From: an uncultured Methanoregulaceae archaeon
GTDB taxonomy: Archaea; Halobacteriota; Methanomicrobia; Methanomicrobiales; Methanospirillaceae
Direction: 5' to 3'
DNA length: 64,000 nucleotides
Assembly: GCA_963841015.1 (NCBI GenBank)
Contig: CAWJAX010000002.1
Span: 96,001-160,000, forward strand
Positions 1 through 64,000 of the stretch are shown here, one piece after another; the stretch's first letter is position 1, and each line of letters begins with the position of its first letter. The translations under genes and the position numbers were made by a program. The notes under the pieces are model-generated. The model ran no database searches. It saw only the letters and a list, made by a program, of their open reading frames with translations, and was not told the DNA's origin.

Positions 1-1871
1 GGGCACCGGTTCTCACTGCAATAGGAGCCAAGTCCGTTGCCGAAGGTCAGCCCCTTACCTTCACTGTATTGGCAACTGACGAAGATACCGCGGATATTCT
101 GTCCTATAATGCTGAAGGTCTCCCGGACGGATCAACCTTTGATCCGGCTACAAAGACGTTCACCTGGACACCCACAGTCAATCAGGGTCAACCAGCACCA
201 TACATGGTAACTTTCAGCGTTTCCGATGGAACTGAAAGCGATACGGAAGTTGTTGCCATCACCGTCACTAACGTCAACCAGCCACCCAATCCACCTACCC
301 TTTCCGGAGATGCGGCTGACGGTTCGATTACCGTGAATGAAAACATACCGGTCTCGTTTACCGTGACCGGCACAGATCCGGATTCCGGGGATACTGCTAT
401 CGTTACAGCCGGTTCCTTACCCCCGGGAGTCAACTTTGACGGTACGTCATTCACATGGACTCCCGACAATTCCCAGGCCGGGACACACCAGATCATATTC
501 ACTGTCACGGATGGTTCCGGAGCAACAAGCACTTTCACTGTCACCATCACCGTCAACAACGTCAACCGGGCACCGGTTCTCACTGCAATAGGAGCCAAGT
601 CCGTTGCCGAAGGTCAGCCCCTTACCTTCACTGTATTGGCAACTGACGAAGATACCGCGGATATTCTGTCCTATAATGCTGAAGGTCTCCCGGACGGATC
701 AACCTTTGATCCGGCTGACAAAGACGTTCACCTGGACACCCACAGTCAATCAGGGTCAACCAGCACCATACATGGTAACTTTCAGCGTTTCCGATGGAAC
801 TGAAAGCGATACGGAAGTTGTTGCCATCACCGTCACTAACGTCAACCAGCCACCCAATCCACCTACCCTTTCCGGAGATGCGGCTGACGGTTCGATTACC
901 GTGAATGAAAACATACCGGTCTCGTTTACCGTGACCGGCACAGATCCGGATTTCGGGGATACTGCTATCGTTACAGCCGGTTCCTTACCCCCGGGAGTTA
1001 ACTTTGACGGTACGTCATTCACATGGACTCCCGACAATTCCCAGGCCGGGACACACCAGATCATATTCACTGTCACGGATGGTTCCGGAGCAACAAGCAC
1101 TTTCACTGTCACCATCACCGTCAACAACGTCAACCGGGCACCGGTTCTCACTGCAATAGGAGCCAAGTCCGTTGCCGAAGGTCAGCCCCTTACCTTCACT
1201 GTATTGGCAACTGACGAAGATACCGCGGATATTCTGTCCTATAATGCTGAAGGTCTCCCGGACGGATCAACCTTTGATCCGGCTACAAAGACGTTCACCT
1301 GGACACCCACAGTCAATCAGGGTCAACCAGCACCATACATGGTAACTTTCAGCGTTTCCGATGGAACTGAAAGCGATACGGAAGTTGTTGCCATCACCGT
1401 CACTAACGTCAACCAGCCACCCAATCCACCTACCCTTTCCGGGGATGCGGCTGACGGTTCGATTACCGTGAATGAAAACATACCGGTCTCGTTTACCGTG
1501 ACCGGCACAGATCCGGATTCCGGGGATACTGCTATCGTTACAGCCGGTTCCTTACCCCCGGGAGTTAACTTTGACGGTACGTCATTCACATGGACTCCCG
1601 ACAATTCCCAGGCCGGGACACACCAGATCATATTCACTGTCACGGATGGTTCCGGAGCAACAAGCACTTTCACTGTCACCATCACCGTCAACAACGTCAA
1701 CCGGGCACCGGTTCTCACTGCAATAGGAGCCAAGTCCGTTGCCGAAGGTCAGCCCCTTACCTTCACTGTATTGGCAACTGACGAAGATATCGCGGATATT
1801 CTGTCCTATAATGCTGAAGGTCTCCCGGACGGATCAACCTTTGATCCGGCTACAAAGACGTTCACCTGGAC
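1..1871 (+). repeat. Near-identical 567-bp intragenic tandem repeat (~3.3 copies visible; units start at 1, 568, 1136, 1703)
   Basis: gggcaccggttctcactgcaatagg recurs at these positions; the units differ by only a few substitutions plus one inserted base. Confidence 0.95.
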
Positions 1872-3159
1872 GCCCACTACTGCCGGTTCATTCACCTTTG
1901 ATGTTGTCGTCTCAGACGGAAATGGTGGAACAGACTCCGAAACGATTACAGTCACGGTAACCGCAGCGAACGTGGCTCCGGTCCTCGGAGCAATTGGTGC
2001 CAAATCCATAATTGCAGGTCAGCAGCTTACCTTCACAGCAACGGCAACCGATGCAAATATACCAGGCTCAGACCCTGACCTTTAGTCTGGCCAATGGGGT
2101 GTCAGGTTCAGTTCCGGCAGGAGCAAGTATTACTCCAGCCGGGGTCTTTACCTGGACGCCCACTACTGCCGGTTCATTCACCTTTGATGTTGTCGTCTCA
2201 GACGGAAATGGTGGAACAGACTCCGAAACGATTACAGTCACGGTAACCGCAGCGAACGTGGCTCCGGTCCTCGGAGCAATTGGTGCCAAATCCATAATTG
2301 CAGGTCAGCAGCTTACCTTCACAGCAACGGCAACCGATGCAAATATACCAGCTCAGCCATTGACCTTCAGTCTGAATGGAGCACCGACCGGAGCGAGTAT
2401 CACTTTAGCCGGTGTCTTTACCTGGACGCCCGCGACTGCTGGTTCATACACCTTTGATGTCAGGGTCTCAGACGGAAATGGTGGAACTGACTCTGAGACA
2501 ATAACGGTCACGGTCACCTCAACATCCCCTAACGTCATACCCGTCGTAAACGCCGGCCCGGATAAGAACGTTACTAAAGGATTACCTTTCGTATCGTCAG
2601 GTTCATTCACCGATCCGGATGCTGACACTTGGACTGCAACGGTCAATTATGGGGATTCCACCGGCACCACGAATCTCGCCCTCTATACCAACAAGACCTT
2701 CGCGTTCATTCACACCTATACTGCACCGGGCAGTTTACTGTTAGAGTCAATGTCACGGATAATAAAGGTGGAAAAGGCACTGATATCGCCAATGTCACGG
2801 TCAATGCGTATGCATTTGATGGATTTTATCAACCGATTGATATGGGAGTTACGAATAGTGCTAATGCCGGAAAGACCATCCCAACGAAATGGCACTTATC
2901 GAATGTAAGTGGAGATGTTGCCGATCCTGCAAGTTTCATCGCACTTAAGTCGATTGCTATAAGCTGCAATCAATTAACTCCCATGACTGATGCAATAGAG
3001 GAATATTCAGAAAGTAATTCTGGCCTTCAATATTTAGGAAATGGTAACTGGCACTATAACTGGAAGACCCTGAAATCCTATGCCGGAACATGCCGGAATA
3101 TGTATGTTGAATTCAAGGGAGGCCAGAAATCACCCGTGGTCTCATTCAAATTCAAATGA
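1..3159 (+). CDS. Large repetitive surface/secreted protein (5' end outside window): tandem putative-Ig (He_PIG/cadherin-like) domains, PKD-like domain, C-terminal PxKF-type domain
   Basis: ORFs 69-803, 604-2085, 2012-2908 and 2629-3159 join across single-base indels near 716, 2064 and 2731. The one at 716 is shown by comparison with sister repeats (ccggctGaca vs ccggctaca). Repeated NxAPVL...ATDxD...FTWTP...VSDG motifs; C-terminal GFYQPID...AGKTIPTKW...VSFKFK. Confidence 0.85.
1865..2520 (+). repeat. Second intragenic repeat of ~270-285 bp (cctggacgcc... at 1865, 2151, 2421)
   Basis: FTWTPTTAGSFTFDVVVSDGNGGTDSETITVTVTAANVAPVLGAIGAKS is repeated nearly verbatim; the third copy is diverged. 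Confidence 0.9.
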
Positions 3160-3304
3160 GAAGTCAGTATTATTATAAATATTTCTCATTTTTTACAACG
3201 TAAAAACACAAATGATATCTAGTGATTATTTTGTAATACATACTACTAAAAAATAAAAAAAACACATTTAGCTATTCGATGGTTTTTTTAAGGAGATCTA
3301 ACCT

Positions 3305-3469
3305 GATTATTTCCCGACCGAAGAGACCATCGGGGCATTTGCAGAGACTGCAACAACGATCATCTCGGCAGTCTGTGCAGAACGGTTCGAACCTGCCCAG
3401 GCATACCAGACCTGCAGGTTCTGTGACTATGCTGATTTATGTGAGAGGAAAGAGGCGGGAGGGGAGTGA
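3305..3469 (+). pseudogene. Orphan 3' end of a PD-(D/E)XK (AddB/RecB/Cas4-like) nuclease or helicase-nuclease gene
   Basis: Frame absent from the ORF track reads DYFPTEETIGAFAETATTIISAVCAERFEPAQAYQTCRFCDYADLCERKEAGGE*. CxxC-x5-C is the typical C-terminal Fe-S motif. No start codon; AT-rich DNA upstream. Confidence 0.7.
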
Positions 3470-3518
3470 TTGAAGGAAATTGAATTTTTAGTCTGATGTA
3501 TCATCCACACTGAGGTAA

Positions 3519-5808
3519 TCAACCCGGTTTTTTACCTTTTTTCCCTCCACCCTCTTCTGTTTTAATTCGCCCGCTCATATTTCTGATAAAACCGAGAAGC
3601 GCTTTTTTGCCTTTCCAGGTGATCGCAGTGCCGCTTGCTTCTATCTCGATCAGGTGGCCGTCGTGATGCCTGATCCTGGTCTGGAAGATGGCAGGTGCCG
3701 GTTCCCCGCTGAATGCTTTTCTCACGACTTCGAGCAGATCAACAACAGACTCCGGAGAGATAAACCGGATAAACGATGCCCCGGTAAGCTCTTCAACGGT
3801 ATATCCGGCCATGTGTGCAAGACAGGGATTGACATACTCGAACCTCCCGTCACGGATAATAGCGATCCCCTCGCTTGCACCTTCTGCGACAATACGGTAC
3901 TTTTCTTCGCTTTCCTGGAGTGCTTCTTCAATCCTCTTGCGGTCAGTAATGTCCCTGACATATTCGATAACATACGACACATGGCCCTGGAGATCTTTGA
4001 TAGGGAATGCCCGGACTTCGCGAATCCGGCCATCTGCAGGATTTATCATCTCCTGTTCTGACATGTTCCCTGTTTCAAAGACCGGGCGGGCGCTGCAGAT
4101 TTCGCAGGGTTCATCCAGCAACTTAAACCGTCCGTAACAGGTTTTGCTTCTTTCCGGATCGCTCTGGTGGATCAGGTCGTGCCCTTTGGCATTTGTGTAC
4201 ATGATGTTATAGTTCCTGTCGATGACTATCAGAAGATCGGGTACCGCATCAAATACGCTCTGCATGAGAAGGCGTGAGGTCTGCAGGTTCTCTTCTGTAC
4301 ATTTTCGACCGGTAATGTCAATGAGCGACGCAATGCTCCTTTTTGTGCCCGGAAACATTTCAATGGTAAGAAGAATATTACGGATATCTTCGGATTTTGT
4401 GAGGAGCCGGAACTCATAGTGGCTGAGAGCCTCACTGGATCCTGCCCGTCGGAGTTTATGTTGTTCGATCATCCGGGGAAGGTCTTCTTTATGCACGAAT
4501 TCTGTCCATGACTTCCGGCTGTCAATATCATCCTGGGAATATCCGGTCAAACTGAAAAATTCTTTATTGGCAAAACCGACCGTAGTATCCTCTTCGATGA
4601 TCACCATTGCGGTGCCGGTGTGCTCAAAGATGGTCCGGTACCGGATTTCACTCTCCTTCAGTGCACTTTCTGTCCGTTTGCGATCGGTTACATCACGGAA
4701 ACTCCACACTCTCCCGACAACCGTTTCTCCAAGTTTCTGCGGTTGGGAGTAGCGTTCAAAAACACGTCCGTCCTTGAATCTTAGTACATCAGAACTGAAC
4801 TCAAGCGGGTTATTGTATAATTCCTGAACTTTCAATAAAAAATCATCCGGATCTGTCAGTTGACTGAGCACATGATTGATCGCTGTAGTATCATCACTTG
4901 TTTCAAGAATAGAGTGAGGGATTTGCCACATCTCGGCAAATTTCTGATTATAGTTTACGATCTTTCCCGTGCGATCGATCACCAGGAGACCGTCAGCGGT
5001 GGATTCAAGGGTAGACTTCTAATAATGAAAGCGCCTGCAGGGTTGCCTGCTCTGCCGCTTTGCGTTCAGTGATGTCAACAAGCACTCCCCTGAGTCCCAC
5101 CGGAATATTTTCCTGCATAATTGGTACTGAATAGGTAATAACAGGAAATGTGCTCCCATCTTTCCTTTTTGCAGTGTACTCAAGAGCCCCGGACGGTTCT
5201 CCGCGTAAGATTTTCCTGATATTTTCTCCAATACGCTGATGATCATCCTCAGAAAATACTGCAAAGACCGTGACTCCTTTTTCCAGATCTTCCGGGGTAT
5301 ATCCAAAGGTTTTCAATGCAACAGGATTGATAGAGGTGATGGTCAGCGTTTGATCAATTTCAAAAACGGTCTGGGGTAATAAATCAACGAGTTGCCGGTA
5401 TCTTGCCTCACTCTTCCGCAGTTCATCCTCAGTACGCCTTCTGTTTACTGCCTGCAGAATCTTATGTTTAAGCTCCACAAACTGTGCTTTCGGATCTCCG
5501 CCTTTCTGGAGATAGAAATCCGCCCCGCTGTTAATCGCTTCGATGACAACTTCTTCCCGCCCTTTCCCGGTAAAAAGGATGAACGGGATGGTGCTTGTTG
5601 CACGGATGTTTTTGAGAAATTCGATTCCATCCATCCCGGGCATCTGATAGTCCGAGACAATGGCATCATAGGTCTTTTTCTCCATCTGCTCTATTCCCTG
5701 ACGTGCGGAAATTGCAATATCGACTGAACAATCTCCCGAATGTTCCAGGAACAGCTTCCCGATATCAAGCAGCATTTCTTCATCATCGACATACAGGACC
5801 GAGAGCAT
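3519..5808 (-). CDS. Response-regulator receiver + ~5 PAS/PAC domain protein, no recognisable output domain
   Basis: VLYVDDE...IVSDYQMPGMDG...FTGKG...YLQKG receiver; repeated DITERK/DVTDRK PAC ends; ORFs 5005-5808 and 3519-4982 join through one indel near 5018 (...ESTLESTADGLLVIDRTG). Confidence 0.9.
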
Positions 5809-6097
5809 GGAATTCTCCTTATATTTTACCGTAAGCGGTTATGGGTCTTCTTGCAGGTTGGGTTTGTTATTGATATTCATCGATGATCCTAAAAAAAGAG
5901 ATGGGTCAATTCCTTTGGCGTGCGAATCCAATTCATCTTAAAATACTACAATTCTAAAAAATCTGCCTCTGTTCTCCGGATTTTTTACCGAAATGAACCA
6001 GGGAATATTTCATGAATATCCCACATGACAGATAAAAAAACGCAATCATTTTTTATAGGGATTGAAATTGATAGTGTAGCGTGAGCATCCGGAGAGG

Positions 6098-8621
6098 ATG
6101 ACTGCAAGGAACGGGACGGGCATGTATCGCGACGCCACACTCTCTGAAGAGGAGATTCTGAAGCATTTCGATACCTCGCTTTCCGAAGGGTTATCCTCAC
6201 GCCAGGCAGAGGATCGTCTCGCAACGGCGGGATACAATGAGGTCACCGCCAGGCAGGTCCCGTGGTGGGAGATAGCGCTTCGGCAGTTCAAATCAGCATT
6301 CATCTACCTGCTCCTGATTGCCGCAGCCATTGTCTTTGTCATTGGCGAGTATCTCGACGCGGGTATCATCCTCGGTTTTGTGATCATTAACGCTGCGCTC
6401 GGGTTTTACCAGGAGTACAAATCCGAGCTGTCCCTTCGGGCACTCCAGCAGTTTATCACCCCCAGATGCAGGGTGAAACGGGACTCGCTCTGGCATACGA
6501 TCAATTCCCGGAACCTGGTGCCGGGAGATATCATCAGACTGGGGACAGGAGATGCAGTGCCGGCCGATGTCCGTATCCTCAGCATGCATAACCTCGTCGT
6601 CAATGAGACGACCCTGACCGGTGAATCTGTCCCGGTCCCAAAGCGTCCCGATACCCTCGCAACAGAGCCAAAAAGCATCTACGAGAGCCACAACCTCTGC
6701 TTCAGCGGCACCTCCGTGGTGGGGGGTGACGCCATCGCACTGGTACTGGAGACCGGTGCGCATACCGCTATGGGGACTATTGCACGACTGACCGTGGAGA
6801 CGACCAAGGAGAGTGAATTCTCCAAAGGTATCGAACAGTTCAGCCGGTTTATCCTGCGGATGATCCTCGTCACCCTTGTCTTCATCTTCGTGGCAAACCT
6901 GCTGATCAAAGGAGAGAGTGTCGATCTCACCGAGCTCGTCGTCTTTTCTATCGCTCTCGTGGTGAGCGTAGTCCCGGAAGCCCTCCCGGTCGTGACCACG
7001 GTGTCGCTCTCCCGGGGTGCACTCGAGCTCGCAAAGCAGGGAGTCATCGTCAAGCGGCTTACAGCGATTGAGGATATCGGGAGTATTGAGGTGCTCTGCT
7101 CGGACAAGACCGGGACCCTCACGGAAAACACCCTGCAGGTCACGGAGATGTCCCCCGGGGCGCATCCCGGGCTGCTGCAGTATGCCTCGCTTACCGTGGC
7201 GGATACCGAGGAAAAGACAGAACCGTTCGATATCGCCATTGTGGCTGCAAAAAAAGAGCGACACACATCAGAAAGCTCCCCACCGGAGCGCCTCGCTGAG
7301 ATACCGTTTGATCCACAGCGCCGCATGAACGCGGTGCTGGTCCGGGACCATGCGCAGACCGTGATGATCGTTCGCGGTGCACCCGAAGAGGTCATCCACC
7401 TCTCACCGTCACTACCAGGACCAGACCGGGCGGCGCTTGCTGCCTGGCTTTCTGAAAAAGGGAAAGCAGGGGAGCGTACCATCGCTCTTGCAAAAAAGGT
7501 CCTGCCGCCCGGAACAGCAGGCATCTCCCCGGAGGATGAACAGGACCTTGAGTTTCTCGGTGCTATTGCGTTTACCGATCCGATCAAACCGTCCGCACAG
7601 ACTGCCGTGAAGAAGGCAAAAGACCTTGGGGTATCGATCAAGATCATCACCGGGGACAGCTGCGAGGTTGCCGGGGCCGTGGGTGTACGGATAGGGCTCC
7701 TTGATGATCCGACCCGCGTGCTCAGTGGTTCTGCGTTGATGGCGATGCCCGCCGATAAGCGTGAGCAGGCCGTGAAGGAGCATGCGGTCATCGCACGGGT
7801 TACCCCCGAGCAGAAATACGAGATCATACGTATACTCCAGGGTTCCTTCACGGTCGGGTTCCTGGGAGAGGGTATAAACGATGCACCGGCGCTTAAGCTG
7901 GCCGGGGTGTCTCTTGCCGTGGACAGCGCTGCCGATATTGCCCGTGAGGCGGCTGATATTATTCTGCTGAAAAAGGACCTCGAAGTGATTATCGAGGGAA
8001 TCCGGAGCGGAAGAGCGGTGTTTGCCAACACCGTAAAGTATCTCAAGGCGACCCTTGCCTCCAATTTCGGGAATTTCTATGCCCTTGCCATATCATCGCT
8101 GTTCATCAGTTTCCTGCCCATGCTGCCGCTCCAGATCCTGCTGCTGAACCTGCTGTCTGATTTCCCCATGATCTCGATCGCCACCGACACGGTTGACGCC
8201 GCAGAACTTACCAAACCAAAAAAGTACGAGATTAAGGAGATTGTGCTTATTGCCACCCTGCTTGGCGTGGTGAGCACGGTCTTTGACTTCATGTTCTTTG
8301 CCGTCTTTGTGAATCAGGGGGCCGATATCCTGCAGACCAACTGGTTCATGGGCAGCGTCCTGACCGAGCTCGCGTTTCTCTTCTCTGTCAGGACCCGACT
8401 GCCCTTCTACAAGGCAAGCCGGCCATCAACGATAGTCCTGGCACTGACAGGGTTTGCCGGAGCCATGGCCATTGTACTGCCCTACACCTTCTTTGGGCAG
8501 ACCGCGTTCCACTTCGTTCCACCTACTGCTATGCAACTGGGCGTTATCTTTGGCCTGGTCGGGGCGTTCTTCGTGTGTGCTGAACTGGTGAAAGAACTTT
8601 TATTACCGCTTCACGAACTAA
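6098..8621 (+). CDS. mgtA: Mg2+-importing P-type ATPase (MgtA-like)
   Basis: LTGES, VPEALP, CSDKTGTLT, ITGD, GEGINDAPAL and SNFGN motifs; GGAGAGG before ATG 6098. A probable indel near 8595 gives the true end ...YYRFTN* at 8621. Confidence 0.88.
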
Positions 8622-8672
8622 AAAAAAATTCATGGAAAGGTTATAGCCAATATCTGGCAGCAGCAAAACAGT

Positions 8673-9113
8673 GTGGTGGCAGGAATCGCAGCACTGGCCG
8701 CAATCGTTGTCGTTGGGGCCACGGTGATCGTGCGTAAAAGAGAACAGGAAAAGAGCGGACGGAATGAAAGAATCCTTATAAGTCTTAACGATATAAAAAA
8801 CAAAAAAAGTTCAATTAAAAAAAGTGATACAGAATACAAAAAACCTGAAGAGACAAAAAACTATAGGGAGAGATGTTTCCTGACATTCAAAAACGACATC
8901 ACCGGGAACTGGAAACGGGGATTATGGGCGGTCGGGATCTTCATTGCGGTCTGGATCGTGGTATATTTTATCGCATTCATGACCGCACTGGGCAATGATA
9001 CACCGTTTGCCAGAATGACCCTCAAAGGCGTTGAACTGTTTGCTATCGTTGCAAATCCGCTGTGGGGAATTCCCATCGCTTTCCTTATCGGAGTGTATAG
9101 CAAAAGGAAGTGA
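8673..9113 (+). CDS. Hypothetical membrane protein (start uncertain)
   Basis: Three hydrophobic segments; Lys-rich middle. Confidence 0.5.
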   Translation: MVAGIAALAAIVVVGATVIVRKREQEKSGRNERILISLNDIKNKKSSIKKSDTEYKKPEETKNYRERCFLTFKNDITGNWKRGLWAVGIFIAVWIVVYFIAFMTALGNDTPFARMTLKGVELFAIVANPLWGIPIAFLIGVYSKRK

Positions 9114-9150
9114 TCCTGATTCCCCCATCACTCCCAGAGAAGAATCCGGG

Positions 9151-9537
9151 TTATCCCTGCTGCGACACCGGCTCGTTCCGGGTCCGGTTCAGGTAGAGGC
9201 CGACTCCAACCGGGATGAGGAACGTGACAGTATGGTACACAAAAACATCCGTTTCATAATAGCTGGCCTGGAACAGCAGGACGATAAACAGGTAGTCAAG
9301 CAGGACGGCGATCAGAACCCATGCGATCCCAATCCCGGCGTAGTACTGCAGGGGGAGAGGCTCCCGCTTCCCGAACCACCACCATGCAATCACAATAGTG
9401 ACCGGGGTGAAGATGGCAATGAGGATCCAGCCCATGATTCCCGCATAGGGGGTATAAAACAGCACCAGTGACGCGAGATACCCGATTAACCAGAGAGCCG
9501 TGCCAAGGCCTGCGGTATCGATAATCCACTGTTTCAT
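9151..9537 (-). CDS. Conserved 4-TM hypothetical membrane protein
   Basis: MKQWIIDTAGLGTALWLIGY... with four hydrophobic helices. Confidence 0.75.
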   Translation of the reverse strand: MKQWIIDTAGLGTALWLIGYLASLVLFYTPYAGIMGWILIAIFTPVTIVIAWWWFGKREPLPLQYYAGIGIAWVLIAVLLDYLFIVLLFQASYYETDVFVYHTVTFLIPVGVGLYLNRTRNEPVSQQG

Positions 9538-9733
9538 ACAGGGTGTTTGACCGTTTCGCATTCTTGTACTTTATGCTGATTTCCAAAGATCCGGATCCGC
9601 AGGAAGATTACAAAGCAGGTATACTACTCCCTGCCTGCAGGTTTTTGCAATTACGCGGACCTGTGCAGGCTGCCGGAGGAAGGGAAGGCGAAAAATGAGA
9701 GTTCTCTTTACATTGCTGGTTCACGCCGGTTTT

Positions 9734-9931
9734 TTAGCGGTGCAGCAGGTAATCATGTCCTTTTTTACCGATGATGAGAAGAACAATTCCAAAGAATCCA
9801 TAAATTACCAGTAACGGGATAATTGTTGATGAAATTGTCTGAGATGAGGACGTGCTATCGGTCGTAAACGACATGATATACACCAGTGCGCCAATAACCA
9901 TTATCATAAAGAGCAAGGCCACTTTTTTCAT
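9734..9931 (-). CDS. Small 2-TM hypothetical protein
   Basis: 65 aa, two hydrophobic segments, purine-rich RBS-like sequence upstream. Confidence 0.6.
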   Translation of the reverse strand: MKKVALLFMIMVIGALVYIMSFTTDSTSSSQTISSTIIPLLVIYGFFGIVLLIIGKKGHDYLLHR

Positions 9932-10100
9932 AGTTCGGATTTCCCCCTTTTTTGACCATTCATGCTGGATTCAACCTTTCATGGCTTAAGCCAACAATAC
10001 CTGTCCTGAAAAGATAATAAAGTCTGGCGAGGCACTGTCGCAATGCAAGACACCGGGCAGTCATGGGGTAACTGGCACCAGCACACCGTAAACCCCCACT

Positions 10101-10544
10101 TCAGGAGAGCATCATGCCATGCAACACAGGGTTGCAATGCCATGCAGAAGGGATTATAGAATTTACAAAAAAGGAATCACCCGGTTTTCCCGGCCAACTC
10201 CCCTCCTGTATCATCCCGCCTTTGCTTCCGCTCCATTCCTGCTCGTCATTCATCAAATTGCAGACCTGTATTTTGAGAACCGGTAATTCTTCGTGAACGC
10301 TATTCCAGAGTAAATGCCAGTCCACACGAAAATACCGGGAAGTAACAATACCCCTGATCCCTTCATGGCCACTCCAGTCCACTTCAGGAGGGGCTGCGAT
10401 CAGGGATTCCGGCAGGTTTTTTGAGGCTTCCCAAGGACCTGAATATTTTATAAGGATCGTATCCTTTGTCCGTTCATCGGCCATCAGCTGATCCAGTATG
10501 TCGGATGTATCCCGCATGTTCCTGATAGAATAGAGGTACTTCAT
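10101..10544 (-). CDS. Degenerate DUF86/HepT-like (HEPN) ribonuclease, orphan
   Basis: EASKNLP...PEVDW...GIRGIVTSRYFRVDWHLLW...EELPVLK follows the DUF86 pattern, but the RxxxxH histidine is missing and no MNT partner is adjacent. Confidence 0.65.
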   Translation of the reverse strand: MKYLYSIRNMRDTSDILDQLMADERTKDTILIKYSGPWEASKNLPESLIAAPPEVDWSGHEGIRGIVTSRYFRVDWHLLWNSVHEELPVLKIQVCNLMNDEQEWSGSKGGMIQEGSWPGKPGDSFFVNSIIPSAWHCNPVLHGMMLS

Positions 10545-10652
10545 ATGTGAGCTATATGAGGGGTGTGGAAAAAACCAATTTTCAACTTCTCAAAACCTTA
10601 TTATTATATCGCATAAAAAAAGATTCATATTCGTTCATTTGGGGGGGGGAAG

Positions 10653-11189
10653 ATTCCGTTCTGTCCGGAATGCGGCTGCAGTGTCAAAATTGAGGATCAG
10701 TTCTGCGAGAGCTGCGGTACTGCTCTTTCGAAAACAGGGTTCCCGGTCCCTCCGCAGCCCTATATGCCTCCTCCTCCACAACCAACCCCACATCTTACTC
10801 CAGGGACACCTTTAGCCGGCCAGCCCCTGCCGGTCCGGCATAAGAGTGCTGGCCTTGCCGCTCTCGGGTCACTCTTGTTTTCCGGTCTCGGCCAGGTGTA
10901 CAACGGGCAGCTGCGAAAAGGAGTAGCGATATTTTTTGGAACCATCGCCGGTGTGCTCATGTTCGTTGTGCCCGGGCTCATCATATGGATGTTCGGGGTG
11001 GCAGATGCCTGGCAGACGGCAAAGAAAATGAATGAAGGCAAAATCCCCTTCCAGGAGCACAGCTGGCGCCAGATCATCGCTTTCTTCATGTATTCCTTTG
11101 TCATGGGATACCTCGTCTATTCGCTCCTTATGGTACTCCTGGGGATGATCAACGAAGGGGTTTTTTCTGAGATGATGATGTCATACTGA
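10653..11189 (+). CDS. Zinc-ribbon + Pro-rich linker + TM2-like membrane protein
   Basis: ORF 10764-11189 extends in frame upstream to IPFCPECG...FCESCG; KSAGLAALGSLLFSGLGQVYNGQ motif. No canonical in-frame start (ATT at 10653, or an error in the G9 run). Confidence 0.75.
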   Translation: MPFCPECGCSVKIEDQFCESCGTALSKTGFPVPPQPYMPPPPQPTPHLTPGTPLAGQPLPVRHKSAGLAALGSLLFSGLGQVYNGQLRKGVAIFFGTIAGVLMFVVPGLIIWMFGVADAWQTAKKMNEGKIPFQEHSWRQIIAFFMYSFVMGYLVYSLLMVLLGMINEGVFSEMMMSY

Positions 11190-11294
11190 CAGGCGGCCAC
11201 TAAATAACAGGCATTGCAGTATCGTACCAGCAAAAAAAAATGGCAGAATCAAACCGTGATTTTGTTGGTCCCGGCAAAAAAACAAAAAAACAGA

Positions 11295-11684
11295 TCAGGT
11301 ACGTCTTCTGCCGCATTTCCCACAGAATTTCGCACCGGGCTTAATCGGGTTACCACAGGCAGCGCAAACTGAAGACGGCGGAGGGGGCGCGGTCACTGGA
11401 GCGGCAGGGGCCCCGCAGTTGCTGCAGAATTTTTTACCGGGTGTTACCGGTTTACCGCAACCAGGGCAGGTAGATGGAGTTGCCACGGTCTGAATCGGTT
11501 GTGGCGATGGAGAAGGAGAAGAATCAACTGCCGCTGCTTCAGGTTGGGAAGAAACATTGCACGCTATCAGATTTCCGGCGGGATCATAACGGTACGTCAT
11601 TACTCTCCCATTATCGTATCGCACACTCGACAGGCGGTTCCGACCATCATACGTATAGATTATTTTTCCTAGTGAATCTTTCAT
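11295..11684 (-). CDS. Small protein with 2 YD/RHS repeats, Pro/Ser linker and double zinc ribbon (DZR)
   Basis: YTYDGRNRL...YRYDPAGNL; CPGCG...FCSNCG...CAACG...FCGKCG; AAGGGG RBS-like sequence upstream. Confidence 0.85.
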   Translation of the reverse strand: MKDSLGKIIYTYDGRNRLSSVRYDNGRVMTYRYDPAGNLIACNVSSQPEAAAVDSSPSPSPQPIQTVATPSTCPGCGKPVTPGKKFCSNCGAPAAPVTAPPPPSSVCAACGNPIKPGAKFCGKCGRRRT

Positions 11685-11706
11685 AAACTATTACCCCTTC
11701 TTCAGA

Positions 11707-14700
11707 TCACTTGCATTTATTGTCCTGATCTGCAGTCCAAGTATCATACCAGTTATTGGCTGCATTCCAGGCCTGCCCGAAATTTCCGGGGACGGCTTCG
11801 AACCAGTTACGTGCGGCATCGAACCATTCTCCCGTCACCGTATCAACTGTGGCTTTTACTGCCTGAGTACGTATTGGAGATACCGGATCCCCCCCAAGAG
11901 GTCTCCCACCCTATCGGGGATGTGGTCAGGATCGCGTTCCACAGTGCCTTGTGTCCTTCCCAGAAATCATCCATAACCGCTTGGCTCACATCTCCCTGAT
12001 TATTGTTCATCTGCCTTTCGTAGGCACCTGGTGCATTGGGATTAGTAAAGTAATCAATCGACCCAGCAATCTTATTATTGATGGTATTGAAGGTCCGGTC
12101 ATGCCTCAAGCCAAAACAAGCACCCCCATATGCGATGAGGATTAGCCCACCTGCAATGATAGGACCGAGGAGCCCTTCAGGATCCATGTACGTGACTGGA
12201 TTATTTCCTGCATACATGTAGACATTTAAGCCCCCGAGGATACCGATCGGGTCTTTCTGGATGAACCGCCCGGTTACTGCATCATAATAACGCCGTTTCA
12301 TGAAGTAGAGACCCCCTCCTTCCCGCATAACCCCATACAACCCGCAGTAGGTGAACGGCTGGCTATGTGCAAGGGATCCGGTCTCCTCGAATACATTGCC
12401 GAACGGATCGTACGCATAGGAGGCAGAAATGTTACCTTGTTCGTCAGTGAGACATAGGATATGACCACAGGTGTCGGCATGATAGAAATACGTCCTGCCG
12501 TTTGAGATCATGGCAAGAAGCCGCCCCCGGCAATAGACGTAGCATGAAATCACGTTTCCCGTTTCATCAGTCTCTGCAATCAGATCTCCTGTCGGACCAT
12601 AGAGATAACGATGGGAACCTCCATTGCCCGTGCTCTGGACACGCTGCCCTCTTCCATTATACGCAAATATCCGGTGCTCCCCTCCGGTTTTGAGATCGGT
12701 CAGGTGATTAAACGCATCATACTCCGCAGTAAAGGCCCGGACACCTTCGAACCTGGTGAGATTGCCATCACGGTCATACCGGAACCTGTCCCCATTCCAG
12801 GTCTCTACCTGGTTATGCGGTGTGTAGGTAGCAGTAACGGAATCCTTCCGGATTCCCTCCGGGAAAGGCTGTTTTCCGTTCTCCTCACAGATATTTCCTG
12901 CAGGATCCCGGATACAGGATACCGCGGCAACAGTTTCCGAACCCTTCAGGTGCGCTGCCTCTGTAATGCGCTGCCGTGCGTCAGAGCGATAGGTGCTTCG
13001 GGTTCCGTTCGAACGCGATTCAGAAAGGATGTTCCCCACATTATCATACCGTATCTCAACTTCATGACTCCCGAAACGTACCGTTACGGGACGGTTACGG
13101 GTATCGTACTGGAATTTCACCAAAAGACCGTCAGGGTACAGGATTGAAGAAATATTATCTGCTTCATCGTAGGTGCACGTAATTTCCTGATTTCCCGAAA
13201 AAGAAATGCCAATAACACTCCGGACGCGATTGTAGCGGTATGTTGTTTGACCGGCAGAATCGTTCATCTGGACAAGATTGCCCGCAGGATCATACCGGTA
13301 CGATGCCACGGTTTTACCGTCAAGCTCTTTCCCGATAAGATGACCCTCCGCATCATACTGATTTGAGATACGCTGGCCTTTTCCCGTGATGATCCCGCTG
13401 ATCCTGCCTTGCAGATCACGCGTGGCAGAGGTAGTGACCCCGGTCTGGTCGATCTGCTGGATCGGGGCACCATTCTTGTCATGCACAAAAGATATCGTGT
13501 TCCCCTTCTCATCGACAATGCGGCCCGGTGTCCTGCCAAATGCATACTCAAGCCGGGAAATTTCACCGGTTGGATAGGTTGCACCGGTTAACCGCCCAGC
13601 TCCGTCATACACAAAGTCAGTCGTCTGACCGCGTGGATCCACGGATTGGATCAATCGTCGGCATGGATCGTACCGGTAACGAAAACTGTTTCCGTCCCCG
13701 TCTCTCCGTTCGATGACAGAGAGGAGCGGATCCCGGGTAATTTTCATCTCTTTCCCGTTCTCATCTATGGTTGCGAGACGGGCACAACACCCGTATATAT
13801 GTTTTAATGAAGTACCATCTGCGTGAATTATGCGGGTCAGCCGCTGGTTACGGTCGAACTCATATTTGGTAGTGTTCCCCCGTGCATCCGTCATTGCCTG
13901 CAGGGTAAGCCCGGAAGGATCAAAGGCAAACCGGGTCCGGTGACCTTCAGGATCCGTTATCTCTGCCGTGTTCCCAAAAGAGTCGTAGCTGAATACGGTA
14001 ATACTCTTATTCTGATCTGCCACGGAAACAAGCTGGCCTTTTTGGTCATACCTGATACGAATTTCTGATCCTGATGGACTCTGCACTCCGGTTAAGTGCT
14101 GACGTGAATCAAAGGAGAACCGAAATGTGCTTCCAAGAGGTGTTGTCTCAGCCGTGAGATTCCCGTACTGGTCATGGGTAAACGTAGTCATTTCTCCATT
14201 GGGGCTCGTATACCGGACCGGGTTTCCAGCCGGATCATACGTCATCCGGCTCCCTTTACCCTTGCCATCGTTATGCCCGACCCGCTGACCTCCCTCGTAT
14301 TCGAAAAATTCGGATTCTCCCAGGGGATTGGTGATCGTTACCGTTTTCCCGTCTTTGCTCACATAGGTGGTTGCATTGCCGAGGGGATCGGTGATCTTTA
14401 CTGAATCTGCATCCCGTTGATACCGGGTCGTATAACCGGCTGCATCAGTAATAGCAGAGAGCAGGGAATTGCGATACTGAAATACCAGTCGCTTCCGGTC
14501 TTCTCCCACTTCCATGAGGGTTACGAGACCCGCAGCATTATATTCATACCGTGTGGGAATTCCCTGGAGATCGGTCACTGCGATGAGGTGCCCCCCCTTA
14601 TCATACTGAAATGAGGATCGCCTCCCGTCAGGAAGCACAAAACCCGTGCAGAGTCCGGCACTACTGTCAAACCGGGTTACTCTTCCCGCAGCATCCGTAA

Positions 14701-15256
14701 TTCCCCGAATTGCACCGTCGTTGGAATATTCCAGGGTAACAATATTTCCATCAAAATCACTTATTGAGTGCAGCGGAAGGATGCTTTTACCTTTGATTCG
14801 CAAATAGCGGTAGGACAAACGGGCTCCTTTCGGGAGATACAGCCAGTGAGTCCCGTAATCAAGAAGCCTGTCCCCGTTGTTTGATAGAGTCGCTGCTTCG
14901 ACAGGAGTCGTTTCGCTCCCGCTTCCTGGCGGTAGACTGCTTCGGAAACGGAGATTCTGTCCCGATCCCTTTTTCAGGAGGATCATGTTCCCCTCTTCGT
15001 GGAGAGATGACTCAAAGGAAAAACACCAGCCGTAGCCAAGCTGACTCCTGTCTCTGGAGAGAGAGTTATAGGTAAGGGTAAACCGGATTGCAGGTCCGAG
15101 CCCTTTATAGAATGATATTCGATCTTCGATGATGAGATTAAGGTTGGATGTGTTTACCCAGTAATTTGGCAGACCGAGCCTGTGTTCCGGTTCTTTTCCA
15201 TTATAGAATTCCGTCATCGGATAATCTGTTGGACTACCTGTCCTGATTTCAGTCAT
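11707..15256 (-). CDS. Rhs/YD-repeat protein: DUF6531-like N-terminus, YD shell, Rhs core and uncharacterised C-terminal domain
   Basis: TYNS...LGYGW; many YD-xxG-L repeats; YAYDPFG...RYYDAVTGRFIQKDPIG...NVYMYAGNNPVTYMDPEGL. ATG 15256 overlaps the upstream stop (ATGA) after AGGAGG. The called ORF stops at 11843, but removing one G from the G7 run (11889-11895) extends it to TGA at 11707. Confidence 0.92.
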
Positions 15257-16380
15257 GAGCACCCTCCTGGCCCCTGGCCACCATTAAACTCAGTGTCGGG
15301 ATTATCGCCACGGCAGCCATGGTTCTGACTCCCGTCTCCGGGTAACATACCCCCTCCACCATCTCCACCATCTCCGCCCTGAGACATGGTCTGGATCATC
15401 GTCGGCCCGTTGACCGCCCCTGCTACCAGAGCTGATGCGCCTCCCGCAAGTACCTCGGCAGTTCCGGTTGTACGCATGCAGTCCTGGGCATTGAGAGGAT
15501 CGGTCAGACAATCGTGCGCCAGAACGATCCGAACGCAGAAGGATATCCCTATAAGGATAGCAAGGGGAATCCTGATATCAGGCAACCGCCCGGTTTGCGG
15601 ATCCCCTTGGTACCTGTCAGCGAGTACAGGTTCCCGGACGAGTGCATACGAGGCAAGTGTTCCAATGATGATATTCACGTACATCAGCGGGTACTGGCTA
15701 ATCTGGAAAACATTGTAAAGAATAAAAGCTGTCAGGAATGGAACGGCTATCCCCATTCCAATGAGCAATTTTCGGGAAAACTTTTTCCGGCCTGGCTGGA
15801 GTGGCATCAGGAAGTTATCAATCGCTTTCCGTTTCCAGATCAGGAGCACTGGCATGGCAACTATCAATAGCGGGGAGATAAAATCAACTCCCTCTCTCAT
15901 GCTGCCTTTTGTCAAAAGAGAGGTAATGGGAATTATGCCTGAATAAACAAACCAGATCACCGCCATAACAATGCCCATCATGATGGATAACCGGTCCCAC
16001 CATATCTGGGGTCTTTTGTTCCAGGGAAGGCTCTTTGAGATCTGGTTGAATGTATCCTTATCCATGATACCGGCCCTGAACTCAGAAAAGTTCTGTGTTC
16101 CCGCTGCTTCGGGCGGGGGGTTGCGAACACCAGATGCGTGGGAGGCTGGTGGCATGTAGGTTGACGTTTGTACTGGCAGGGGAGGTGGTCCCGGCTGCCA
16201 TTGCGTGCCGTTCCAGAAGATCCACCCTGTCCCTCCGGGATCGGGCTGCCACCAGACGCCTTTCTCATCTGTCACTCGTAATTGATCAATAAGAGTCCGG
16301 TATTGCTGGTCGGACAGCGATCCATTCTGCCGTTGTACCTGCAGTTCGGTATATCTCCTTGCCGCTTCACTAAAGTCCAT
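15253..16380 (-). CDS. Polytopic membrane protein (Trp-rich N-terminal domain, ~5 TM, Gly/Ala-rich C-terminal segment), translationally coupled to the Rhs gene
   Basis: GVWWQPDPGGTGWIFWNGTQW, Pro-rich linker, hydrophobic helices, HDCLTDPLNAQDCMRT, Gly-rich tail; ATGA overlap. Confidence 0.8.
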   Translation of the reverse strand: MDFSEAARRYTELQVQRQNGSLSDQQYRTLIDQLRVTDEKGVWWQPDPGGTGWIFWNGTQWQPGPPPLPVQTSTYMPPASHASGVRNPPPEAAGTQNFSEFRAGIMDKDTFNQISKSLPWNKRPQIWWDRLSIMMGIVMAVIWFVYSGIIPITSLLTKGSMREGVDFISPLLIVAMPVLLIWKRKAIDNFLMPLQPGRKKFSRKLLIGMGIAVPFLTAFILYNVFQISQYPLMYVNIIIGTLASYALVREPVLADRYQGDPQTGRLPDIRIPLAILIGISFCVRIVLAHDCLTDPLNAQDCMRTTGTAEVLAGGASALVAGAVNGPTMIQTMSQGGDGGDGGGGMLPGDGSQNHGCRGDNPDTEFNGGQGPGGCS

Positions 16381-16517
16381 GGACCTTCCCTCTTTTCCAG
16401 ACGGGGATAAGAATAGAAGAAAATTATATTGGTATCTGATTAACCTTGTGTTTTATTTATGAATCTCAATGGATCTTTCTCCAGCCTGGTGCAATTTATT
16501 CCCAAATAATCAAACAG

Positions 16518-17525
16518 CTAAACGAGTGCGCTGGCATTGATCACAGACAGCCCACCCTCCGTCCCAATCCAGAATGTACCTTCCGGGTCTTCCCTCACAA
16601 CCTTCACCTCGTTTCCGGCAAGGCCATCCTTTCTCGTGAGGATCCTGTCTGTTGTTTTGTTCCCCACAAGCACGCCGTCATATTCTGACCCGATCCACAT
16701 CCGCCCGGACTTGTCCTCGTGAACAGACCGCGTCGAAGGGCCGGCCAACCCATCAGCAATCGTGAATGCAATCCATTTGCCGCTGGCATATTTCGCCGCC
16801 CCTCCCTGTCCGGAAAATCCGGTAGCTAACCAGACGGCCCCGTCAGCAGATTGTGTAATATCCCTGACCACCGGGTGGGGCAGACCGTTATCCGTCCCGT
16901 ACACCGTCCAGTTCCGGCCATCAAACCGGAACAATCCCCCATGGGTTGAGGATCCACATCCAATCCAGAGGTCTCCGGAACTATCAAAAAACAATGCATC
17001 TGCAGATGCCAGAGTCATAGAACCCGGAGGAACGATCTCAATCCAGGTCCCATTCATGTATTGAACGATTTTACCTTCGGTCCCAACCCAGATCGAACCA
17101 TCTGCACGAGAAATGACACTGAGGGATTTTGATATGGGTGCCCCGGTATGTTCGTCAAAGACAGTCCATGAATTGTCTGAGAACCGTGCAAGTCCACCAT
17201 CATGGGCAACCCAGACAGAACCTGTTGGATCGTTTGCAATCCCCCGCACGTACCCGAACTGCGGTGCACCGGGGGGAAGAGGTTGCCGGGAACGGTTGAT
17301 CCTGTCAAACACGATTACTCCTCCTTTCCCCCCGGTCCAGACCATGTCCCCGTCAATAAGGATCGTCGATACCTCATCCGGAGGGCGGATGATCGTGAAT
17401 CCTGACGGTGTACTGAGCATCTGGGCATGGCTGAGCAGAAAGCCAGCCACCAGTATGGCCGCAAAAATGATGAGAATACCAGCGCCAACCTGGAGGACAA
17501 CCGGTATATTCCGTTTTATATTCAC
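16518..17525 (-). CDS. Membrane-anchored beta-propeller protein (two-component regulator propeller type)
   Basis: N-terminal TM; repeated D-x-x-G-x-[VIL]W[VI]G[TS]xGG blades; GLP/GLA motifs. Confidence 0.85.
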   Translation of the reverse strand: MNIKRNIPVVLQVGAGILIIFAAILVAGFLLSHAQMLSTPSGFTIIRPPDEVSTILIDGDMVWTGGKGGVIVFDRINRSRQPLPPGAPQFGYVRGIANDPTGSVWVAHDGGLARFSDNSWTVFDEHTGAPISKSLSVISRADGSIWVGTEGKIVQYMNGTWIEIVPPGSMTLASADALFFDSSGDLWIGCGSSTHGGLFRFDGRNWTVYGTDNGLPHPVVRDITQSADGAVWLATGFSGQGGAAKYASGKWIAFTIADGLAGPSTRSVHEDKSGRMWIGSEYDGVLVGNKTTDRILTRKDGLAGNEVKVVREDPEGTFWIGTEGGLSVINASALV

Positions 17526-17564
17526 CGGATCATCACCTTGAATCCTTGTTCTGCAATCGAACCA

Positions 17565-18239
17565 TCAAACCTTCGAGGTCTTCCCTGTGACAGGTGTTAT
17601 CGTCCCGTTTTCCAGGATAAAAAACTGGTCGCCAATCAGAAGGGCTTCAGCACGATCATGGGTAACATAGACTGTCGCAGCCCCGCTGGTGTGAATCATC
17701 TCCCGGATCAGGGGAATGAGTGAGTCTTTGAGATCCGAATCAAGGTTGATAAGCGGTTCATCGAGCAGCAGGCACCGGGGATTTCCTGCGAGTGCACGGG
17801 CAAGCGCTGTCCTCCGTGCCTGTCCCCCGGAGATTTCACTGGGGTACCGCTCTTTGAGAGAGACCAGATCGGTCATCGTCAGGAGAGTTTCAACCCGTTT
17901 GTTTTGTTCGTCTTTGGGTAGACCCTTAAGGACAAACCGGATATGTTCCTCCAAAGTCAGGTGAGGCCAGAGCGCCGGGGTCTGGAACATCATGCCGATC
18001 CCCCTCCGGGCGGGATGTTCGTGGAACCCGTCTTGATCTACAACCTGCCCATCGATGGAGATCGTTCCGGAATCCGGCGGATCGAGCCCGGCAATCACTC
18101 GCAACAGGGTGGTCTTTCCACTGCCGGAACGGCCAAGGACGACCGCAATTGTGTCATCAGGAACCTGAAATGAAATTCCTGAAAGGACCGGCGTCTTGTT
18201 ATATTGTTTTTTTACACCCGTGCATTCAATCATGCGCAT
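17565..18239 (-). CDS. ABC transporter ATP-binding protein (FbpC/PotA-like)
   Basis: GRSGSGKT, ISGGQ, LLLDEP, YVTHD. Confidence 0.92.
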   Translation of the reverse strand: MRMIECTGVKKQYNKTPVLSGISFQVPDDTIAVVLGRSGSGKTTLLRVIAGLDPPDSGTISIDGQVVDQDGFHEHPARRGIGMMFQTPALWPHLTLEEHIRFVLKGLPKDEQNKRVETLLTMTDLVSLKERYPSEISGGQARRTALARALAGNPRCLLLDEPLINLDSDLKDSLIPLIREMIHTSGAATVYVTHDRAEALLIGDQFFILENGTITPVTGKTSKV

Positions 18240-19845
18240 TGCTCCCAAAAAGCCTGAACCTCTTTATCCATATACTGATACCGAACAACGTCAGAAGTGT
18301 TGCGATAGTCGTAATCCCTGCCATGATGACACAGAGACCAGCTACCGCAGAAAATGAGCCATAATGGAGATAATTGTAAATTTTCATCGTCAGGGTCTGG
18401 TGCCCGGGGGCTGCCACCAGCAGGGTTGCACCCAGCTCTCCCAGCGTGAGGGCAAATAAAAATACTGCAGCAATAAATATTCCCGGGGCAATCATCGGAG
18501 AGACGACTCTCCTGTATGATGCTGAACCCAGGTCACCAAGGAACCGGGCAGCATCCAGCAGGACCGGGTCGATCATGTGCACCTGGGCGCTTATGATGAT
18601 AATCGCCACAGGTAAAAACCGTACGATTCCTGCAAACACCGGAAGAAGGAGACCCATAATTGGACCAAGAGTTGTGGCGGCAAACAAGGTAAGCAGCCCC
18701 ATCCCGATAAGTGATGAGGGAATTGCTAGTGACAGGGTGACCAATATCCAGAAAACGTGTTTTGCGTATTTCTCTTTTGGCATGAGAGATACGATACCGG
18801 CAGCCAGCGGGATACCAATCAGAACCGCAAGAATCCCAATCTCGAGAGAGTATACGATTTCCCTACCGGATGTGCTGATCGCTGCCCCAGCAACCGGCAG
18901 GGATCCCATGCTGCCGGCAGTCCCGAAGATGAGGACACCGACCTGCAGTACAATAAGGATAACCGCGGAGTACTGGAGAACACTGAACCATGCCGGCCAG
19001 TCCTGGAGCTGGCTGGTTCCTGTCCCTGTCCAGCCAGGAAATTCACCCATTGCCCGGATGCCCGGCTGACAGAAGACAAGAATACAGACAGCAACTGCAA
19101 TCAGGGGAAGGGCAGCGGCACAGGCTATCGCTATGGCATTCGTCGCGCTGAACGCTGCAAAGATGTCAAGAGCATAGGTATCCACGCTGAAAAGTGACGG
19201 CACACTGTACTCGGTAATCCCCAGCAGGAAAAGAAAACCAAAACCTGCGGAAAGAAGCGGGTACGAGATCGGGATCATGATTTTTGAAAGTACAGTAATA
19301 TCCGTCGATACGACCCGTGCCGCATCGATCAGGTCACGGCTTATGGCATGGAGTGCTATGATCCCGATAAGGCAGGCAAAGGGCAAAAAGGCCATGACCT
19401 GCACCCACCATGCCATAACCCACCCCTGCAGCGCAAACGGCTGGTAACTGGTCCCGGTGACAAGCGTGTTGAACGCGGAGATTATATTGTTCCAGGCCAG
19501 AGCATGAATATACGGCGGGATTGGGAGCAGTGCGATGATAAGCACTATCATGGCTCGTGACACCCCCCGGGAGAACCGTGGGATTGCTGTAGCATAAAGT
19601 ATGCCCATAAGTAATGCTGATACTGAGCAAACCGCAGCATACACTGTGCTTTTAAGGAGAAGCAGCCCGGATCGTCCCGACCAGACCAGCTGGGTGGTTA
19701 TTCCCGAATCCCCGCGTACAAGAGAAATGCAAAAAAGGAACAGGATAACTCCAATGGGAAGAAGGATGGGAAGCAAAAGAAGAATGAGTATCATGAACCG
19801 GACAATACACCCGGAAGAGATCTTGCCAAATATCATGGAATGCAT
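18226..19845 (-). CDS. Fe3+/thiamine-type ABC permease (duplicated BPD_transp_1, FbpB-like)
   Basis: ~12 TM; two EAA-like loops (LIDAARV, LLDAARF). Confidence 0.85.
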   Translation of the reverse strand: MHSMIFGKISSGCIVRFMILILLLLPILLPIGVILFLFCISLVRGDSGITTQLVWSGRSGLLLLKSTVYAAVCSVSALLMGILYATAIPRFSRGVSRAMIVLIIALLPIPPYIHALAWNNIISAFNTLVTGTSYQPFALQGWVMAWWVQVMAFLPFACLIGIIALHAISRDLIDAARVVSTDITVLSKIMIPISYPLLSAGFGFLFLLGITEYSVPSLFSVDTYALDIFAAFSATNAIAIACAAALPLIAVAVCILVFCQPGIRAMGEFPGWTGTGTSQLQDWPAWFSVLQYSAVILIVLQVGVLIFGTAGSMGSLPVAGAAISTSGREIVYSLEIGILAVLIGIPLAAGIVSLMPKEKYAKHVFWILVTLSLAIPSSLIGMGLLTLFAATTLGPIMGLLLPVFAGIVRFLPVAIIIISAQVHMIDPVLLDAARFLGDLGSASYRRVVSPMIAPGIFIAAVFLFALTLGELGATLLVAAPGHQTLTMKIYNYLHYGSFSAVAGLCVIMAGITTIATLLTLFGISIWIKRFRLFGSNAHD

Positions 19846-19873
19846 AATCTGGTCCTTGTCAGCCTGACCGTTG

Positions 19874-20929
19874 TCAGCGAATGAATATCCCCCTCAGATC
19901 CTGCTGGCTTTGTGCAAGATACGGGAATATCTCCGTATAACTGGTATTCATCGTGCGGATACCGGTCGAATTCATGCACGGGTTCATTATTCCTCCGTCC
20001 CGTACCGGGATCTGGATCCAGCCGGATTTTACAAGGTGAGCTTCTGTGTCTTTGTTGAGCAGGTAATCCACGAATTGCCGTGCTTCCTGTTCATGGGGGG
20101 CACCTGCAATAACGGCGATAGTATTCGGGATGATAAGGGTTCCGAGCCCGTTTGTTTCCTGGTCTGGCAGGACAATGATGACCGGCGCTCCCCGTTCCAC
20201 CGCCCCGCATGCATCGTCCGTATCCGTGAGCCCGAAGGTCAGCTGCCCATTGGCAACAAGGTCACGGACAACAGAATTCCCGTCAACAACACGCACCCCC
20301 CGGTCGTTGAGACGGTTGAAAAATTCCTGTCCTTTATCCCTGCCAAGGATGGCATACATGGCAGCAGCATGGGTAGATGTAGTACCGAACATCGGGTACG
20401 CAATCCCTAAAGAATCTGCAGGGTAACGATCATCAAAAAAATCATAGATGGATTTGGGCGCCGTAATTGTACCCAGACGTTTGGTATTTACCAGCAGAAC
20501 CCTTCCCCGTCCCCCAAAACCCGTCCATGATCCATTCGGGCTTTTATATTGAGGGGGAATATCTGCAGCAGACGGGGATTCATACCTCTCCAGCACCCCT
20601 TCCTGCTCCAGCAGCATGGTCTGGACAATCTCCCCGCTCCAGAAAACATCTGCCTGGGGATGTGCTTTTTCAGCGATGAGCCGGTTTACCAGACCCGTGG
20701 TCTTTGCAGCTTCAACATCGTAAACGGCACGTACATGGATGCCGGTCCTTTTTTCAAACTCAAAAAAAAGCGGTTCTGAATATACCTGGTCAACAGAAGT
20801 ATAAATTACGACTTCACGAGATGATTGTGTCCCCAGCTCGTCATGGAACAGGAACAGCAAGGGTGCAATAACCAGTATCATAACGGCAAGTACAATAAAA
20901 AGCACATGTCTGCCTTCCATGGGTCTCAC
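19874..20929 (-). CDS. Fe3+-type ABC substrate-binding protein (FbpA/AfuA-like)
   Basis: N-terminal TM; VVIYTSVDQ, RLIAEKAHPQADVFWS, GLTDTDD. Confidence 0.85.
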   Translation of the reverse strand: MRPMEGRHVLFIVLAVMILVIAPLLFLFHDELGTQSSREVVIYTSVDQVYSEPLFFEFEKRTGIHVRAVYDVEAAKTTGLVNRLIAEKAHPQADVFWSGEIVQTMLLEQEGVLERYESPSAADIPPQYKSPNGSWTGFGGRGRVLLVNTKRLGTITAPKSIYDFFDDRYPADSLGIAYPMFGTTSTHAAAMYAILGRDKGQEFFNRLNDRGVRVVDGNSVVRDLVANGQLTFGLTDTDDACGAVERGAPVIIVLPDQETNGLGTLIIPNTIAVIAGAPHEQEARQFVDYLLNKDTEAHLVKSGWIQIPVRDGGIMNPCMNSTGIRTMNTSYTEIFPYLAQSQQDLRGIFIR

Positions 20930-20970
20930 ACAATCATTCAGGTATGATGATTGATTGTATCAGGCAGTTC

Positions 20971-20978
20971 ATATATAA
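20971..20978 (-). promoter_or_regulatory. Candidate archaeal TATA box for the ABC operon
   Basis: TTATATAT on the minus strand ~45-50 bp upstream of the SBP start. Confidence 0.35.
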
Positions 20979-21560
20979 CATGTAGTCTTTTTTTCCCGAA
21001 AAGTTGCCTGACGATCTTTTGGGTATGCTCTGTAGCATTTTTTTGATTACCTTGGGTAAAAAGAGTTATTGTCTGTTGGAATGATGGAAATGTTCAACAG
21101 GTTTTCCTCAAAATTTTAAATCATTTTTTAAGAACCTGAATTTCCCGGTTTTTTCAGGATTTTTCATAGGAGTCACAAAGCTGCGGTTCAATACTTGACA
21201 AGATTTCTCTTTGCTCTTCCTTCACCCGCTGATAAAATATCTTCCAGGTTTTTCCTTGATCGCATTTTGGCCCTTTGCCCGGTTTGCCTTTGTCTGGATA
21301 ATTTTTGGTAATATTTCCTAAATTTGGATTACCCTTTTTTACCCCATAAAATTATCTGATAGACCTTCAACCACCCGACCAGAGGTTATGACGTAAAAAA
21401 GGACCAGCAGGGTAAAACCTTTACCTTAAAATTGAATTTGATAAAAAAATAGTGCAAAAAATTAAAAAATCAGTCATTATACGGGACTGCTCTATTAAAA
21501 GATACATCAGCATGTAAAAGTCTTTACTATCCAAAAAAACTGATTAATTAAAATATTTTT

Positions 21561-22337
21561 TTACTTCATAAGTGCGTTGACCTGTTGTGAGTGCGCTAGT
21601 GCATCATAATAGTAATCCTCGCACTTAAAATAAAAGTCATCGCTTCCATAAAAATCCCCTGAATTTTCTTTGTCTACTGCCTGAACACACAGATCTGATG
21701 CAGTCCGTAAATCTTCAAGGAAGGCAATATATTCTTGTGCCGCAGATTTCTTTGTTGTAGCACCCGCAGCAAGTTGCCTCATTTCTGGAAGATTTTGATC
21801 AATATACGTCCTCAAAAGGGCAGCGTTGATACGAATTTTTGCTGTATCCCATTGAGTAAAACCGTAAGAAACAGCTTGAATGGGAGGTGTCATCCAAGCA
21901 TCCATCTCAGTCATTTTAGCAAGTGCTGCTGTATCCCCACTCATTGAGAATACCGCAGATTGTGGTGCATATGTTGTTTGTGGGGGATTAGAGTATGATG
22001 CACCTAAAACTGCATAACCGATTATACTGACAATAATTATCAGGAGAATTATCACCCCCCCAAAAATAGCAACCCATTCAACAGTAGATCTCTTTTTCGT
22101 CATTCTCTCAGTAGCAGACCCTTGCGGTTGCTGTGCAGATGTATGGACAGCGGGAATTTCCTTTTCCTTTTTCATTGGGGGAATATACAATACTGGTTGT
22201 ACGGATTGTTGGGTTGGTGCTGGTTGTGATATAGGTAATTGATCTGTAGCTGATGAAACAGAAAGGGCTGTTCCACAATTTTCACAGAATTTGTCATCAG
22301 GTGTATTTTCTCCACAATTTGGACATACCTTTTCCAT
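21561..22337 (-). CDS. Zinc-ribbon single-TM protein with helical extracellular domain
   Basis: CPNCG...FCENCG, Pro/Gln linker, one TM; AT-richer than its neighbours. Confidence 0.8.
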   Translation of the reverse strand: MEKVCPNCGENTPDDKFCENCGTALSVSSATDQLPISQPAPTQQSVQPVLYIPPMKKEKEIPAVHTSAQQPQGSATERMTKKRSTVEWVAIFGGVIILLIIIVSIIGYAVLGASYSNPPQTTYAPQSAVFSMSGDTAALAKMTEMDAWMTPPIQAVSYGFTQWDTAKIRINAALLRTYIDQNLPEMRQLAAGATTKKSAAQEYIAFLEDLRTASDLCVQAVDKENSGDFYGSDDFYFKCEDYYYDALAHSQQVNALMK

Positions 22338-22389
22338 TTCAACCCCTCGTATTGATTATTGTGTGATTACCGGTTCATACGATAAGTTT

Positions 22390-22830
22390 ATTGTTTTAAT
22401 AAAAAATTATAACAATACCTGGAGTGAACTCCCTACCCGGATGGAACAGTATACCAACGGACGGTACTATTATAGTACCACGACGTCAGGATTTCCGTAG
22501 TATGCCGTGACTTGAAAAGGAAAGGGAGTACCCGCAACAACTCCGATGCTGGTTTCACTGGTAACAAACATCCAGCAGATAAAAACTCAAACCACGACCA
22601 GTGCTGCCACCCGTCCTTTGCACTCCAATCGCAGTTCGCACGAAACCTGTGACGACCCCGACCATTCTACCCCCGGTTTCATACCCTGAATTGCCTGAAT
22701 TTCCAACGCTGTGGATTGTTTTTGGTGTTGCAGGATTCGCCGGCATTGTCCTTATTATCGCTTTTATCCGACGCTGGTGGATCCGCAGGCAGAACCCGGC
22801 ACTGTTCCGGAAATACGAAATAAAGCGAAG
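22390..22830 (+). pseudogene. 3' remnant of a PGF-pre-PGF-type surface protein gene
   Basis: IVLIKNYNNTWSELPT...YYYSTTTSGFP*YAVT* resembles the W-ELPT...TPGFS motif. It is followed by a Thr/Pro linker, a TM and the RRWWIRRQNPALFRKYE tail. In-frame stops; no 5' part. Confidence 0.65.
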
Positions 22831-23215
22831 GGGCAGATTCTTCGGCGTTGTACTGTATATACAAAGCAATAAGAAATCCGATTTCAACCTATCCTGATAA
22901 TGAAAAGCAGATTCACAAGGAGTGGTTTCAATGAAGAAGTATTTTTTTACGTTCTGGTTACGGGGGATATGATTGCTCCCCAGCCTGGCAACCCCCACAG
23001 GAAAAAAGGGTAAGATTACTTTTTTGCTCCTCCCGCCACCTGTTTGAGAGATGCAATGCCCTGGTCTCCCGATAGAACTGGCCTGGTCAGCAGGAACGAG
23101 CTCGGGAGATTGACAAACAAATCGATAACCTGATCAGGTGTTCCGTACCGGTTCGCTCTCCCCTCCAATCCCCCACCACCCTTATATCATCCCCAACCAT
23201 ACAAAATAATCAAGC

Positions 23216-24130
23216 ATGTCTCCTGATCCCGACCAGCAGGAACCTGAAATACCCCTCGATAATCGAACCTACCTGGCCCCCACCTGGTGCTCCCTCCCCT
23301 GGACGCCATGGGTACCGTTCACCGCAGATAAAGAAGAATTCCGCACTATCCCAAAAGAACCCGGCCTTTACCGTATACGACCGACGGGCAAAGATTTCCT
23401 GATGTACATCGGTGAAACCAGAAGGCAGCTCCACGGGCGGCTCCACGAACTTCGTCACACGCTTCACCGGGGAGAACTGATGCCATGGAGTGAACCCATG
23501 AATGAAGCACCGTCATTATGGGCCTGGCAGAATGCTGAGGGATACACGTACGAATGCTCAGCCACCCCGCTGGATGCTTCACTCTGGGGAAGGCGGGGAA
23601 TGATGAGTTATCTCCTCTGCCAGTACCGGCAGGAGCACGGTGAATCAACACTCTGCAATTTCGGGCGGTTCCACCCACGCTACCGGAGATCCACGAACCG
23701 GAAGGAAAACAAGCGGGGCGGGAAACTCGAGGAGAACCATCTGGATAACCCTGCGGGCGGGCCGAGTATAAAACCGTTACCGGTCATGGGGACACCCGGG
23801 GAGCGGTACTGGATGGGGATCGGATGGATCGGGAAACTCCCGCTTGACGGGGAATCGGTCAATAAGGTTCCTCCCGGGGCGGGATTATACCTCCTGTTTG
23901 AACGGGATACCCAGAACCTCGTCTATATCGGCCAGTCAGCTGATTGCGCACACCGACTCCGGAGTCACGCGATGCAACTGCTGGATGAAAAGGATATGCT
24001 GTTCTCGTATTTTATCGAGAAAAAACCCCTGCTCCCGCATAACTTAAAAGAGCAGGAAAATGACCTGATCGGGAACTATTTCGACATATACCGGAAAGCA
24101 CCGCGGTACCAGTTTGGGAAGAGCCGGTAA
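23216..24130 (+). CDS. Protein with two GIY-YIG nuclease-like domains
   Basis: PGLYRI...MYIGET...GRL and GLYLL...VYIGQSADCAHRLRSH...EQE. Confidence 0.8.
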   Translation: MSPDPDQQEPEIPLDNRTYLAPTWCSLPWTPWVPFTADKEEFRTIPKEPGLYRIRPTGKDFLMYIGETRRQLHGRLHELRHTLHRGELMPWSEPMNEAPSLWAWQNAEGYTYECSATPLDASLWGRRGMMSYLLCQYRQEHGESTLCNFGRFHPRYRRSTNRKENKRGGKLEENHLDNPAGGPSIKPLPVMGTPGERYWMGIGWIGKLPLDGESVNKVPPGAGLYLLFERDTQNLVYIGQSADCAHRLRSHAMQLLDEKDMLFSYFIEKKPLLPHNLKEQENDLIGNYFDIYRKAPRYQFGKSR

Positions 24131-24194
24131 AATTCCTTTCCCTAAGAAAACGTGCAAAATATCGTAAAAAAGCTGAAATACGACCGGTAAGACA

Positions 24195-24845
24195 ATGGAT
24201 CAAAAAATAATAACCGTTTTCTTCCTGATGCTTGCATGCGCAATTGTTCTCTCGTTTACCGCACACATTTTTGCAGTTTTCCCCTTTGATCTGAAGATTT
24301 CCCATGAACTGCAGGAAGAGAAAAACCCGGTGTTTGCTTTCGTTATGAAGGAGATAAGTGTAATCGGGAACACCTGGATCGGAATTGTATTGATCGGGGC
24401 AGTATCGGTTTTTTATTTTGTCAGGCGGCAGGTGCCAGAAGCTGTTTTTATCCTTGCCACCTTGAGTATTTTCGTTCTCACTGCATTTCTCAAGGTGTTG
24501 GTTGCCCGCCCGCGTCCTCCGTATTTTTTCCCGGATCCGGCTGATATCTTCCAGTCCATCAACCAGTATAGTTTCCCGAGCGGGCATGTCCTCTTTTTTG
24601 TCGTCTTCTTTGGTTTCATCGCCTATCTTGCATGGCTTCACCAGACCGGATTTGCCCGGATATTTGTTATGGCAATCTGTTGTGCCCTTATCCTGCTCAT
24701 CGGGCCTTCACGGGTATATCTTGGGGCACACTGGGCAAGTGATGTAGTGGGAAGTTATATTATCGGAGTCTTGTGGCTGTTCGTGCTCATACTCGGGTAT
24801 CAGATGGTAGTGCACAAGAGAACTGCCAGATTAATGGACATCTGA
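24195..24845 (+). CDS. PAP2-family membrane phosphatase
   Basis: KVLVARPRP, SFPSGH, SRVYLGAHWASDV. Confidence 0.93.
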   Translation: MDQKIITVFFLMLACAIVLSFTAHIFAVFPFDLKISHELQEEKNPVFAFVMKEISVIGNTWIGIVLIGAVSVFYFVRRQVPEAVFILATLSIFVLTAFLKVLVARPRPPYFFPDPADIFQSINQYSFPSGHVLFFVVFFGFIAYLAWLHQTGFARIFVMAICCALILLIGPSRVYLGAHWASDVVGSYIIGVLWLFVLILGYQMVVHKRTARLMDI

Positions 24846-25000
24846 CGTGCATACGATCGGGCTCTCGAGGAATCTTTTTGGAATATACTCCCTTGTGCCG
24901 GGAAGAAATGCTGTTGTGACACAGATACCGGGCTCAGTAGAATTCCTTTTCCCTTGATATGAAATTCCCCGATGCGGTACGATTCCCGAAGGAGGGGACA

Positions 25001-25050
25001 TGCCTGTCCTCCATGCCGCCCCTGCGCAGGGGCGCATGAGGACGTAGGCA
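25001..25050. repeat. Long GC-rich inverted repeat (hairpin)
   Basis: tgcct-gtcctc-catgc-cgcccctgc|gcaggggcg-catg-aggac-gt-aggca; perfect 18-bp palindromic core at 25017-25034. Confidence 0.8.
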
Positions 25051-25060
25051 CCTGTTCGGG

Positions 25061-25112
25061 AGTTATCGCATCGGGGAGCCAGCATCGGCGAGGGTGAAAC
25101 CCCTGAGCGATA
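25061..25112 (+). repeat. Diverged copy of the dispersed hairpin repeat family
   Basis: tatcgcatcggggagccagcatcggcgagggtgaaacccctgagcg resembles the copies at 30221-30290 (-) and 55317-55365. Confidence 0.5.
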
Positions 25113-25169
25113 GGACTTGTAATTGAGCATTTCTACAGAGCAAGATACCGCGAAATCCTGGTGTAATGC

Positions 25170-25730
25170 TCAGATAAGCGCGGGAAAGACTGTTAAAAGG
25201 ATACAGATGCTGATCGGAACGACCAGATTGTCATCAACAGGGGAGAACATTTCGATAATTCCTGCGATGACAGCAACGATAAGAGCCCCCTGAATCGAAA
25301 TGAACATGAGCAGCACAAGGAACGTGACAAAAATCCCCGTTACTGTCCCTTCTAAGGATTTTCCGTTATAGATACGTGTCCTGCCAAACCTGATCCCTGC
25401 GATGGTTGCAACCCCGTCCAGAACAGCGAACGACACCAGTGCCGGTACAACAACTGCGACCGGGAAAAGGATAACGCAGGTCAGCGCACTCCCAACAAAA
25501 TAGAGTGCACCTTTTCCCGGTATAGGATCATTCCGATCTACATAGTTCACAACTGCAGAGAAGACAGGAAGGGTATAACCACGGAGGATCAGATCGATGA
25601 GGACCAGGCCAAAAAGGAGACCCCCGGCAAGAACCGCCATTGCAGTAGTATGGTCGAGGACAAGCACAATCGCCGCAATACCCAGGCCGAAGATTACATG
25701 AATAAATTTTCGCGCCAGTTCCTGCATCAT
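25170..25730 (-). CDS. Dolichol/phytol kinase-like (cytidylyltransferase family) membrane protein
   Basis: ELARKFIH, DGVATIAG..G, KSLEGT, DDNLVVP. Confidence 0.85.
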   Translation of the reverse strand: MMQELARKFIHVIFGLGIAAIVLVLDHTTAMAVLAGGLLFGLVLIDLILRGYTLPVFSAVVNYVDRNDPIPGKGALYFVGSALTCVILFPVAVVVPALVSFAVLDGVATIAGIRFGRTRIYNGKSLEGTVTGIFVTFLVLLMFISIQGALIVAVIAGIIEMFSPVDDNLVVPISICILLTVFPALI

Positions 25731-25848
25731 GAATACTAGGTGAAACGAACGGTAAAAAAGTTCTGGATCTCTCACCCCACTGGTGAATGATATGCGGCAC
25801 GTAATTCCGCGTAATAAAAAATATCGAAAATTGTAAGAATAGTAAGAT

Positions 25849-27259
25849 CTACGCGTTCTTTTGCGCTTTTATCTCGCCTGATTCTATTGCGTCAAGGAAC
25901 AGCTCACAATCCCGTTCGGTCTGTTCTGCGTAGAGTTCTGCAAACGTCCCGATTGCCCGGTCGAAGACATCGGATTTCCCTATATACCCATAGATCGTGG
26001 GGGCATCGCCCGACCGGGCATGAGCACGGGCGAGGGTCCAGCCACATACCTCGGCATAGCCGGCCAACTGCCATGGCTTCATGATCGAAATATCGACGGA
26101 GTATTTCATATCCCGGAAGCTGCCGGATATAAAAGTGCCGTTTATATTTGCCGGTGCCGGTTGTCCACCCGAGCATCATGTCGCTCGCCGACTGCATCAG
26201 GCGCTGGCCGACCACGATCCTCTCTCCCTCGTGGCTGAATGCACTTTTTCCTGCATAGGGTTCCAGGACAGAAGCACGTGCCTCTTTGATCTGGAGGAAG
26301 AGGGGGTCATTCTCTTCTGCTACAAAAAGCGCCACACCGCACCAGGTCCCAACGCTCCCGACCCCGACAACCTTGTTTGCAATATCTTCCAGGTGATACC
26401 TGTCCAGCAGCACCCGGCGTTCATAGGGCAGGGTTTCACGATACGCCCTGAGCGTATCAATAGCAATTTCAGGAACCTGTTCTTCAGGAGGAGAATGGTA
26501 CACGAGCGGGACCTGGTCAATGATAAGTCGCCTCCCCTCATGGACCTGGGTAATTTTGGGAAATACATAATCTGCGATATTTGCCCGTGCCTCATCCGCT
26601 ATCCGCTGCCGGTTTTTCTTCGCCTCGGCATTCGGTGCCTTTGCAATCAGCGTGTCGGCATCGAGCTTCGCATACCAGACATCAAGTACGTTCATAGCGG
26701 AAAACTGTGCAATTGCCTCACGATATGCCCGGACACAGGCTCTTGTGATCGTAGTGCAATCCTTGTCTGAAAAATCATTATCCAGGGCGCCAACAAAAAA
26801 ACTGGTCGCAAGACGCTTGATGTCCCATTCAAAGGGTGCCGGGAGGGTTTCATCGAAGTCGTTGATATCAAAGATAAGGTTCCGCTCTGGTGTGGCAAAC
26901 AAACCGAAATTGGAGAGATGGCAGTCACCGCAGGCCTGGACCCGGATACCGGAAGTCGGGGTCTTCCCAAGGTCCATTGCCATCAGGGATGCTGTACCAC
27001 GGTAAAAGGCAAAGACACTCTTAGCCATACGGCCATAGCGAATCGGTATCAGGTGCTGGAGCCGGCCTTCACTTGACTTTTTTATAACTTTAACCGGATC
27101 AGTCCGGTCTGAGGCAATCTCGAATTCAGCATGCGACTCCCTGGGGATCTTTGCCCGCAGGGCTTTTCCTTCCTGCCGTCGCTGTTCAGCCGTCTTGTAA
27201 TCAACAATAAATCTGGCAATACCAAACGCATCGCGTTTCACCGTTGTTCCCGCGATCAT
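25849..27259 (-). CDS. DUF2252 family protein (kinase-like fold)
   Basis: RYGRM..S.FAFYRG, CGDCHLSNFG, FDINDFDE, KVVGVGSVG, LARAHARSGD; one indel near 26115 (RQLRDMK). Confidence 0.9.
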
Positions 27260-27550
27260 AGTTCCCCTTCACCGTCCCTGCAAGCCGTGTTCCTTTTAAC
27301 GGCTCACTAGTATCCTCCCCTTTTGTCCCGATAGTGTAAAGATTTTCTGGTACTTTCATTTTTTGCCCTTATTCGTTACACTCATACCTCCTCTGGTTCC
27401 AGGCAGCAGTATTAATACCATGAATTTATTATCACTGAAATGTTTACGTTGTCCAGGTATGGTAATAGGAAATGTCCACGATACCGTACGAATCAGGGGA
27501 GCCTCGTGTTTTATTCCAGTCTCAACGGAAAAAGTATTGCGGGGTGAGAT

Positions 27551-29288
27551 ATGTCTCAACCTGATGAAATCCCAAAAAAAACCGGAAAATTCCCAATTCT
27601 CGAAGGAATCCTCCCGATACAAAAAGCACAGGTACCGCTGGATATCATTGCAGGGATCAGCCTTGCAGCACTGGCGATTCCCGAAGTGATGGGGTATGCA
27701 AAAATTGCGGGTGTACCGGTGGTCTTAGGTCTCTATACCCTGCTGATCCCCATCACAGTGTTTGCCCTTTTCGGGTCTTCCCGCCATCTGGTGGTAGGGG
27801 CAGATTCTGCAACCGCAGCGATCCTTGCCACAACGCTCATAACAATGGCCGTACCCGACTCTCCCCAGTATATTGCACTCGCTGGAATGGTTGCCCTTCT
27901 TGCAGCAGCTTTATTAATCCTCTCGCGTATCCTGAAACTCGGTTTTATTGCAGATTTTCTCTCCCGTGCAGTGCTGATTGGGTTCCTGACCGGGGTGGGA
28001 ATCCAGGTGGCACTGGGCCAGATTCCTGGCATGTTCGATGTTCCGAAACAGGGAAACGGCCCACTCATGCAGGCAGTCCACGTGTTCACCCAGGAAATTC
28101 CCCTGATGAACAGCATCACCGTGTTGCTTTCAATCCTGGTCCTGGTCATCATCTTTGCAGGGAATCATTTCCTGAAAAAGGTTCCCTGGGCCCTCCTCGC
28201 CGTTATCGGGACCATAATCGCGTGCCAGGCACTGAACCTTGAAGCCCTTGGAGTAACAACCATCGGCACGGTAACCGGTGGCCTTCCTGTCATCGCATTT
28301 CCGGTCGTACCCCTTGACCAGATCCCCGAACTTCTCGGCATTGCCCTGGCTTGTTTCCTGGTAATTCTTGCCCAGAGTGCAGCTGACCTCCCGGGCATAC
28401 GCATTACGGTATGAAGAAAAATTCGACGAGAATGTTGATCTTGTCGGCCTCGGTCTTTCCAACGTTGCTGCCGGCATGTCAGGAACATTTGTCGTAAACG
28501 GGAGCCCGACAAAGACCGAGATGGTAGACAGTGCCGGGGGAAAAACCCAGCTGGCATCAATTGTCACGGCAGGAATTGTGCTCATCGTATTGCTGTTCCT
28601 TACTGAACCGCTGTCCTACCTGCCGAATGCAGTGCTGGCAGCAATAGTGTTCACCATCGGGATCCGGCTTATCGATATCAATGGTATGAAAAACATTCTT
28701 GCCCGCCGCCCGGTTGAATTCGGTGTAGCGCTCCTGACAGCACTGACAGTGATCTTTATCAGTGTAGCATGGGGGATCATGATCGCGATCGTGCTCTCCA
28801 TTCTTGCCCATCTCCGCCATAGTTACCACCCCGGGGATGTCCTCCTCGCTAAAACATCCCAGGGGGACTGGAAGTCAGCTCCTCTTGCATCAGGAGAGCA
28901 GGCTGCACCGGGATTAGCGATCTACCGCTTCGGGGCAAACCTGTACTATGCGAATGAAAGCCGTTTCACAGAAGAAATTCTTGGCCTCGTGAAAAAAGCC
29001 AGCCCATCACTGAAATGGTTCTGCCTGTCCGCATCAATGATCGGTGATATCGATTACTCTGGCTCTGAATCAATCAGACAACTCCACGGGGAGTTGAAAA
29101 AACGTGGTGTCGTGCTGGTGCTGAGCGATCTCGATGAACAGGTAATGAAACAATTAGATCAGGACAAGATCATGGACCTGATCGGAAAGGACCATATATT
29201 CAATTCCTTCCGCGACACAGTTGTGGCATACCAGAAAGTATACGGGGGACCTGAAGATCATGCGATGGAGAGACGGACGCAGAAGTGA
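27551..29288 (+). CDS. SulP-family anion transporter with STAS domain
   Basis: IPEVMGYAKIAG, FGSSRHLVVG, VNGSPTKT, LYYAN...IDYSG; one indel near 28385. Confidence 0.9.
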
Positions 29289-30121
29289 TAATGTCGAAGA
29301 CCAGCGGGGACGGGGGGTAAGCCGGGGGGCAATCGGCGGCGGCATCGGCCTGATCATTATTGTTGCTATCGGGCTGCTGTCGGGAGCTGATCCGTTGACC
29401 ATTCTGGGTGCGATTATCGGGCAAAGCGGGAGTTCGCTGGACGGGTTGACCCCCTCTGCACCACTGACAGCAGCTGACAACGAGTCAGCCGATTTTGTAT
29501 CTGTTGTCCTGGCCGATACGGAAGACACGTGGCTGGTTATTTTTAAAGAACAGGGAAGGGTCTATCAACAACCCAGATTAGTCCTGTTCTCCGGCGGAGT
29601 CGATTCCGCGTGCGGGTTTGCCCGGTCGGCGATGGGTCCTTTTTATTGTCCGACTGATCAGAAAGTGTATATTGACCTGGACTTTTACCGTGAGTTGAAA
29701 GACCAGTCTGGGAGCCCCCGGCGATTTTGCCCAGGCATATGTCATCGCCCACGAGGTGGGTCACCATGTGCAGAACCTCATGGGAACCTCAGACCGGGTC
29801 CAGGGAATCCAGAGCCGGAGTGATGAGGTCACGGCCAACAGGTATTCAGTTATGCTGGAATTGCAGGCCGATTGTTACGCGGGTGTATGGGCATATCATG
29901 CTGACACGTCACGTAACGTTATTGAAGCCGGGGATATTGAGGAAGCCATGAACGCAGCCGCGAAGATCGGTGATGATGCCCTGCAGAAACAATCACAGGG
30001 CTATGTCGTACCTGACTCTTTTACCCACGGCACATCCGCGCAACGGATGAAATGGTTTAATGCTGGCTTTGTAAGCGGGGACATCGAGTCCTGCGATACG
30101 TTCAATGTGGTTGTAGTATGA
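29260..30121 (+). CDS. YpfJ-like neutral zinc metallopeptidase
   Basis: [52 protein letters not shown]; indel near 29710. Confidence 0.9.
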
Positions 30122-30220
30122 TCATCTCATCAGGACTTTTTTTAAAAAAAGGGTAAAGTGTTATTTCAGCCCCTAAATTTTTCATACAATCATTTGAAAA
30201 TACTACTCCAATCGATAGTT

Positions 30221-30290
30221 ATCACGCTCCTGGGTGTTTCGGCAAAGCCTTCACCCCCGCCGCTGTGGCGACCCCCCTATCGCGATAGAC
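30221..30290 (-). repeat. Diverged copy of the dispersed hairpin repeat family
   Basis: Reverse complement ctatcgcgataggggggtcgccacagcggcgggggtgaaggc...cccaggagcgtg; perfect palindrome ctatcgcgatag at 30277-30288. Confidence 0.5.
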
Positions 30291-30494
30291 CCGAATACAG
30301 GAGCCATCAACACGAAAAAGAATGCTTGAAAATCATAGTCACTTTTTTCATTCCCGTTTTAGTGATATAATTTTTTTTAAAATGTCGTCGTAAGAATAAA
30401 AAATTCAGGGGCTGGATTGGTACATTACCCAATAAAAAAAAGATTTATCTAAAGATGAAAAAAGGGTCTGCTATTCACACCACCCGGGTGCCGC

Positions 30495-30641
30495 TTACTT
30501 CTTCTTTCCCGTTTTACTGTCATACCCGCAATGGTTGCACGAATAGCTCCCGTCGGGTCGAATCCTGATGCTGGAAGCCTGACACTGGTCACATATAGGA
30601 CGATCCTTTTTCACATGCCTGGTTTGTTGTTGTTTATCCAT
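30495..30641 (-). CDS. 48-aa zinc-finger microprotein (below the ORF-track cutoff)
   Basis: MDKQQQTRHVKKDRPICDQCQASSIRIRPDGSYSCNHCGYDSKTGKKK*; CxxC...CxxCG. Confidence 0.7.
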   Translation of the reverse strand: MDKQQQTRHVKKDRPICDQCQASSIRIRPDGSYSCNHCGYDSKTGKKK

Positions 30642-30820
30642 GGGGATTGATTGTCATCTTCCCATAAAAAGATGTACGGTGGAGTCTGTCTGTCCGCCAT
30701 CAGACAGGTCTGGAGGGTAAACCATGACGGGACCTGAGCGGAGGACCTTTCCCTAATTTCCCGCAAAAACTATTTTTCAGGATACAACTATTCATACATC
30801 TATCACAAAAAGGATCATTC

Positions 30821-31366
30821 ATGGCAGCTGCAACGGACCCGGATACCTACCTCGATACAATATGTTATCCCGTAGATCGGTATCTCCCCGGTTTTGCCTT
30901 CCGGGGTGAGGAATGTCTTATCAGTGCGCTGATAACCGATGCTCTCCTCAATGAACCGGTTGGATTTGAACGTATCAGGACCCTTCCTGTTGACAAGAGC
31001 CTGGTGACGATCGGGGATTTTATCCTGGACTTTGTAATCATCGACAATTTTGCCACAAAAGAACGGTACACTGCACAGCAGATTGATGATTTCTGCCAGT
31101 GGTACGGAAAAAAAGAAAACCTCCGGTATTTTGCCAAAACCGGCTTTCAGTTACCCAAGTACATCCTCTGGGGTCCGGGTGAACGAAAACAACAAAAATG
31201 GGATCAGCTGGCAACAACTATCCTGGCAGACCGGTTCGGGATGCTGGTTGCCGTACTATACCTTGAAAAGGGTATTGATGCAGTGATGGAATTCTTACAC
31301 AAACATCATTTTTTTAAAGAAATTGACAAATTGGCAGGTCATATGGCGGCAGGTGATGCACGATGA
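30821..31366 (+). CDS. RNase III-domain protein (no dsRBD, degenerate signature)
   Basis: KSLVTIGDFILDF resembles ERLEFLGDAVL; ILADRFGMLVAVLYLEKG resembles LADAFEALIGAIYLDxG. Confidence 0.7.
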   Translation: MAAATDPDTYLDTICYPVDRYLPGFAFRGEECLISALITDALLNEPVGFERIRTLPVDKSLVTIGDFILDFVIIDNFATKERYTAQQIDDFCQWYGKKENLRYFAKTGFQLPKYILWGPGERKQQKWDQLATTILADRFGMLVAVLYLEKGIDAVMEFLHKHHFFKEIDKLAGHMAAGDAR

Positions 31367-31737
31367 AACCCCCCCGACCTTCCACGGCACCCGGCACCTG
31401 CAGCCGCTGCGGAGAGTGCTGCCGCTGGCTCCCGATTGTTCTCATCCGCCAGTGCAAGCCCCACCAGCTGCAGTACCTCCGCGAACGCGGTCTTAAGGAA
31501 GCGGACGGCTTTTTCCTTGCCGATGCCCCGTGCCGGCACCTGCGTGAAGAGGAGCCTGATGGCCGCGGGGTCAGGAGGTGGGGGTGTGCTGTCTACGACA
31601 GGAGACCGGCCACCTGCCGGGACTTCTGCGGCAGGACCCTGAGTGGCGGGAAGCGCTATTACGTTCCCGAGGGGTGTACGATGGCAGGCAACAGGGGCGG
31701 AGAGATGGGAGATGGACGGGAGGACGAGGCGGAATAA
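31363..31737 (+). CDS. YkgJ-family (CxxCxxCC) cysteine-cluster protein
   Basis: CSRCGECC...PCRHL...CAVYDRRPATCRDF; ATGA overlap with the upstream gene. Confidence 0.85.
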   Translation: MKPPRPSTAPGTCSRCGECCRWLPIVLIRQCKPHQLQYLRERGLKEADGFFLADAPCRHLREEEPDGRGVRRWGCAVYDRRPATCRDFCGRTLSGGKRYYVPEGCTMAGNRGGEMGDGREDEAE

Positions 31738-31836
31738 CCGATCCTAAGGAGAAGAAATACCCGCACTCTGTCGTAGTGTTTCCAGTTTTTTAGCACGAAA
31801 CGAAAGACTATCGCCTCAGGACAATAATACCAGACC

Positions 31837-32166
31837 ATGCCTCCTGGTTTCATGTATTCCGCCTATCCCCTGCATCCGGTCTTTGGCCTGGGATTTATGA
31901 TGTTCACCTGGCTCATCCAGCTGGTGATTGCCTATTTCGTGTATAAAGATGCAAAAGAGCAAAACATGAGTGCCCCCCTCTGGTTCATCCTGGTGATCCT
32001 CCCGATGGTTGGATTCCTGCTCGCAGTCCTGTATGCTATCATCCGGGAAGTCAGGATGCCCATTGAGCCAAAGAACACCCCGGTTACTATCCTGAAAGAG
32101 CGTTTTGCAAGAGGACAGATAACCGCAGAAGAGTTCGAAAAAGGAAAAGAAATTTTACTGAAATAG
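31837..32166 (+). CDS. 2-TM protein with C-terminal SHOCT domain
   Basis: ILKERFARGQITAEEFEKGKEIL. Confidence 0.85.
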   Translation: MPPGFMYSAYPLHPVFGLGFMMFTWLIQLVIAYFVYKDAKEQNMSAPLWFILVILPMVGFLLAVLYAIIREVRMPIEPKNTPVTILKERFARGQITAEEFEKGKEILLK

Positions 32167-32451
32167 AGCGGGTGGCCTGCTCAGAAAATAGTATTTTTGT
32201 ACCAGATCCGTTTGTCCCGTACTCCCCGCATTTTCACCTGACGTCATAAAGCTGAAACAGGTACCGGAAAAGGTTGCGGTCGATGGGATCCGCGGTGGTG
32301 GAACCGGGGTTGGGGATACCCCCGGAGGACTATCAGGAACCGCCGGCTTTGAAGCACTGCCATAATTGCCGCGGTTACCGGTGCACCCGGCAATGCAGGA
32401 ATATGCCAGTACCATCATGACAAGGACCAGAACCGGGTGCCGAAGTTTCAT
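32155..32451 (-). pseudogene. Possible truncated lipoprotein
   Basis: Signal peptide with IAGCTG lipobox and Pro-rich linker, then little else. Confidence 0.4.
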
Positions 32452-32665
32452 AAGCGTGTTTGGGATCCTTCATGGTAATAAGGATACCTGCCCTGTCTCT
32501 TTCTATCGGCAGGATCTTCATGCCGTGAACCGGGGAGGCTTGTCACCACCCGGGTCGTCCCGGTTGAACCGGGTAAGGTGGCCCTATGAAAAGCGTATTA
32601 TCAGAACAGGCAGCATCCTTACCGGAACGCGTTTGTCCATTGCGTACGTGACGGGATCCTATCTC

Positions 32666-33652
32666 ATGACAGTTGCAATCCATATCCAGAACCTGACCCG
32701 GCGATTCAACGGTCTTATCGCCGTGGACAATATATCCTTTGATATCGAAGCAGGCGAGATTTTTGGCCTTCTGGGCCCCAACGGCGCCGGCAAGACGACA
32801 ACCCTCTCCATGCTCTCAACTATGCTCAAACCAACATCTGGTTCAGCTACGGTAAATGGCATCGATATTGAACGCGACGAGGATGGCGTCAGGAAATCCA
32901 TCGGCATTGTCTTCCAGGACCAGAGCCTTGATGAAGAACTGACCGCCTGGGAAAACATGGACTTCCATGGACGGCTCTACCGGATCCCTGCAGATATTCG
33001 AAAACAACGGATCACCGAGCTCCTCAACCTCGTTGAGCTGGAAGACCGTCAGCATGACATAGTGAAAACATTTTCCGGAGGGATGCGGAGACGCCTCGAG
33101 ATTGCACGCGGTCTTCTCCACCATCCTGCGGTCCTGTTCCTGGACGAACCCACCCTGGGCCTTGACCCCCAGACCCGCAATCACCTCTGGCAGTACATTG
33201 CAACCCTTGCAAAGGAAAAGGGAATCACCATTATCCTCACCACGCATTACATGGAAGAAGCTGACCGGTTGTGCAACCGTGTCGCTATCATCGATCACGG
33301 GAAGATCATTGCCCTTGACACCCCAAAAAACTTAAAAGATGGCATTGGCGGGGATGTCGTGACCATCCGCTCGCCGGACCCGGCAGCAATTATCGCAGCC
33401 CTTTCTGAACCATGGATCACCCGCGTGGAACAACACAACGATGAAGTAGTTGTCAGCCTGCAGAACGCCGAACAGCATATCAGTACTATCGTAACCCTGC
33501 TCAACACAAACCGGGTCCCGATCGAGTCCATAGCCATCCACAAGCCAACCCTTGAGGATGTGTTCCTCTCCTTTACCGGAAAAACCATCCGTGAAGAAGA
33601 AGCGGACACTAAAACGAACATGAGGATGTACCAGAAGATGGTGAGGCATTAA
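32666..33652 (+). CDS. ABC exporter ATP-binding protein (DrrA-like)
   Basis: GPNGAGKT, FSGGMRRRLEIARGL, LFLDEP, TTHYMEEA, PTLEDVF. Confidence 0.93.
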   Translation: MTVAIHIQNLTRRFNGLIAVDNISFDIEAGEIFGLLGPNGAGKTTTLSMLSTMLKPTSGSATVNGIDIERDEDGVRKSIGIVFQDQSLDEELTAWENMDFHGRLYRIPADIRKQRITELLNLVELEDRQHDIVKTFSGGMRRRLEIARGLLHHPAVLFLDEPTLGLDPQTRNHLWQYIATLAKEKGITIILTTHYMEEADRLCNRVAIIDHGKIIALDTPKNLKDGIGGDVVTIRSPDPAAIIAALSEPWITRVEQHNDEVVVSLQNAEQHISTIVTLLNTNRVPIESIAIHKPTLEDVFLSFTGKTIREEEADTKTNMRMYQKMVRH

Positions 33653-33654
33653 TC

Positions 33655-34405
33655 ATGGACATCGTTTACACGATCTGGCTCCGGAATATGAAACGCTTCC
33701 TCCGGTCAAAGAGCCGGATCATTGGCAGCATCGCGATGCCGCTCTTCTTCCTGCTCTTTTTAGGAGTCGGCCTGAATGCTGTCGTACCAGCTGCCCGGCC
33801 TGGGGGAAAACTACATCGTGTTCCTGATACCGGGTATGATCGCCATGAGCGTGCTGTTCACCTCTGTTTTTTCCGGGATCCAGGTCATCTGGGACAAACA
33901 GTTCGGGTTTTTGAAAGAGACACTTGTTGCACCGGTCTCACGGCTTGAGATCATGTCAGGACAGACCCTTGGCGGGGCAACCACTGCCGTCATCCAGGGA
34001 TCCCTGATCCTTGTCCTGTCAGTTTTGGTCGGGTTCCCGATAGCAAACCCGGCCGGTTTTCTCATAGCTCTTGCATTCATGGTCCTGATCGGTATATCGT
34101 TCACCGCGTTTGGCATTGCAATTGCTTCACGCATGGAAGATATGACCGGTTTCCAGCTCATCATGAATTTTGTCGTCTTCCCGATATTCGGCCTGTCCGG
34201 GGCACTCTTTCCCATCAGCTCTTTGCCGGCGTGGATGATCCCGCTTACCCTGCTCGATCCCCTGACGTATGGGGTGGAGGGGATCCGTTACGGTCTTACC
34301 GGTGTATCACAGATTAATCCGCTTGTCTGTGGTGCGGTCATCGGGGGGTTCACCATGGTGATGACAATCCTTGGGGCATTCCTGTTCAGGAAAATCAGGA
34401 TCTGA
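33655..34405 (+). CDS. ABC-2 exporter permease (DrrB-like)
   Basis: WDKQFGFLKETLVAPVSR, SGALFP, PLTYGVEG; indel near 33785. Confidence 0.9.
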
Positions 34406-34629
34406 AAAGAAGGTTTTATTCTTAACAGCTTGGCAATCGTTCTTTTCAGGAGAAGGATGTGTTCATGGAAAAAGGAGAATGCCCTTCTTTGTTTTTTCAC
34501 CATAACCGGGTGAATTGCATTGTACCAGGAATCCCATAAATGGCCGTAATTTCAATTCTGCAGCATATAACTGCGAATTTTTTTGTAGTCAAGGGCTGTT
34601 TAATTAGGGGATACATCACAACTACCTGC

Positions 34630-35460
34630 ATGCAACCAGAAAAGAAGACCGAAAAGATCCCTCTTCTTCCCGTTCTTGCAGGGGCTTTGATACTCATCCC
34701 CTTCCTCCTTGTCGCAGGGTGCACAGGGGAGACACCTGAACCCCGGCTGAGCGGAACCGGATGGACCCTTACGGGCTATGTCCCCGATGGCACACTTATA
34801 CCTGCCCTCACAACGACAAAAGTCACCCTCGATTTCGGTAAGGATGGTCAAATCACCGGTACGGCCGGGTGTAACCGCTACTTTGCCTCCTATGAGGTGA
34901 AAGGCACAGCGATCACTATCGGTCAGGCAGGATCTACCCTGATGTACTGCGGTGAACCGGGCGTGATGGACCAGGAGAGTGCCTACCTTGCCCTCATCGG
35001 TAACGCAAAGACTGTTGGGATCGATGGTGACCGGCTCACCATGGCAGATGCGAAGGGTACACCAATCCTCATATTTACAAAGACCGTTCTGCCAGCGCAG
35101 GAACCCCTTGTCGGTACCAACTGGATCCTGGAATCCTTCCATACTGCAGATGCAGTATCCTCGGTTCTCGCCGGGACATCCATCACCGCAGTCTTTGGTC
35201 CGGATGGAACTGTGTCTGGTTCAGCCGGGTGCAACCGTTATTTCGCCTCATATACCATGACCGAAACATCGCTTTCGATCGGCACGGTCGGGTCAACCAA
35301 AATGGCCTGCGGAACACCGGGCATGATGCAGCAGGAAAGTACCTACCTGTCGCTCCTCAGCCAGACAAAGACCTACACCATCAGGGGTGACCAGCTCACC
35401 CTGGCAGACGCGAAGGGCACACCCATCTTATCGTATGCAAAATCGGTCCTGCCCGCATAA
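34630..35460 (+). CDS. Lipoprotein with two META (HslJ-like) domains
   Basis: VAGCTG lipobox; twice GxAGCNRYFASY...STxMxC...QES. Confidence 0.9.
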   Translation: MQPEKKTEKIPLLPVLAGALILIPFLLVAGCTGETPEPRLSGTGWTLTGYVPDGTLIPALTTTKVTLDFGKDGQITGTAGCNRYFASYEVKGTAITIGQAGSTLMYCGEPGVMDQESAYLALIGNAKTVGIDGDRLTMADAKGTPILIFTKTVLPAQEPLVGTNWILESFHTADAVSSVLAGTSITAVFGPDGTVSGSAGCNRYFASYTMTETSLSIGTVGSTKMACGTPGMMQQESTYLSLLSQTKTYTIRGDQLTLADAKGTPILSYAKSVLPA

Positions 35461-35593
35461 ATAAAGATACAAGACGGTTGTGCGTTGAACCAGCGAAACG
35501 CATATTACTCCACAATGATATCATCAGACTATCCCTGTTGGGATATGGTCAGGAGATGAACAAAAAATGAAGAAAACCCATGAAAAAGAACAT

Positions 35594-35800
35594 ATGGCCG
35601 TTGCCAAGGTAGTCGAGTTAATCGGCAGTTCACCCGACGGTTGGGAAGCCGCAACCGCAAACGCCGTGGAGGCAGCAGCCCAGACCATCCGGAATATCAA
35701 GGGTGTAGATGTCAGGCGATGTACAGCAAAAGTAGAGAACAACAAGATTGTGGAATATCGTGCTGTGGTGAAAATCGCTTTCATCGTGGAGAGAGAATAA
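35594..35800 (+). CDS. Dodecin-family flavin-binding protein
   Basis: AKVVELIGSSPDGWEAA...IVEYRAVVKIAF. Confidence 0.9.
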   Translation: MAVAKVVELIGSSPDGWEAATANAVEAAAQTIRNIKGVDVRRCTAKVENNKIVEYRAVVKIAFIVERE

Positions 35801-35890
35801 TCCCCTCTTTTGGATTTTTTTTGGGGGCTGTCCTTTTGTCTTCCCTTCAAATCCTTATCCTGCCGTGCTCGTGACCGATCATCGGGAAAC

Positions 35891-37060
35891 TTAGTCCAGA
35901 TCATACTTATCTGATATCTTTGAGAGTTCCACACGGTAACTCTGGTTCAGGCTTCCTCCCATCTGCTCGAGTTGCTTCATTCTCCTTGCATCACCATATT
36001 CAGTACTCACATCCAGGACTTTTTTTCCTCCAATCAGGTGGATGACACGCGGATTTTGTGATATACTGAAACCGCCATAACCGGCATCAGGTTCATAGGT
36101 TATGATGGTCGGTCGAGTTGTCTCGATATAGGCATAGCCGGTATCATAAAAACTATACCGTGAGGAAGATTTCACCCCAACCGCCATGTGGCCGGGAAAT
36201 TCGAATAACACGGTTTCATACCCCAGTTCATTCAGGATATACGCCAGCAGGATCGACTTGTCTGCTGCTGATCCCTCATTGTTATGCAGGATTTCATAAG
36301 GAAAGTACCAATCTGTTTGCGTCCTGACATACCTGTTCCCGTTGTTCGGAATACGCTGGACCAGGCTTATGGCAATCTTTGCCTGGTCATCGCCCGTGAC
36401 TGATCGTTTGCGGATCATGTCAATGAAGGGCAGCATAAATTCATTCTGGACCGTATTTTCCAGAAGGTCCATGATCACCCCGTTATCAGGATCGTAGTAA
36501 AAGGAATGGCTCTTGCCGGAGAAAAAATCCGATAAACCGCCAAATGTTGTAAAGCTCAGGGATCTCCGGTTACCCTCAATAAAATATGAGAACGAGGTGG
36601 TCTTTGGCGATCGCAGGTAATCCACCTCGGAAAGGGTTGTTACCAGGGGGGCTGGGCTCTGGGGTGCCAGAGAGGGAGAAGACTGGACGGGAACCTCACT
36701 GGTGACAGCGGGAGGAGAAATTATTGGGGAAGGTACACTCAGGGAGGGAAGAACCTGGGAGAGAAAAAGCAGAACTGCTGCCGCCACCACGATGATTATC
36801 ACACCAAAGAGTATCCGAAGAGACGGCCGGGGAATTTTTTTTGCCGGTTTTTTTTCCCGCTGGTAGGTGTGGGGTGTTTTCCAGTAAGAAAGAGTGAGCT
36901 TGCCCTGGTCCACCGTGTACTGGACCAGATAATCGTAGGGATCACCGTAAAAAACAGTTTTATAGGTATTCCTGACCCATCGCTGTGGTTTTGAGTCCTC
37001 TTTCACCCAGTCAGGCAGATCACGATACCTGACCGGTTCCCAATCGTCAGCGTGCGTCAT
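35891..37060 (-). CDS. Membrane-anchored transglutaminase-like protein (catalytic Cys apparently lost)
   Basis: PYEILHNNEGSAADKSILLAYIL..LGY, HMAVG, YIETT; the usual GxCxDK reads GSAADK. Confidence 0.7.
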   Translation of the reverse strand: MTHADDWEPVRYRDLPDWVKEDSKPQRWVRNTYKTVFYGDPYDYLVQYTVDQGKLTLSYWKTPHTYQREKKPAKKIPRPSLRILFGVIIIVVAAAVLLFLSQVLPSLSVPSPIISPPAVTSEVPVQSSPSLAPQSPAPLVTTLSEVDYLRSPKTTSFSYFIEGNRRSLSFTTFGGLSDFFSGKSHSFYYDPDNGVIMDLLENTVQNEFMLPFIDMIRKRSVTGDDQAKIAISLVQRIPNNGNRYVRTQTDWYFPYEILHNNEGSAADKSILLAYILNELGYETVLFEFPGHMAVGVKSSSRYSFYDTGYAYIETTRPTIITYEPDAGYGGFSISQNPRVIHLIGGKKVLDVSTEYGDARRMKQLEQMGGSLNQSYRVELSKISDKYDLD

Positions 37061-37495
37061 TTTTCAGCGAACCCCGCCGGATTTTTTCCCCTGTAAAACC
37101 TGGGCAAAGAAAATCAGTACTTTGTTATGTAGTAGGATGATAACAGCGTCCGGATAAAAAAACTGTTTGGTTCGTGGTTGCCGGCCAGATATGCCTCCCG
37201 GCACGTATGCCTTCGTTACTGCACCCACACGGTTCCCTGACGAATTCTCCCCCTTTTAAAAAATCCCTTCCCTCGAGAAATGACCACGCACCAGATCGCC
37301 TGCATAATTTTTACCCGTGTCCTGGTATTCCCCATAAAAAGTATACAGAATACCTCCACCATCCCTGCTCCGGTAGTTTTTGTTTAAAAAAAAATACCTC
37401 CTCCCTGGTTCTGATATGAAGATTAGCAACCATGACCACAAACCACTTGGCACCTTGCGTGCAACCTGTTCCGCAATACGTTCAGGTTTTTTAAA

Positions 37496-38594
37496 ATGAA
37501 CACATCTGATTCCCAATGCGGAGAGGCGCATTCCTATACCCTGAAACAGCTTGGCTGGACAGAAGAACATACGCAGGCATTTTCAAAATATACCGGACCT
37601 TACGTGCCCGGTCGCGTGGCCTGCCGGCAAAAAACCGTCTGGGATGTTTTTATCGAGGGGGGATCTGTTACCTCCGGGATTTCCGGAGCCCTGAGAAAGC
37701 TCGGCCGCTTTCCCGCAGTGGGCGATTTTGTCGTGCTGCTTCACCAGCCGGAAGCCGGCTCCTCGACTATCGTTGATATCTTACCGCGGAAATCTGTATT
37801 CACGCGGGGAACTTCCGCAAAAGAAGGCACAGACCAGGTCATTGCGGCTAACATCGATATCGTGTTTATTGTCACTGCAGCCGGTCATGACCTCAACGCA
37901 CGGAGGATCGAACGATACCTTGCGATCGCCCATGCGTCAGGTGCAAAACCAGTGATCGTGATCAATAAATCCGATCTTACGGACGACCCTGCACTGCTGA
38001 CTGATGAAATTATCCCGGTTGCATCCGGTATTCCGGTTATACCCATTAGTGCCATCAGTGGTGATGGGATCCCCCGGCTCGAACCATTCCTTACCCCAGA
38101 GACAACAATCGTACTCATCGGTTCATCCGGTGTCGGCAAGTCTACGCTGATCAACCGGTTGCTGGACCGGCCCATCCAGGAAACTTCCGTTATCCGGGAC
38201 TATGACGGGAAAGGCCGGCATACAACGACCGTACCGGCAGCTCTTCATTATGAAGAGCGGGGCACTCATGATCGATAATCCCGGGCTTCGGGAGGTTGGA
38301 ATTGGCACGGCATCAGCCGGGATTGGCGAAACATTTCCGGATATTCTAAAACTTGCAACCGGATGCCGGTTCTCGGATTGCCGGCACGAGCAGGAGCCGG
38401 GCTGTGCTGTGCAGGAAGCAGTGAAGAGTGGAACACTTTCTTCACCCCGGTTGGAAAATTATCACCGGCTCATGCGGGAACTTGCATTCGAGCAGGAGAA
38501 AGCCGAGATCGGGCTTGTGCGGTCCGAACGAAAGCGGTGGAAAGGTATCACAAAACTCGCAAAGGAGATCTCTAAAAGGAAAGGGGATTTTTAG
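37496..38594 (+). CDS. rsgA: Ribosome small subunit-dependent GTPase A
   Basis: Circularly permuted NKSD, GSSGVGKS, GRHTT, DNPG; CRFSDCRH..EPGC zinc site; indel near 38232. Confidence 0.9.
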
Positions 38595-38673
38595 AGCATC
38601 CAGGTATGTTTCATTTTTGATGAGAATCACAATCCATTGTGTGGTATTTTAAAAAAAACAGGTATCTTAAAAA

Positions 38674-39705
38674 TCAGTATTTCTTTGAGAGAACCACAAA
38701 CCCGAGTACGAGTGCTCCCAGTACCACCATTGTGTCGAGAGGTGAAGCCTGGGTTGTCGTGGTCGGCCAGGGCGTCGGTACCTTTTTCGTGCTGGTTCTC
38801 ATGACGGTAGTTGTGGGACTACCTGCAGGCCGGCTGGTGGCAGCAGCGGTCTGAACTGCACCGAGGTCTGCATTCACCTGTATCGTTGTTCCGCTTTTGA
38901 CAATTACGCGTTCGGACCAGTCTCCGTAGCCGGTTTTTGAGATCAGTACCATATGATATCCCGGTGAAACATCGTCTACGGTATAGGGTGTTATTCCCAC
39001 GTATACCGAATCCAGGGAGATCTTGGCACCGGAAGGACTTGAGGTGATTTCAATACTGCCGGCCTGATCGGTCACGATCTCAAACCGCAGATCACATTCA
39101 ATGGTACCGAGAGGATCCACAACACACACCTCATAGGAATCAGGAGTCGTGTCGGCAAGATCAATTTTTCCCAGGATTTTTGTCGAGGTCTGTGAGGTGA
39201 TATCCGCGGTAATGTTGGTACGGCCCGCTTTACGCAGGTACATACTATCAATATCTGCCAGACCCGTACCCACAACAGTAACGATACCGGTGGAATTCGC
39301 CTGTGCACTTGTGGGGGATATCGACGTCAGCGTGATCGCGTTTTTTATCGTAAATCCATCGTACAACACCGCTTCCTGCAGATCCCGGTTTCCCACAACG
39401 ACATCCCACTCTCCTGCAGTAGCGCCGGAAATGGGAAACGTACAGGTAAGCGAGGTATTTGAATATGCAGTGACCGTTGCCGAAATATTTGCTTCTCCGG
39501 CCTTCATAAGCCGGACTTTTCCGAGACTTGTGGTTACATTCAGTCCCGTACCGTTTATAACAACACCTCGTACCGACGCCCCGTTATACCCGTACGCCGG
39601 AGTAACGGAGGAGATGCCTGGCGTATCAAGTGCTGACACCGGTACTGTAACGGAAAGTAGCAGTACTATCCCTATCATGCACAGCAGGAAAAATTGTTTT
39701 TTCAT
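38674..39705 (-). CDS. Surface protein: signal peptide, 2 IPT/TIG-like domains, PEGA domain, Thr-rich linker, C-terminal TM anchor
   Basis: ISSVTP/LTSISP; ITSSPSGAKISLDSVYVGITP; QASPL-TM-KK tail. Confidence 0.85.
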   Translation of the reverse strand: MKKQFFLLCMIGIVLLLSVTVPVSALDTPGISSVTPAYGYNGASVRGVVINGTGLNVTTSLGKVRLMKAGEANISATVTAYSNTSLTCTFPISGATAGEWDVVVGNRDLQEAVLYDGFTIKNAITLTSISPTSAQANSTGIVTVVGTGLADIDSMYLRKAGRTNITADITSQTSTKILGKIDLADTTPDSYEVCVVDPLGTIECDLRFEIVTDQAGSIEITSSPSGAKISLDSVYVGITPYTVDDVSPGYHMVLISKTGYGDWSERVIVKSGTTIQVNADLGAVQTAAATSRPAGSPTTTVMRTSTKKVPTPWPTTTTQASPLDTMVVLGALVLGFVVLSKKY

Positions 39706-40058
39706 GGTAATACTCCCATCAATGATCACACAATGAAGGAATTTTGACAGGAGATCCATATATAATCAATTCATGGTTCTGGTTAGACGTTTGATAAACG
39801 GGGGATCGTGCACTTTTTTTCGTCTCAGTCCCGGTATCCTGCTTCGTCATCTTTGCATAATCCCTGCATTGAAAAACCGATATTTACCAGGTCTTTGAGG
39901 GTGATAATATCCTGTCTTCCACTCCTCAAAGAAGGCACGCTCCATTCCATTTCTTCTTTAATTCAGGGAAAAGTATCAAAAAACGATCTGTCGTAATTTC
40001 TGGCAAATTTCCTTGTGGGGCGATTTTTGTTTGTCGATCTATCCGGTTATTTTTTCAT

Positions 40059-40442
40059 TCATGGTAGTTCAAAATATTTTTTCGTATGGACACAAAAAAT
40101 TTTATTCTCATGAATCCATCGTTGTTTTTCGTGTTTCAGGAACTTTCTGATGCCGTTTTTCTCGATAAATTCCAGGTTTTCAATCATACTCATCCCATAC
40201 CTGGTTTTGTATCTTTTATCCAGATCCCTGAGTCTTTTGCAGGGATACTTTTCGCAGGTAATTGAGCAATATTTCATCCCTTTTTCTTTCAGGACTTTAC
40301 AGTGCTTAATACTACATTTCCGGCAATAACCAGAGTGGCTTTCGTCCATCCCTCTGCATCCGGGACAGGTATTTTTCTCTCTCAAATATCCTGAACAAAT
40401 GGCGCAGTTCATTCCGCAGGGCGCGATTAATCTTGTTTTCAT
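40059..40442 (-). CDS. DUF3795 family Cys-rich protein
   Basis: APCGMNCAIC...CPGC...C..C.IKHC...C.KYPC. Confidence 0.8.
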   Translation of the reverse strand: MKTRLIAPCGMNCAICSGYLREKNTCPGCRGMDESHSGYCRKCSIKHCKVLKEKGMKYCSITCEKYPCKRLRDLDKRYKTRYGMSMIENLEFIEKNGIRKFLKHEKQRWIHENKIFCVHTKKYFELP

Positions 40443-40443
40443 A

Positions 40444-41151
40444 TCATTTTACCATTGCTTTTGTTTTTAGATCTTCCGGCATTTTTTCAATGGCATAGCG
40501 CAAAGCGGTGCGGGGCATCCTGGTTTTGTTTTTCATTACATACTCAAAGACCTCGTTCTGATGCGCTTCACTGGTGGCTTTCAGCATCCAGCCATATCCT
40601 TTTTGCACCAGATCGTCGCGGTCCAACAACAAAATATCGGCTATCTCAAAAATATCCGGTAAAAATTTTCCCTGCCGTGCCGGAATTATCAGTGTTACGG
40701 CGGATGCTCTTTTAACCCAGCGATTGTCGGACCTGGCCCACTTTTTCAAATTGTTAAGATGTTCAGGATACATTTCCACAAAAGTGCCGATAGTGTGATT
40801 GCACAAGGTGTCGCAGGATGCCCAGTTGGAAACATACGTATTCACCCATTTTTCAAATACCGTAAAATCGGCTGGCTCAAAGTTTTTGCGGACAAGATAG
40901 GCAAAATGGCAGGCGATAAACGACTCTTCCATATACCCCGACTGCCACAGTTCTTCGCACAGGGCAAATACCGCCTTTTTATCCATGGCAAAAATTTCCT
41001 TATCAAACGCTTTGCAAATCCTGGTGACAACAGCTGTCTTAACCCCGTAAATTTTCACGTTTTCCTTAAAAAAATTCTGCCCCGTGGACGCGGTATGCGG
41101 GTCGCTGTTTTGTCTGAGTTCCTGACGGATTTGCCGGATGATTCCCTTCAT
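40444..41151 (-). CDS. DNA alkylation repair protein (AlkD-like)
   Basis: NWASCDTLC, WVKRAS, DLVQKGYGWMLK, RTALRYAIEK. Confidence 0.9.
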   Translation of the reverse strand: MKGIIRQIRQELRQNSDPHTASTGQNFFKENVKIYGVKTAVVTRICKAFDKEIFAMDKKAVFALCEELWQSGYMEESFIACHFAYLVRKNFEPADFTVFEKWVNTYVSNWASCDTLCNHTIGTFVEMYPEHLNNLKKWARSDNRWVKRASAVTLIIPARQGKFLPDIFEIADILLLDRDDLVQKGYGWMLKATSEAHQNEVFEYVMKNKTRMPRTALRYAIEKMPEDLKTKAMVK

Positions 41152-41516
41152 GGTTAATTTTTATCTTTCCCTTTCCACCATGTTAGTTTTTTTGGGTTAC
41201 GGGTATGGTTTTTGGCAAAACAGCCTGCTCTCTGGTGATAAAAATACGGCTATGATCGGGTATCTGGCAAAACCTGCACCAACTCCTGCCTCTGGTAGAG
41301 AGAATGACCACACCAATAAAAAAGACAATCCCTCTGGCAATTTGCCAGGTCGCTGATTTACCTGTAATCGGCGTGCAATTAGCAAAACTAAAAAATTGGT
41401 TTGATGTAGACAAGATCAGAGCACACGGAATCCTTCCTGTCGGATTACGAACCGCAATATAGATAATTGCTCCCGTTGATCAGAAAACAGAGATCGTACG
41501 CGGTTGTGAAAAAAAC

Positions 41517-41809
41517 ATGGAAAAGAGACAGTATCCGGAATACAAACGTCTGATATTCCGCATCCATGCCCTGCGGCAGATGTTCCAGCGCCGGATCTCA
41601 GATAGTGAAATTCATGAAATTCTGGCAAAGGGGTTTATCATCGAGGATTATCCTGAGGACACTCCCCATCCCAGCTGCCTTGTATCGGGCATTGTTAACA
41701 ACCGTCCAATCCATGATACAATAATGTAGACCACGAAGCAATTGTTATCACAGCATATGAGCCCGACCACGAAACCTGGTCGGGAGATTTTACCCGGAGG
41801 AGATCATGA
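41517..41809 (+). pseudogene. DUF4258 toxin-like gene, disrupted
   Basis: HALRQMFQRRIS...IIEDYPED..PSCLV..RPIH, then a shift to EAIVITAYEPD..W..F.RRR*. About 10 nt appear missing at ~41715. The stop overlaps the next ATG. Confidence 0.75.
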
Positions 41810-42048
41810 AATGTGTTATCTGTAAACACGGGCAGACGAAAGAGGGGGTGACAACCGTTACCTTCGAGCGTGACGGCCTGACCTTGGTTGTCAAGGAAGT
41901 TCCTGCCAGGATCTGCACAAACTGCGGGGAGGATTATGTTGACGAACAGGTTTCTCATGAGATCCTGGGTATCGCGGAACGCATGGCGAAGAGCGGAGCG
42001 CTGGTGGATGTCCGGAAATACGTGGCAGGATATGCCGGAACATGCTGA
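41806..42048 (+). CDS. YgiT-type zinc-finger (MqsA-like) antitoxin
   Basis: MKCVICK...VVKEVPARICTNCGEDY. Confidence 0.88.
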   Translation: MKCVICKHGQTKEGVTTVTFERDGLTLVVKEVPARICTNCGEDYVDEQVSHEILGIAERMAKSGALVDVRKYVAGYAGTC

Positions 42049-42387
42049 TACCCTCTGATTCATTGTCTGGTATTCCGAATGAAATTGTCCTTCGAAGGGT
42101 ACAAGAGAGTTTTTCCCTTTGAGGGTCCTGTTTTTTAAGAAGAGCCGATGGCGTGGGGTTTTCTCTCTGGAATTCTGCGGTAGTGCCGACAGAGGAGAAT
42201 TCCCGAAAAACCGGTTTTCTGGCAAGGATAAATACAACGCGGCGGGAACTTCCGGGAAAACCGGACTTGCAGATGAAAATTGTGGTCAAAGGAGGATTTG
42301 GGGACGGAACGTGCGGCAAAAGGGAGTCCGGCCACATTAAGGATCCAAAATCAGCGGTTGAGTACGGGGACCGGGGAAAAAAAGGGA

Positions 42388-43080
42388 CTATGAGAGAACA
42401 TTTGTTGCGGTAATCCTGGCAGGTGCAGTCTTTGTGAATGGCACGGTGACACCACCGGACGGTTTCATCACAATGTTCATTTCAGTGTTGGCAGGTACCG
42501 GGGCAACATAAAACGTAATCTCGGCCTGATCACCGGGATTCAGTGTTGTGACTTTGGCAGTGCCGGTTTTTGCGGTAAAAAAACCTGTAGAGGTCCTGGT
42601 ACTGTAGAGGAGGGGTACCGGGAAGGTACCGGGGGTAGAAAAGACAATCTGCATCTTTGTCACATCCAGTGCCGGACTGCAGGGGTCAAGACCAAGGGTG
42701 AACCTGATCTCGTCAATACCCGCGGCCGGATCCGATGCACGACCAATGACATTGCCAGTCATCCTGATGCCGGGAGCAGGCTGTTCACTGCCCGTGCATA
42801 CGGTTCTGACTGACGGGGAGGCGGGAACCGGTGCGGTATCCCGTGTCTGCGCCGGGACCGGTACGGTAACCGTTACATAGACAACCCGGGGCGTTGGCAT
42901 TGCGAGGGGGAGATGTACATTCCCAAACGGTGAACCGGATGGCGTGACCGAAGGATTGCCTTTCACACCCTCTGGAGCCGGTGGTATGGCAGGGTTGCCC
43001 GTGTCCTGCGTGGTGCATCCCGGCAAAAATACCATCGCGATAAGGAGAACTGAACAGATGAGTATTCCACAGGTGCGCAT
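42388..43080 (-). CDS. Lipoprotein with Pro/Thr linker and archaellin-like globular domain
   Basis: LPGCTT lipobox; TGNVIG...IDEIRFTLGL..SPALDVTKMQIVFST...LNPGDQ...MNIVMKPSGG resembles the archaellin C-domain. Confidence 0.6.
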   Translation of the reverse strand: MRTCGILICSVLLIAMVFLPGCTTQDTGNPAIPPAPEGVKGNPSVTPSGSPFGNVHLPLAMPTPRVVYVTVTVPVPAQTRDTAPVPASPSVRTVCTGSEQPAPGIRMTGNVIGRASDPAAGIDEIRFTLGLDPCSPALDVTKMQIVFSTPGTFPVPLLYSTRTSTGFFTAKTGTAKVTTLNPGDQAEITFYVAPVPANTEMNIVMKPSGGVTVPFTKTAPARITATNVLS

Positions 43081-43230
43081 GACTGAGGTGATATCATTAA
43101 AATGATTAATATTAATCCATCCGTCTGGTTATACCCTGTACCCTTATTATGCAAATGCCAGAGACGAATCGGCCTTTACCCGGCATATTTTCCGAAGGGA
43201 TGTGGTCGTTTCACCCTGTTCCTCCTTGTC

Positions 43231-43728
43231 TCAGATATCCACGATCTCTCCCGATCGCGTTACTGTATCGATGAGCGCTACGGTACTCCTGCCGGTCAGG
43301 TGCCCGTACACCTCGCCAGGATTCACGATGAGCAGCGACCCCTCTCTCCTGATTTCCGGGCGGTGGGTATGACCATACACCAGCAGGTCGAGCGAACCAC
43401 ACGCCGTAAGCGTCTCCGGCAGCTCCCGATCATTGCCGTGCAGGAGCGCAATCCTCATCCCTCCCAGATCGATACGGGCAAAGGTTCCCGTGATCTTCAT
43501 GGAGGGAAGCATGCCGGATTTTCTTTCAAGGAGTACCTTGTCCCCGTCATTGTTCCCGAATACCCCTGTCAGGGGTGCCTCCAGTTCTTTCAGGGAATCG
43601 ATCATGAACGGGGATATGAAATCTCCCGCGTGCAGGACATGCTCCACGCCCCGGCTGTTGAACAGTGACACGGCTTTTTTTGTCTGCACGATATTATCGT
43701 GAGTATCAGACATGACACCAATGAGCAT
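43231..43728 (-). CDS. YfcE-like metallophosphoesterase
   Basis: SDTHDN, HAGD, GNND, HG, GHTH, NPG. Confidence 0.93.
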   Translation of the reverse strand: MLIGVMSDTHDNIVQTKKAVSLFNSRGVEHVLHAGDFISPFMIDSLKELEAPLTGVFGNNDGDKVLLERKSGMLPSMKITGTFARIDLGGMRIALLHGNDRELPETLTACGSLDLLVYGHTHRPEIRREGSLLIVNPGEVYGHLTGRSTVALIDTVTRSGEIVDI

Positions 43729-43839
43729 TCTTTCCACCACGGTTCCATCGTCCGGGAAGGTGATAATTATTTGCCGAATGATTGGGACTGAATCTCCGGC
43801 TTTTAGACTCTGGCACTTCCGGAGACCACCACTCGTTTA

Positions 43840-43962
43840 TCAGAACCAGTGAAAATAAAAATAGTTCAGGATAAACGTTACAAAAATGAGGCCCACGATA
43901 ACAAAGGCACTTACGGTAATAATATCCAGTTCATCAGAAAGGAGGAACCTGCGACGCTTCAT
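43840..43962 (-). CDS. 40-aa single-TM microprotein
   Basis: MKRRRFLLSDELDIITVSAFVIVGLIFVTFILNYFYFHWF*. Confidence 0.5.
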   Translation of the reverse strand: MKRRRFLLSDELDIITVSAFVIVGLIFVTFILNYFYFHWF

Positions 43963-44141
43963 ATAAGGTAATTTTACTACAGTCATTATTTATCAACTTC
44001 CCTAAACTATGCTATGAAGGCCGATTGAGCTCTGAGCTGTTTTTATGAATACTGCCATCACCTCTGGTGGGTCCCATAATCGCATGTACCCATAACCCCG
44101 TACAACAAGCGTATTCGCAGCCTGTTCCTGATGCAGTCTTC

Positions 44142-44298
44142 CTATCTGAACACACTGATTTTCTGCAGGATATACCTGCGAACACTGGCATCTTTCTCGC
44201 CTTTAAGACGCAGTTTAAGAATGTCCAGAACCGTTTCTTCCGTCATGACGAAACGTTTCCTGGAGATCTTTCCAACCTGCTGTAAATGAGTTATCATG
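44142..44298 (-). CDS. Small basic hypothetical protein
   Basis: Part of ORF 44142-44342 (MITHLQ...MTEETVLDILKLRLKGEKD...); start uncertain. Confidence 0.35.
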
Positions 44299-44460
44299 CC
44301 AACCTTTTTTTTACGAGCAGGTATAACGAGAGAACTTCTCAATAATCTTTCCCCGTGTTATAAGATTTGTTACAAAAAATGAAAACAAATCGCGACTACA
44401 CGAGGTTCAGGACAGGCTGTCAGGGAGGGCAGGATCGCAGCCACACCCGGGTTCTGAAGT

Positions 44461-44916
44461 TCAGACCTGGTGCATGGTGCGTTCATTGTAGAGCCAGCCA
44501 ATAACTATTCCAAGAAGGAGAAACCTTGCTGCATTAAACATTACCCCGATGAGGAAGTAATACCGGGAATCAAAAGAATTACTCATCCCAAAAATACTCT
44601 GAGGAACATCGATCAGGATTACAGCAATTACCATGGCTATAACGCTTATAATAACGGATTTCAGGATTGGATTCTTTGATGGAATCTTATCAAAATAAAA
44701 AAGCAGGACATAACTGACACATAATCCGATAATCATTCCCATAAGCAAAGAGGCAACCCAAACCGTCTGAAGGCTCCAGTTTGAATAGGCAGCTCTATAC
44801 TCCGCAGCGATGGGAAGCAGGGACGTTGCGATAGTAGTTGCCCAGAATACCAGTCCTCCCGCAATAGTCAGTTTGAGCACTTTTTTTGAAGTGATGGGCG
44901 AGCCTGCTTTTGGCAT
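44461..44916 (-). CDS. 4-TM hypothetical membrane protein
   Basis: Four hydrophobic helices. Confidence 0.75.
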   Translation of the reverse strand: MPKAGSPITSKKVLKLTIAGGLVFWATTIATSLLPIAAEYRAAYSNWSLQTVWVASLLMGMIIGLCVSYVLLFYFDKIPSKNPILKSVIISVIAMVIAVILIDVPQSIFGMSNSFDSRYYFLIGVMFNAARFLLLGIVIGWLYNERTMHQV

Positions 44917-45208
44917 TGTGTTTGTCTTTTTAAAATTTCTCTTAAGAGATTAAATTTTATTGTATTTCTGGCAGAAAAATCAGTTTTTTTAACATTAAAA
45001 ATGAAAACGCGGCTGAAATTTAAAAAAAAACCGGATTTGAAGATCAACCTTGTGGCCAAATTGGGTTGCAGGGATGGAGTGTGCTGCAAAATGTGGAACT
45101 TTGTGCAAAGAACACTTTCACCCGCCCCGGCTCGGGCATTATCTGCCCTGGGTCTCTGATGTGTATTACACTATGCGACCGGCCCGGGAAGGTGACATTG
45201 AGTAAAAA

Positions 45209-45754
45209 ATGAATTTTGAAGATATCCACACTATCGAAGACCTGGCGGTGGTTTCAGAAGCAGTTGTCTGGCAGCATTTTGAACAGTTAGCGGCCTTCAT
45301 CTTTGAAAAAAATGGGTTCAGGGTCAAAGTAAACACCGTAAAAACCCATCAGAAAACAAAAAGACAGTATGACGTGATCGCCTGGAAGGGCAACCAGACC
45401 TTCCTCGCAGAATGCAAGAAATGGGCAGGCAACCGCTACCGGCTGTCAGCACTGAAAAAGGCGGTTGAACAGCATAAGGAACGAACCCTGTTTTATGCAG
45501 CGGTCACAAACGAGGATGCGATCCCCCTCCTCGTCACCCTCATCGAAGAGGACATACGGTTCTATGAAGGAGTTCCCATCGTGCCTGTCCAGAAGCTCAA
45601 CGGATTTGTCAATGAACTGGACGGGTACGTACAGGGGAATTTCTTTTGGGATTGTGAAGATGACATTTCGTATAATGACGATATGTCCTTTGAAGATAAT
45701 CGACCCTGTGAAGATTACCTGCCTTTACCTGACACCAGGTCACCACTCCCTTGA
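45209..45754 (+). CDS. Stand-alone Mrr-like/PD-(D/E)XK restriction endonuclease-fold protein
   Basis: WQHFEQLAAFIF..NGF, QYDVIA, LAECKKW. Confidence 0.8.
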   Translation: MNFEDIHTIEDLAVVSEAVVWQHFEQLAAFIFEKNGFRVKVNTVKTHQKTKRQYDVIAWKGNQTFLAECKKWAGNRYRLSALKKAVEQHKERTLFYAAVTNEDAIPLLVTLIEEDIRFYEGVPIVPVQKLNGFVNELDGYVQGNFFWDCEDDISYNDDMSFEDNRPCEDYLPLPDTRSPLP

Positions 45755-45845
45755 TCTGGCAACATACTCATTGCCAATGAGTATGTAAAAAATAATGCAA
45801 TCTTTTATCGGTTTTAGATAAGAATAGTGAAGCAGGGAGTCCATT

Positions 45846-46293
45846 GTGAAAATATACCTGGACGTATGCTGCTTATGCCGACCTTTTGATAATCATCATT
45901 AGACAAGGATCAGGCTTGAAACCGAGGCCATTCTTGCGATCCTCAAACACTGCTCACTTGACTGGGAGATGGTCACCAGTACCAGCAGTATTGTACGAGA
46001 TTGGTCTCATAGGTGATCCGGTGAGAAGATCTCATGTCATGCAGCTGACCCGCCGTGCCCGAAAGACGCTTCGGGTTGATGAAGTCCTGTTGTCGCGGGC
46101 AGAAAAAATTCAAGAGACCGGGATCATGGGTATGGATGCCATCCATATTGCATGTGCGGAGAAAGCCGGTGCGGTCTTTCTGACTACGGATGATGAGGTG
46201 ATAAGGATTATGAAGAAGCATACCCCAGATATATTAATACGGGTCGATAATCCGTTGCGCTGGCTGATGGAGTTGAACCATGACAGAGAGTAA
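45846..46293 (+). CDS. PIN-domain (VapC-like) toxin, frameshifted
   Basis: GTG KIYLDVCCLCRPFD...RIRLETEAILAIL...MDAIHIACAE..FLTTDD...NPLRW; two or three indels between 45895 and 45990. Confidence 0.8.
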
Positions 46294-46486
46294 GACAATT
46301 GCCCAGATCCAGAGCGAAGGGTACGATGCCCTGGTAAATGCCCTTGGACCGGAGGATGCAGTGCGGTTTATAAGGAGTTTTGATCCCGGGAGCGGAGACT
46401 ATACCCAGGAACGGAAGAAATACCTGAAGAAGAAGACGGTAAAGCAGATTGGAAAAGAGATTCTGGCGCTGCAGAAGACCTCTTGA
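46280..46486 (+). CDS. Putative antitoxin partner of the PIN toxin
   Basis: EGYDALVNALGPEDAVRFI..FD.GSGDYT.ER; overlaps the end of the PIN gene. Confidence 0.75.
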   Translation: MTESKTIAQIQSEGYDALVNALGPEDAVRFIRSFDPGSGDYTQERKKYLKKKTVKQIGKEILALQKTS

Positions 46487-46638
46487 TCCTTTTTTATATC
46501 TTCCGGTTCATCCCAGTTCATCCTCTGCTGCCATGGTTTTGTCGATGAGCATGACCGGGTTGCAGGTGGCGCAGTAACGTTCCCTCCCGTATCCTTTTCC
46601 TGATTCCCCGGTGTATTTTTCAGGACAGTCCCCTCTCC

Positions 46639-47042
46639 ACTCCGGCACGTTCAGGAAGAACCCGTCCACAAGGGTTTTTGTCCTCCAGGACATGAATCAA
46701 TAGCGATAGCATGAGGACCATGAGAAAAGGGATTTTAGTTTCGAAAAAAGGGACAAAGGAAGGGTATTTCCCGATATTTATTGATGACCGGGATTTTGTG
46801 CATTCCGTGCTGGCAGAAGCCATGGAGCAATGGAAACAGCACAAGACACACGATGCCGTGCACGACGGGATGGTGTTTTTCGAGATTGCCAATGCGATCG
46901 GAAAGGAGAGGACGAAATCTCATCAGTTCATAGGTGCTGAATCGATTCCCGAGAGGGAACTTGAGGCGGGGTTTACCCAGGCGTCGTATATTTTCGCGGT
47001 GGATTTTAAGGAAGGTAAGGTCAGGAAAGTGAAATAGGGGGG
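46639..47042 (+). repeat. ~400-bp direct repeat, copy 1 (upstream region plus unknown gene)
   Basis: ctccggcacg...ccacaagggttt...catgaatc...tagcgata...gene...aaataggggg matches 51100-51650. Confidence 0.9.
46711..47037 (+). CDS. Hypothetical protein, paralogue 1
   Basis: 108 aa; near-identical to 51173-51646 with many synonymous differences, which supports coding function. Confidence 0.8.
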   Translation: MRTMRKGILVSKKGTKEGYFPIFIDDRDFVHSVLAEAMEQWKQHKTHDAVHDGMVFFEIANAIGKERTKSHQFIGAESIPERELEAGFTQASYIFAVDFKEGKVRKVK

Positions 47043-47146
47043 AAGACCCGGATAAAAAGACCATGAATCCCGTTGATTGAGTTGATGCTCATTTGGGGCT
47101 TTTTTTCGCCCCTCGCCAGAGTGTGCCCAAAGAGGCACAAAAATAA

Positions 47147-48298
47147 TTACTGCCCGGTTCCCCGTGCGATGATCCTGAGGTAATCGGCAAAGAGATATTT
47201 CTTGTATCGTTTTTTCCCGGTGATCTCATGGAGAATTTCCAGTTTTTCGAACTGGCCTGCCAGATCATAGGCAGGCTGGTGACTGATACCAAGCGCTGAA
47301 CTGATATCGGCAACGGTGACGACAGGTTTTGTGAACAGGAGGTCGAGGAGCCGGACGGCATTCAACCCCCCGGCATTATTTTTGATAAGGGTACCGGTGA
47401 GCCGTTCCTTGAGGGTGATGATCTCCCTGGCATTGGCAAGAGCTTCTTTAGAGACTTCGATAATGCCGCGGAGGAAGAATTTCAGCCACGATTCCCAGTC
47501 TCCTTCGATCCGGATTTCCTGGAGCAGGGAATAGTATTCTTCCCGGTGTTGTTTTAAGTAGATGCTCAGGTACAGGAGAGGTCGGGCAAGGATGCCTTTC
47601 TGGCAGAGATAAAAGGTGATGAACAACCGTCCCATCCGGCCGTTCCCATCAATGAACGGATGGATCGTCTCAAACTGCGCATGAACGAGCCCGATCTTGA
47701 TCAGGGGAGGAATCCGGTCATCGGCCATGATGAACGCTTCGAGATCGGCGAGCAGTTCCGGCACCTTTTCCGGGGGCGGCGGAACGAACGTCGCGGAATG
47801 CAGGCTGGAGCCGGCCGGACCGATCCAGTTCTGTACCGTGCGGATCTTTCCTGACTCTTTCCTGCTGCCGCGTGTCCCCCAGAGGAGGACACGATGGATT
47901 TCCTGGAGAATCTCCACAGAAAAGAGCTCGTGGCTCGTGCGTGCGAGTCCCTCATCCATCGCCCGGATATAGTTGATGACCTCTTTGACCTCGTTGATGT
48001 CATCAACGGGGACCATATCTGCCTCGAACTCAAGCACGCCCTGGAGCGATGCCTGCGTTCCTTCGATCTGAGAACTGAGCAGCGCCTCTTTTTTTACGTA
48101 CATGGCGACGAAGAGATCTGCGTTTGGGAGAACCGTTGTCATGCCGTCAAGACGTGCGAGGGCGCGATCTGCTTCCGAGAGGAGGTGATGAAGTTCGTCA
48201 TCGAAATGGACCGGGGGATCCGGGGGCAGGGGTTTAGGGATATATGCCTGGTATCCTCCTTTCTGGCGTACCGTGATTCCCATCCGGCTTTCAGTCAT
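47147..48298 (-). CDS. Fic-family protein (Fic_N + Fic + C-terminal wHTH)
   Basis: EALLSSQIEGT, HPFIDGNGRMGR, EITGKKR. Confidence 0.93.
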   Translation of the reverse strand: MTESRMGITVRQKGGYQAYIPKPLPPDPPVHFDDELHHLLSEADRALARLDGMTTVLPNADLFVAMYVKKEALLSSQIEGTQASLQGVLEFEADMVPVDDINEVKEVINYIRAMDEGLARTSHELFSVEILQEIHRVLLWGTRGSRKESGKIRTVQNWIGPAGSSLHSATFVPPPPEKVPELLADLEAFIMADDRIPPLIKIGLVHAQFETIHPFIDGNGRMGRLFITFYLCQKGILARPLLYLSIYLKQHREEYYSLLQEIRIEGDWESWLKFFLRGIIEVSKEALANAREIITLKERLTGTLIKNNAGGLNAVRLLDLLFTKPVVTVADISSALGISHQPAYDLAGQFEKLEILHEITGKKRYKKYLFADYLRIIARGTGQ

Positions 48299-48906
48299 AA
48301 TTCTTCTTCTCCAGAATATCCGTACAGTTTCTTCTTGTAATTCTGGCCAGCCAGAGTTACACACGATTGTTATGGTTAAATTCTGTTTAACCAGAATAAG
48401 ATTGTTGCGCACAGGGGAACCTTGCATGGCACAAAAATGGTGAAATTTTTTTAAAAGAACGAGTGGATCCGTGTGCATTCCGCCACCTTACGCCGGAGTG
48501 CCATGGAGCGGACCGATCCCCCGCAATTCTCTCCTTTTTTGCCAAAATACGCCCAGATACCCCCATCTTCAAGGGAAGGCAGCCAAAGGGTTCCAGGGCT
48601 CGATCTCCTCTTCAATGGGCTAAAGGAGGTGCCTGATGAAAACGAGCTCATGTTTGGGGGGTCGGATTCAGGTTATATTAGAGGTTATTTTGGCAATCAG
48701 GGCTGTTTTTGGGCATTTCTTTGAAAAGGAGAAATCGGGGCGTTTTACGGGTTTTTCCGGGAGAGGTTTTTGGGAAACGGAGGCTGAACCGGGCCCGGAT
48801 TGGGGGTGAGGGAGATGCAGTGGTGTCGTGATGGTGTTTTTATTCCCCGGGAACCGGGATTGAGAGATTCCCTTTTCTCCCGAACGAATCCCGATAGTAT
48901 CGTATT

Positions 48907-49356
48907 TTACGTTTTATTTTTCAATCCCTGGGCAAATGCCCGTGCTGCTGCCAGGTCGTTCTCATCCGGTCTTCCCTTATTGATTCCCCCGAAGAGCTTC
49001 AGAGGACCGACCGTATCCCATCCCTTGCAGCAAAATTCATCCAGAACCACGAATCCCCGGTTTGCCAGCTTTTCCTTCAGGGCGTTATGATGCATCTTTC
49101 CATCGCCAGAGGTAGAGAACACAAAAGCCTTTTTCTGGGTCACGGGCGGCAGCGTCTCCACAAACTGGAAGAGCGTCTTGTGGTGTTTCCCAAAATAGAT
49201 CCCGGACCCGAACCCGATCAGGTCCCAGGTCGCGAGCGTTTCGGGTTGCGCCTTCGCGATTTGGACAATATCCGCTTCCAGCTCTTCTGCCATCACCTTT
49301 GCAACTTTTTCGGTATTCTGGTGATGAACCGAGGTATAGACAATCATTGTTTTCAT
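48907..49356 (-). CDS. Flavodoxin-family protein
   Basis: YTSVHHQNTEKVA, GFGSGIY, FSTSG, GRPDENDL. Confidence 0.9.
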   Translation of the reverse strand: MKTMIVYTSVHHQNTEKVAKVMAEELEADIVQIAKAQPETLATWDLIGFGSGIYFGKHHKTLFQFVETLPPVTQKKAFVFSTSGDGKMHHNALKEKLANRGFVVLDEFCCKGWDTVGPLKLFGGINKGRPDENDLAAARAFAQGLKNKT

Positions 49357-49673
49357 GAGGGCTCTCCATCCTTGTATTAGAATAGGCTCCTTGTTTTTTA
49401 TAGTGCTGGTTTACCTCCAATTAAAAAAAATAGTTCCTGGATTATGCCAAATGTTGCTTGATCATTTTTGAACATATGATCCTGTCATCTTTTTTTGCCT
49501 CTGGAGAAACCCCAGGAATACGAAAGGAAAAGTAGCACGAGCACCATGAAAAATTCAGGTTTTTATAATCTCTTTTTTTAAAGGAAAAATCATCCCTGGC
49601 TGATAAACCCGGGTCATGCCTTCTGATTCATTTGGACTGGCAGAACAATAATTCTCAGATTCGTTTCTTCGGG

Positions 49674-49796
49674 TTAATGATCCAGTGTACAAGGATCGGA
49701 TTTTTCACTGTTTTTATGTGTACCATTCGAAATATGAACATCACATTCTGTAAGATATTGACATTTGCTGCAATCAGATAATGTTTTGATGACCAT
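49674..49796 (-). CDS. 40-aa Cys-rich microprotein
   Basis: MVIKTLSDCSKCQYLTECDVHISNGTHKNSEKSDPCTLDH*, preceded by AAGGGGAAT. Confidence 0.45.
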   Translation of the reverse strand: MVIKTLSDCSKCQYLTECDVHISNGTHKNSEKSDPCTLDH

Positions 49797-50067
49797 ATTC
49801 CCCTTTGGTTGTTACCATCACGGGTGTTATCCATATAACCATTGTGATAATTTTCAAATTTTGGTTTCAAAAGTGATGTGTTCAAAAAGCATGTATCCGT
49901 CATGGATGCTTCATATGATGTTCCCATTTTTAACCCGACAAAAAAACCACCGCAAAAAAAAGAATCCGGTACAGCTGTTCTGCCTTCAAAGAAGCACATA
50001 CATTCGTTATAGTGGCATAAATCCTGAATGATGGTGAATATACCTGCCGAATACAATTTCCCGGGAA

Positions 50068-50511
50068 TTATGATCCCTGGTTACCCCGGATCTTCTTTAA
50101 GACAACTTCAGCAATCTCATGTTCAGTAATTTTTATTTCTTCCCTGACCGGAAGGGACCAGCCGATAATATGATCGATCATCGCCGTTCCTTTAATCTCC
50201 AAAAGAATATTCCCTTTTTTTATCAGACTCACAAACCCTTCGAAAAGGGCGAGATTGTGAGAGGTAAGCGGGACTATTATCTCAATACTGTCACTTGCCG
50301 GGATATCCATTTTGCTTGTCTGACCGCTGGCAATCTCTTTTTCCTGAGTACCACTCCGAAAATAAACAATGAACGGGAGTGCCCGTACTGTCGCCCCGAA
50401 AGGATTGGGATTTTCAATTTTGAGAATGACATCGAAATCTATAGATGAAAGGTGAAGGGCCCGGATTTTCACCCCTTTAATAGTAACGACAGGCTCACTC
50501 AGGGTTTGCAT
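50068..50511 (-). CDS. LEA type 2 (WHy domain) protein
   Basis: P.VTIKGV..., KIENPNPF, beta-rich. Confidence 0.85.
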   Translation of the reverse strand: MQTLSEPVVTIKGVKIRALHLSSIDFDVILKIENPNPFGATVRALPFIVYFRSGTQEKEIASGQTSKMDIPASDSIEIIVPLTSHNLALFEGFVSLIKKGNILLEIKGTAMIDHIIGWSLPVREEIKITEHEIAEVVLKKIRGNQGS

Positions 50512-50754
50512 GTCAGACTGTTTTACTCATAAAGCCTATAAGTATTTTAGTACCAGGTTAATTCCTCTCCGGAGTTCCCACACTCCTTTGCCAGCTGGTA
50601 TGATAATCGGATTTCCCGGAGCCGTGGTGCTCATCCAGGGAACCAGAAAATAGGGAACCAGAAAATATAATTTTCCAGTACCCGGCTTAGTATTCACCAG
50701 TTGGAGCGAGTACATTGATTTTGTATTTTCAGGGAGATGGAGGGCAGGATTTAT

Positions 50755-50922
50755 TCATCTTGCATTTTTTACATCCATCTTCACCCTGTTACAGCACTTC
50801 GGACATCGGACATGAACCGGCTTCCTCGATCGCTCCAGGCTGGCGAGCCGTGACCCCATGTACGTCCACTCATAATTACATTGATGGCAGGTGACCCGGC
50901 AGGATGTGTAGAGGCAATCCAT
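50755..50922 (-). CDS. 55-aa zinc-finger microprotein
   Basis: MDCLYTSCRVTCHQCNYEWTYMG...VRCPKC; the real gene is likely the 3' part of ORF 50755-51219. Confidence 0.7.
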   Translation of the reverse strand: MDCLYTSCRVTCHQCNYEWTYMGSRLASLERSRKPVHVRCPKCCNRVKMDVKNAR

Positions 50923-51029
50923 AGGGTGTAATCGAACAGAATCTGATATGAGTGCAATGCGAATGAAGGGTGAAAGTGTCTGCACACGATAAAGAAGGGG
51001 GGTTTTGAAATACGGATCCCATTGACAGG

Positions 51030-51077
51030 AGTTTGCGCTCAACGGGGCTGTGCCCCTTACTGCGGTGGGCTGCCCGG
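51030..51077 (-). repeat. Dispersed ~50-bp hairpin repeat
   Basis: Reverse complement ccgggcagcccaccgcagtaaggggcacagccccgttgagcgcaaac aligns with 55317-55365. Confidence 0.75.
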
Positions 51078-51099
51078 AACGCACGGTTCCCGACCTGAA

Positions 51100-51650
51100 A
51101 CTCCGGCACGTCCAGGTGGGAGCGGTCTCCACAAGGGTTTTGTTCTTCAGAACATGAATCCTTAGCGATACCATGAGAACCATGAGAAAAGGGATTTTAG
51201 TCTCGAAAAAAGGAACCAAGGAAGGGTATTTCCCGATATTTATTGATGACCGGGATTTCGTTCATTCCGTTCTGGCAGAAGCCATGGAGCAATGGAAACA
51301 GCGTGAGACAAAAGATGCCGTGCATGACGGAATGGAGTTTTTCGAGATTGCCAATGCGATCGGAAAGGAAAGGACGAAATATCCTCAGTTCATAGGTGCT
51401 GAGTCGATTCCCGAGAGGGAGCTTGAGGCGGGGTTTACCCAGGCGTCGTATATTTTCGCGGTGGATTTTAAGGAAGGGAAGATCAGGAAGGTAATTGCCA
51501 ATGCGATCGGAAAGGAGAGGACGAAATCTCATCAGTTCATAGGTGCTGAGTCGATTCCCGAAAGGGATCTTGAGGCGGGGTTTAACCAGGCGTCGTATAT
51601 TTTCGCGGTTGATTTTGCGGGAGGGAAGATCAGGAAGGTAAAATAGGGGG
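51100..51650 (+). repeat. Direct repeat, copy 2, with an internal 147-bp tandem duplication (51347-51493 / 51494-51640)
   Basis: attgccaatgcgatcggaaagga occurs at 46885, 51347 and 51494. Confidence 0.92.
51173..51646 (+). CDS. Hypothetical protein, paralogue 2, with duplicated 49-aa C-terminus
   Basis: IANAIGKERTK...FAVDF..GKIRKV occurs twice in frame. Confidence 0.8.
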   Translation: MRTMRKGILVSKKGTKEGYFPIFIDDRDFVHSVLAEAMEQWKQRETKDAVHDGMEFFEIANAIGKERTKYPQFIGAESIPERELEAGFTQASYIFAVDFKEGKIRKVIANAIGKERTKSHQFIGAESIPERDLEAGFNQASYIFAVDFAGGKIRKVK

Positions 51651-51696
51651 ATTATTGGTAAGGGGTGGAAAATGAAAGGAAAATTTAAGGAGAAGA

Positions 51697-53600
51697 TTAT
51701 TCAATTTCGTGTGCTTCAATCAACTCATTCATCCCGGCATTTTTAAGAATTGCGTAAGTCGGTTTCATATTTTCGAAAATTTTTGTCGGAACAAAAATGC
51801 ATAATCCATCTCGGCCGCGTGTCATCAAAACACGATACGCATTTTTTCTGATTTGATGGGGATCATTAATTTTATTGGTGGTATTCATTTTGAAATTCCA
51901 CCGTTTTCCATCAAAGATAAAATCATCTCCCCACACCAAAATGGAAAAATCAAGTTCTAATCCTTGACATTCAAACTCAGTAGCAGGACGTGAAAGGGCG
52001 CAACAGGATTCTGGATCAGTAGATGGGGCATTAAACCACCGGTTTACCCGAAGATTTTTAGTTCGTTCGAAATGCAATTGGTTGTCGATTCCGATTGATT
52101 CTAAATTTTTTGCATATCGCGAAGCAAGTAATCCAAATTTTTCATTTTTATCGTTTTGATACCGCAACCTAACATATCTTTTAGCGATTTCCAAATCCGA
52201 AGTGATGTAAAGCGGGTAACCGGCTCCAATGATCTTTTTCGATAATTCTACTAATTCAGGAAGATTGTTCGTCGGCTCACTCAGAAGAATCTCAACCCAC
52301 TTGTGGAGATCTTCTGCTAAATGAGATCGAAGAGAGACCGTCAAATTTAATAGAGGTTCGATTCTGCATTTGACATTCTGCGATTCAAATACATTTAAGA
52401 GATGTTGAGGGCAATGGACAACCCAATTGTTTTGTTTACCCGAATTGACCGCCTTTGCCCATTGGGATAAGCCGGCTTCTTCTCCACTGTAAATTTCTTG
52501 CCCCTCACCTACTAGACCTAATTACGACACACCAATCAGGGATCCGTTCTGCGATGGAGATGAGGAGAGAGGGTTCTGATGCTTTGATTTTATGCTTCTT
52601 TTCAACTAATTTTTCATCCCATGCTCTTTGGGCTTCATCGAAAATGATTATGTGTTCAAGAGGAATTGTATCCGGACGTTTGATAGCATGATAAATGACA
52701 TATTTTTTCATGCCTTGAACAAATGTTGAACTATGAAGAGCATCCTGTAACACATCTACGAGCGGACCGTTACCTGATAAAAAAACAACGGGAGCTCCTA
52801 ATTTTCTTCCATCTCTTTCAACCCTAAGATCATTCAATCGGGGTTCATGAGCGATCTGCAAACCCACGAGGGTTTTTCCTGAACCCGGAACCCCTGTTAA
52901 TAACACCAAATGTCGTGTTTTGGTTTCTGCTGCGGTATGAGCAATTTGGGTGATAAGTTCAACGGTTTCTGGAATTTTTGCGCTTGCAGCCTTTCGAATT
53001 TGTGGGAGAGGAAGATTGTGGTAAAGAAGATAAGCCGCTTGAATTAGACTAGGTAGAGGTGCATATTCGCCTTTTGTCCATTTGTCGGGATAAATCTGGG
53101 GGCCAATTTTTTTACGACAGAGTTCCACAAGTTCTTTTCCTAATATCCTTGGTGAGAGGATGGTTACACCATTAATCTCTGATCGTTCTGCATTGCTTCG
53201 AGTTAAAACAAGAATTGGAATGACTTTTAATTCATGGCATTCAGAATGATAATTTTTTAGATCTCTTGCATACGCCGCTACTTGATCAATATCAGATTCG
53301 ATTGCGGACACTTTACCTTTGAATTCAATTACAGCAACAATTCCATTTTCAAGAATAATCACATCGGGCCGTCGGCCTTGACGTGGTAATTCATATTCAA
53401 AAATTACTGTAAACGCTTTGGCCTGCTCTTCTTCTGAAAGCATGTATTGTCCTTCGCGTTGTACAGATCGGAATGCTAGAATCCCATGCTCGAATTTGAG
53501 AAATATTATGATCCTGCAAAAACTCTTCTATGGTTTGACGGATGATTCGGGGTTCTGCTTGGACAAATGAAGGTAAATCGGAGAGCCAACCGTATTCCAT
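51697..53600 (-). CDS. DUF2075 (Schlafen group 3-like) helicase with N-terminal NERD/PD-(D/E)XK nuclease
   Basis: FEYELPRQGRRPDVIIL...VIEFK; GVPGSGKT; IFDEAQRAWD; TEFECQGLELD; NAYRVLMTRGRDG; indels near 53450 and 52510; visibly AT-rich. Confidence 0.88.
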
Positions 53601-53739
53601 TTAGACACACTCAATAAAACAAGTGATTGTTATGTCAAACGATAATACTACTTTTTTTATTCATTGAGCAAATAATGAAAAGTCTTTACTTATTTGATGG
53701 CTAGACCACATGGCGAGGGTCGATAAGCCCAAATACTTC

Positions 53740-54120
53740 TCAATACCCTCGCTTCCCCGGCACAACCCCCCGCACCCCGCCTCTCGGCTCTTTCACATCC
53801 CCAACATATCGCGGAATCATATGACAATGGCAGTGCATAACGGTCTGCCCGGCCGCTTTACCAATGTTGAACCCTATGTTGTACCCGGCCGGTCGAAAAT
53901 TCTTCTCAATCACTTCTTTACACTCATCGATCAAAGTAAGCAACTCCTGTTTCTCCTCAACAGTCAGGGAAAAATAATCAGCCACATGCCGGAATGGGAT
54001 CACGAGCAGGTGCCCATTGCTGACCGGGTAGCGGTCCCAACGGGCATAGATAAAATCGTTCTTCACTACAATGTCATCCGACACGGGATTGCAGAACGGG
54101 CATTTCACGGGATACTCCAT
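53740..54120 (-). CDS. HIT-family nucleotide hydrolase
   Basis: CPFC, YPVSNGHLLVIP.RH, AAGQTVMHCHCHMIPR; overlaps the end of the HNH gene. Confidence 0.93.
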   Translation of the reverse strand: MEYPVKCPFCNPVSDDIVVKNDFIYARWDRYPVSNGHLLVIPFRHVADYFSLTVEEKQELLTLIDECKEVIEKNFRPAGYNIGFNIGKAAGQTVMHCHCHMIPRYVGDVKEPRGGVRGVVPGKRGY

Positions 54121-55262
54121 GCATCGAACCCCCGGACCTCAATAAGATATTCGCATTTTTCACCGAGCCGTTCCAGTGCCACATCCTGCCAGCCGGGCAC
54201 TGTTTCCGGTGAACCGATCAGAGCGAGATTAATCTCCCGGGAAAATCGCTTGGGATAGACATCGTGCATGCTGTCCCAATACGTGGCAATCGCATCAGAT
54301 CTCTTGTCGATAAACGCCGGTGAGGGAATCATGTCCCGTTTTTTCCCATTGACACTCTCCAGTGACGGCAGTAAGTTCCAGAGATTGTTATTCTTCCAGA
54401 CCGTGAAGGGAATCATGTGATCCACATGGAGCTTCGCAATATCGTTGATCGGCTTTCCGGACCAGACACATTCAAGGGCATGACAGTTCTGGTACAATTT
54501 CGTATAGACCTGTCGTGCCTCACTCACCGCCCGGCTGGTTTCCGGTACGGTTCTTAATGTTTCCATAACCGAGGCGACCGCGACCGATCCCCCGCTTGCC
54601 TTGCTCGTAAACTCTGCCCATTGATAGACCAGCGAATCATCGCCGGAGATGAAACTCCCCAGGTACTGGAATACCCAAAACAGATCGTTCCGGAACGAAA
54701 ATGTCCCGGAATAATGTACGACCGATTCCTGATCGAACGGTGTTCCAACAGGTATCCGTTGGGCATCGTTGTTATACGTGAAAACAGAGAAATCCCGGTG
54801 TCCCTGCGAGCGGCCCAGGTGTTTCATTGGCATGGTGGTTATCGTGGTTTTGAGTTTTACAATTAATGTACTGACCGTGGAAGAAATTTCAGGTGGGATG
54901 GATCCATTCACGTAGTCGTTATAGAAAACCGAGAAGCCACCTTTTCCTGCATAATAATCCGTTACTTCTTTGAAAAGAGGCCGGAAGGAGATCCTCTTTT
55001 GGAGGGAATCTTCTTTTTCTCCATGCATTTGTGGTAAAAATTCCTGGCTTTCAATAATGGGATAATAATACAGGAGCCATTTCTCAATGAGAAGCCCAAG
55101 AGGGAGAGAGACAAGATCCCCGGCCTCTTTTCTCAGGTGCTGGAATTCCTGCGAGACCTCAATGACGCTGCGTAACAGGGCAAACTTATAGGTCGTATCT
55201 TTGCTGTCCCGCTCAATAATCGTATTGATCGTTTTGAAATTCTGGAGATCAAACGATTCCAT
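54105..55262 (-). CDS. HNH endonuclease with large N-terminal helical domain
   Basis: KDTTYKFALLRS; CVWSG...HVDHMIPF...NNLWNLLP...VNGKKRD. Confidence 0.88.
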   Translation of the reverse strand: MESFDLQNFKTINTIIERDSKDTTYKFALLRSVIEVSQEFQHLRKEAGDLVSLPLGLLIEKWLLYYYPIIESQEFLPQMHGEKEDSLQKRISFRPLFKEVTDYYAGKGGFSVFYNDYVNGSIPPEISSTVSTLIVKLKTTITTMPMKHLGRSQGHRDFSVFTYNNDAQRIPVGTPFDQESVVHYSGTFSFRNDLFWVFQYLGSFISGDDSLVYQWAEFTSKASGGSVAVASVMETLRTVPETSRAVSEARQVYTKLYQNCHALECVWSGKPINDIAKLHVDHMIPFTVWKNNNLWNLLPSLESVNGKKRDMIPSPAFIDKRSDAIATYWDSMHDVYPKRFSREINLALIGSPETVPGWQDVALERLGEKCEYLIEVRGFDAWSIP

Positions 55263-55316
55263 AGTGAAAAGATATCAGTCAATGCTCTTGCTCTTTTCTA
55301 TTTGCGGATGGAATTT

Positions 55317-55365
55317 CCGGGGCTAGCCCACGCGGCAAGGGGCGGAGCCCCGATGAGCGTCAGAC
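55317..55365 (+). repeat. Dispersed ~50-bp hairpin repeat
   Basis: ccggggctagcccacgcggcaaggggcggagccccgatgagcgtcagac; the last 26 bp are identical at 60664-60689. Confidence 0.85.
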
Positions 55366-55367
55366 CC

Positions 55368-57253
55368 TCACTTCCCCACCGCATCCCCGCTCGCCACCAT
55401 CCTCTCGATGAACTCATTCTCCTTCGAATACGTCACAATCAGAACATCCGACGCCCGGGTCATTGCAACATACAGAAACCGCTGTTCCAGATCCCTATCC
55501 GCAGGAGTACGTGGCTCAAACAGATCAGCCCACATCACAAAGACGACCCGGTACTGGAGACCTTTGGCAGAAGCCACGGTCTGGACCTTAATCGACTGTT
55601 CAAAAACTTTCGTGCGGGAATAGTAATCCTCGTTCAGCCACGTGACCGGAGCGAGGGTGCCGAGGTCTTTGAGGAAATTTTTAAAAATCTCATTGTCTTT
55701 GTAGGGTTTTTTGACGTAGAGAATTCCAATCTCCTGAGGCTGTAATGTTATTTGGATCTCGTTGAAGGGAACATTACCTTCAAGAAGAACTTTTGATATG
55801 CTGACAATCCGCTTACATTCATCAGCATGGTCTTTGCATTTAAGGAGAATCGGTTTTGGTCCCCGCCGGATGGCCTGGCTCGGATCTACCGGAACAATCG
55901 AGATGGAATCTTCGTTGTTCTTCACATTTTTCGCCGTGAAATGTGCAGCGAGCTGAAGGATCTCCCGGGTATTCCGGTAATTCCGGTCGAGATCAAATGC
56001 CTGAATGAATGGTCCTGCCCTGCTGCTTTGATGCCGAGCGATTTCCAGCTCACAGAATCCGATGAGCCGAATTCCCTGGTTGCCATCACAGACGATCAGC
56101 AGATCGCCATCAAGAGGATCGTTCAGTGCTTCCAGAATACAGGAGAACCAGATCGGGGGGAAGTCCTGAGCCTCATCCACAAGGATCGCGTCATACTTCC
56201 GGGAATCCCCGGCATGGTTCTGGAGATGCTCCAGCAACCGGCTTCCCAATGCTGCATCATCTTCAAGTTTCCCGGTTGAAGGATCTTCCTTCCGGGATGA
56301 ATTCCATTATGCTTCACCCACCCATCGAAATGAAACACATTGATCCTGGGATAGTCCTTGAGAACATGTTTCAGGTACACACTCAGGACAACATTGTAAC
56401 AGAGCAGCAGGATCTTTGCTTCGGGATCCCGTTCATGCAACCATTTTGCCCGTGCGATAAGAAGAACAGTTTTCCCGGATCCGGCAACTCCATAAATAAT
56501 CCGATGTCCTTCACCAATTTTCCGGGCATTATTCTCCTGCTTGCGATCAAGAACGACAAGATCAAAACATTGCTGAGCATCTATTTCTGTCAGGGATTGT
56601 CGAAGGAATATAACTGAGAATAATTTCCGGGTGAATGATGGATCGGAGCACATCCACCTGTTCGTGATGAAAACGGTGTGATTGGCCAGTAGGGATCAAA
56701 AAACCGCATCAGGGTATTTCGGATCTCCTCGGCAGATGCATTTTCAAGCGCAACCAGTTCATCCCGGAACAGGGTATTATCCATCTTGAAAATTTCCGAA
56801 ATGTTCTGATCCTTGCGCCGTAAAATATTATCCCGGGAAATATTGGATAATACTACAAAATGACAGAACGGGAAGAAGAATTTATTTTTCCGGGGGCCTT
56901 CCTGATGGAGAAGCAGAGAGCGATTCGGACTTCTCTCACATGCCCTGGCCAGCCTCCACATATAATTCCGGGCCTGTTCGAGAGGATGAATCTCCTGCCG
57001 TTCGCGATTATCGAATATTAACTGTTATTTCAGAATGATTCCCTTTGACGATATCGTCAAGATACCAGCCTTTCACTTCAATAATTATTACCCCGAGATC
57101 CGGTGCGATCACAATAAAATCGGGATGACGGTTGTCGATGTTGGGTTCATAATAGATGAGATAGTCATCAGGAAGTTTTTTTAAAATAGCGAATGTTCGT
57201 TCTTCTCCCCGGCTCGCCTTTGAAGACAGGCGATCAGGGATACATTCAGCCAT
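55368..57253 (-). CDS. NERD nuclease + UvrD-like SF1 helicase (several frameshifts)
   Basis: GEERTF..L, HPDFIV..LGVIIIEVKGW; GVAGSGKT; ILVDEAQDF; RNYRNT; SAKGLQY; LYVAMTRA; four ORF fragments. Confidence 0.87.
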
Positions 57254-57468
57254 TTTTAATTACACCAATTGTAAAATTGGGTCTTTATCGATGAATAATA
57301 TTTGTATTATTTTAACCGTGAATGAAATTTTTACGCTCTCTTGATGATATTGATTTAGAGAAATTAGAATGCCCCAATTTTAAAGTTCTCAAAATAAAAA
57401 TTACGTAAACGACACCTTTAACATAATCATTGAAAATAAAAAGCTATCAATACATATTGAGGTAATAG

Positions 57469-57895
57469 ATGACCAGATTCTGCCCTTATTGTGGAAAACC
57501 AGTTACCGATGATATCACAAAAATATGTTCAAATTGTGGAAAAGATCTTTCAGATACACCAGTCGTTGCTACCGCTCAGATAAGTACTTCGATGGATCGG
57601 CAGGAAATATTAGGGCGGGCAATCCCTTTTTTTGCAGCCAAAACCTATGCCGTTCAAACCCAAACAGATTATGTAATTGCATTTGAATCACAAAATCGCG
57701 ATGTGAGACTGGGTAATTTTTTTAGTGCTCTGTTGTTTGGGACTCATCCCCGCAGTAATTTACTATTATTGGTTTACCCACAAACATCAGGTCACGGTTT
57801 CCCTGAGTGGACCCACCGACACCAAAGTCACCGCCATTGGTAATACCGGACAGGCAAAAAATGATGCTGCAGAATTTATGAGGACGTTACAATAA
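57469..57895 (+). CDS. Zinc-ribbon membrane protein
   Basis: FCPYCG...CSNCG; an indel near 57707 restores the TM WVIFLVLCCLGLIPAVIYYYW and the end ...MRTLQ*. Confidence 0.75.
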
Positions 57896-57914
57896 TTTAT
57901 TTCAAGCACTTTTT

Positions 57915-58400
57915 TTAAGATGATTTTTTAATCGTATACGACTTCTCATCAATCAAAGAATTATCCTCGCAGGCTAGTTTTTTCTTAATAGAGTAAGTTT
58001 TCGATAAAATGTAGATTCCTGCACCAGAAATCAATAATAAAACTGCGAGCCATTGACCGTTGGTAATCGCCCAATATCCACCCCCTATTCCAAAGCCTAA
58101 AGCTATTCCTGCAAGAACCCTGCAGAGATGTTGAATTATCAGAACTTTTGTTAATCTTCGTAATTGAGATAATAATGCAAATAGTAAGGCAAAAAAAATA
58201 CTTTCATATCCGGACGGTTTCAGGAAAATCAAAACCAATAACGCTGTCGGGTAAGCCAATAAGCATCCGGCACATAATCTCCTGTTGAACAAAACAATAA
58301 CGTCGTCATCAAAACAGGGACGGTTAGGATGATGAGAAAGTAAAAGTTCTTTAAATTCTTGCGGATTTAAAGACATTCGCATATGATAATAATCGAGCAA
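57915..58400 (-). CDS. DUF2085-like membrane protein (start uncertain)
   Basis: LLSHHP...RLCAGCLLAY followed by 4 TM. Confidence 0.6.
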   Translation of the reverse strand: MLDYYHMRMSLNPQEFKELLLSHHPNRPCFDDDVIVLFNRRLCAGCLLAYPTALLVLIFLKPSGYESIFFALLFALLSQLRRLTKVLIIQHLCRVLAGIALGFGIGGGYWAITNGQWLAVLLLISGAGIYILSKTYSIKKKLACEDNSLIDEKSYTIKKSS

Positions 58401-58504
58401 CTTGATAATTGAGTCTTTTGATTATTGAGGACCAATTCGGATTCTAAAAAAAATCCAACCGCACATTAATCCCCACCCCTCCCCAATCCTGACAGTGTGA
58501 ACCC

Positions 58505-58921
58505 ATGACCGAACAATCGTTTATTACCTGCCTGAATGCACACAACTGTTTCGACCCGTGCTGTGATGCAGAATGCCCAAAACACGCAAATCCCGATGAA
58601 CCGTGCAGAGTCGGGCAGGGGAGCAGGAAGTGCTTCAGGATCGCGTGTCCGACCTGTAAAAATTTTCTGGAAAAAGAGAACGCTGACAAATACACCGATG
58701 AAAACCTTTTACTCGAAGTGAAGAACCTGACCGACGGAATATTTACCGATCTTGATCCTGAAAATGTAGGGCGACCATTGCTTGTTGTTCTGATTGGTGA
58801 TGAGGGGTACTATTACCGGAAGTCACCGGCATTTGATGGTGACTATGATAGCCTTATTACGAGTCTTGGTTATGTAATTGACGATTTGAAAGAGCGTTCA
58901 CCGGGTCAGGATCCCCTCTGA
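58505..58921 (+). CDS. Hypothetical protein with Cys-rich N-terminus
   Basis: Nine Cys in the first ~52 aa; acidic C-terminal domain. Confidence 0.65.
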   Translation: MTEQSFITCLNAHNCFDPCCDAECPKHANPDEPCRVGQGSRKCFRIACPTCKNFLEKENADKYTDENLLLEVKNLTDGIFTDLDPENVGRPLLVVLIGDEGYYYRKSPAFDGDYDSLITSLGYVIDDLKERSPGQDPL

Positions 58922-59059
58922 AAAACAGTCTCCGATGGAGAATCTTAAGGGTAAAAGAATAGATCTCCTTCAGTAGTTTTCGTGAAATTCCAGATCCTCA
59001 AAACAAGCCTTTTTCCCTTCCACACCCACCAATCCATCCATAAAAACGATCCCCCTCCC

Positions 59060-59228
59060 AAACAGGTTTAAACAGGCCGGTTTTCCTGCCCTTAAAACCG
59101 TTCATTCCCGATTATAAGCCCAATAATCACAAATCCGGAAAAACATGCCCAAAAACGCCCCATTCAGGCCGGTCAGAAAAGACTGGGCCAAAACAAAATA
59201 TGCCCTATTTTGAGCCCAGATTGCCATT
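59060..59228 (+). repeat. ~170-bp non-coding direct repeat, copy 1
   Basis: aaacaggtttaaacaggccggttttcctgcccttaaaaccgttcattccc...gagcccagattgccatt, also at 60785-60952. Confidence 0.92.
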
Positions 59229-59450
59229 CCGGGCAATATTTGGATCATAGGTAGTTCGCAGGTCCAAAAAGGAGATCTCACCGTCGGAGGTCCTCTGGCT
59301 TCAGGATTATGTTGATCCCGTTGTACGAAACCTGGACCGCCAGGGAGAACTTTTACGATGTTCGCGGGTCCGTATGCATTCACCGGCAGGGTCCGGCCCG
59401 TTACCGGGATCCACAACACCTATCAGCTCGTGCGTCAAAAAAATGGACAT

Positions 59451-60035
59451 ATGTCTAAAAAAATAGACATCAATGAGAATGATCTGAGTGTACTTGCGCT
59501 CTTCACTGGCGGGTACGACCGGGAATACTATATCCGGGAGATCAGTACGGTCCTCCCGCTGAGTCATGGGACCGCCCAGACGATTCTCGAACGGTTTGAG
59601 AAAAAACTCGTGCTCGCATCGACCCTCAAAGGAAAAACCCGGATCTTCCGGATCAAGCCCGGGGAGATCGCGGTCCAGTATTTCATTCTCGCCGAACAAT
59701 ACAAAAAAATTGCATTCATGGAAGAACGACCCTATGAAACGGAAGTGCTGAACAGGATAGATCCCTTCACCGATGGCATCACCCTCGTCTTCGGGAGCTA
59801 TGCAAAGGGTACAGAAACACAAGAATCCGATCTCGATCTCCTTGTCGCGGGGCACTGTGATGAGGAAAAGATCTCCCGGGTGGGAAAAATGTTCGATAAA
59901 GAGATCAGTATCCATCGATTCGCGGAAGATGTTTTTTTGAAAAACGACCCGCGGGACACTCTTCTCATCGAAGCAAAAAAGCATCATATAGTCTGGAAAA
60001 ACCCGGAGCGTTTCGTCCGTGAGGTGGTCCGGTGA
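59451..60035 (+). CDS. HTH + minimal nucleotidyltransferase (MNT) antitoxin
   Basis: YIREIS...SHGTAQ..L wHTH; VFGSYAKG.ET.ESDLDLLV. Confidence 0.9.
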   Translation: MSKKIDINENDLSVLALFTGGYDREYYIREISTVLPLSHGTAQTILERFEKKLVLASTLKGKTRIFRIKPGEIAVQYFILAEQYKKIAFMEERPYETEVLNRIDPFTDGITLVFGSYAKGTETQESDLDLLVAGHCDEEKISRVGKMFDKEISIHRFAEDVFLKNDPRDTLLIEAKKHHIVWKNPERFVREVVR

Positions 60036-60514
60036 AGAACAAGCTGTCCTGGTGTGCTGATGCAAAAAACGGGATCATGCTTGTCGAGCCAAACAACGAT
60101 GTTGCACTCGCGTATCTTAAGAAGTCCGGGGATGCGATGGAGGCCATGCATTCCGTTGTTTCCCATGACTGGAAAATTTCCGCCGGGTACTATTCCCTGT
60201 ACTTCTCGCTCTATGCAGTGCTGATGAAAGCCGGCATAAAATCGGAAAACCATGTCTGCACAATCGAGATCATGCAGCACATTCTTGCGGATTTTTTTAC
60301 CCGGGAGGAATGTAAATTGATGGAACGGGCCCGGCACGCACGGGTCGAGTCCCAGTACTATACCACAAGCGAGATCCCTGCCGCATTTGAGGATACCCTG
60401 GCAAAACAGGTCCCGCGTTTCCTGGTGAAATGCCAGGGAATTGTAGACCGGATGGATGCAAAAAAGATCCAGAAAATCCGGGAGATATTCACGGAACAGG
60501 TGAAACGAAGGTAA
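60032..60514 (+). CDS. HEPN-domain toxin
   Basis: AYLKKS, GYYSLY..LYAVL...G..SENH, RVESQY; GTGA overlap with the MNT gene. Confidence 0.85.
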   Translation: MKNKLSWCADAKNGIMLVEPNNDVALAYLKKSGDAMEAMHSVVSHDWKISAGYYSLYFSLYAVLMKAGIKSENHVCTIEIMQHILADFFTREECKLMERARHARVESQYYTTSEIPAAFEDTLAKQVPRFLVKCQGIVDRMDAKKIQKIREIFTEQVKRR

Positions 60515-60663
60515 TATTCTCTTTTCAAAGAGATGGACACTCAACAGATGCTGGTGCTAAAATGAGCGTCCCTTTACCAATCATGCTCACCCTGTTGCCG
60601 TCATAAATTTTTTGGCATTCTCATTTATTATTGGACCCCCGGGTCCCGGCCCCTGCTGGCTGT

Positions 60664-60689
60664 GGGCGGAGCCCCGATGAGCGTCAGAC
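60664..60689 (+). repeat. Partial copy of the dispersed hairpin repeat
   Basis: gggcggagccccgatgagcgtcagac, identical to 55340-55365. Confidence 0.85.
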
Positions 60690-60784
60690 ATATCCGGCAT
60701 AGATCGCCAAAAACACCATCTCCGAAACCAGGTGCTCCCCCGCTATCAGGAGGTATAATGGGTCTATTAAGATATCCACAAACA

Positions 60785-60952
60785 AAACAGGTTTAAACAG
60801 GCCGGTTTTCCTGCCCTTAAAACCGTTCATTCCCTATAAAAAGCCCAATAATCATAAATCCGGAAAAACATTCCCAAAAACGCCCCATTCAGGCCGGTCA
60901 GGAAAGACTGAGCCAAAACAAAATATACTCATATTGAGCCCAGATTGCCATT
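60785..60952 (+). repeat. ~170-bp non-coding direct repeat, copy 2
   Basis: Aligns end to end with 59060-59228, with scattered substitutions. Confidence 0.92.
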
Positions 60953-61228
60953 TTGAGCCTTATTTAGTACATAAGAGGAGGACAGGTCAGGAAAGTGTAC
61001 TTCTGGTCCGGCATTTCAAAAATTCCGGGATACTTTTATTTACCTGAAGCCCTATCCCTCACGTGTAAAACCCTGAAAGGATATGCAGGAATGAAGGCAT
61101 GCATCGATCCTGGCCTTCTCACACCATGATGATCCGACCTGATTTTAAAGAGTAGTACCAGAGCATGCAATTGATCGGTATCACCATCGTGAACCCTGCC
61201 CACAGGGAAAACATGAGGTGAATGAAGC

Positions 61229-62728
61229 ATGTCGGAACTCTACAAAAAAATGATTGACGAAGCTATGGCTGCCCAGCGGGCAGATGTGGGCATGGTCAAA
61301 AAGAAGCGAGGCCAGGCATTTGTCATCGATGATGCCAAGGTCTATCTCGATGCGGTAAAGCAGATGAAGGCGGCCGGGGACCAGTCAAAGGCGGTCTTCC
61401 AGCTGCATACCGAATCGGTAAAGGCGCATTTTGAATCCCTGGAAGCACTCACCAGGACCGTCCGACCGGAAGACGACCCCTTTGTTGAGCACTACCAGAC
61501 CCCGGTTGTGATGGAGATACTCTATGACCAGGATCCGGCATTCAGGAAGAGCATCGATGCGTTCGTACAGGCCATCGGGAAATCAGAAGCACTGGTCGGG
61601 AAGGAGGCCGCACGGCGCTATTCCGGGTTCTACGGGCCGACCTGCGTGGTGGACTTTGCCCTTATCCCGGGCAGCACCAGCAACGTGGTCAACCAGATCC
61701 TCCGGAAAGTGAATATTCCGGTTGCCCACAAGCAGGCAATCCTTGCCTCCAAGTCGTGGGGGATGAACACGTCCTATGGCATTGGGGAGGTCTTTGCTCA
61801 CGAGACGGAGAAAGGAGCAACCCTTGCCGATGCCGTGAAGGCAGAGATCGCGATGCTCAAAGATGTTTATGACAAGCCGGTGGAGACACAGGGTAAGCTC
61901 ATGGATGCAGCCGGCATGAACTCGTTTGACTGCCGGAAGTACATGGCGGATTACCGGAAGAAGATGGAACACACGGTAAAAGCCGCGGTTGACGATGGCG
62001 TGCATTATGGCAATATCGTCACGATCCCCGCGTACTGTGTCGGGGACATCGCCCATCACATCTCCCAGTCGACCTTCAACATGTGCAAGGATGATGTTAT
62101 CATGGCGACCATCGAGGCTGCAACCGAGGTCATGGACCTGAACCTCAGAAATGCCATCCCGAAATTCAGGAACGAGTACGACATCCTCTCGCTTGCAACG
62201 GGTGCATCGGCCTGTGCTGCCGAATACCTCCTTGAGCTCGACGGGTTCAACGCGATCATGATTGTCGACCTGCTTACCAAGCGGTGGCATAACTATGTCC
62301 AGCTCTACCCGACCCGGGGTGCAGCCGCGGAACTGCACAACTGCGACTTCATGGATATGATCTACCGGGGCTGGAAGTACCTCGACAAGGCACGCCGGGC
62401 CCAGGATGGTGAACCCGGGATGCTGAAGCCGAAAGTCGGGATCTTCGATGTCGATCTCTCCCCCATCCACAAAAACGAGGTCCTCATGAACCCGCAGCGC
62501 TACGCCTACCCGGCCTGTGCCATCACGGTCCGGGCATCGGCAATGCTGAGACTCTCGGATTACCCGTGCCTCCTCACGAGTGAACCGGTGACCGCCACGC
62601 TCATGACCAACATTATTGCCCTGCACAAGGAGATCGCTGCTGCCCCGGCCCGGATCTGCAAGGACTGTGCATCGGCAGCACTCATGGATTTCCGCCACTG
62701 TTACTGCCAGTGGAAAGAGGCGGTCTGA
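61229..62728 (+). CDS. DUF2193 family methanogen protein (Cys-rich C-terminus)
   Basis: LYKKMIDEAMAAQRAD, PEDDPFVEHYQTP, GFYGPTCVVDFA, CKDC...HCYCQW; GAGGTGA RBS. Confidence 0.88.
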   Translation: MSELYKKMIDEAMAAQRADVGMVKKKRGQAFVIDDAKVYLDAVKQMKAAGDQSKAVFQLHTESVKAHFESLEALTRTVRPEDDPFVEHYQTPVVMEILYDQDPAFRKSIDAFVQAIGKSEALVGKEAARRYSGFYGPTCVVDFALIPGSTSNVVNQILRKVNIPVAHKQAILASKSWGMNTSYGIGEVFAHETEKGATLADAVKAEIAMLKDVYDKPVETQGKLMDAAGMNSFDCRKYMADYRKKMEHTVKAAVDDGVHYGNIVTIPAYCVGDIAHHISQSTFNMCKDDVIMATIEAATEVMDLNLRNAIPKFRNEYDILSLATGASACAAEYLLELDGFNAIMIVDLLTKRWHNYVQLYPTRGAAAELHNCDFMDMIYRGWKYLDKARRAQDGEPGMLKPKVGIFDVDLSPIHKNEVLMNPQRYAYPACAITVRASAMLRLSDYPCLLTSEPVTATLMTNIIALHKEIAAAPARICKDCASAALMDFRHCYCQWKEAV

Positions 62729-62755
62729 TTATTTTTGTTATGGAGGTGAAAAAAG

Positions 62756-62968
62756 ATGAAATGTTACGTGTGTGCAAAGGAAGGAAAAGAGAGTGATGCC
62801 GTTGCTGTATGCATTGCCTGCGGTATGGGGACGTGTATGAAGCATACCATCCGGAAAGAAGTGGATGTCTGGGAAGGGAGTTATCCCCTGCCCTCCCGCA
62901 AGCTGCCAAAGAAGATGCCACGGATGCTCTGTCCGGACTGTAATGCCGCGTATGGAGAGGCAAAGTGA
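62756..62968 (+). CDS. DUF2180 family zinc-finger protein
   Basis: MKCYVC...AVAVCIACGMGTCMKH...LCPDC; GGAGGTGA RBS. Confidence 0.88.
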   Translation: MKCYVCAKEGKESDAVAVCIACGMGTCMKHTIRKEVDVWEGSYPLPSRKLPKKMPRMLCPDCNAAYGEAK

Positions 62969-63708
62969 TGGCATCGCTGGCAAAACGTTGTGTTGCCGAA
63001 ATGGCGGGAACCGCACTGCTCGTGTATTTCGGGGCTGGTGCTGCTGCTATCACGCTGATGATTGCAGAAGGTGCTCATCCTGCGACACCGTTTAACATCG
63101 GTATTGGCGAACTCGGAGGGCTGGGCGACTGGTTCGCGATCGGCATGGCTTTTGCCATCGTGATTGCTGCGGTGATCTATTCCATGGGAAGAATCTCCGG
63201 AGCTCATATCAACCCGGCGGTCACGATTGCGCTCTTTGCAACAAAGAGGTTCCCCGCCGGTGAGACCGGGGCGTATGTCATCGTCCAGTTGATAGGTGCT
63301 GCCATCGGGAGCCTGCTCTTTGCTGCAACCGCCGGCATGGATGCGGTCACCATCGGCGGGCTCGGGGCAACCGCACCGTTTCCCGGGATCGGGTACGGGC
63401 AGGCAATCCTTGCCGAGACCATCGGCACCTTCGTCCTGATGCTGGTTATCATGGGCATTGCGGTCGACAGCCGGGCACCGCAGGGATTTGCCGGGCTGGT
63501 GATCGGGCTTACGGTGGCAGGAATGATAACAACACTGGGCAATATCTCCGGGGCATCACTCAACACGGCGAGGACGTTTGGTCCCTACCTGATCGATTCG
63601 GTACTGGGAAGACCTGCACCCTGGGAGTTCTTCCCGATCTATATCATCGGGCCGATTGTCGGGGCGGTGGCAGCGGCATTCTTTTACGACTGGATCGTAA
63701 CGGAGTAA
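62968..63708 (+). CDS. aqpM: Archaeal aquaporin (MIP family)
   Basis: SLAKRCVAE..GT, PFNIGIG.LGGLGDW, HINPAVT, GGLGATAPFPG, SLNTARTFGP; TGATG overlap with DUF2180. Confidence 0.92.
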   Translation: MASLAKRCVAEMAGTALLVYFGAGAAAITLMIAEGAHPATPFNIGIGELGGLGDWFAIGMAFAIVIAAVIYSMGRISGAHINPAVTIALFATKRFPAGETGAYVIVQLIGAAIGSLLFAATAGMDAVTIGGLGATAPFPGIGYGQAILAETIGTFVLMLVIMGIAVDSRAPQGFAGLVIGLTVAGMITTLGNISGASLNTARTFGPYLIDSVLGRPAPWEFFPIYIIGPIVGAVAAAFFYDWIVTE

Positions 63709-64000
63709 TTTTCCTTCATCAATTTTTTCGTTTCTCCAAAAGTGCCCATGGGTGGCTGAATTTTCTTGCGTGACTAAAAAGTCGTACTGTAACCACACCT
63801 ACATAAAAATGGAGTTTCGCCTCCCGACAGGTGCTGTTAGCGGTGATTTTCAGCTCCGAAAACGTCCCCGATTTCCAAACAAGCAACGGAGCGGGGAATC
63901 CCAAATCATTCAGGCTGTTTTTTCACGAATGAGTGATATTTGATGGTCGGGAACCCTTCAGGAGAAGATAGTCTCCAACATAGAAGCGGTGCAGGTGCAA

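Follow-up and report, generated by a model that had tools for sequence, protein, structure and literature searches.

Gene order and content of the cassette

The window, i.e., the whole stretch of 64,000 nucleotides that was analysed, carries on its minus strand the open reading frames of a polytopic membrane protein (MEM), an Rhs protein and a YD-repeat protein with a double zinc ribbon (YDZ), all found by ORF reading where a preliminary description had placed them (Table 1). The MEM stop codon TGA (15255..15253) and the Rhs start codon ATG (15256..15254) overlap as ATGA. Two T7 tracts behind YDZ resemble an archaeal oligo-T terminator and may act as one, thus the end of YDZ is likely the end of the operon. 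The co-directional, tightly packed genes proved to be a conserved set. Rhs directly followed MEM in the window, in 9 of 9 close metagenome loci, in G145 and in L048; in each of these 12 loci the Rhs start overlapped the MEM stop, so the split between the two genes is genuine. All five loci extending past Rhs kept YDZ in the next position. Purifying selection acts across MEM, Rhs and YDZ (dN/dS 0.16-0.37; 0.24-0.37 for YDZ); the arrangement, recurring in related loci, is not due to chance. These kin loci are not independent, hence all counts given here overstate the support. The host is a methanogen with mcrA in its genome and Methanoregula-like relatives, and the window includes an archaeal DUF2193 gene: the contig is archaeal, not bacterial. 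The window holds the sole Rhs locus of the genome. The reported lack of secretion genes was borne out for the entire genome, in which PAAR, sheath and gp25 were not found.

Table 1. Features of the locus and of the adjoining genes; positions refer to the window
Feature	Position	Strand	Remarks
ABC substrate-binding protein (SBP), PhnS/SfuA-like	19874..20929	-	first co-directional island gene; NCBIfam 2-aminoethylphosphonate/thiamine-type, below cut-offs
ABC permease, importer-type, double length	18226..19845	-	NCBIfam ModB/PhnV/PotC-like matches; synteny
ABC ATP-binding protein	17565..18248	-	NCBIfam; synteny in archaeal and bacterial loci
Membrane-anchored β-propeller, Reg_prop repeats, N-terminal signal anchor	16518..17525	-	Pfam E 1.9e-23
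MEM	16380..15253	-	375 aa, polytopic membrane protein
AGGAGG ribosome-binding-like site	15263..15268	-	6 nt 5' of the Rhs ATG, within the MEM end; direct reading
Rhs	15256..11843	-	starts at an ATG; uninterrupted frame of 1137 aa
Hydrophobic helix opening the Rhs C-terminal domain	12116..12172	-	directly past the DPEG cleavage motif; KD19 1.91
Frameshift site	11861..11863	-	one extra G, CAGGCAG versus CAGCAG; alignment with L032 and L039
Displaced final 50 Rhs codons, +1 frame	11707..11859	-	codons 11859..11710, stop 11709..11707, ends ...DQDNKCK
YDZ	11684..11295	-	129 aa, YD-repeat and double-zinc-ribbon
Two T7 tracts	11276..11290	-	5 nt past the YDZ stop; direct reading

The description of Rhs as a leaderless protein with a YD shell and a PxxxxDPxGL core agreed with the Pfam, NCBIfam and hydropathy results. 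The two databases together gave DUF6531 at residues 57-106, RHS_repeat over 11 stretches (E 2.7e-79) and the Rhs-associated core, in which NNPVTYMDPEGL represents the PxxxxDPxGL motif and which ends with DPEGL at residues 1025-1029. Residues 1-85 had no hydrophobic segment (maximal KD19 0.56), and PAAR was absent in the Pfam scan. In 6 of 6 MEM-linked Rhs proteins the C-terminal domain had a length of 135-165 aa and opened with a hydrophobic helix (KD19 1.84-2.18). The expected hypervariability behind DPEGL was not observed: the C-terminal domains of the four closest loci belong to a single family with 46-54 % identity to L032. The C-terminal domain in L048 was only 24 % identical. Neither for this domain of Rhs nor for the cargo of other loci did Pfam recognise a toxin family; the highest Atlas score was 0.82, and the AF2 model of the Rhs C-terminal domain (pLDDT 48.8) was unusable.

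The extra base is real in the sequence and cuts the Rhs frame short. Fifty further codons are in frame in L032, L039 and L043, and the displaced tail had dN/dS ratios of 0.25-0.30 against L039 and L043. Contigs from two of two other covering sequencing runs (X2 and X3) had one base fewer at 11862; X1, which is likely the source run, did not cover the site. Removal of the extra base near 11862 leaves 22 nt between Rhs and the YDZ ATG, the gap that had been proposed.

YDZ matched RHS_repeat (E 4.6e-9), DZR (5.8e-11) and Zn_Ribbon_1 in Pfam. Two YD repeats (residues ~8-41) are joined by a Pro/Ser linker to the double zinc ribbon (residues 73-125), and the hydropathy scan detected no hydrophobic segment.

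The MEM family and its seven-gene island

MEM had no match in Pfam, NCBIfam, PDB, Foldseek or the Atlas. An N-domain (residues 1-66) precedes five clearly hydrophobic helices and a weakly hydrophobic sixth (KD19 1.22), predicted at residues 307-335 by AF2 (mean pLDDT 69.7). An invariant loop, HDCLTDPLNAQDC, contains two conserved Cys, and the disordered, Gly-rich tail terminates in DNPDTEFNGGQGPGGCS. The predicted inside loops hold 12 Lys and Arg, the outside loops 2. The fifth helix ends with an invariant Ala that precedes [DH]DC; its V-x-A pattern resembles a signal peptidase site. At a cut-off of E<=1e-30 the family comprised 130 representative clusters. Conservation of the head spans ~335 aa, as far as L-[VI]-N-G-P-x-x-x-Q, and past NGPxxxQ the homologues diverge, with lengths of 109-2012 aa. 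One relative (P0027) ends in PAAR. Another, P0087 (1558 aa), joins MEM, DUF6531, RHS repeats, DPQGL and a C-terminal domain in a single protein, which bears out the view of MEM as the N-terminal head of Rhs. A MEM-propeller fusion in L069 retained the propeller's own anchor; the L069 and P0087 fusions are represented by one record each. L041, L070, L072 and L073 encode the C-terminal module as a gene of its own, with a signal-peptide-like start that ends in A-x-A before DDC, and in Chloroflexota the region of the fifth helix opens a separate gene. By these architectures MEM is a polymorphic family with a conserved head and unrelated, swappable C-terminal extensions, including PAAR.

The gene behind the cargo varied with it. 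Relatedness of cargo and partner was concordant in 65 of 78 locus pairs, and in the tandem MEM paralogues of L047 the heads were 82 % identical, the cargo 25 % and the partners 26 %. A CxxC...CxxC pattern within the last 60 residues was present in 19 of the 26 complete genes next to non-Rhs MEM-cargo, against a baseline of 12 in 1999 crude genes of the genome. The next gene nearly always encodes a variable N-domain that follows the cargo and a C-terminal zinc ribbon. In the Rhs-type cassette, YDZ is this partner with a zinc-ribbon tail; the ribbon is a generic tail of cognate partners throughout the family and not specific for Rhs.

Upstream of MEM lie the four genes listed first in Table 1. 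The β-propeller gene adjoined MEM in nearly all loci and the SBP gene was syntenic in most; synteny of ABC genes, propeller and MEM was present in archaeal and bacterial loci. In a sample of 101 genomes from the genus, SBP occurred in 12, the propeller in 11 and both in 11; in a sample of the order, 23 of 29 propeller-positive genomes had MEM. Members of Methanomicrobiales, as well as of Chloroflexota and Acidobacteriota, had the importer-like ABC set and the propeller along with MEM. The conserved set, its split, the MEM head and the archaeal contig of the preliminary description stand; its self-standing, purely archaeal three-gene system does not, and the proposed extension or capping of the shell by the YD hairpins stays hypothetical. 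The trio is the Rhs-carrying variant of a larger accessory island of seven genes, and the MEM family is also found in bacteria (Chloroflexota/Anaerolineae, Acidobacteriota). The island, common to some methanogens and some bacteria, is apparently undescribed.

A probable membrane-held cargo with a cognate partner

Most likely, a membrane protein of the island carries toxin-like, swappable cargo and is accompanied by a zinc-ribbon partner that matches this cargo. With moderate confidence we consider the island a polymorphic, toxin-like system that is tethered to the membrane, has cognate partners and operates without a known secretion machine. MEM, Rhs and YDZ are the cargo end of an island ordered SBP, ABC permease, ABC ATPase, β-propeller, MEM, Rhs, YDZ. 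The part behind the MEM head is swappable and may be an Rhs cage, PAAR or an unrelated domain. In the window the Rhs cargo is a separate gene, presumably translationally coupled to MEM, and may dock on an Rhs-specific MEM tail (DNPDTEF..GPGGC). The Rhs cage, with an intact aspartyl-protease core motif, would enclose a C-terminal domain of ~155 aa; owing to the hydrophobic helix at its start, this domain is most likely a toxin that acts on membranes in the manner of Tse5. The cognate partner would be encoded directly behind the cargo; its variable N-part, here the YD hairpins, matches the cargo, and its constant C-terminal ribbon likely holds it at the membrane or the system. Such a partner may serve as immunity-like neutraliser, as loading adaptor, or both. 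Cargo and partner are most probably located on the cytoplasmic side of the producer, as the charges of the MEM loops, the predicted sixth helix, the lack of a hydrophobic leader in Rhs and YDZ and the L069 fusion suggest. This location counts against a toxin: a cytoplasmic cargo without a secretion system has no route to a target. Further points against are the failure to recognise a toxin family in any cargo, the SBP-dependent importer-type ABC set, which the toxin model does not explain, the lack of hypervariability in the C-terminal domain among the four closest loci and the broken Rhs frame in the window genome.

The frameshift may be a true mutation and the locus a decaying relic in this genome, a possibility we regard as doubtful. 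In that case the window copy would be non-functional, whatever the family does. The extra base costs Rhs its last 50 codons, and the relatives in two other runs lack it. However, in the +1 frame the displaced tail has stayed open and conserved, with the dN/dS given above, the likely source run leaves the site uncovered, and another gene of the window (SulP, 27551..29288) is split as well, which suggests indel errors of the assembly.

A classical Rhs toxin-immunity pair, in which YDZ binds the released C-terminal domain, MEM is a mere anchor and the island is otherwise irrelevant, is unlikely. The position of YDZ directly downstream of Rhs is that of immunity genes, cargo and partner co-vary in the wider MEM family, and in the window, L032, L039 and L043 the divergence of YDZ parallels that of the C-terminal domain. 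Yet the YD hairpin pair is the best-conserved part of YDZ and recurs in L048 despite the differing C-terminal domain, a retention that fits binding of the shell better than classical domain-specific immunity. A membrane-active domain would call for a membrane immunity protein, whereas YDZ has no hydrophobic segment; known immunity families do not show a C-terminal ribbon shared by unrelated partners, and the ABC and propeller genes co-occur with MEM.

The weak sixth helix, the V-x-A end of the fifth and the separate gene in Chloroflexota indicate that the cargo could face outwards. We think such an exported version improbable: helix 5 would be an internal signal peptide, cleaved after the invariant Ala, and the cargo including Rhs would be displayed or released outside, as in Sec-dependent Rhs toxins of monoderm bacteria. 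The signal-peptide-like segment of the separate modules in L041, L070, L072 and L073 and the two conserved Cys of the loop also point this way. However, the split Rhs is leaderless in 12 of 12 loci and the partners likewise have no leader, a cleavable leader plus the sixth helix equally gives a type-I membrane protein with cytoplasmic cargo, and the L069 fusion requires a cytoplasmic MEM C-terminus.

Very unlikely is an intracellular system of an abortive-infection, toxin-antitoxin-like or signalling type with no delivery to other cells, in which the propeller outside the cell and the SBP/ABC set would serve as sensors of an envelope signal and a MEM-held cytoplasmic effector, silenced by the zinc-ribbon partner, is released in the same cell: the predicted cytoplasmic location of cargo and partner, the absence of a secretion machine from the genome, the sensor-type Reg_prop domain, the patchy, defence-island-like accessory distribution and the defence-like window genes (Fic, Schlafen-like helicase, HepT) favour it, but a nucleic-acid sensor or regulator domain was not seen, and to our knowledge Rhs cages and PAAR typify toxins that are delivered and are not known to act in suicide effectors.

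Relation to known Rhs and toxin delivery systems

Polymorphic Rhs/YD-repeat toxin-immunity loci occur in bacteria and, among archaea, have been reported for Methanosarcina acetivorans (Zhang et al. 2012, PMC3482391). The cassette shares with such loci the YD shell, DUF6531, the Rhs-associated core with PxxxxDPxGL, a C-terminal domain of ~150 aa and a small gene directly downstream. It differs in several respects: a signal peptide and known trafficking domains such as PAAR or LXG/WXG are absent, the head is encoded separately as a polytopic membrane protein whose family has no name, the downstream protein combines YD hairpins with a double zinc ribbon, the cassette has its place in an ABC/propeller island, and the C-terminal domain is, in the loci seen, one conserved family and not an assortment.

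In Tse5 of Pseudomonas aeruginosa (PMC10684867), the Rhs cage chaperones an integral-membrane, pore-forming C-terminal domain, a membrane-inserting fragment of ~16 kDa; a cage around a hydrophobic C-terminal fragment is common to both. Tse5 is fired by a type VI secretion system (T6SS), whereas PAAR, sheath and gp25 genes were not found in the window genome. Sequence similarity between the C-terminal domains was not detected, and pore formation by the cassette is suggested by hydropathy only.

T6SS effectors of the prePAAR type, which are served by Eag chaperones, consist of N-terminal transmembrane regions, PAAR/Rhs and a C-terminal toxin. The same order is met in the MEM family, with P0027 ending in PAAR. 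MEM differs by the folded 66-aa N-domain, five to six helices and the Cys loop; the prePAAR motif is not conserved, the first residues varying among the homologues compared, the cassette has no T6SS and the partner is not of the Eag type. In Tc toxins, the TcB and TcC subunits jointly build one cocoon. Participation of more than one polypeptide in building or serving a YD cocoon around an autoproteolysed cargo would be a common trait, but YDZ has two hairpins only, and SpvB, TcdB-mid and TcA-like domains were absent from the Pfam scans.

Haloarchaeal T6SS toxin-immunity pairs depend on contractile injection, and the study describing them (PMC11566945) leaves methanogen systems unexplored. Contact-dependent antagonism among archaea and toxin genes followed by small protective genes would be the shared elements; contractile injection genes, however, were not found in the window genome. 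Outer-membrane exchange in Myxococcus (TraA/TraB) delivers polymorphic SitA lipoprotein toxins. Homology to the cassette is absent and an exchange by the cassette is pure conjecture, yet membrane-anchored polymorphic toxins, cognate immunity and a co-inherited surface recognition protein are parallels, and the exchange, which likewise has no dedicated secretion machine, offers an analogue for membrane-tethered cargo moving between cells.

Gene order, source genome and the Rhs reading frame

The genes for the polytopic membrane protein (MEM, 375 aa), the leaderless YD-shell protein (Rhs) and the YD-repeat and double-zinc-ribbon protein (YDZ, 129 aa) belong to an island of seven co-directional minus-strand genes with short gaps, the others coding for an SBP, an ABC permease, an ABC ATPase and a β-propeller (see table). 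The transporter is of the SBP-dependent importer type (NCBIfam). The MEM stop and the Rhs ATG overlap in an ATGA, with AGGAGG 6 nt upstream, and two T7 tracts lie beyond the YDZ stop. Neither the Rfam nor the tRNA scan of the window yielded a match, and a scan for sigma-70 promoters and hairpin terminators, a type ill-suited to archaea, stayed at shuffle level. The source genome (G000; 2.28 Mb in 5 contigs, 94 % complete) contains mcrA, a DUF2193 gene 'conserved in archaea' lies inside the window (E 8e-272), and the named relatives of the proteins are from Methanoregula, Methanoregulaceae and Methanomicrobiaceae MAGs. Based on these sequence affiliations the source organism is thus assigned to the Methanomicrobiales methanogens; signs of a bacterial or chimeric contig, a concern of the preliminary description, were not found among them.

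Features in and around the island (coordinates in the window)
Feature	Coordinates	Strand
SBP (ABC)	20929..19874	minus
ABC permease	19845..18226	minus
ABC ATPase	18248..17565	minus
Reg_prop β-propeller, membrane-anchored	17525..16518	minus
MEM	16380..15253	minus
Rhs, as read in the window	15256..11843	minus
YDZ	11684..11295	minus
Zinc-ribbon and membrane-helix protein, YDZ side	10764..11189	
Zinc-ribbon and membrane-helix protein, SBP side	21561..22337	
HepT-like ribonuclease	10101-10544	minus
SulP and STAS sulfate permease, split	27551-29288	
Defence-like stretch	44000-56500	
Fic adenylyltransferase-like gene	47147..48478	
Schlafen-type helicase domain	52505..53443	
385-aa ORF	54105..55262	
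Tandem-95 repeat protein	604-2085	

The Rhs protein has 11 stretches of RHS repeats (PF05593, E 2.7e-79), sufficient in length for a closed shell, and DUF6531 at residues 57-106. The core reads ...GRFIQKDPIG...NNPVTYMDPEGL and conforms to PxxxxDPxGL, a predicted aspartyl autoprotease. On the intact relative at the related locus L032 the NCBIfam models RHS_core and YD_repeat_2x matched, TIGR03696 above its cut-off (E 2.3e-19); PF03527 on the window Rhs reached 24.0 bits, under the cut-off of 27.9. Pfam revealed no trafficking domain (signal peptide, PAAR, LXG/WXG, TcdB/TcaC), and the first 85 residues held no hydrophobic leader (maximum hydropathy, KD19, 0.56). The Rhs locus is single in the genome. 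Every element listed in the preliminary description was recovered, from the ATGA overlap, the 11-stretch YD shell, DUF6531 and NNPVTYMDPEGL to the leaderless start and the YD and DZR mini-protein, while its interpretation stood in part only. The preliminary description noted a lack of secretion genes in the window; in the 94 % complete genome, the models for PAAR, sheath and gp25 (PF05488, PF04984, PF04965) had 0 matches with positive controls.

The Rhs proteins of L032, L039 and L043 are 50 codons longer and end in ...DQDNKC[KQ]. The same 50 codons, open and conserved, are present in the window at 11859..11710 in the +1 frame, and the window Rhs has one extra G compared to its relatives. Contigs of both other sequencing runs covering 11862 lack one base there (2/2); the likely source run, X1, has no contig over 11635..13164. 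The frameshift correction proposed earlier was right: the corrected Rhs stop lies 22 nt before YDZ, and the tail is in frame in all three relatives. The sulfate permease gene reads as two overlapping ORFs, broken at profile position ~260, and this second frameshift in the window makes an assembly indel behind the first one plausible. That a real mutation truly broke this Rhs copy is possible, though the less probable case, and is independent of the functional readings. Related contigs in an RNA run, X21 (90-99 % likeness), are no proof of transcription. Three other runs have contigs that are 9 bases shorter (3 codons, in frame) at 15354, where MEM has its Gly-rich linker.

Among the neighbours, a HepT-like ribonuclease (toxin of the HepT/MNT pair) is encoded just downstream of the island, and zinc-ribbon proteins with a membrane helix flank the island on both sides. 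In the L032 counterpart of the one on the YDZ side the ribbon is N-terminal. At the end of other MEM loci stands a DZR-TM-β-sandwich-like protein (e.g., L046:7057-8049), matched by the flank protein on the SBP side in the ribbon only. The defence-like stretch contains the Fic-like gene, the Schlafen-type helicase domain and an ORF with a weak HNH/Cas9-segment match (E 4e-6, far under the cut-off). The tandem-95 repeat protein aligns over a long stretch with the C-terminal part of a model for myxosortase-dependent M36 peptidases and looks like a surface repeat protein.

A membrane head with exchangeable cargo

Pfam, NCBIfam and ESM Atlas contained no usable match to MEM, and searches against PDB, by sequence and by Foldseek at E<=0.001, had 0 matches each. 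A word-based search retrieved 44 homologues of 227-627 aa, and a profile search of 1.84 billion representatives gave 1825 matches of 109-2012 aa at E<=1e-3, of which 455 were at <=1e-10 and 130 at <=1e-30. The homologues have the first ~335 residues in common, up to L-[VI]-N-G-P-x-x-x-Q, and diverge completely beyond. Their alignment presents an N-domain with conserved Trp residues, helices 1-5, the loop A-[DH]DC..DPLNAxDCxRT and a sixth helix ending in NGPxxxQ, followed by a variable part, the cargo. Extensions included a PAAR domain in P0027 (E 1.8e-18), a double zinc ribbon in P0043, coiled-coil and Gly-rich domains, and others without Pfam match. Four 1700-2000-aa proteins (P0166, P0171, P0172, P0180) matched the N-domain only (profile positions ~3-95), ~150 residues from their start, and also had a D5_N primase-like match; the N-domain thus occurs outside the MEM context as well. 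Two candidate relations of the N-terminus were rejected: a prePAAR-like motif ('EAARR' in the window) was not conserved among the homologues, and a fold shared with a 136-aa partner family had an hhalign probability of 0.2.

In one record of 1558 aa, P0087, MEM is fused to DUF6531, RHS repeats, DPQGL and a C-terminal domain. This protein surfaced only in the profile search and was missed by the word-based search for longer relatives, in which none of 9 long MEM relatives had Rhs domains on record. MEM and Rhs of the window are therefore a split form of one architecture, the head being supplied in trans here and in cis in P0087. Of the split Rhs apparatus in the preliminary description, the role of MEM as Rhs head stood, but the three genes are only part of the seven-gene island. 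The Rhs-linked MEM tail reads DNPDTEF.GG.GPG.C; split Rhs proteins start with a similar segment, P-x-T-x-F-x-x-G, present in one copy in P0087. To judge from this likeness, the duplicated segment at the junction may serve docking.

A metagenome scan with MEM revealed 10 loci. Rhs starts within the MEM end in all nine close ones (54-93 % identity), and the full order MEM-Rhs-YDZ was present in the two loci reaching far enough (L032, L039). G145, a genome of another family of the order, has propeller, MEM and Rhs up to the contig end, and L043 in genome G343 presents the Rhs C-terminus and YDZ. In L048 (MEM 71 % identical) a frameshifted Rhs with another C-terminal domain is again accompanied by a YD and zinc-ribbon gene. 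In total, MEM is followed by Rhs in 12 loci and Rhs by YDZ in 5/5 loci reaching that far, hence the three-gene order described earlier recurs in other genomes. Compared to L032 and L039, dN/dS was 0.16-0.25 for MEM and 0.23-0.33 for Rhs; for YDZ, with L043 included, it was 0.24-0.37. Module identities were discordant (L034, MEM 88 % and Rhs 42 %; L039, MEM 54 % and Rhs 77 %), which points to shuffling of the modules. Rhs matches occurred in 19 of 401 sampled genomes of the order, beside MEM only in G000 and G145.

SBP, permease, ATPase, propeller and MEM keep their synteny in nearly all loci whose flanks are long enough, among them bacterial ones from Anaerolineae/Chloroflexota (L070, L072, L073, L076) and Holophagaceae (L075), and a crossing of the island between the domains appears to have taken place. 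Among 101 sampled genomes of the genus, 11 had the propeller, 12 the SBP and 11 both, the latter being G000 and 10 genomes MEM-positive in the order sample. The block behaves as one accessory unit in about 12 % of the genus genomes. In the order sample (401 genomes) 38 had a MEM match at E<=1e-5, 11 of them in the N-domain only; the propeller was present in 23 of the 27 genomes matching beyond the N-domain, 6 genomes had a propeller without MEM match and 4 MEM without propeller, most of these being fragmentary MAGs, and as kin are not independent, all these co-occurrence counts are descriptions rather than tests.

Zinc-ribbon partners

YDZ contains a DZR (PF12773, E 5.8e-11) and Zn_Ribbon_1 in 2 stretches. 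All eight ribbon cysteines were invariant in 4/4 sequences; the best-conserved stretch was the YD part. The gene after the cargo was surveyed for 34 MEM genes. Left out beforehand were duplicates of one genomic place, genes cut by contig ends (L049, L066, L067), the split bacterial genes (L041, L070, L072, L073) and partial-contig loci of Rhs type. Four of the 34 were of Rhs type and 4 of the other 30 had an incomplete next gene, so that 26 were scored. CxxC...CxxC was present within the last 60 residues of the next gene in 19 of these 26 non-Rhs loci, against a baseline of 12 in 1999 crude genes of G000, and Pfam confirmed Zn_Ribbon_1/DZR in 7/7 partners tested. In the misses the ribbon was N-terminal before a membrane helix (L044) or in the second gene downstream (L052), the cargo was frameshifted (L061, L071), MEM was fused to the propeller (L069), the frame was spurious and GC-rich (L074), or there was no ribbon (L076).

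The N-domains of the partners belong to several unrelated families that track the cargo: when 13 cargo/partner sets were compared in 78 pairs, cargo and partner were both related in 16 pairs and both unrelated in 49, and they disagreed in the other 13. Tandem pairs of MEM-cargo and partner, two per genome, were found in L047:5828-12012 and L051:6022-11300 with near-identical heads and unrelated cargo; in L047 the heads are 82 % identical, cargo 25 % and partners 26 %. By analogy these arrays resemble polymorphic toxin loci.

The partner rule and the co-variation of cargo and partner suggest that YDZ is the partner of the Rhs-type cassette, the ribbon being the generic and the YD hairpins the cargo-specific part. 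A derivation of YDZ as an orphan Rhs piece was rejected: its best match to the own Rhs spans 40 residues at 42 %, and in L048 the partner resembles another part of its own Rhs (residues 223-260, first fragment). Thus YDZ is a generic YD pair, not a recent Rhs fragment. Its position directly after Rhs is conserved, and an immunity role is putative. A shell-binding adaptor or neutraliser is slightly favoured over a classical domain-specific immunity protein, since the YD hairpins persist in L048, where the C-terminal domain diverged. Complex prediction of MEM and YDZ scored 0.00 in both runs, neutral as to binding.

Topology, deployment and relation to known systems

The AF2 model of MEM (32-row alignment, mean pLDDT 69.7) has a confident N-domain of two helices and three strands (residues 1-66), helices at 125-158, 168-182, 184-198 (amphipathic), 203-223, 229-248, 270-286 and 307-335, and a disordered tail. 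Hydrophobicity is clear for five helices (KD 1.47-2.39) and weak for the last one (1.22). Predicted inside loops carry 12 K+R versus 2 in outside loops; by this charge bias the N-terminus lies inside, and the invariant Cys loop faces outwards. A membrane-spanning sixth helix would leave the cargo in the cytoplasm, a location we regard as probable. Consistent with this are the lack of a leader on Rhs and partners, the zinc ribbon at the C-terminus of P0043 and the AF2 sixth helix. In L069:7890-10055 (Methanoculleus MAG) a 722-aa frame runs from MEM into the Reg_prop propeller with no stop between, owing either to a true fusion or to loss of the stop codon; its propeller part keeps its own positively flanked anchor, in this one genome consistent with cytoplasmic cargo.

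An argument to the contrary is the invariant Ala that closes helix 5, in a V-x-A pattern resembling a signal-peptidase site. In four Chloroflexota-type loci (L041:9917-11688, L070:4947-6985, L072:7956-9391, L073:1545-3061) the MEM homologue consists of two overlapping genes, the first for the N-domain and helices 1-4. The second opens with a helix 5 that resembles a signal peptide and ends A-x-A before DDC, and continues through the Cys loop and helix 6 into the cargo. This leader counts against cytoplasmic cargo as well, yet a cleavable leader followed by a sixth helix still gives a cytoplasmic one. In L076 MEM is undivided. A version with exported, displayed cargo, otherwise the same as our main model, is considered unlikely.

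The MEM-linked Rhs proteins have C-terminal domains of 135-165 aa (6/6; in the window 109 aa in frame plus the 50 displaced codons), with a hydrophobic helix right after DPxG[LT] in all six (KD19 1.84-2.18) and a Cys near the domain end. No toxin family was found by Pfam, the word-based search returned the own cluster only, the best ESM Atlas score was 0.82, under 0.9, and the all-helical AF2 model (pLDDT 48.8) was too poor for use. As to the check on hypervariability after DPEGL proposed earlier, the domains were homologous in 4 loci and diverged in L048 and P0087.

At the level of sequence the family behaves like a scaffold for polymorphic toxins, in which the head stays constant, the cargo is swapped and the partner matches it. 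Our preferred reading, at slightly better than even chance, is a membrane-tethered polymorphic toxin-like system with cognate partners. That the same genes form an intracellular defence or signalling device seems rather improbable, and still more doubtful is a self-contained contact system that moves MEM-cargo between cells independently of secretion systems. There, the surface β-propeller would recognise the invariant Cys loop that MEM of a neighbouring cell exposes on the outside, and membrane contact or exchange would carry the membrane-embedded MEM-cargo into the neighbour's membrane. The cytoplasm-facing toxin, here the Rhs cage with a membrane-active domain, would act inside the recipient, and membrane-parked zinc-ribbon partners would protect kin. 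If so, the island could serve in kin discrimination or warfare between archaea and bacteria, because methanogens and Chloroflexota/Acidobacteriota of common anaerobic habitats have the same island.

Rhs toxins have been described mainly as passengers of secretion machines in bacteria, and conflict systems of archaea are, to our knowledge, barely charted. If the cargo of the membrane-tethered system is toxic, MEM would present a new way to hold, perhaps deliver, polymorphic toxins without a known secretion system, and an opening for studies of how methanogens compete with one another and with the bacteria around them. Were the system no weapon, three sizeable protein families, MEM, the zinc-ribbon-tailed partners and the propeller/ABC set, would still obtain a first functional context. 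In the literature searched, the MEM head family, the zinc-ribbon-tailed partner rule, the YD and zinc-ribbon mini-protein, the ABC/propeller linkage and the archaeal-bacterial sharing were not described, though an earlier description of the MEM system may exist.

Archaeal Rhs polymorphic toxins as such are already known, in Methanosarcina acetivorans according to Zhang et al. 2012 (PMC3482391), and others cite Makarova et al. 2019 for RHS-halocin C8 fusions and for polymorphic toxin systems in archaea. In Tc toxins the cocoon is closed by SpvB, TcdB-mid and β-propeller domains, whereas Pfam found none of these on the window Rhs. The nearest functional precedent for this Rhs, whose C-terminal domain begins with a hydrophobic helix, is Tse5; its Rhs shell is reported to act as chaperone for a C-terminal fragment of ~16 kDa, an integral-membrane pore former (PMC10684867). 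By this analogy the C-terminal domain would be a membrane-active toxin, in a system of polymorphic-toxin type whose mode of deployment is possibly new.
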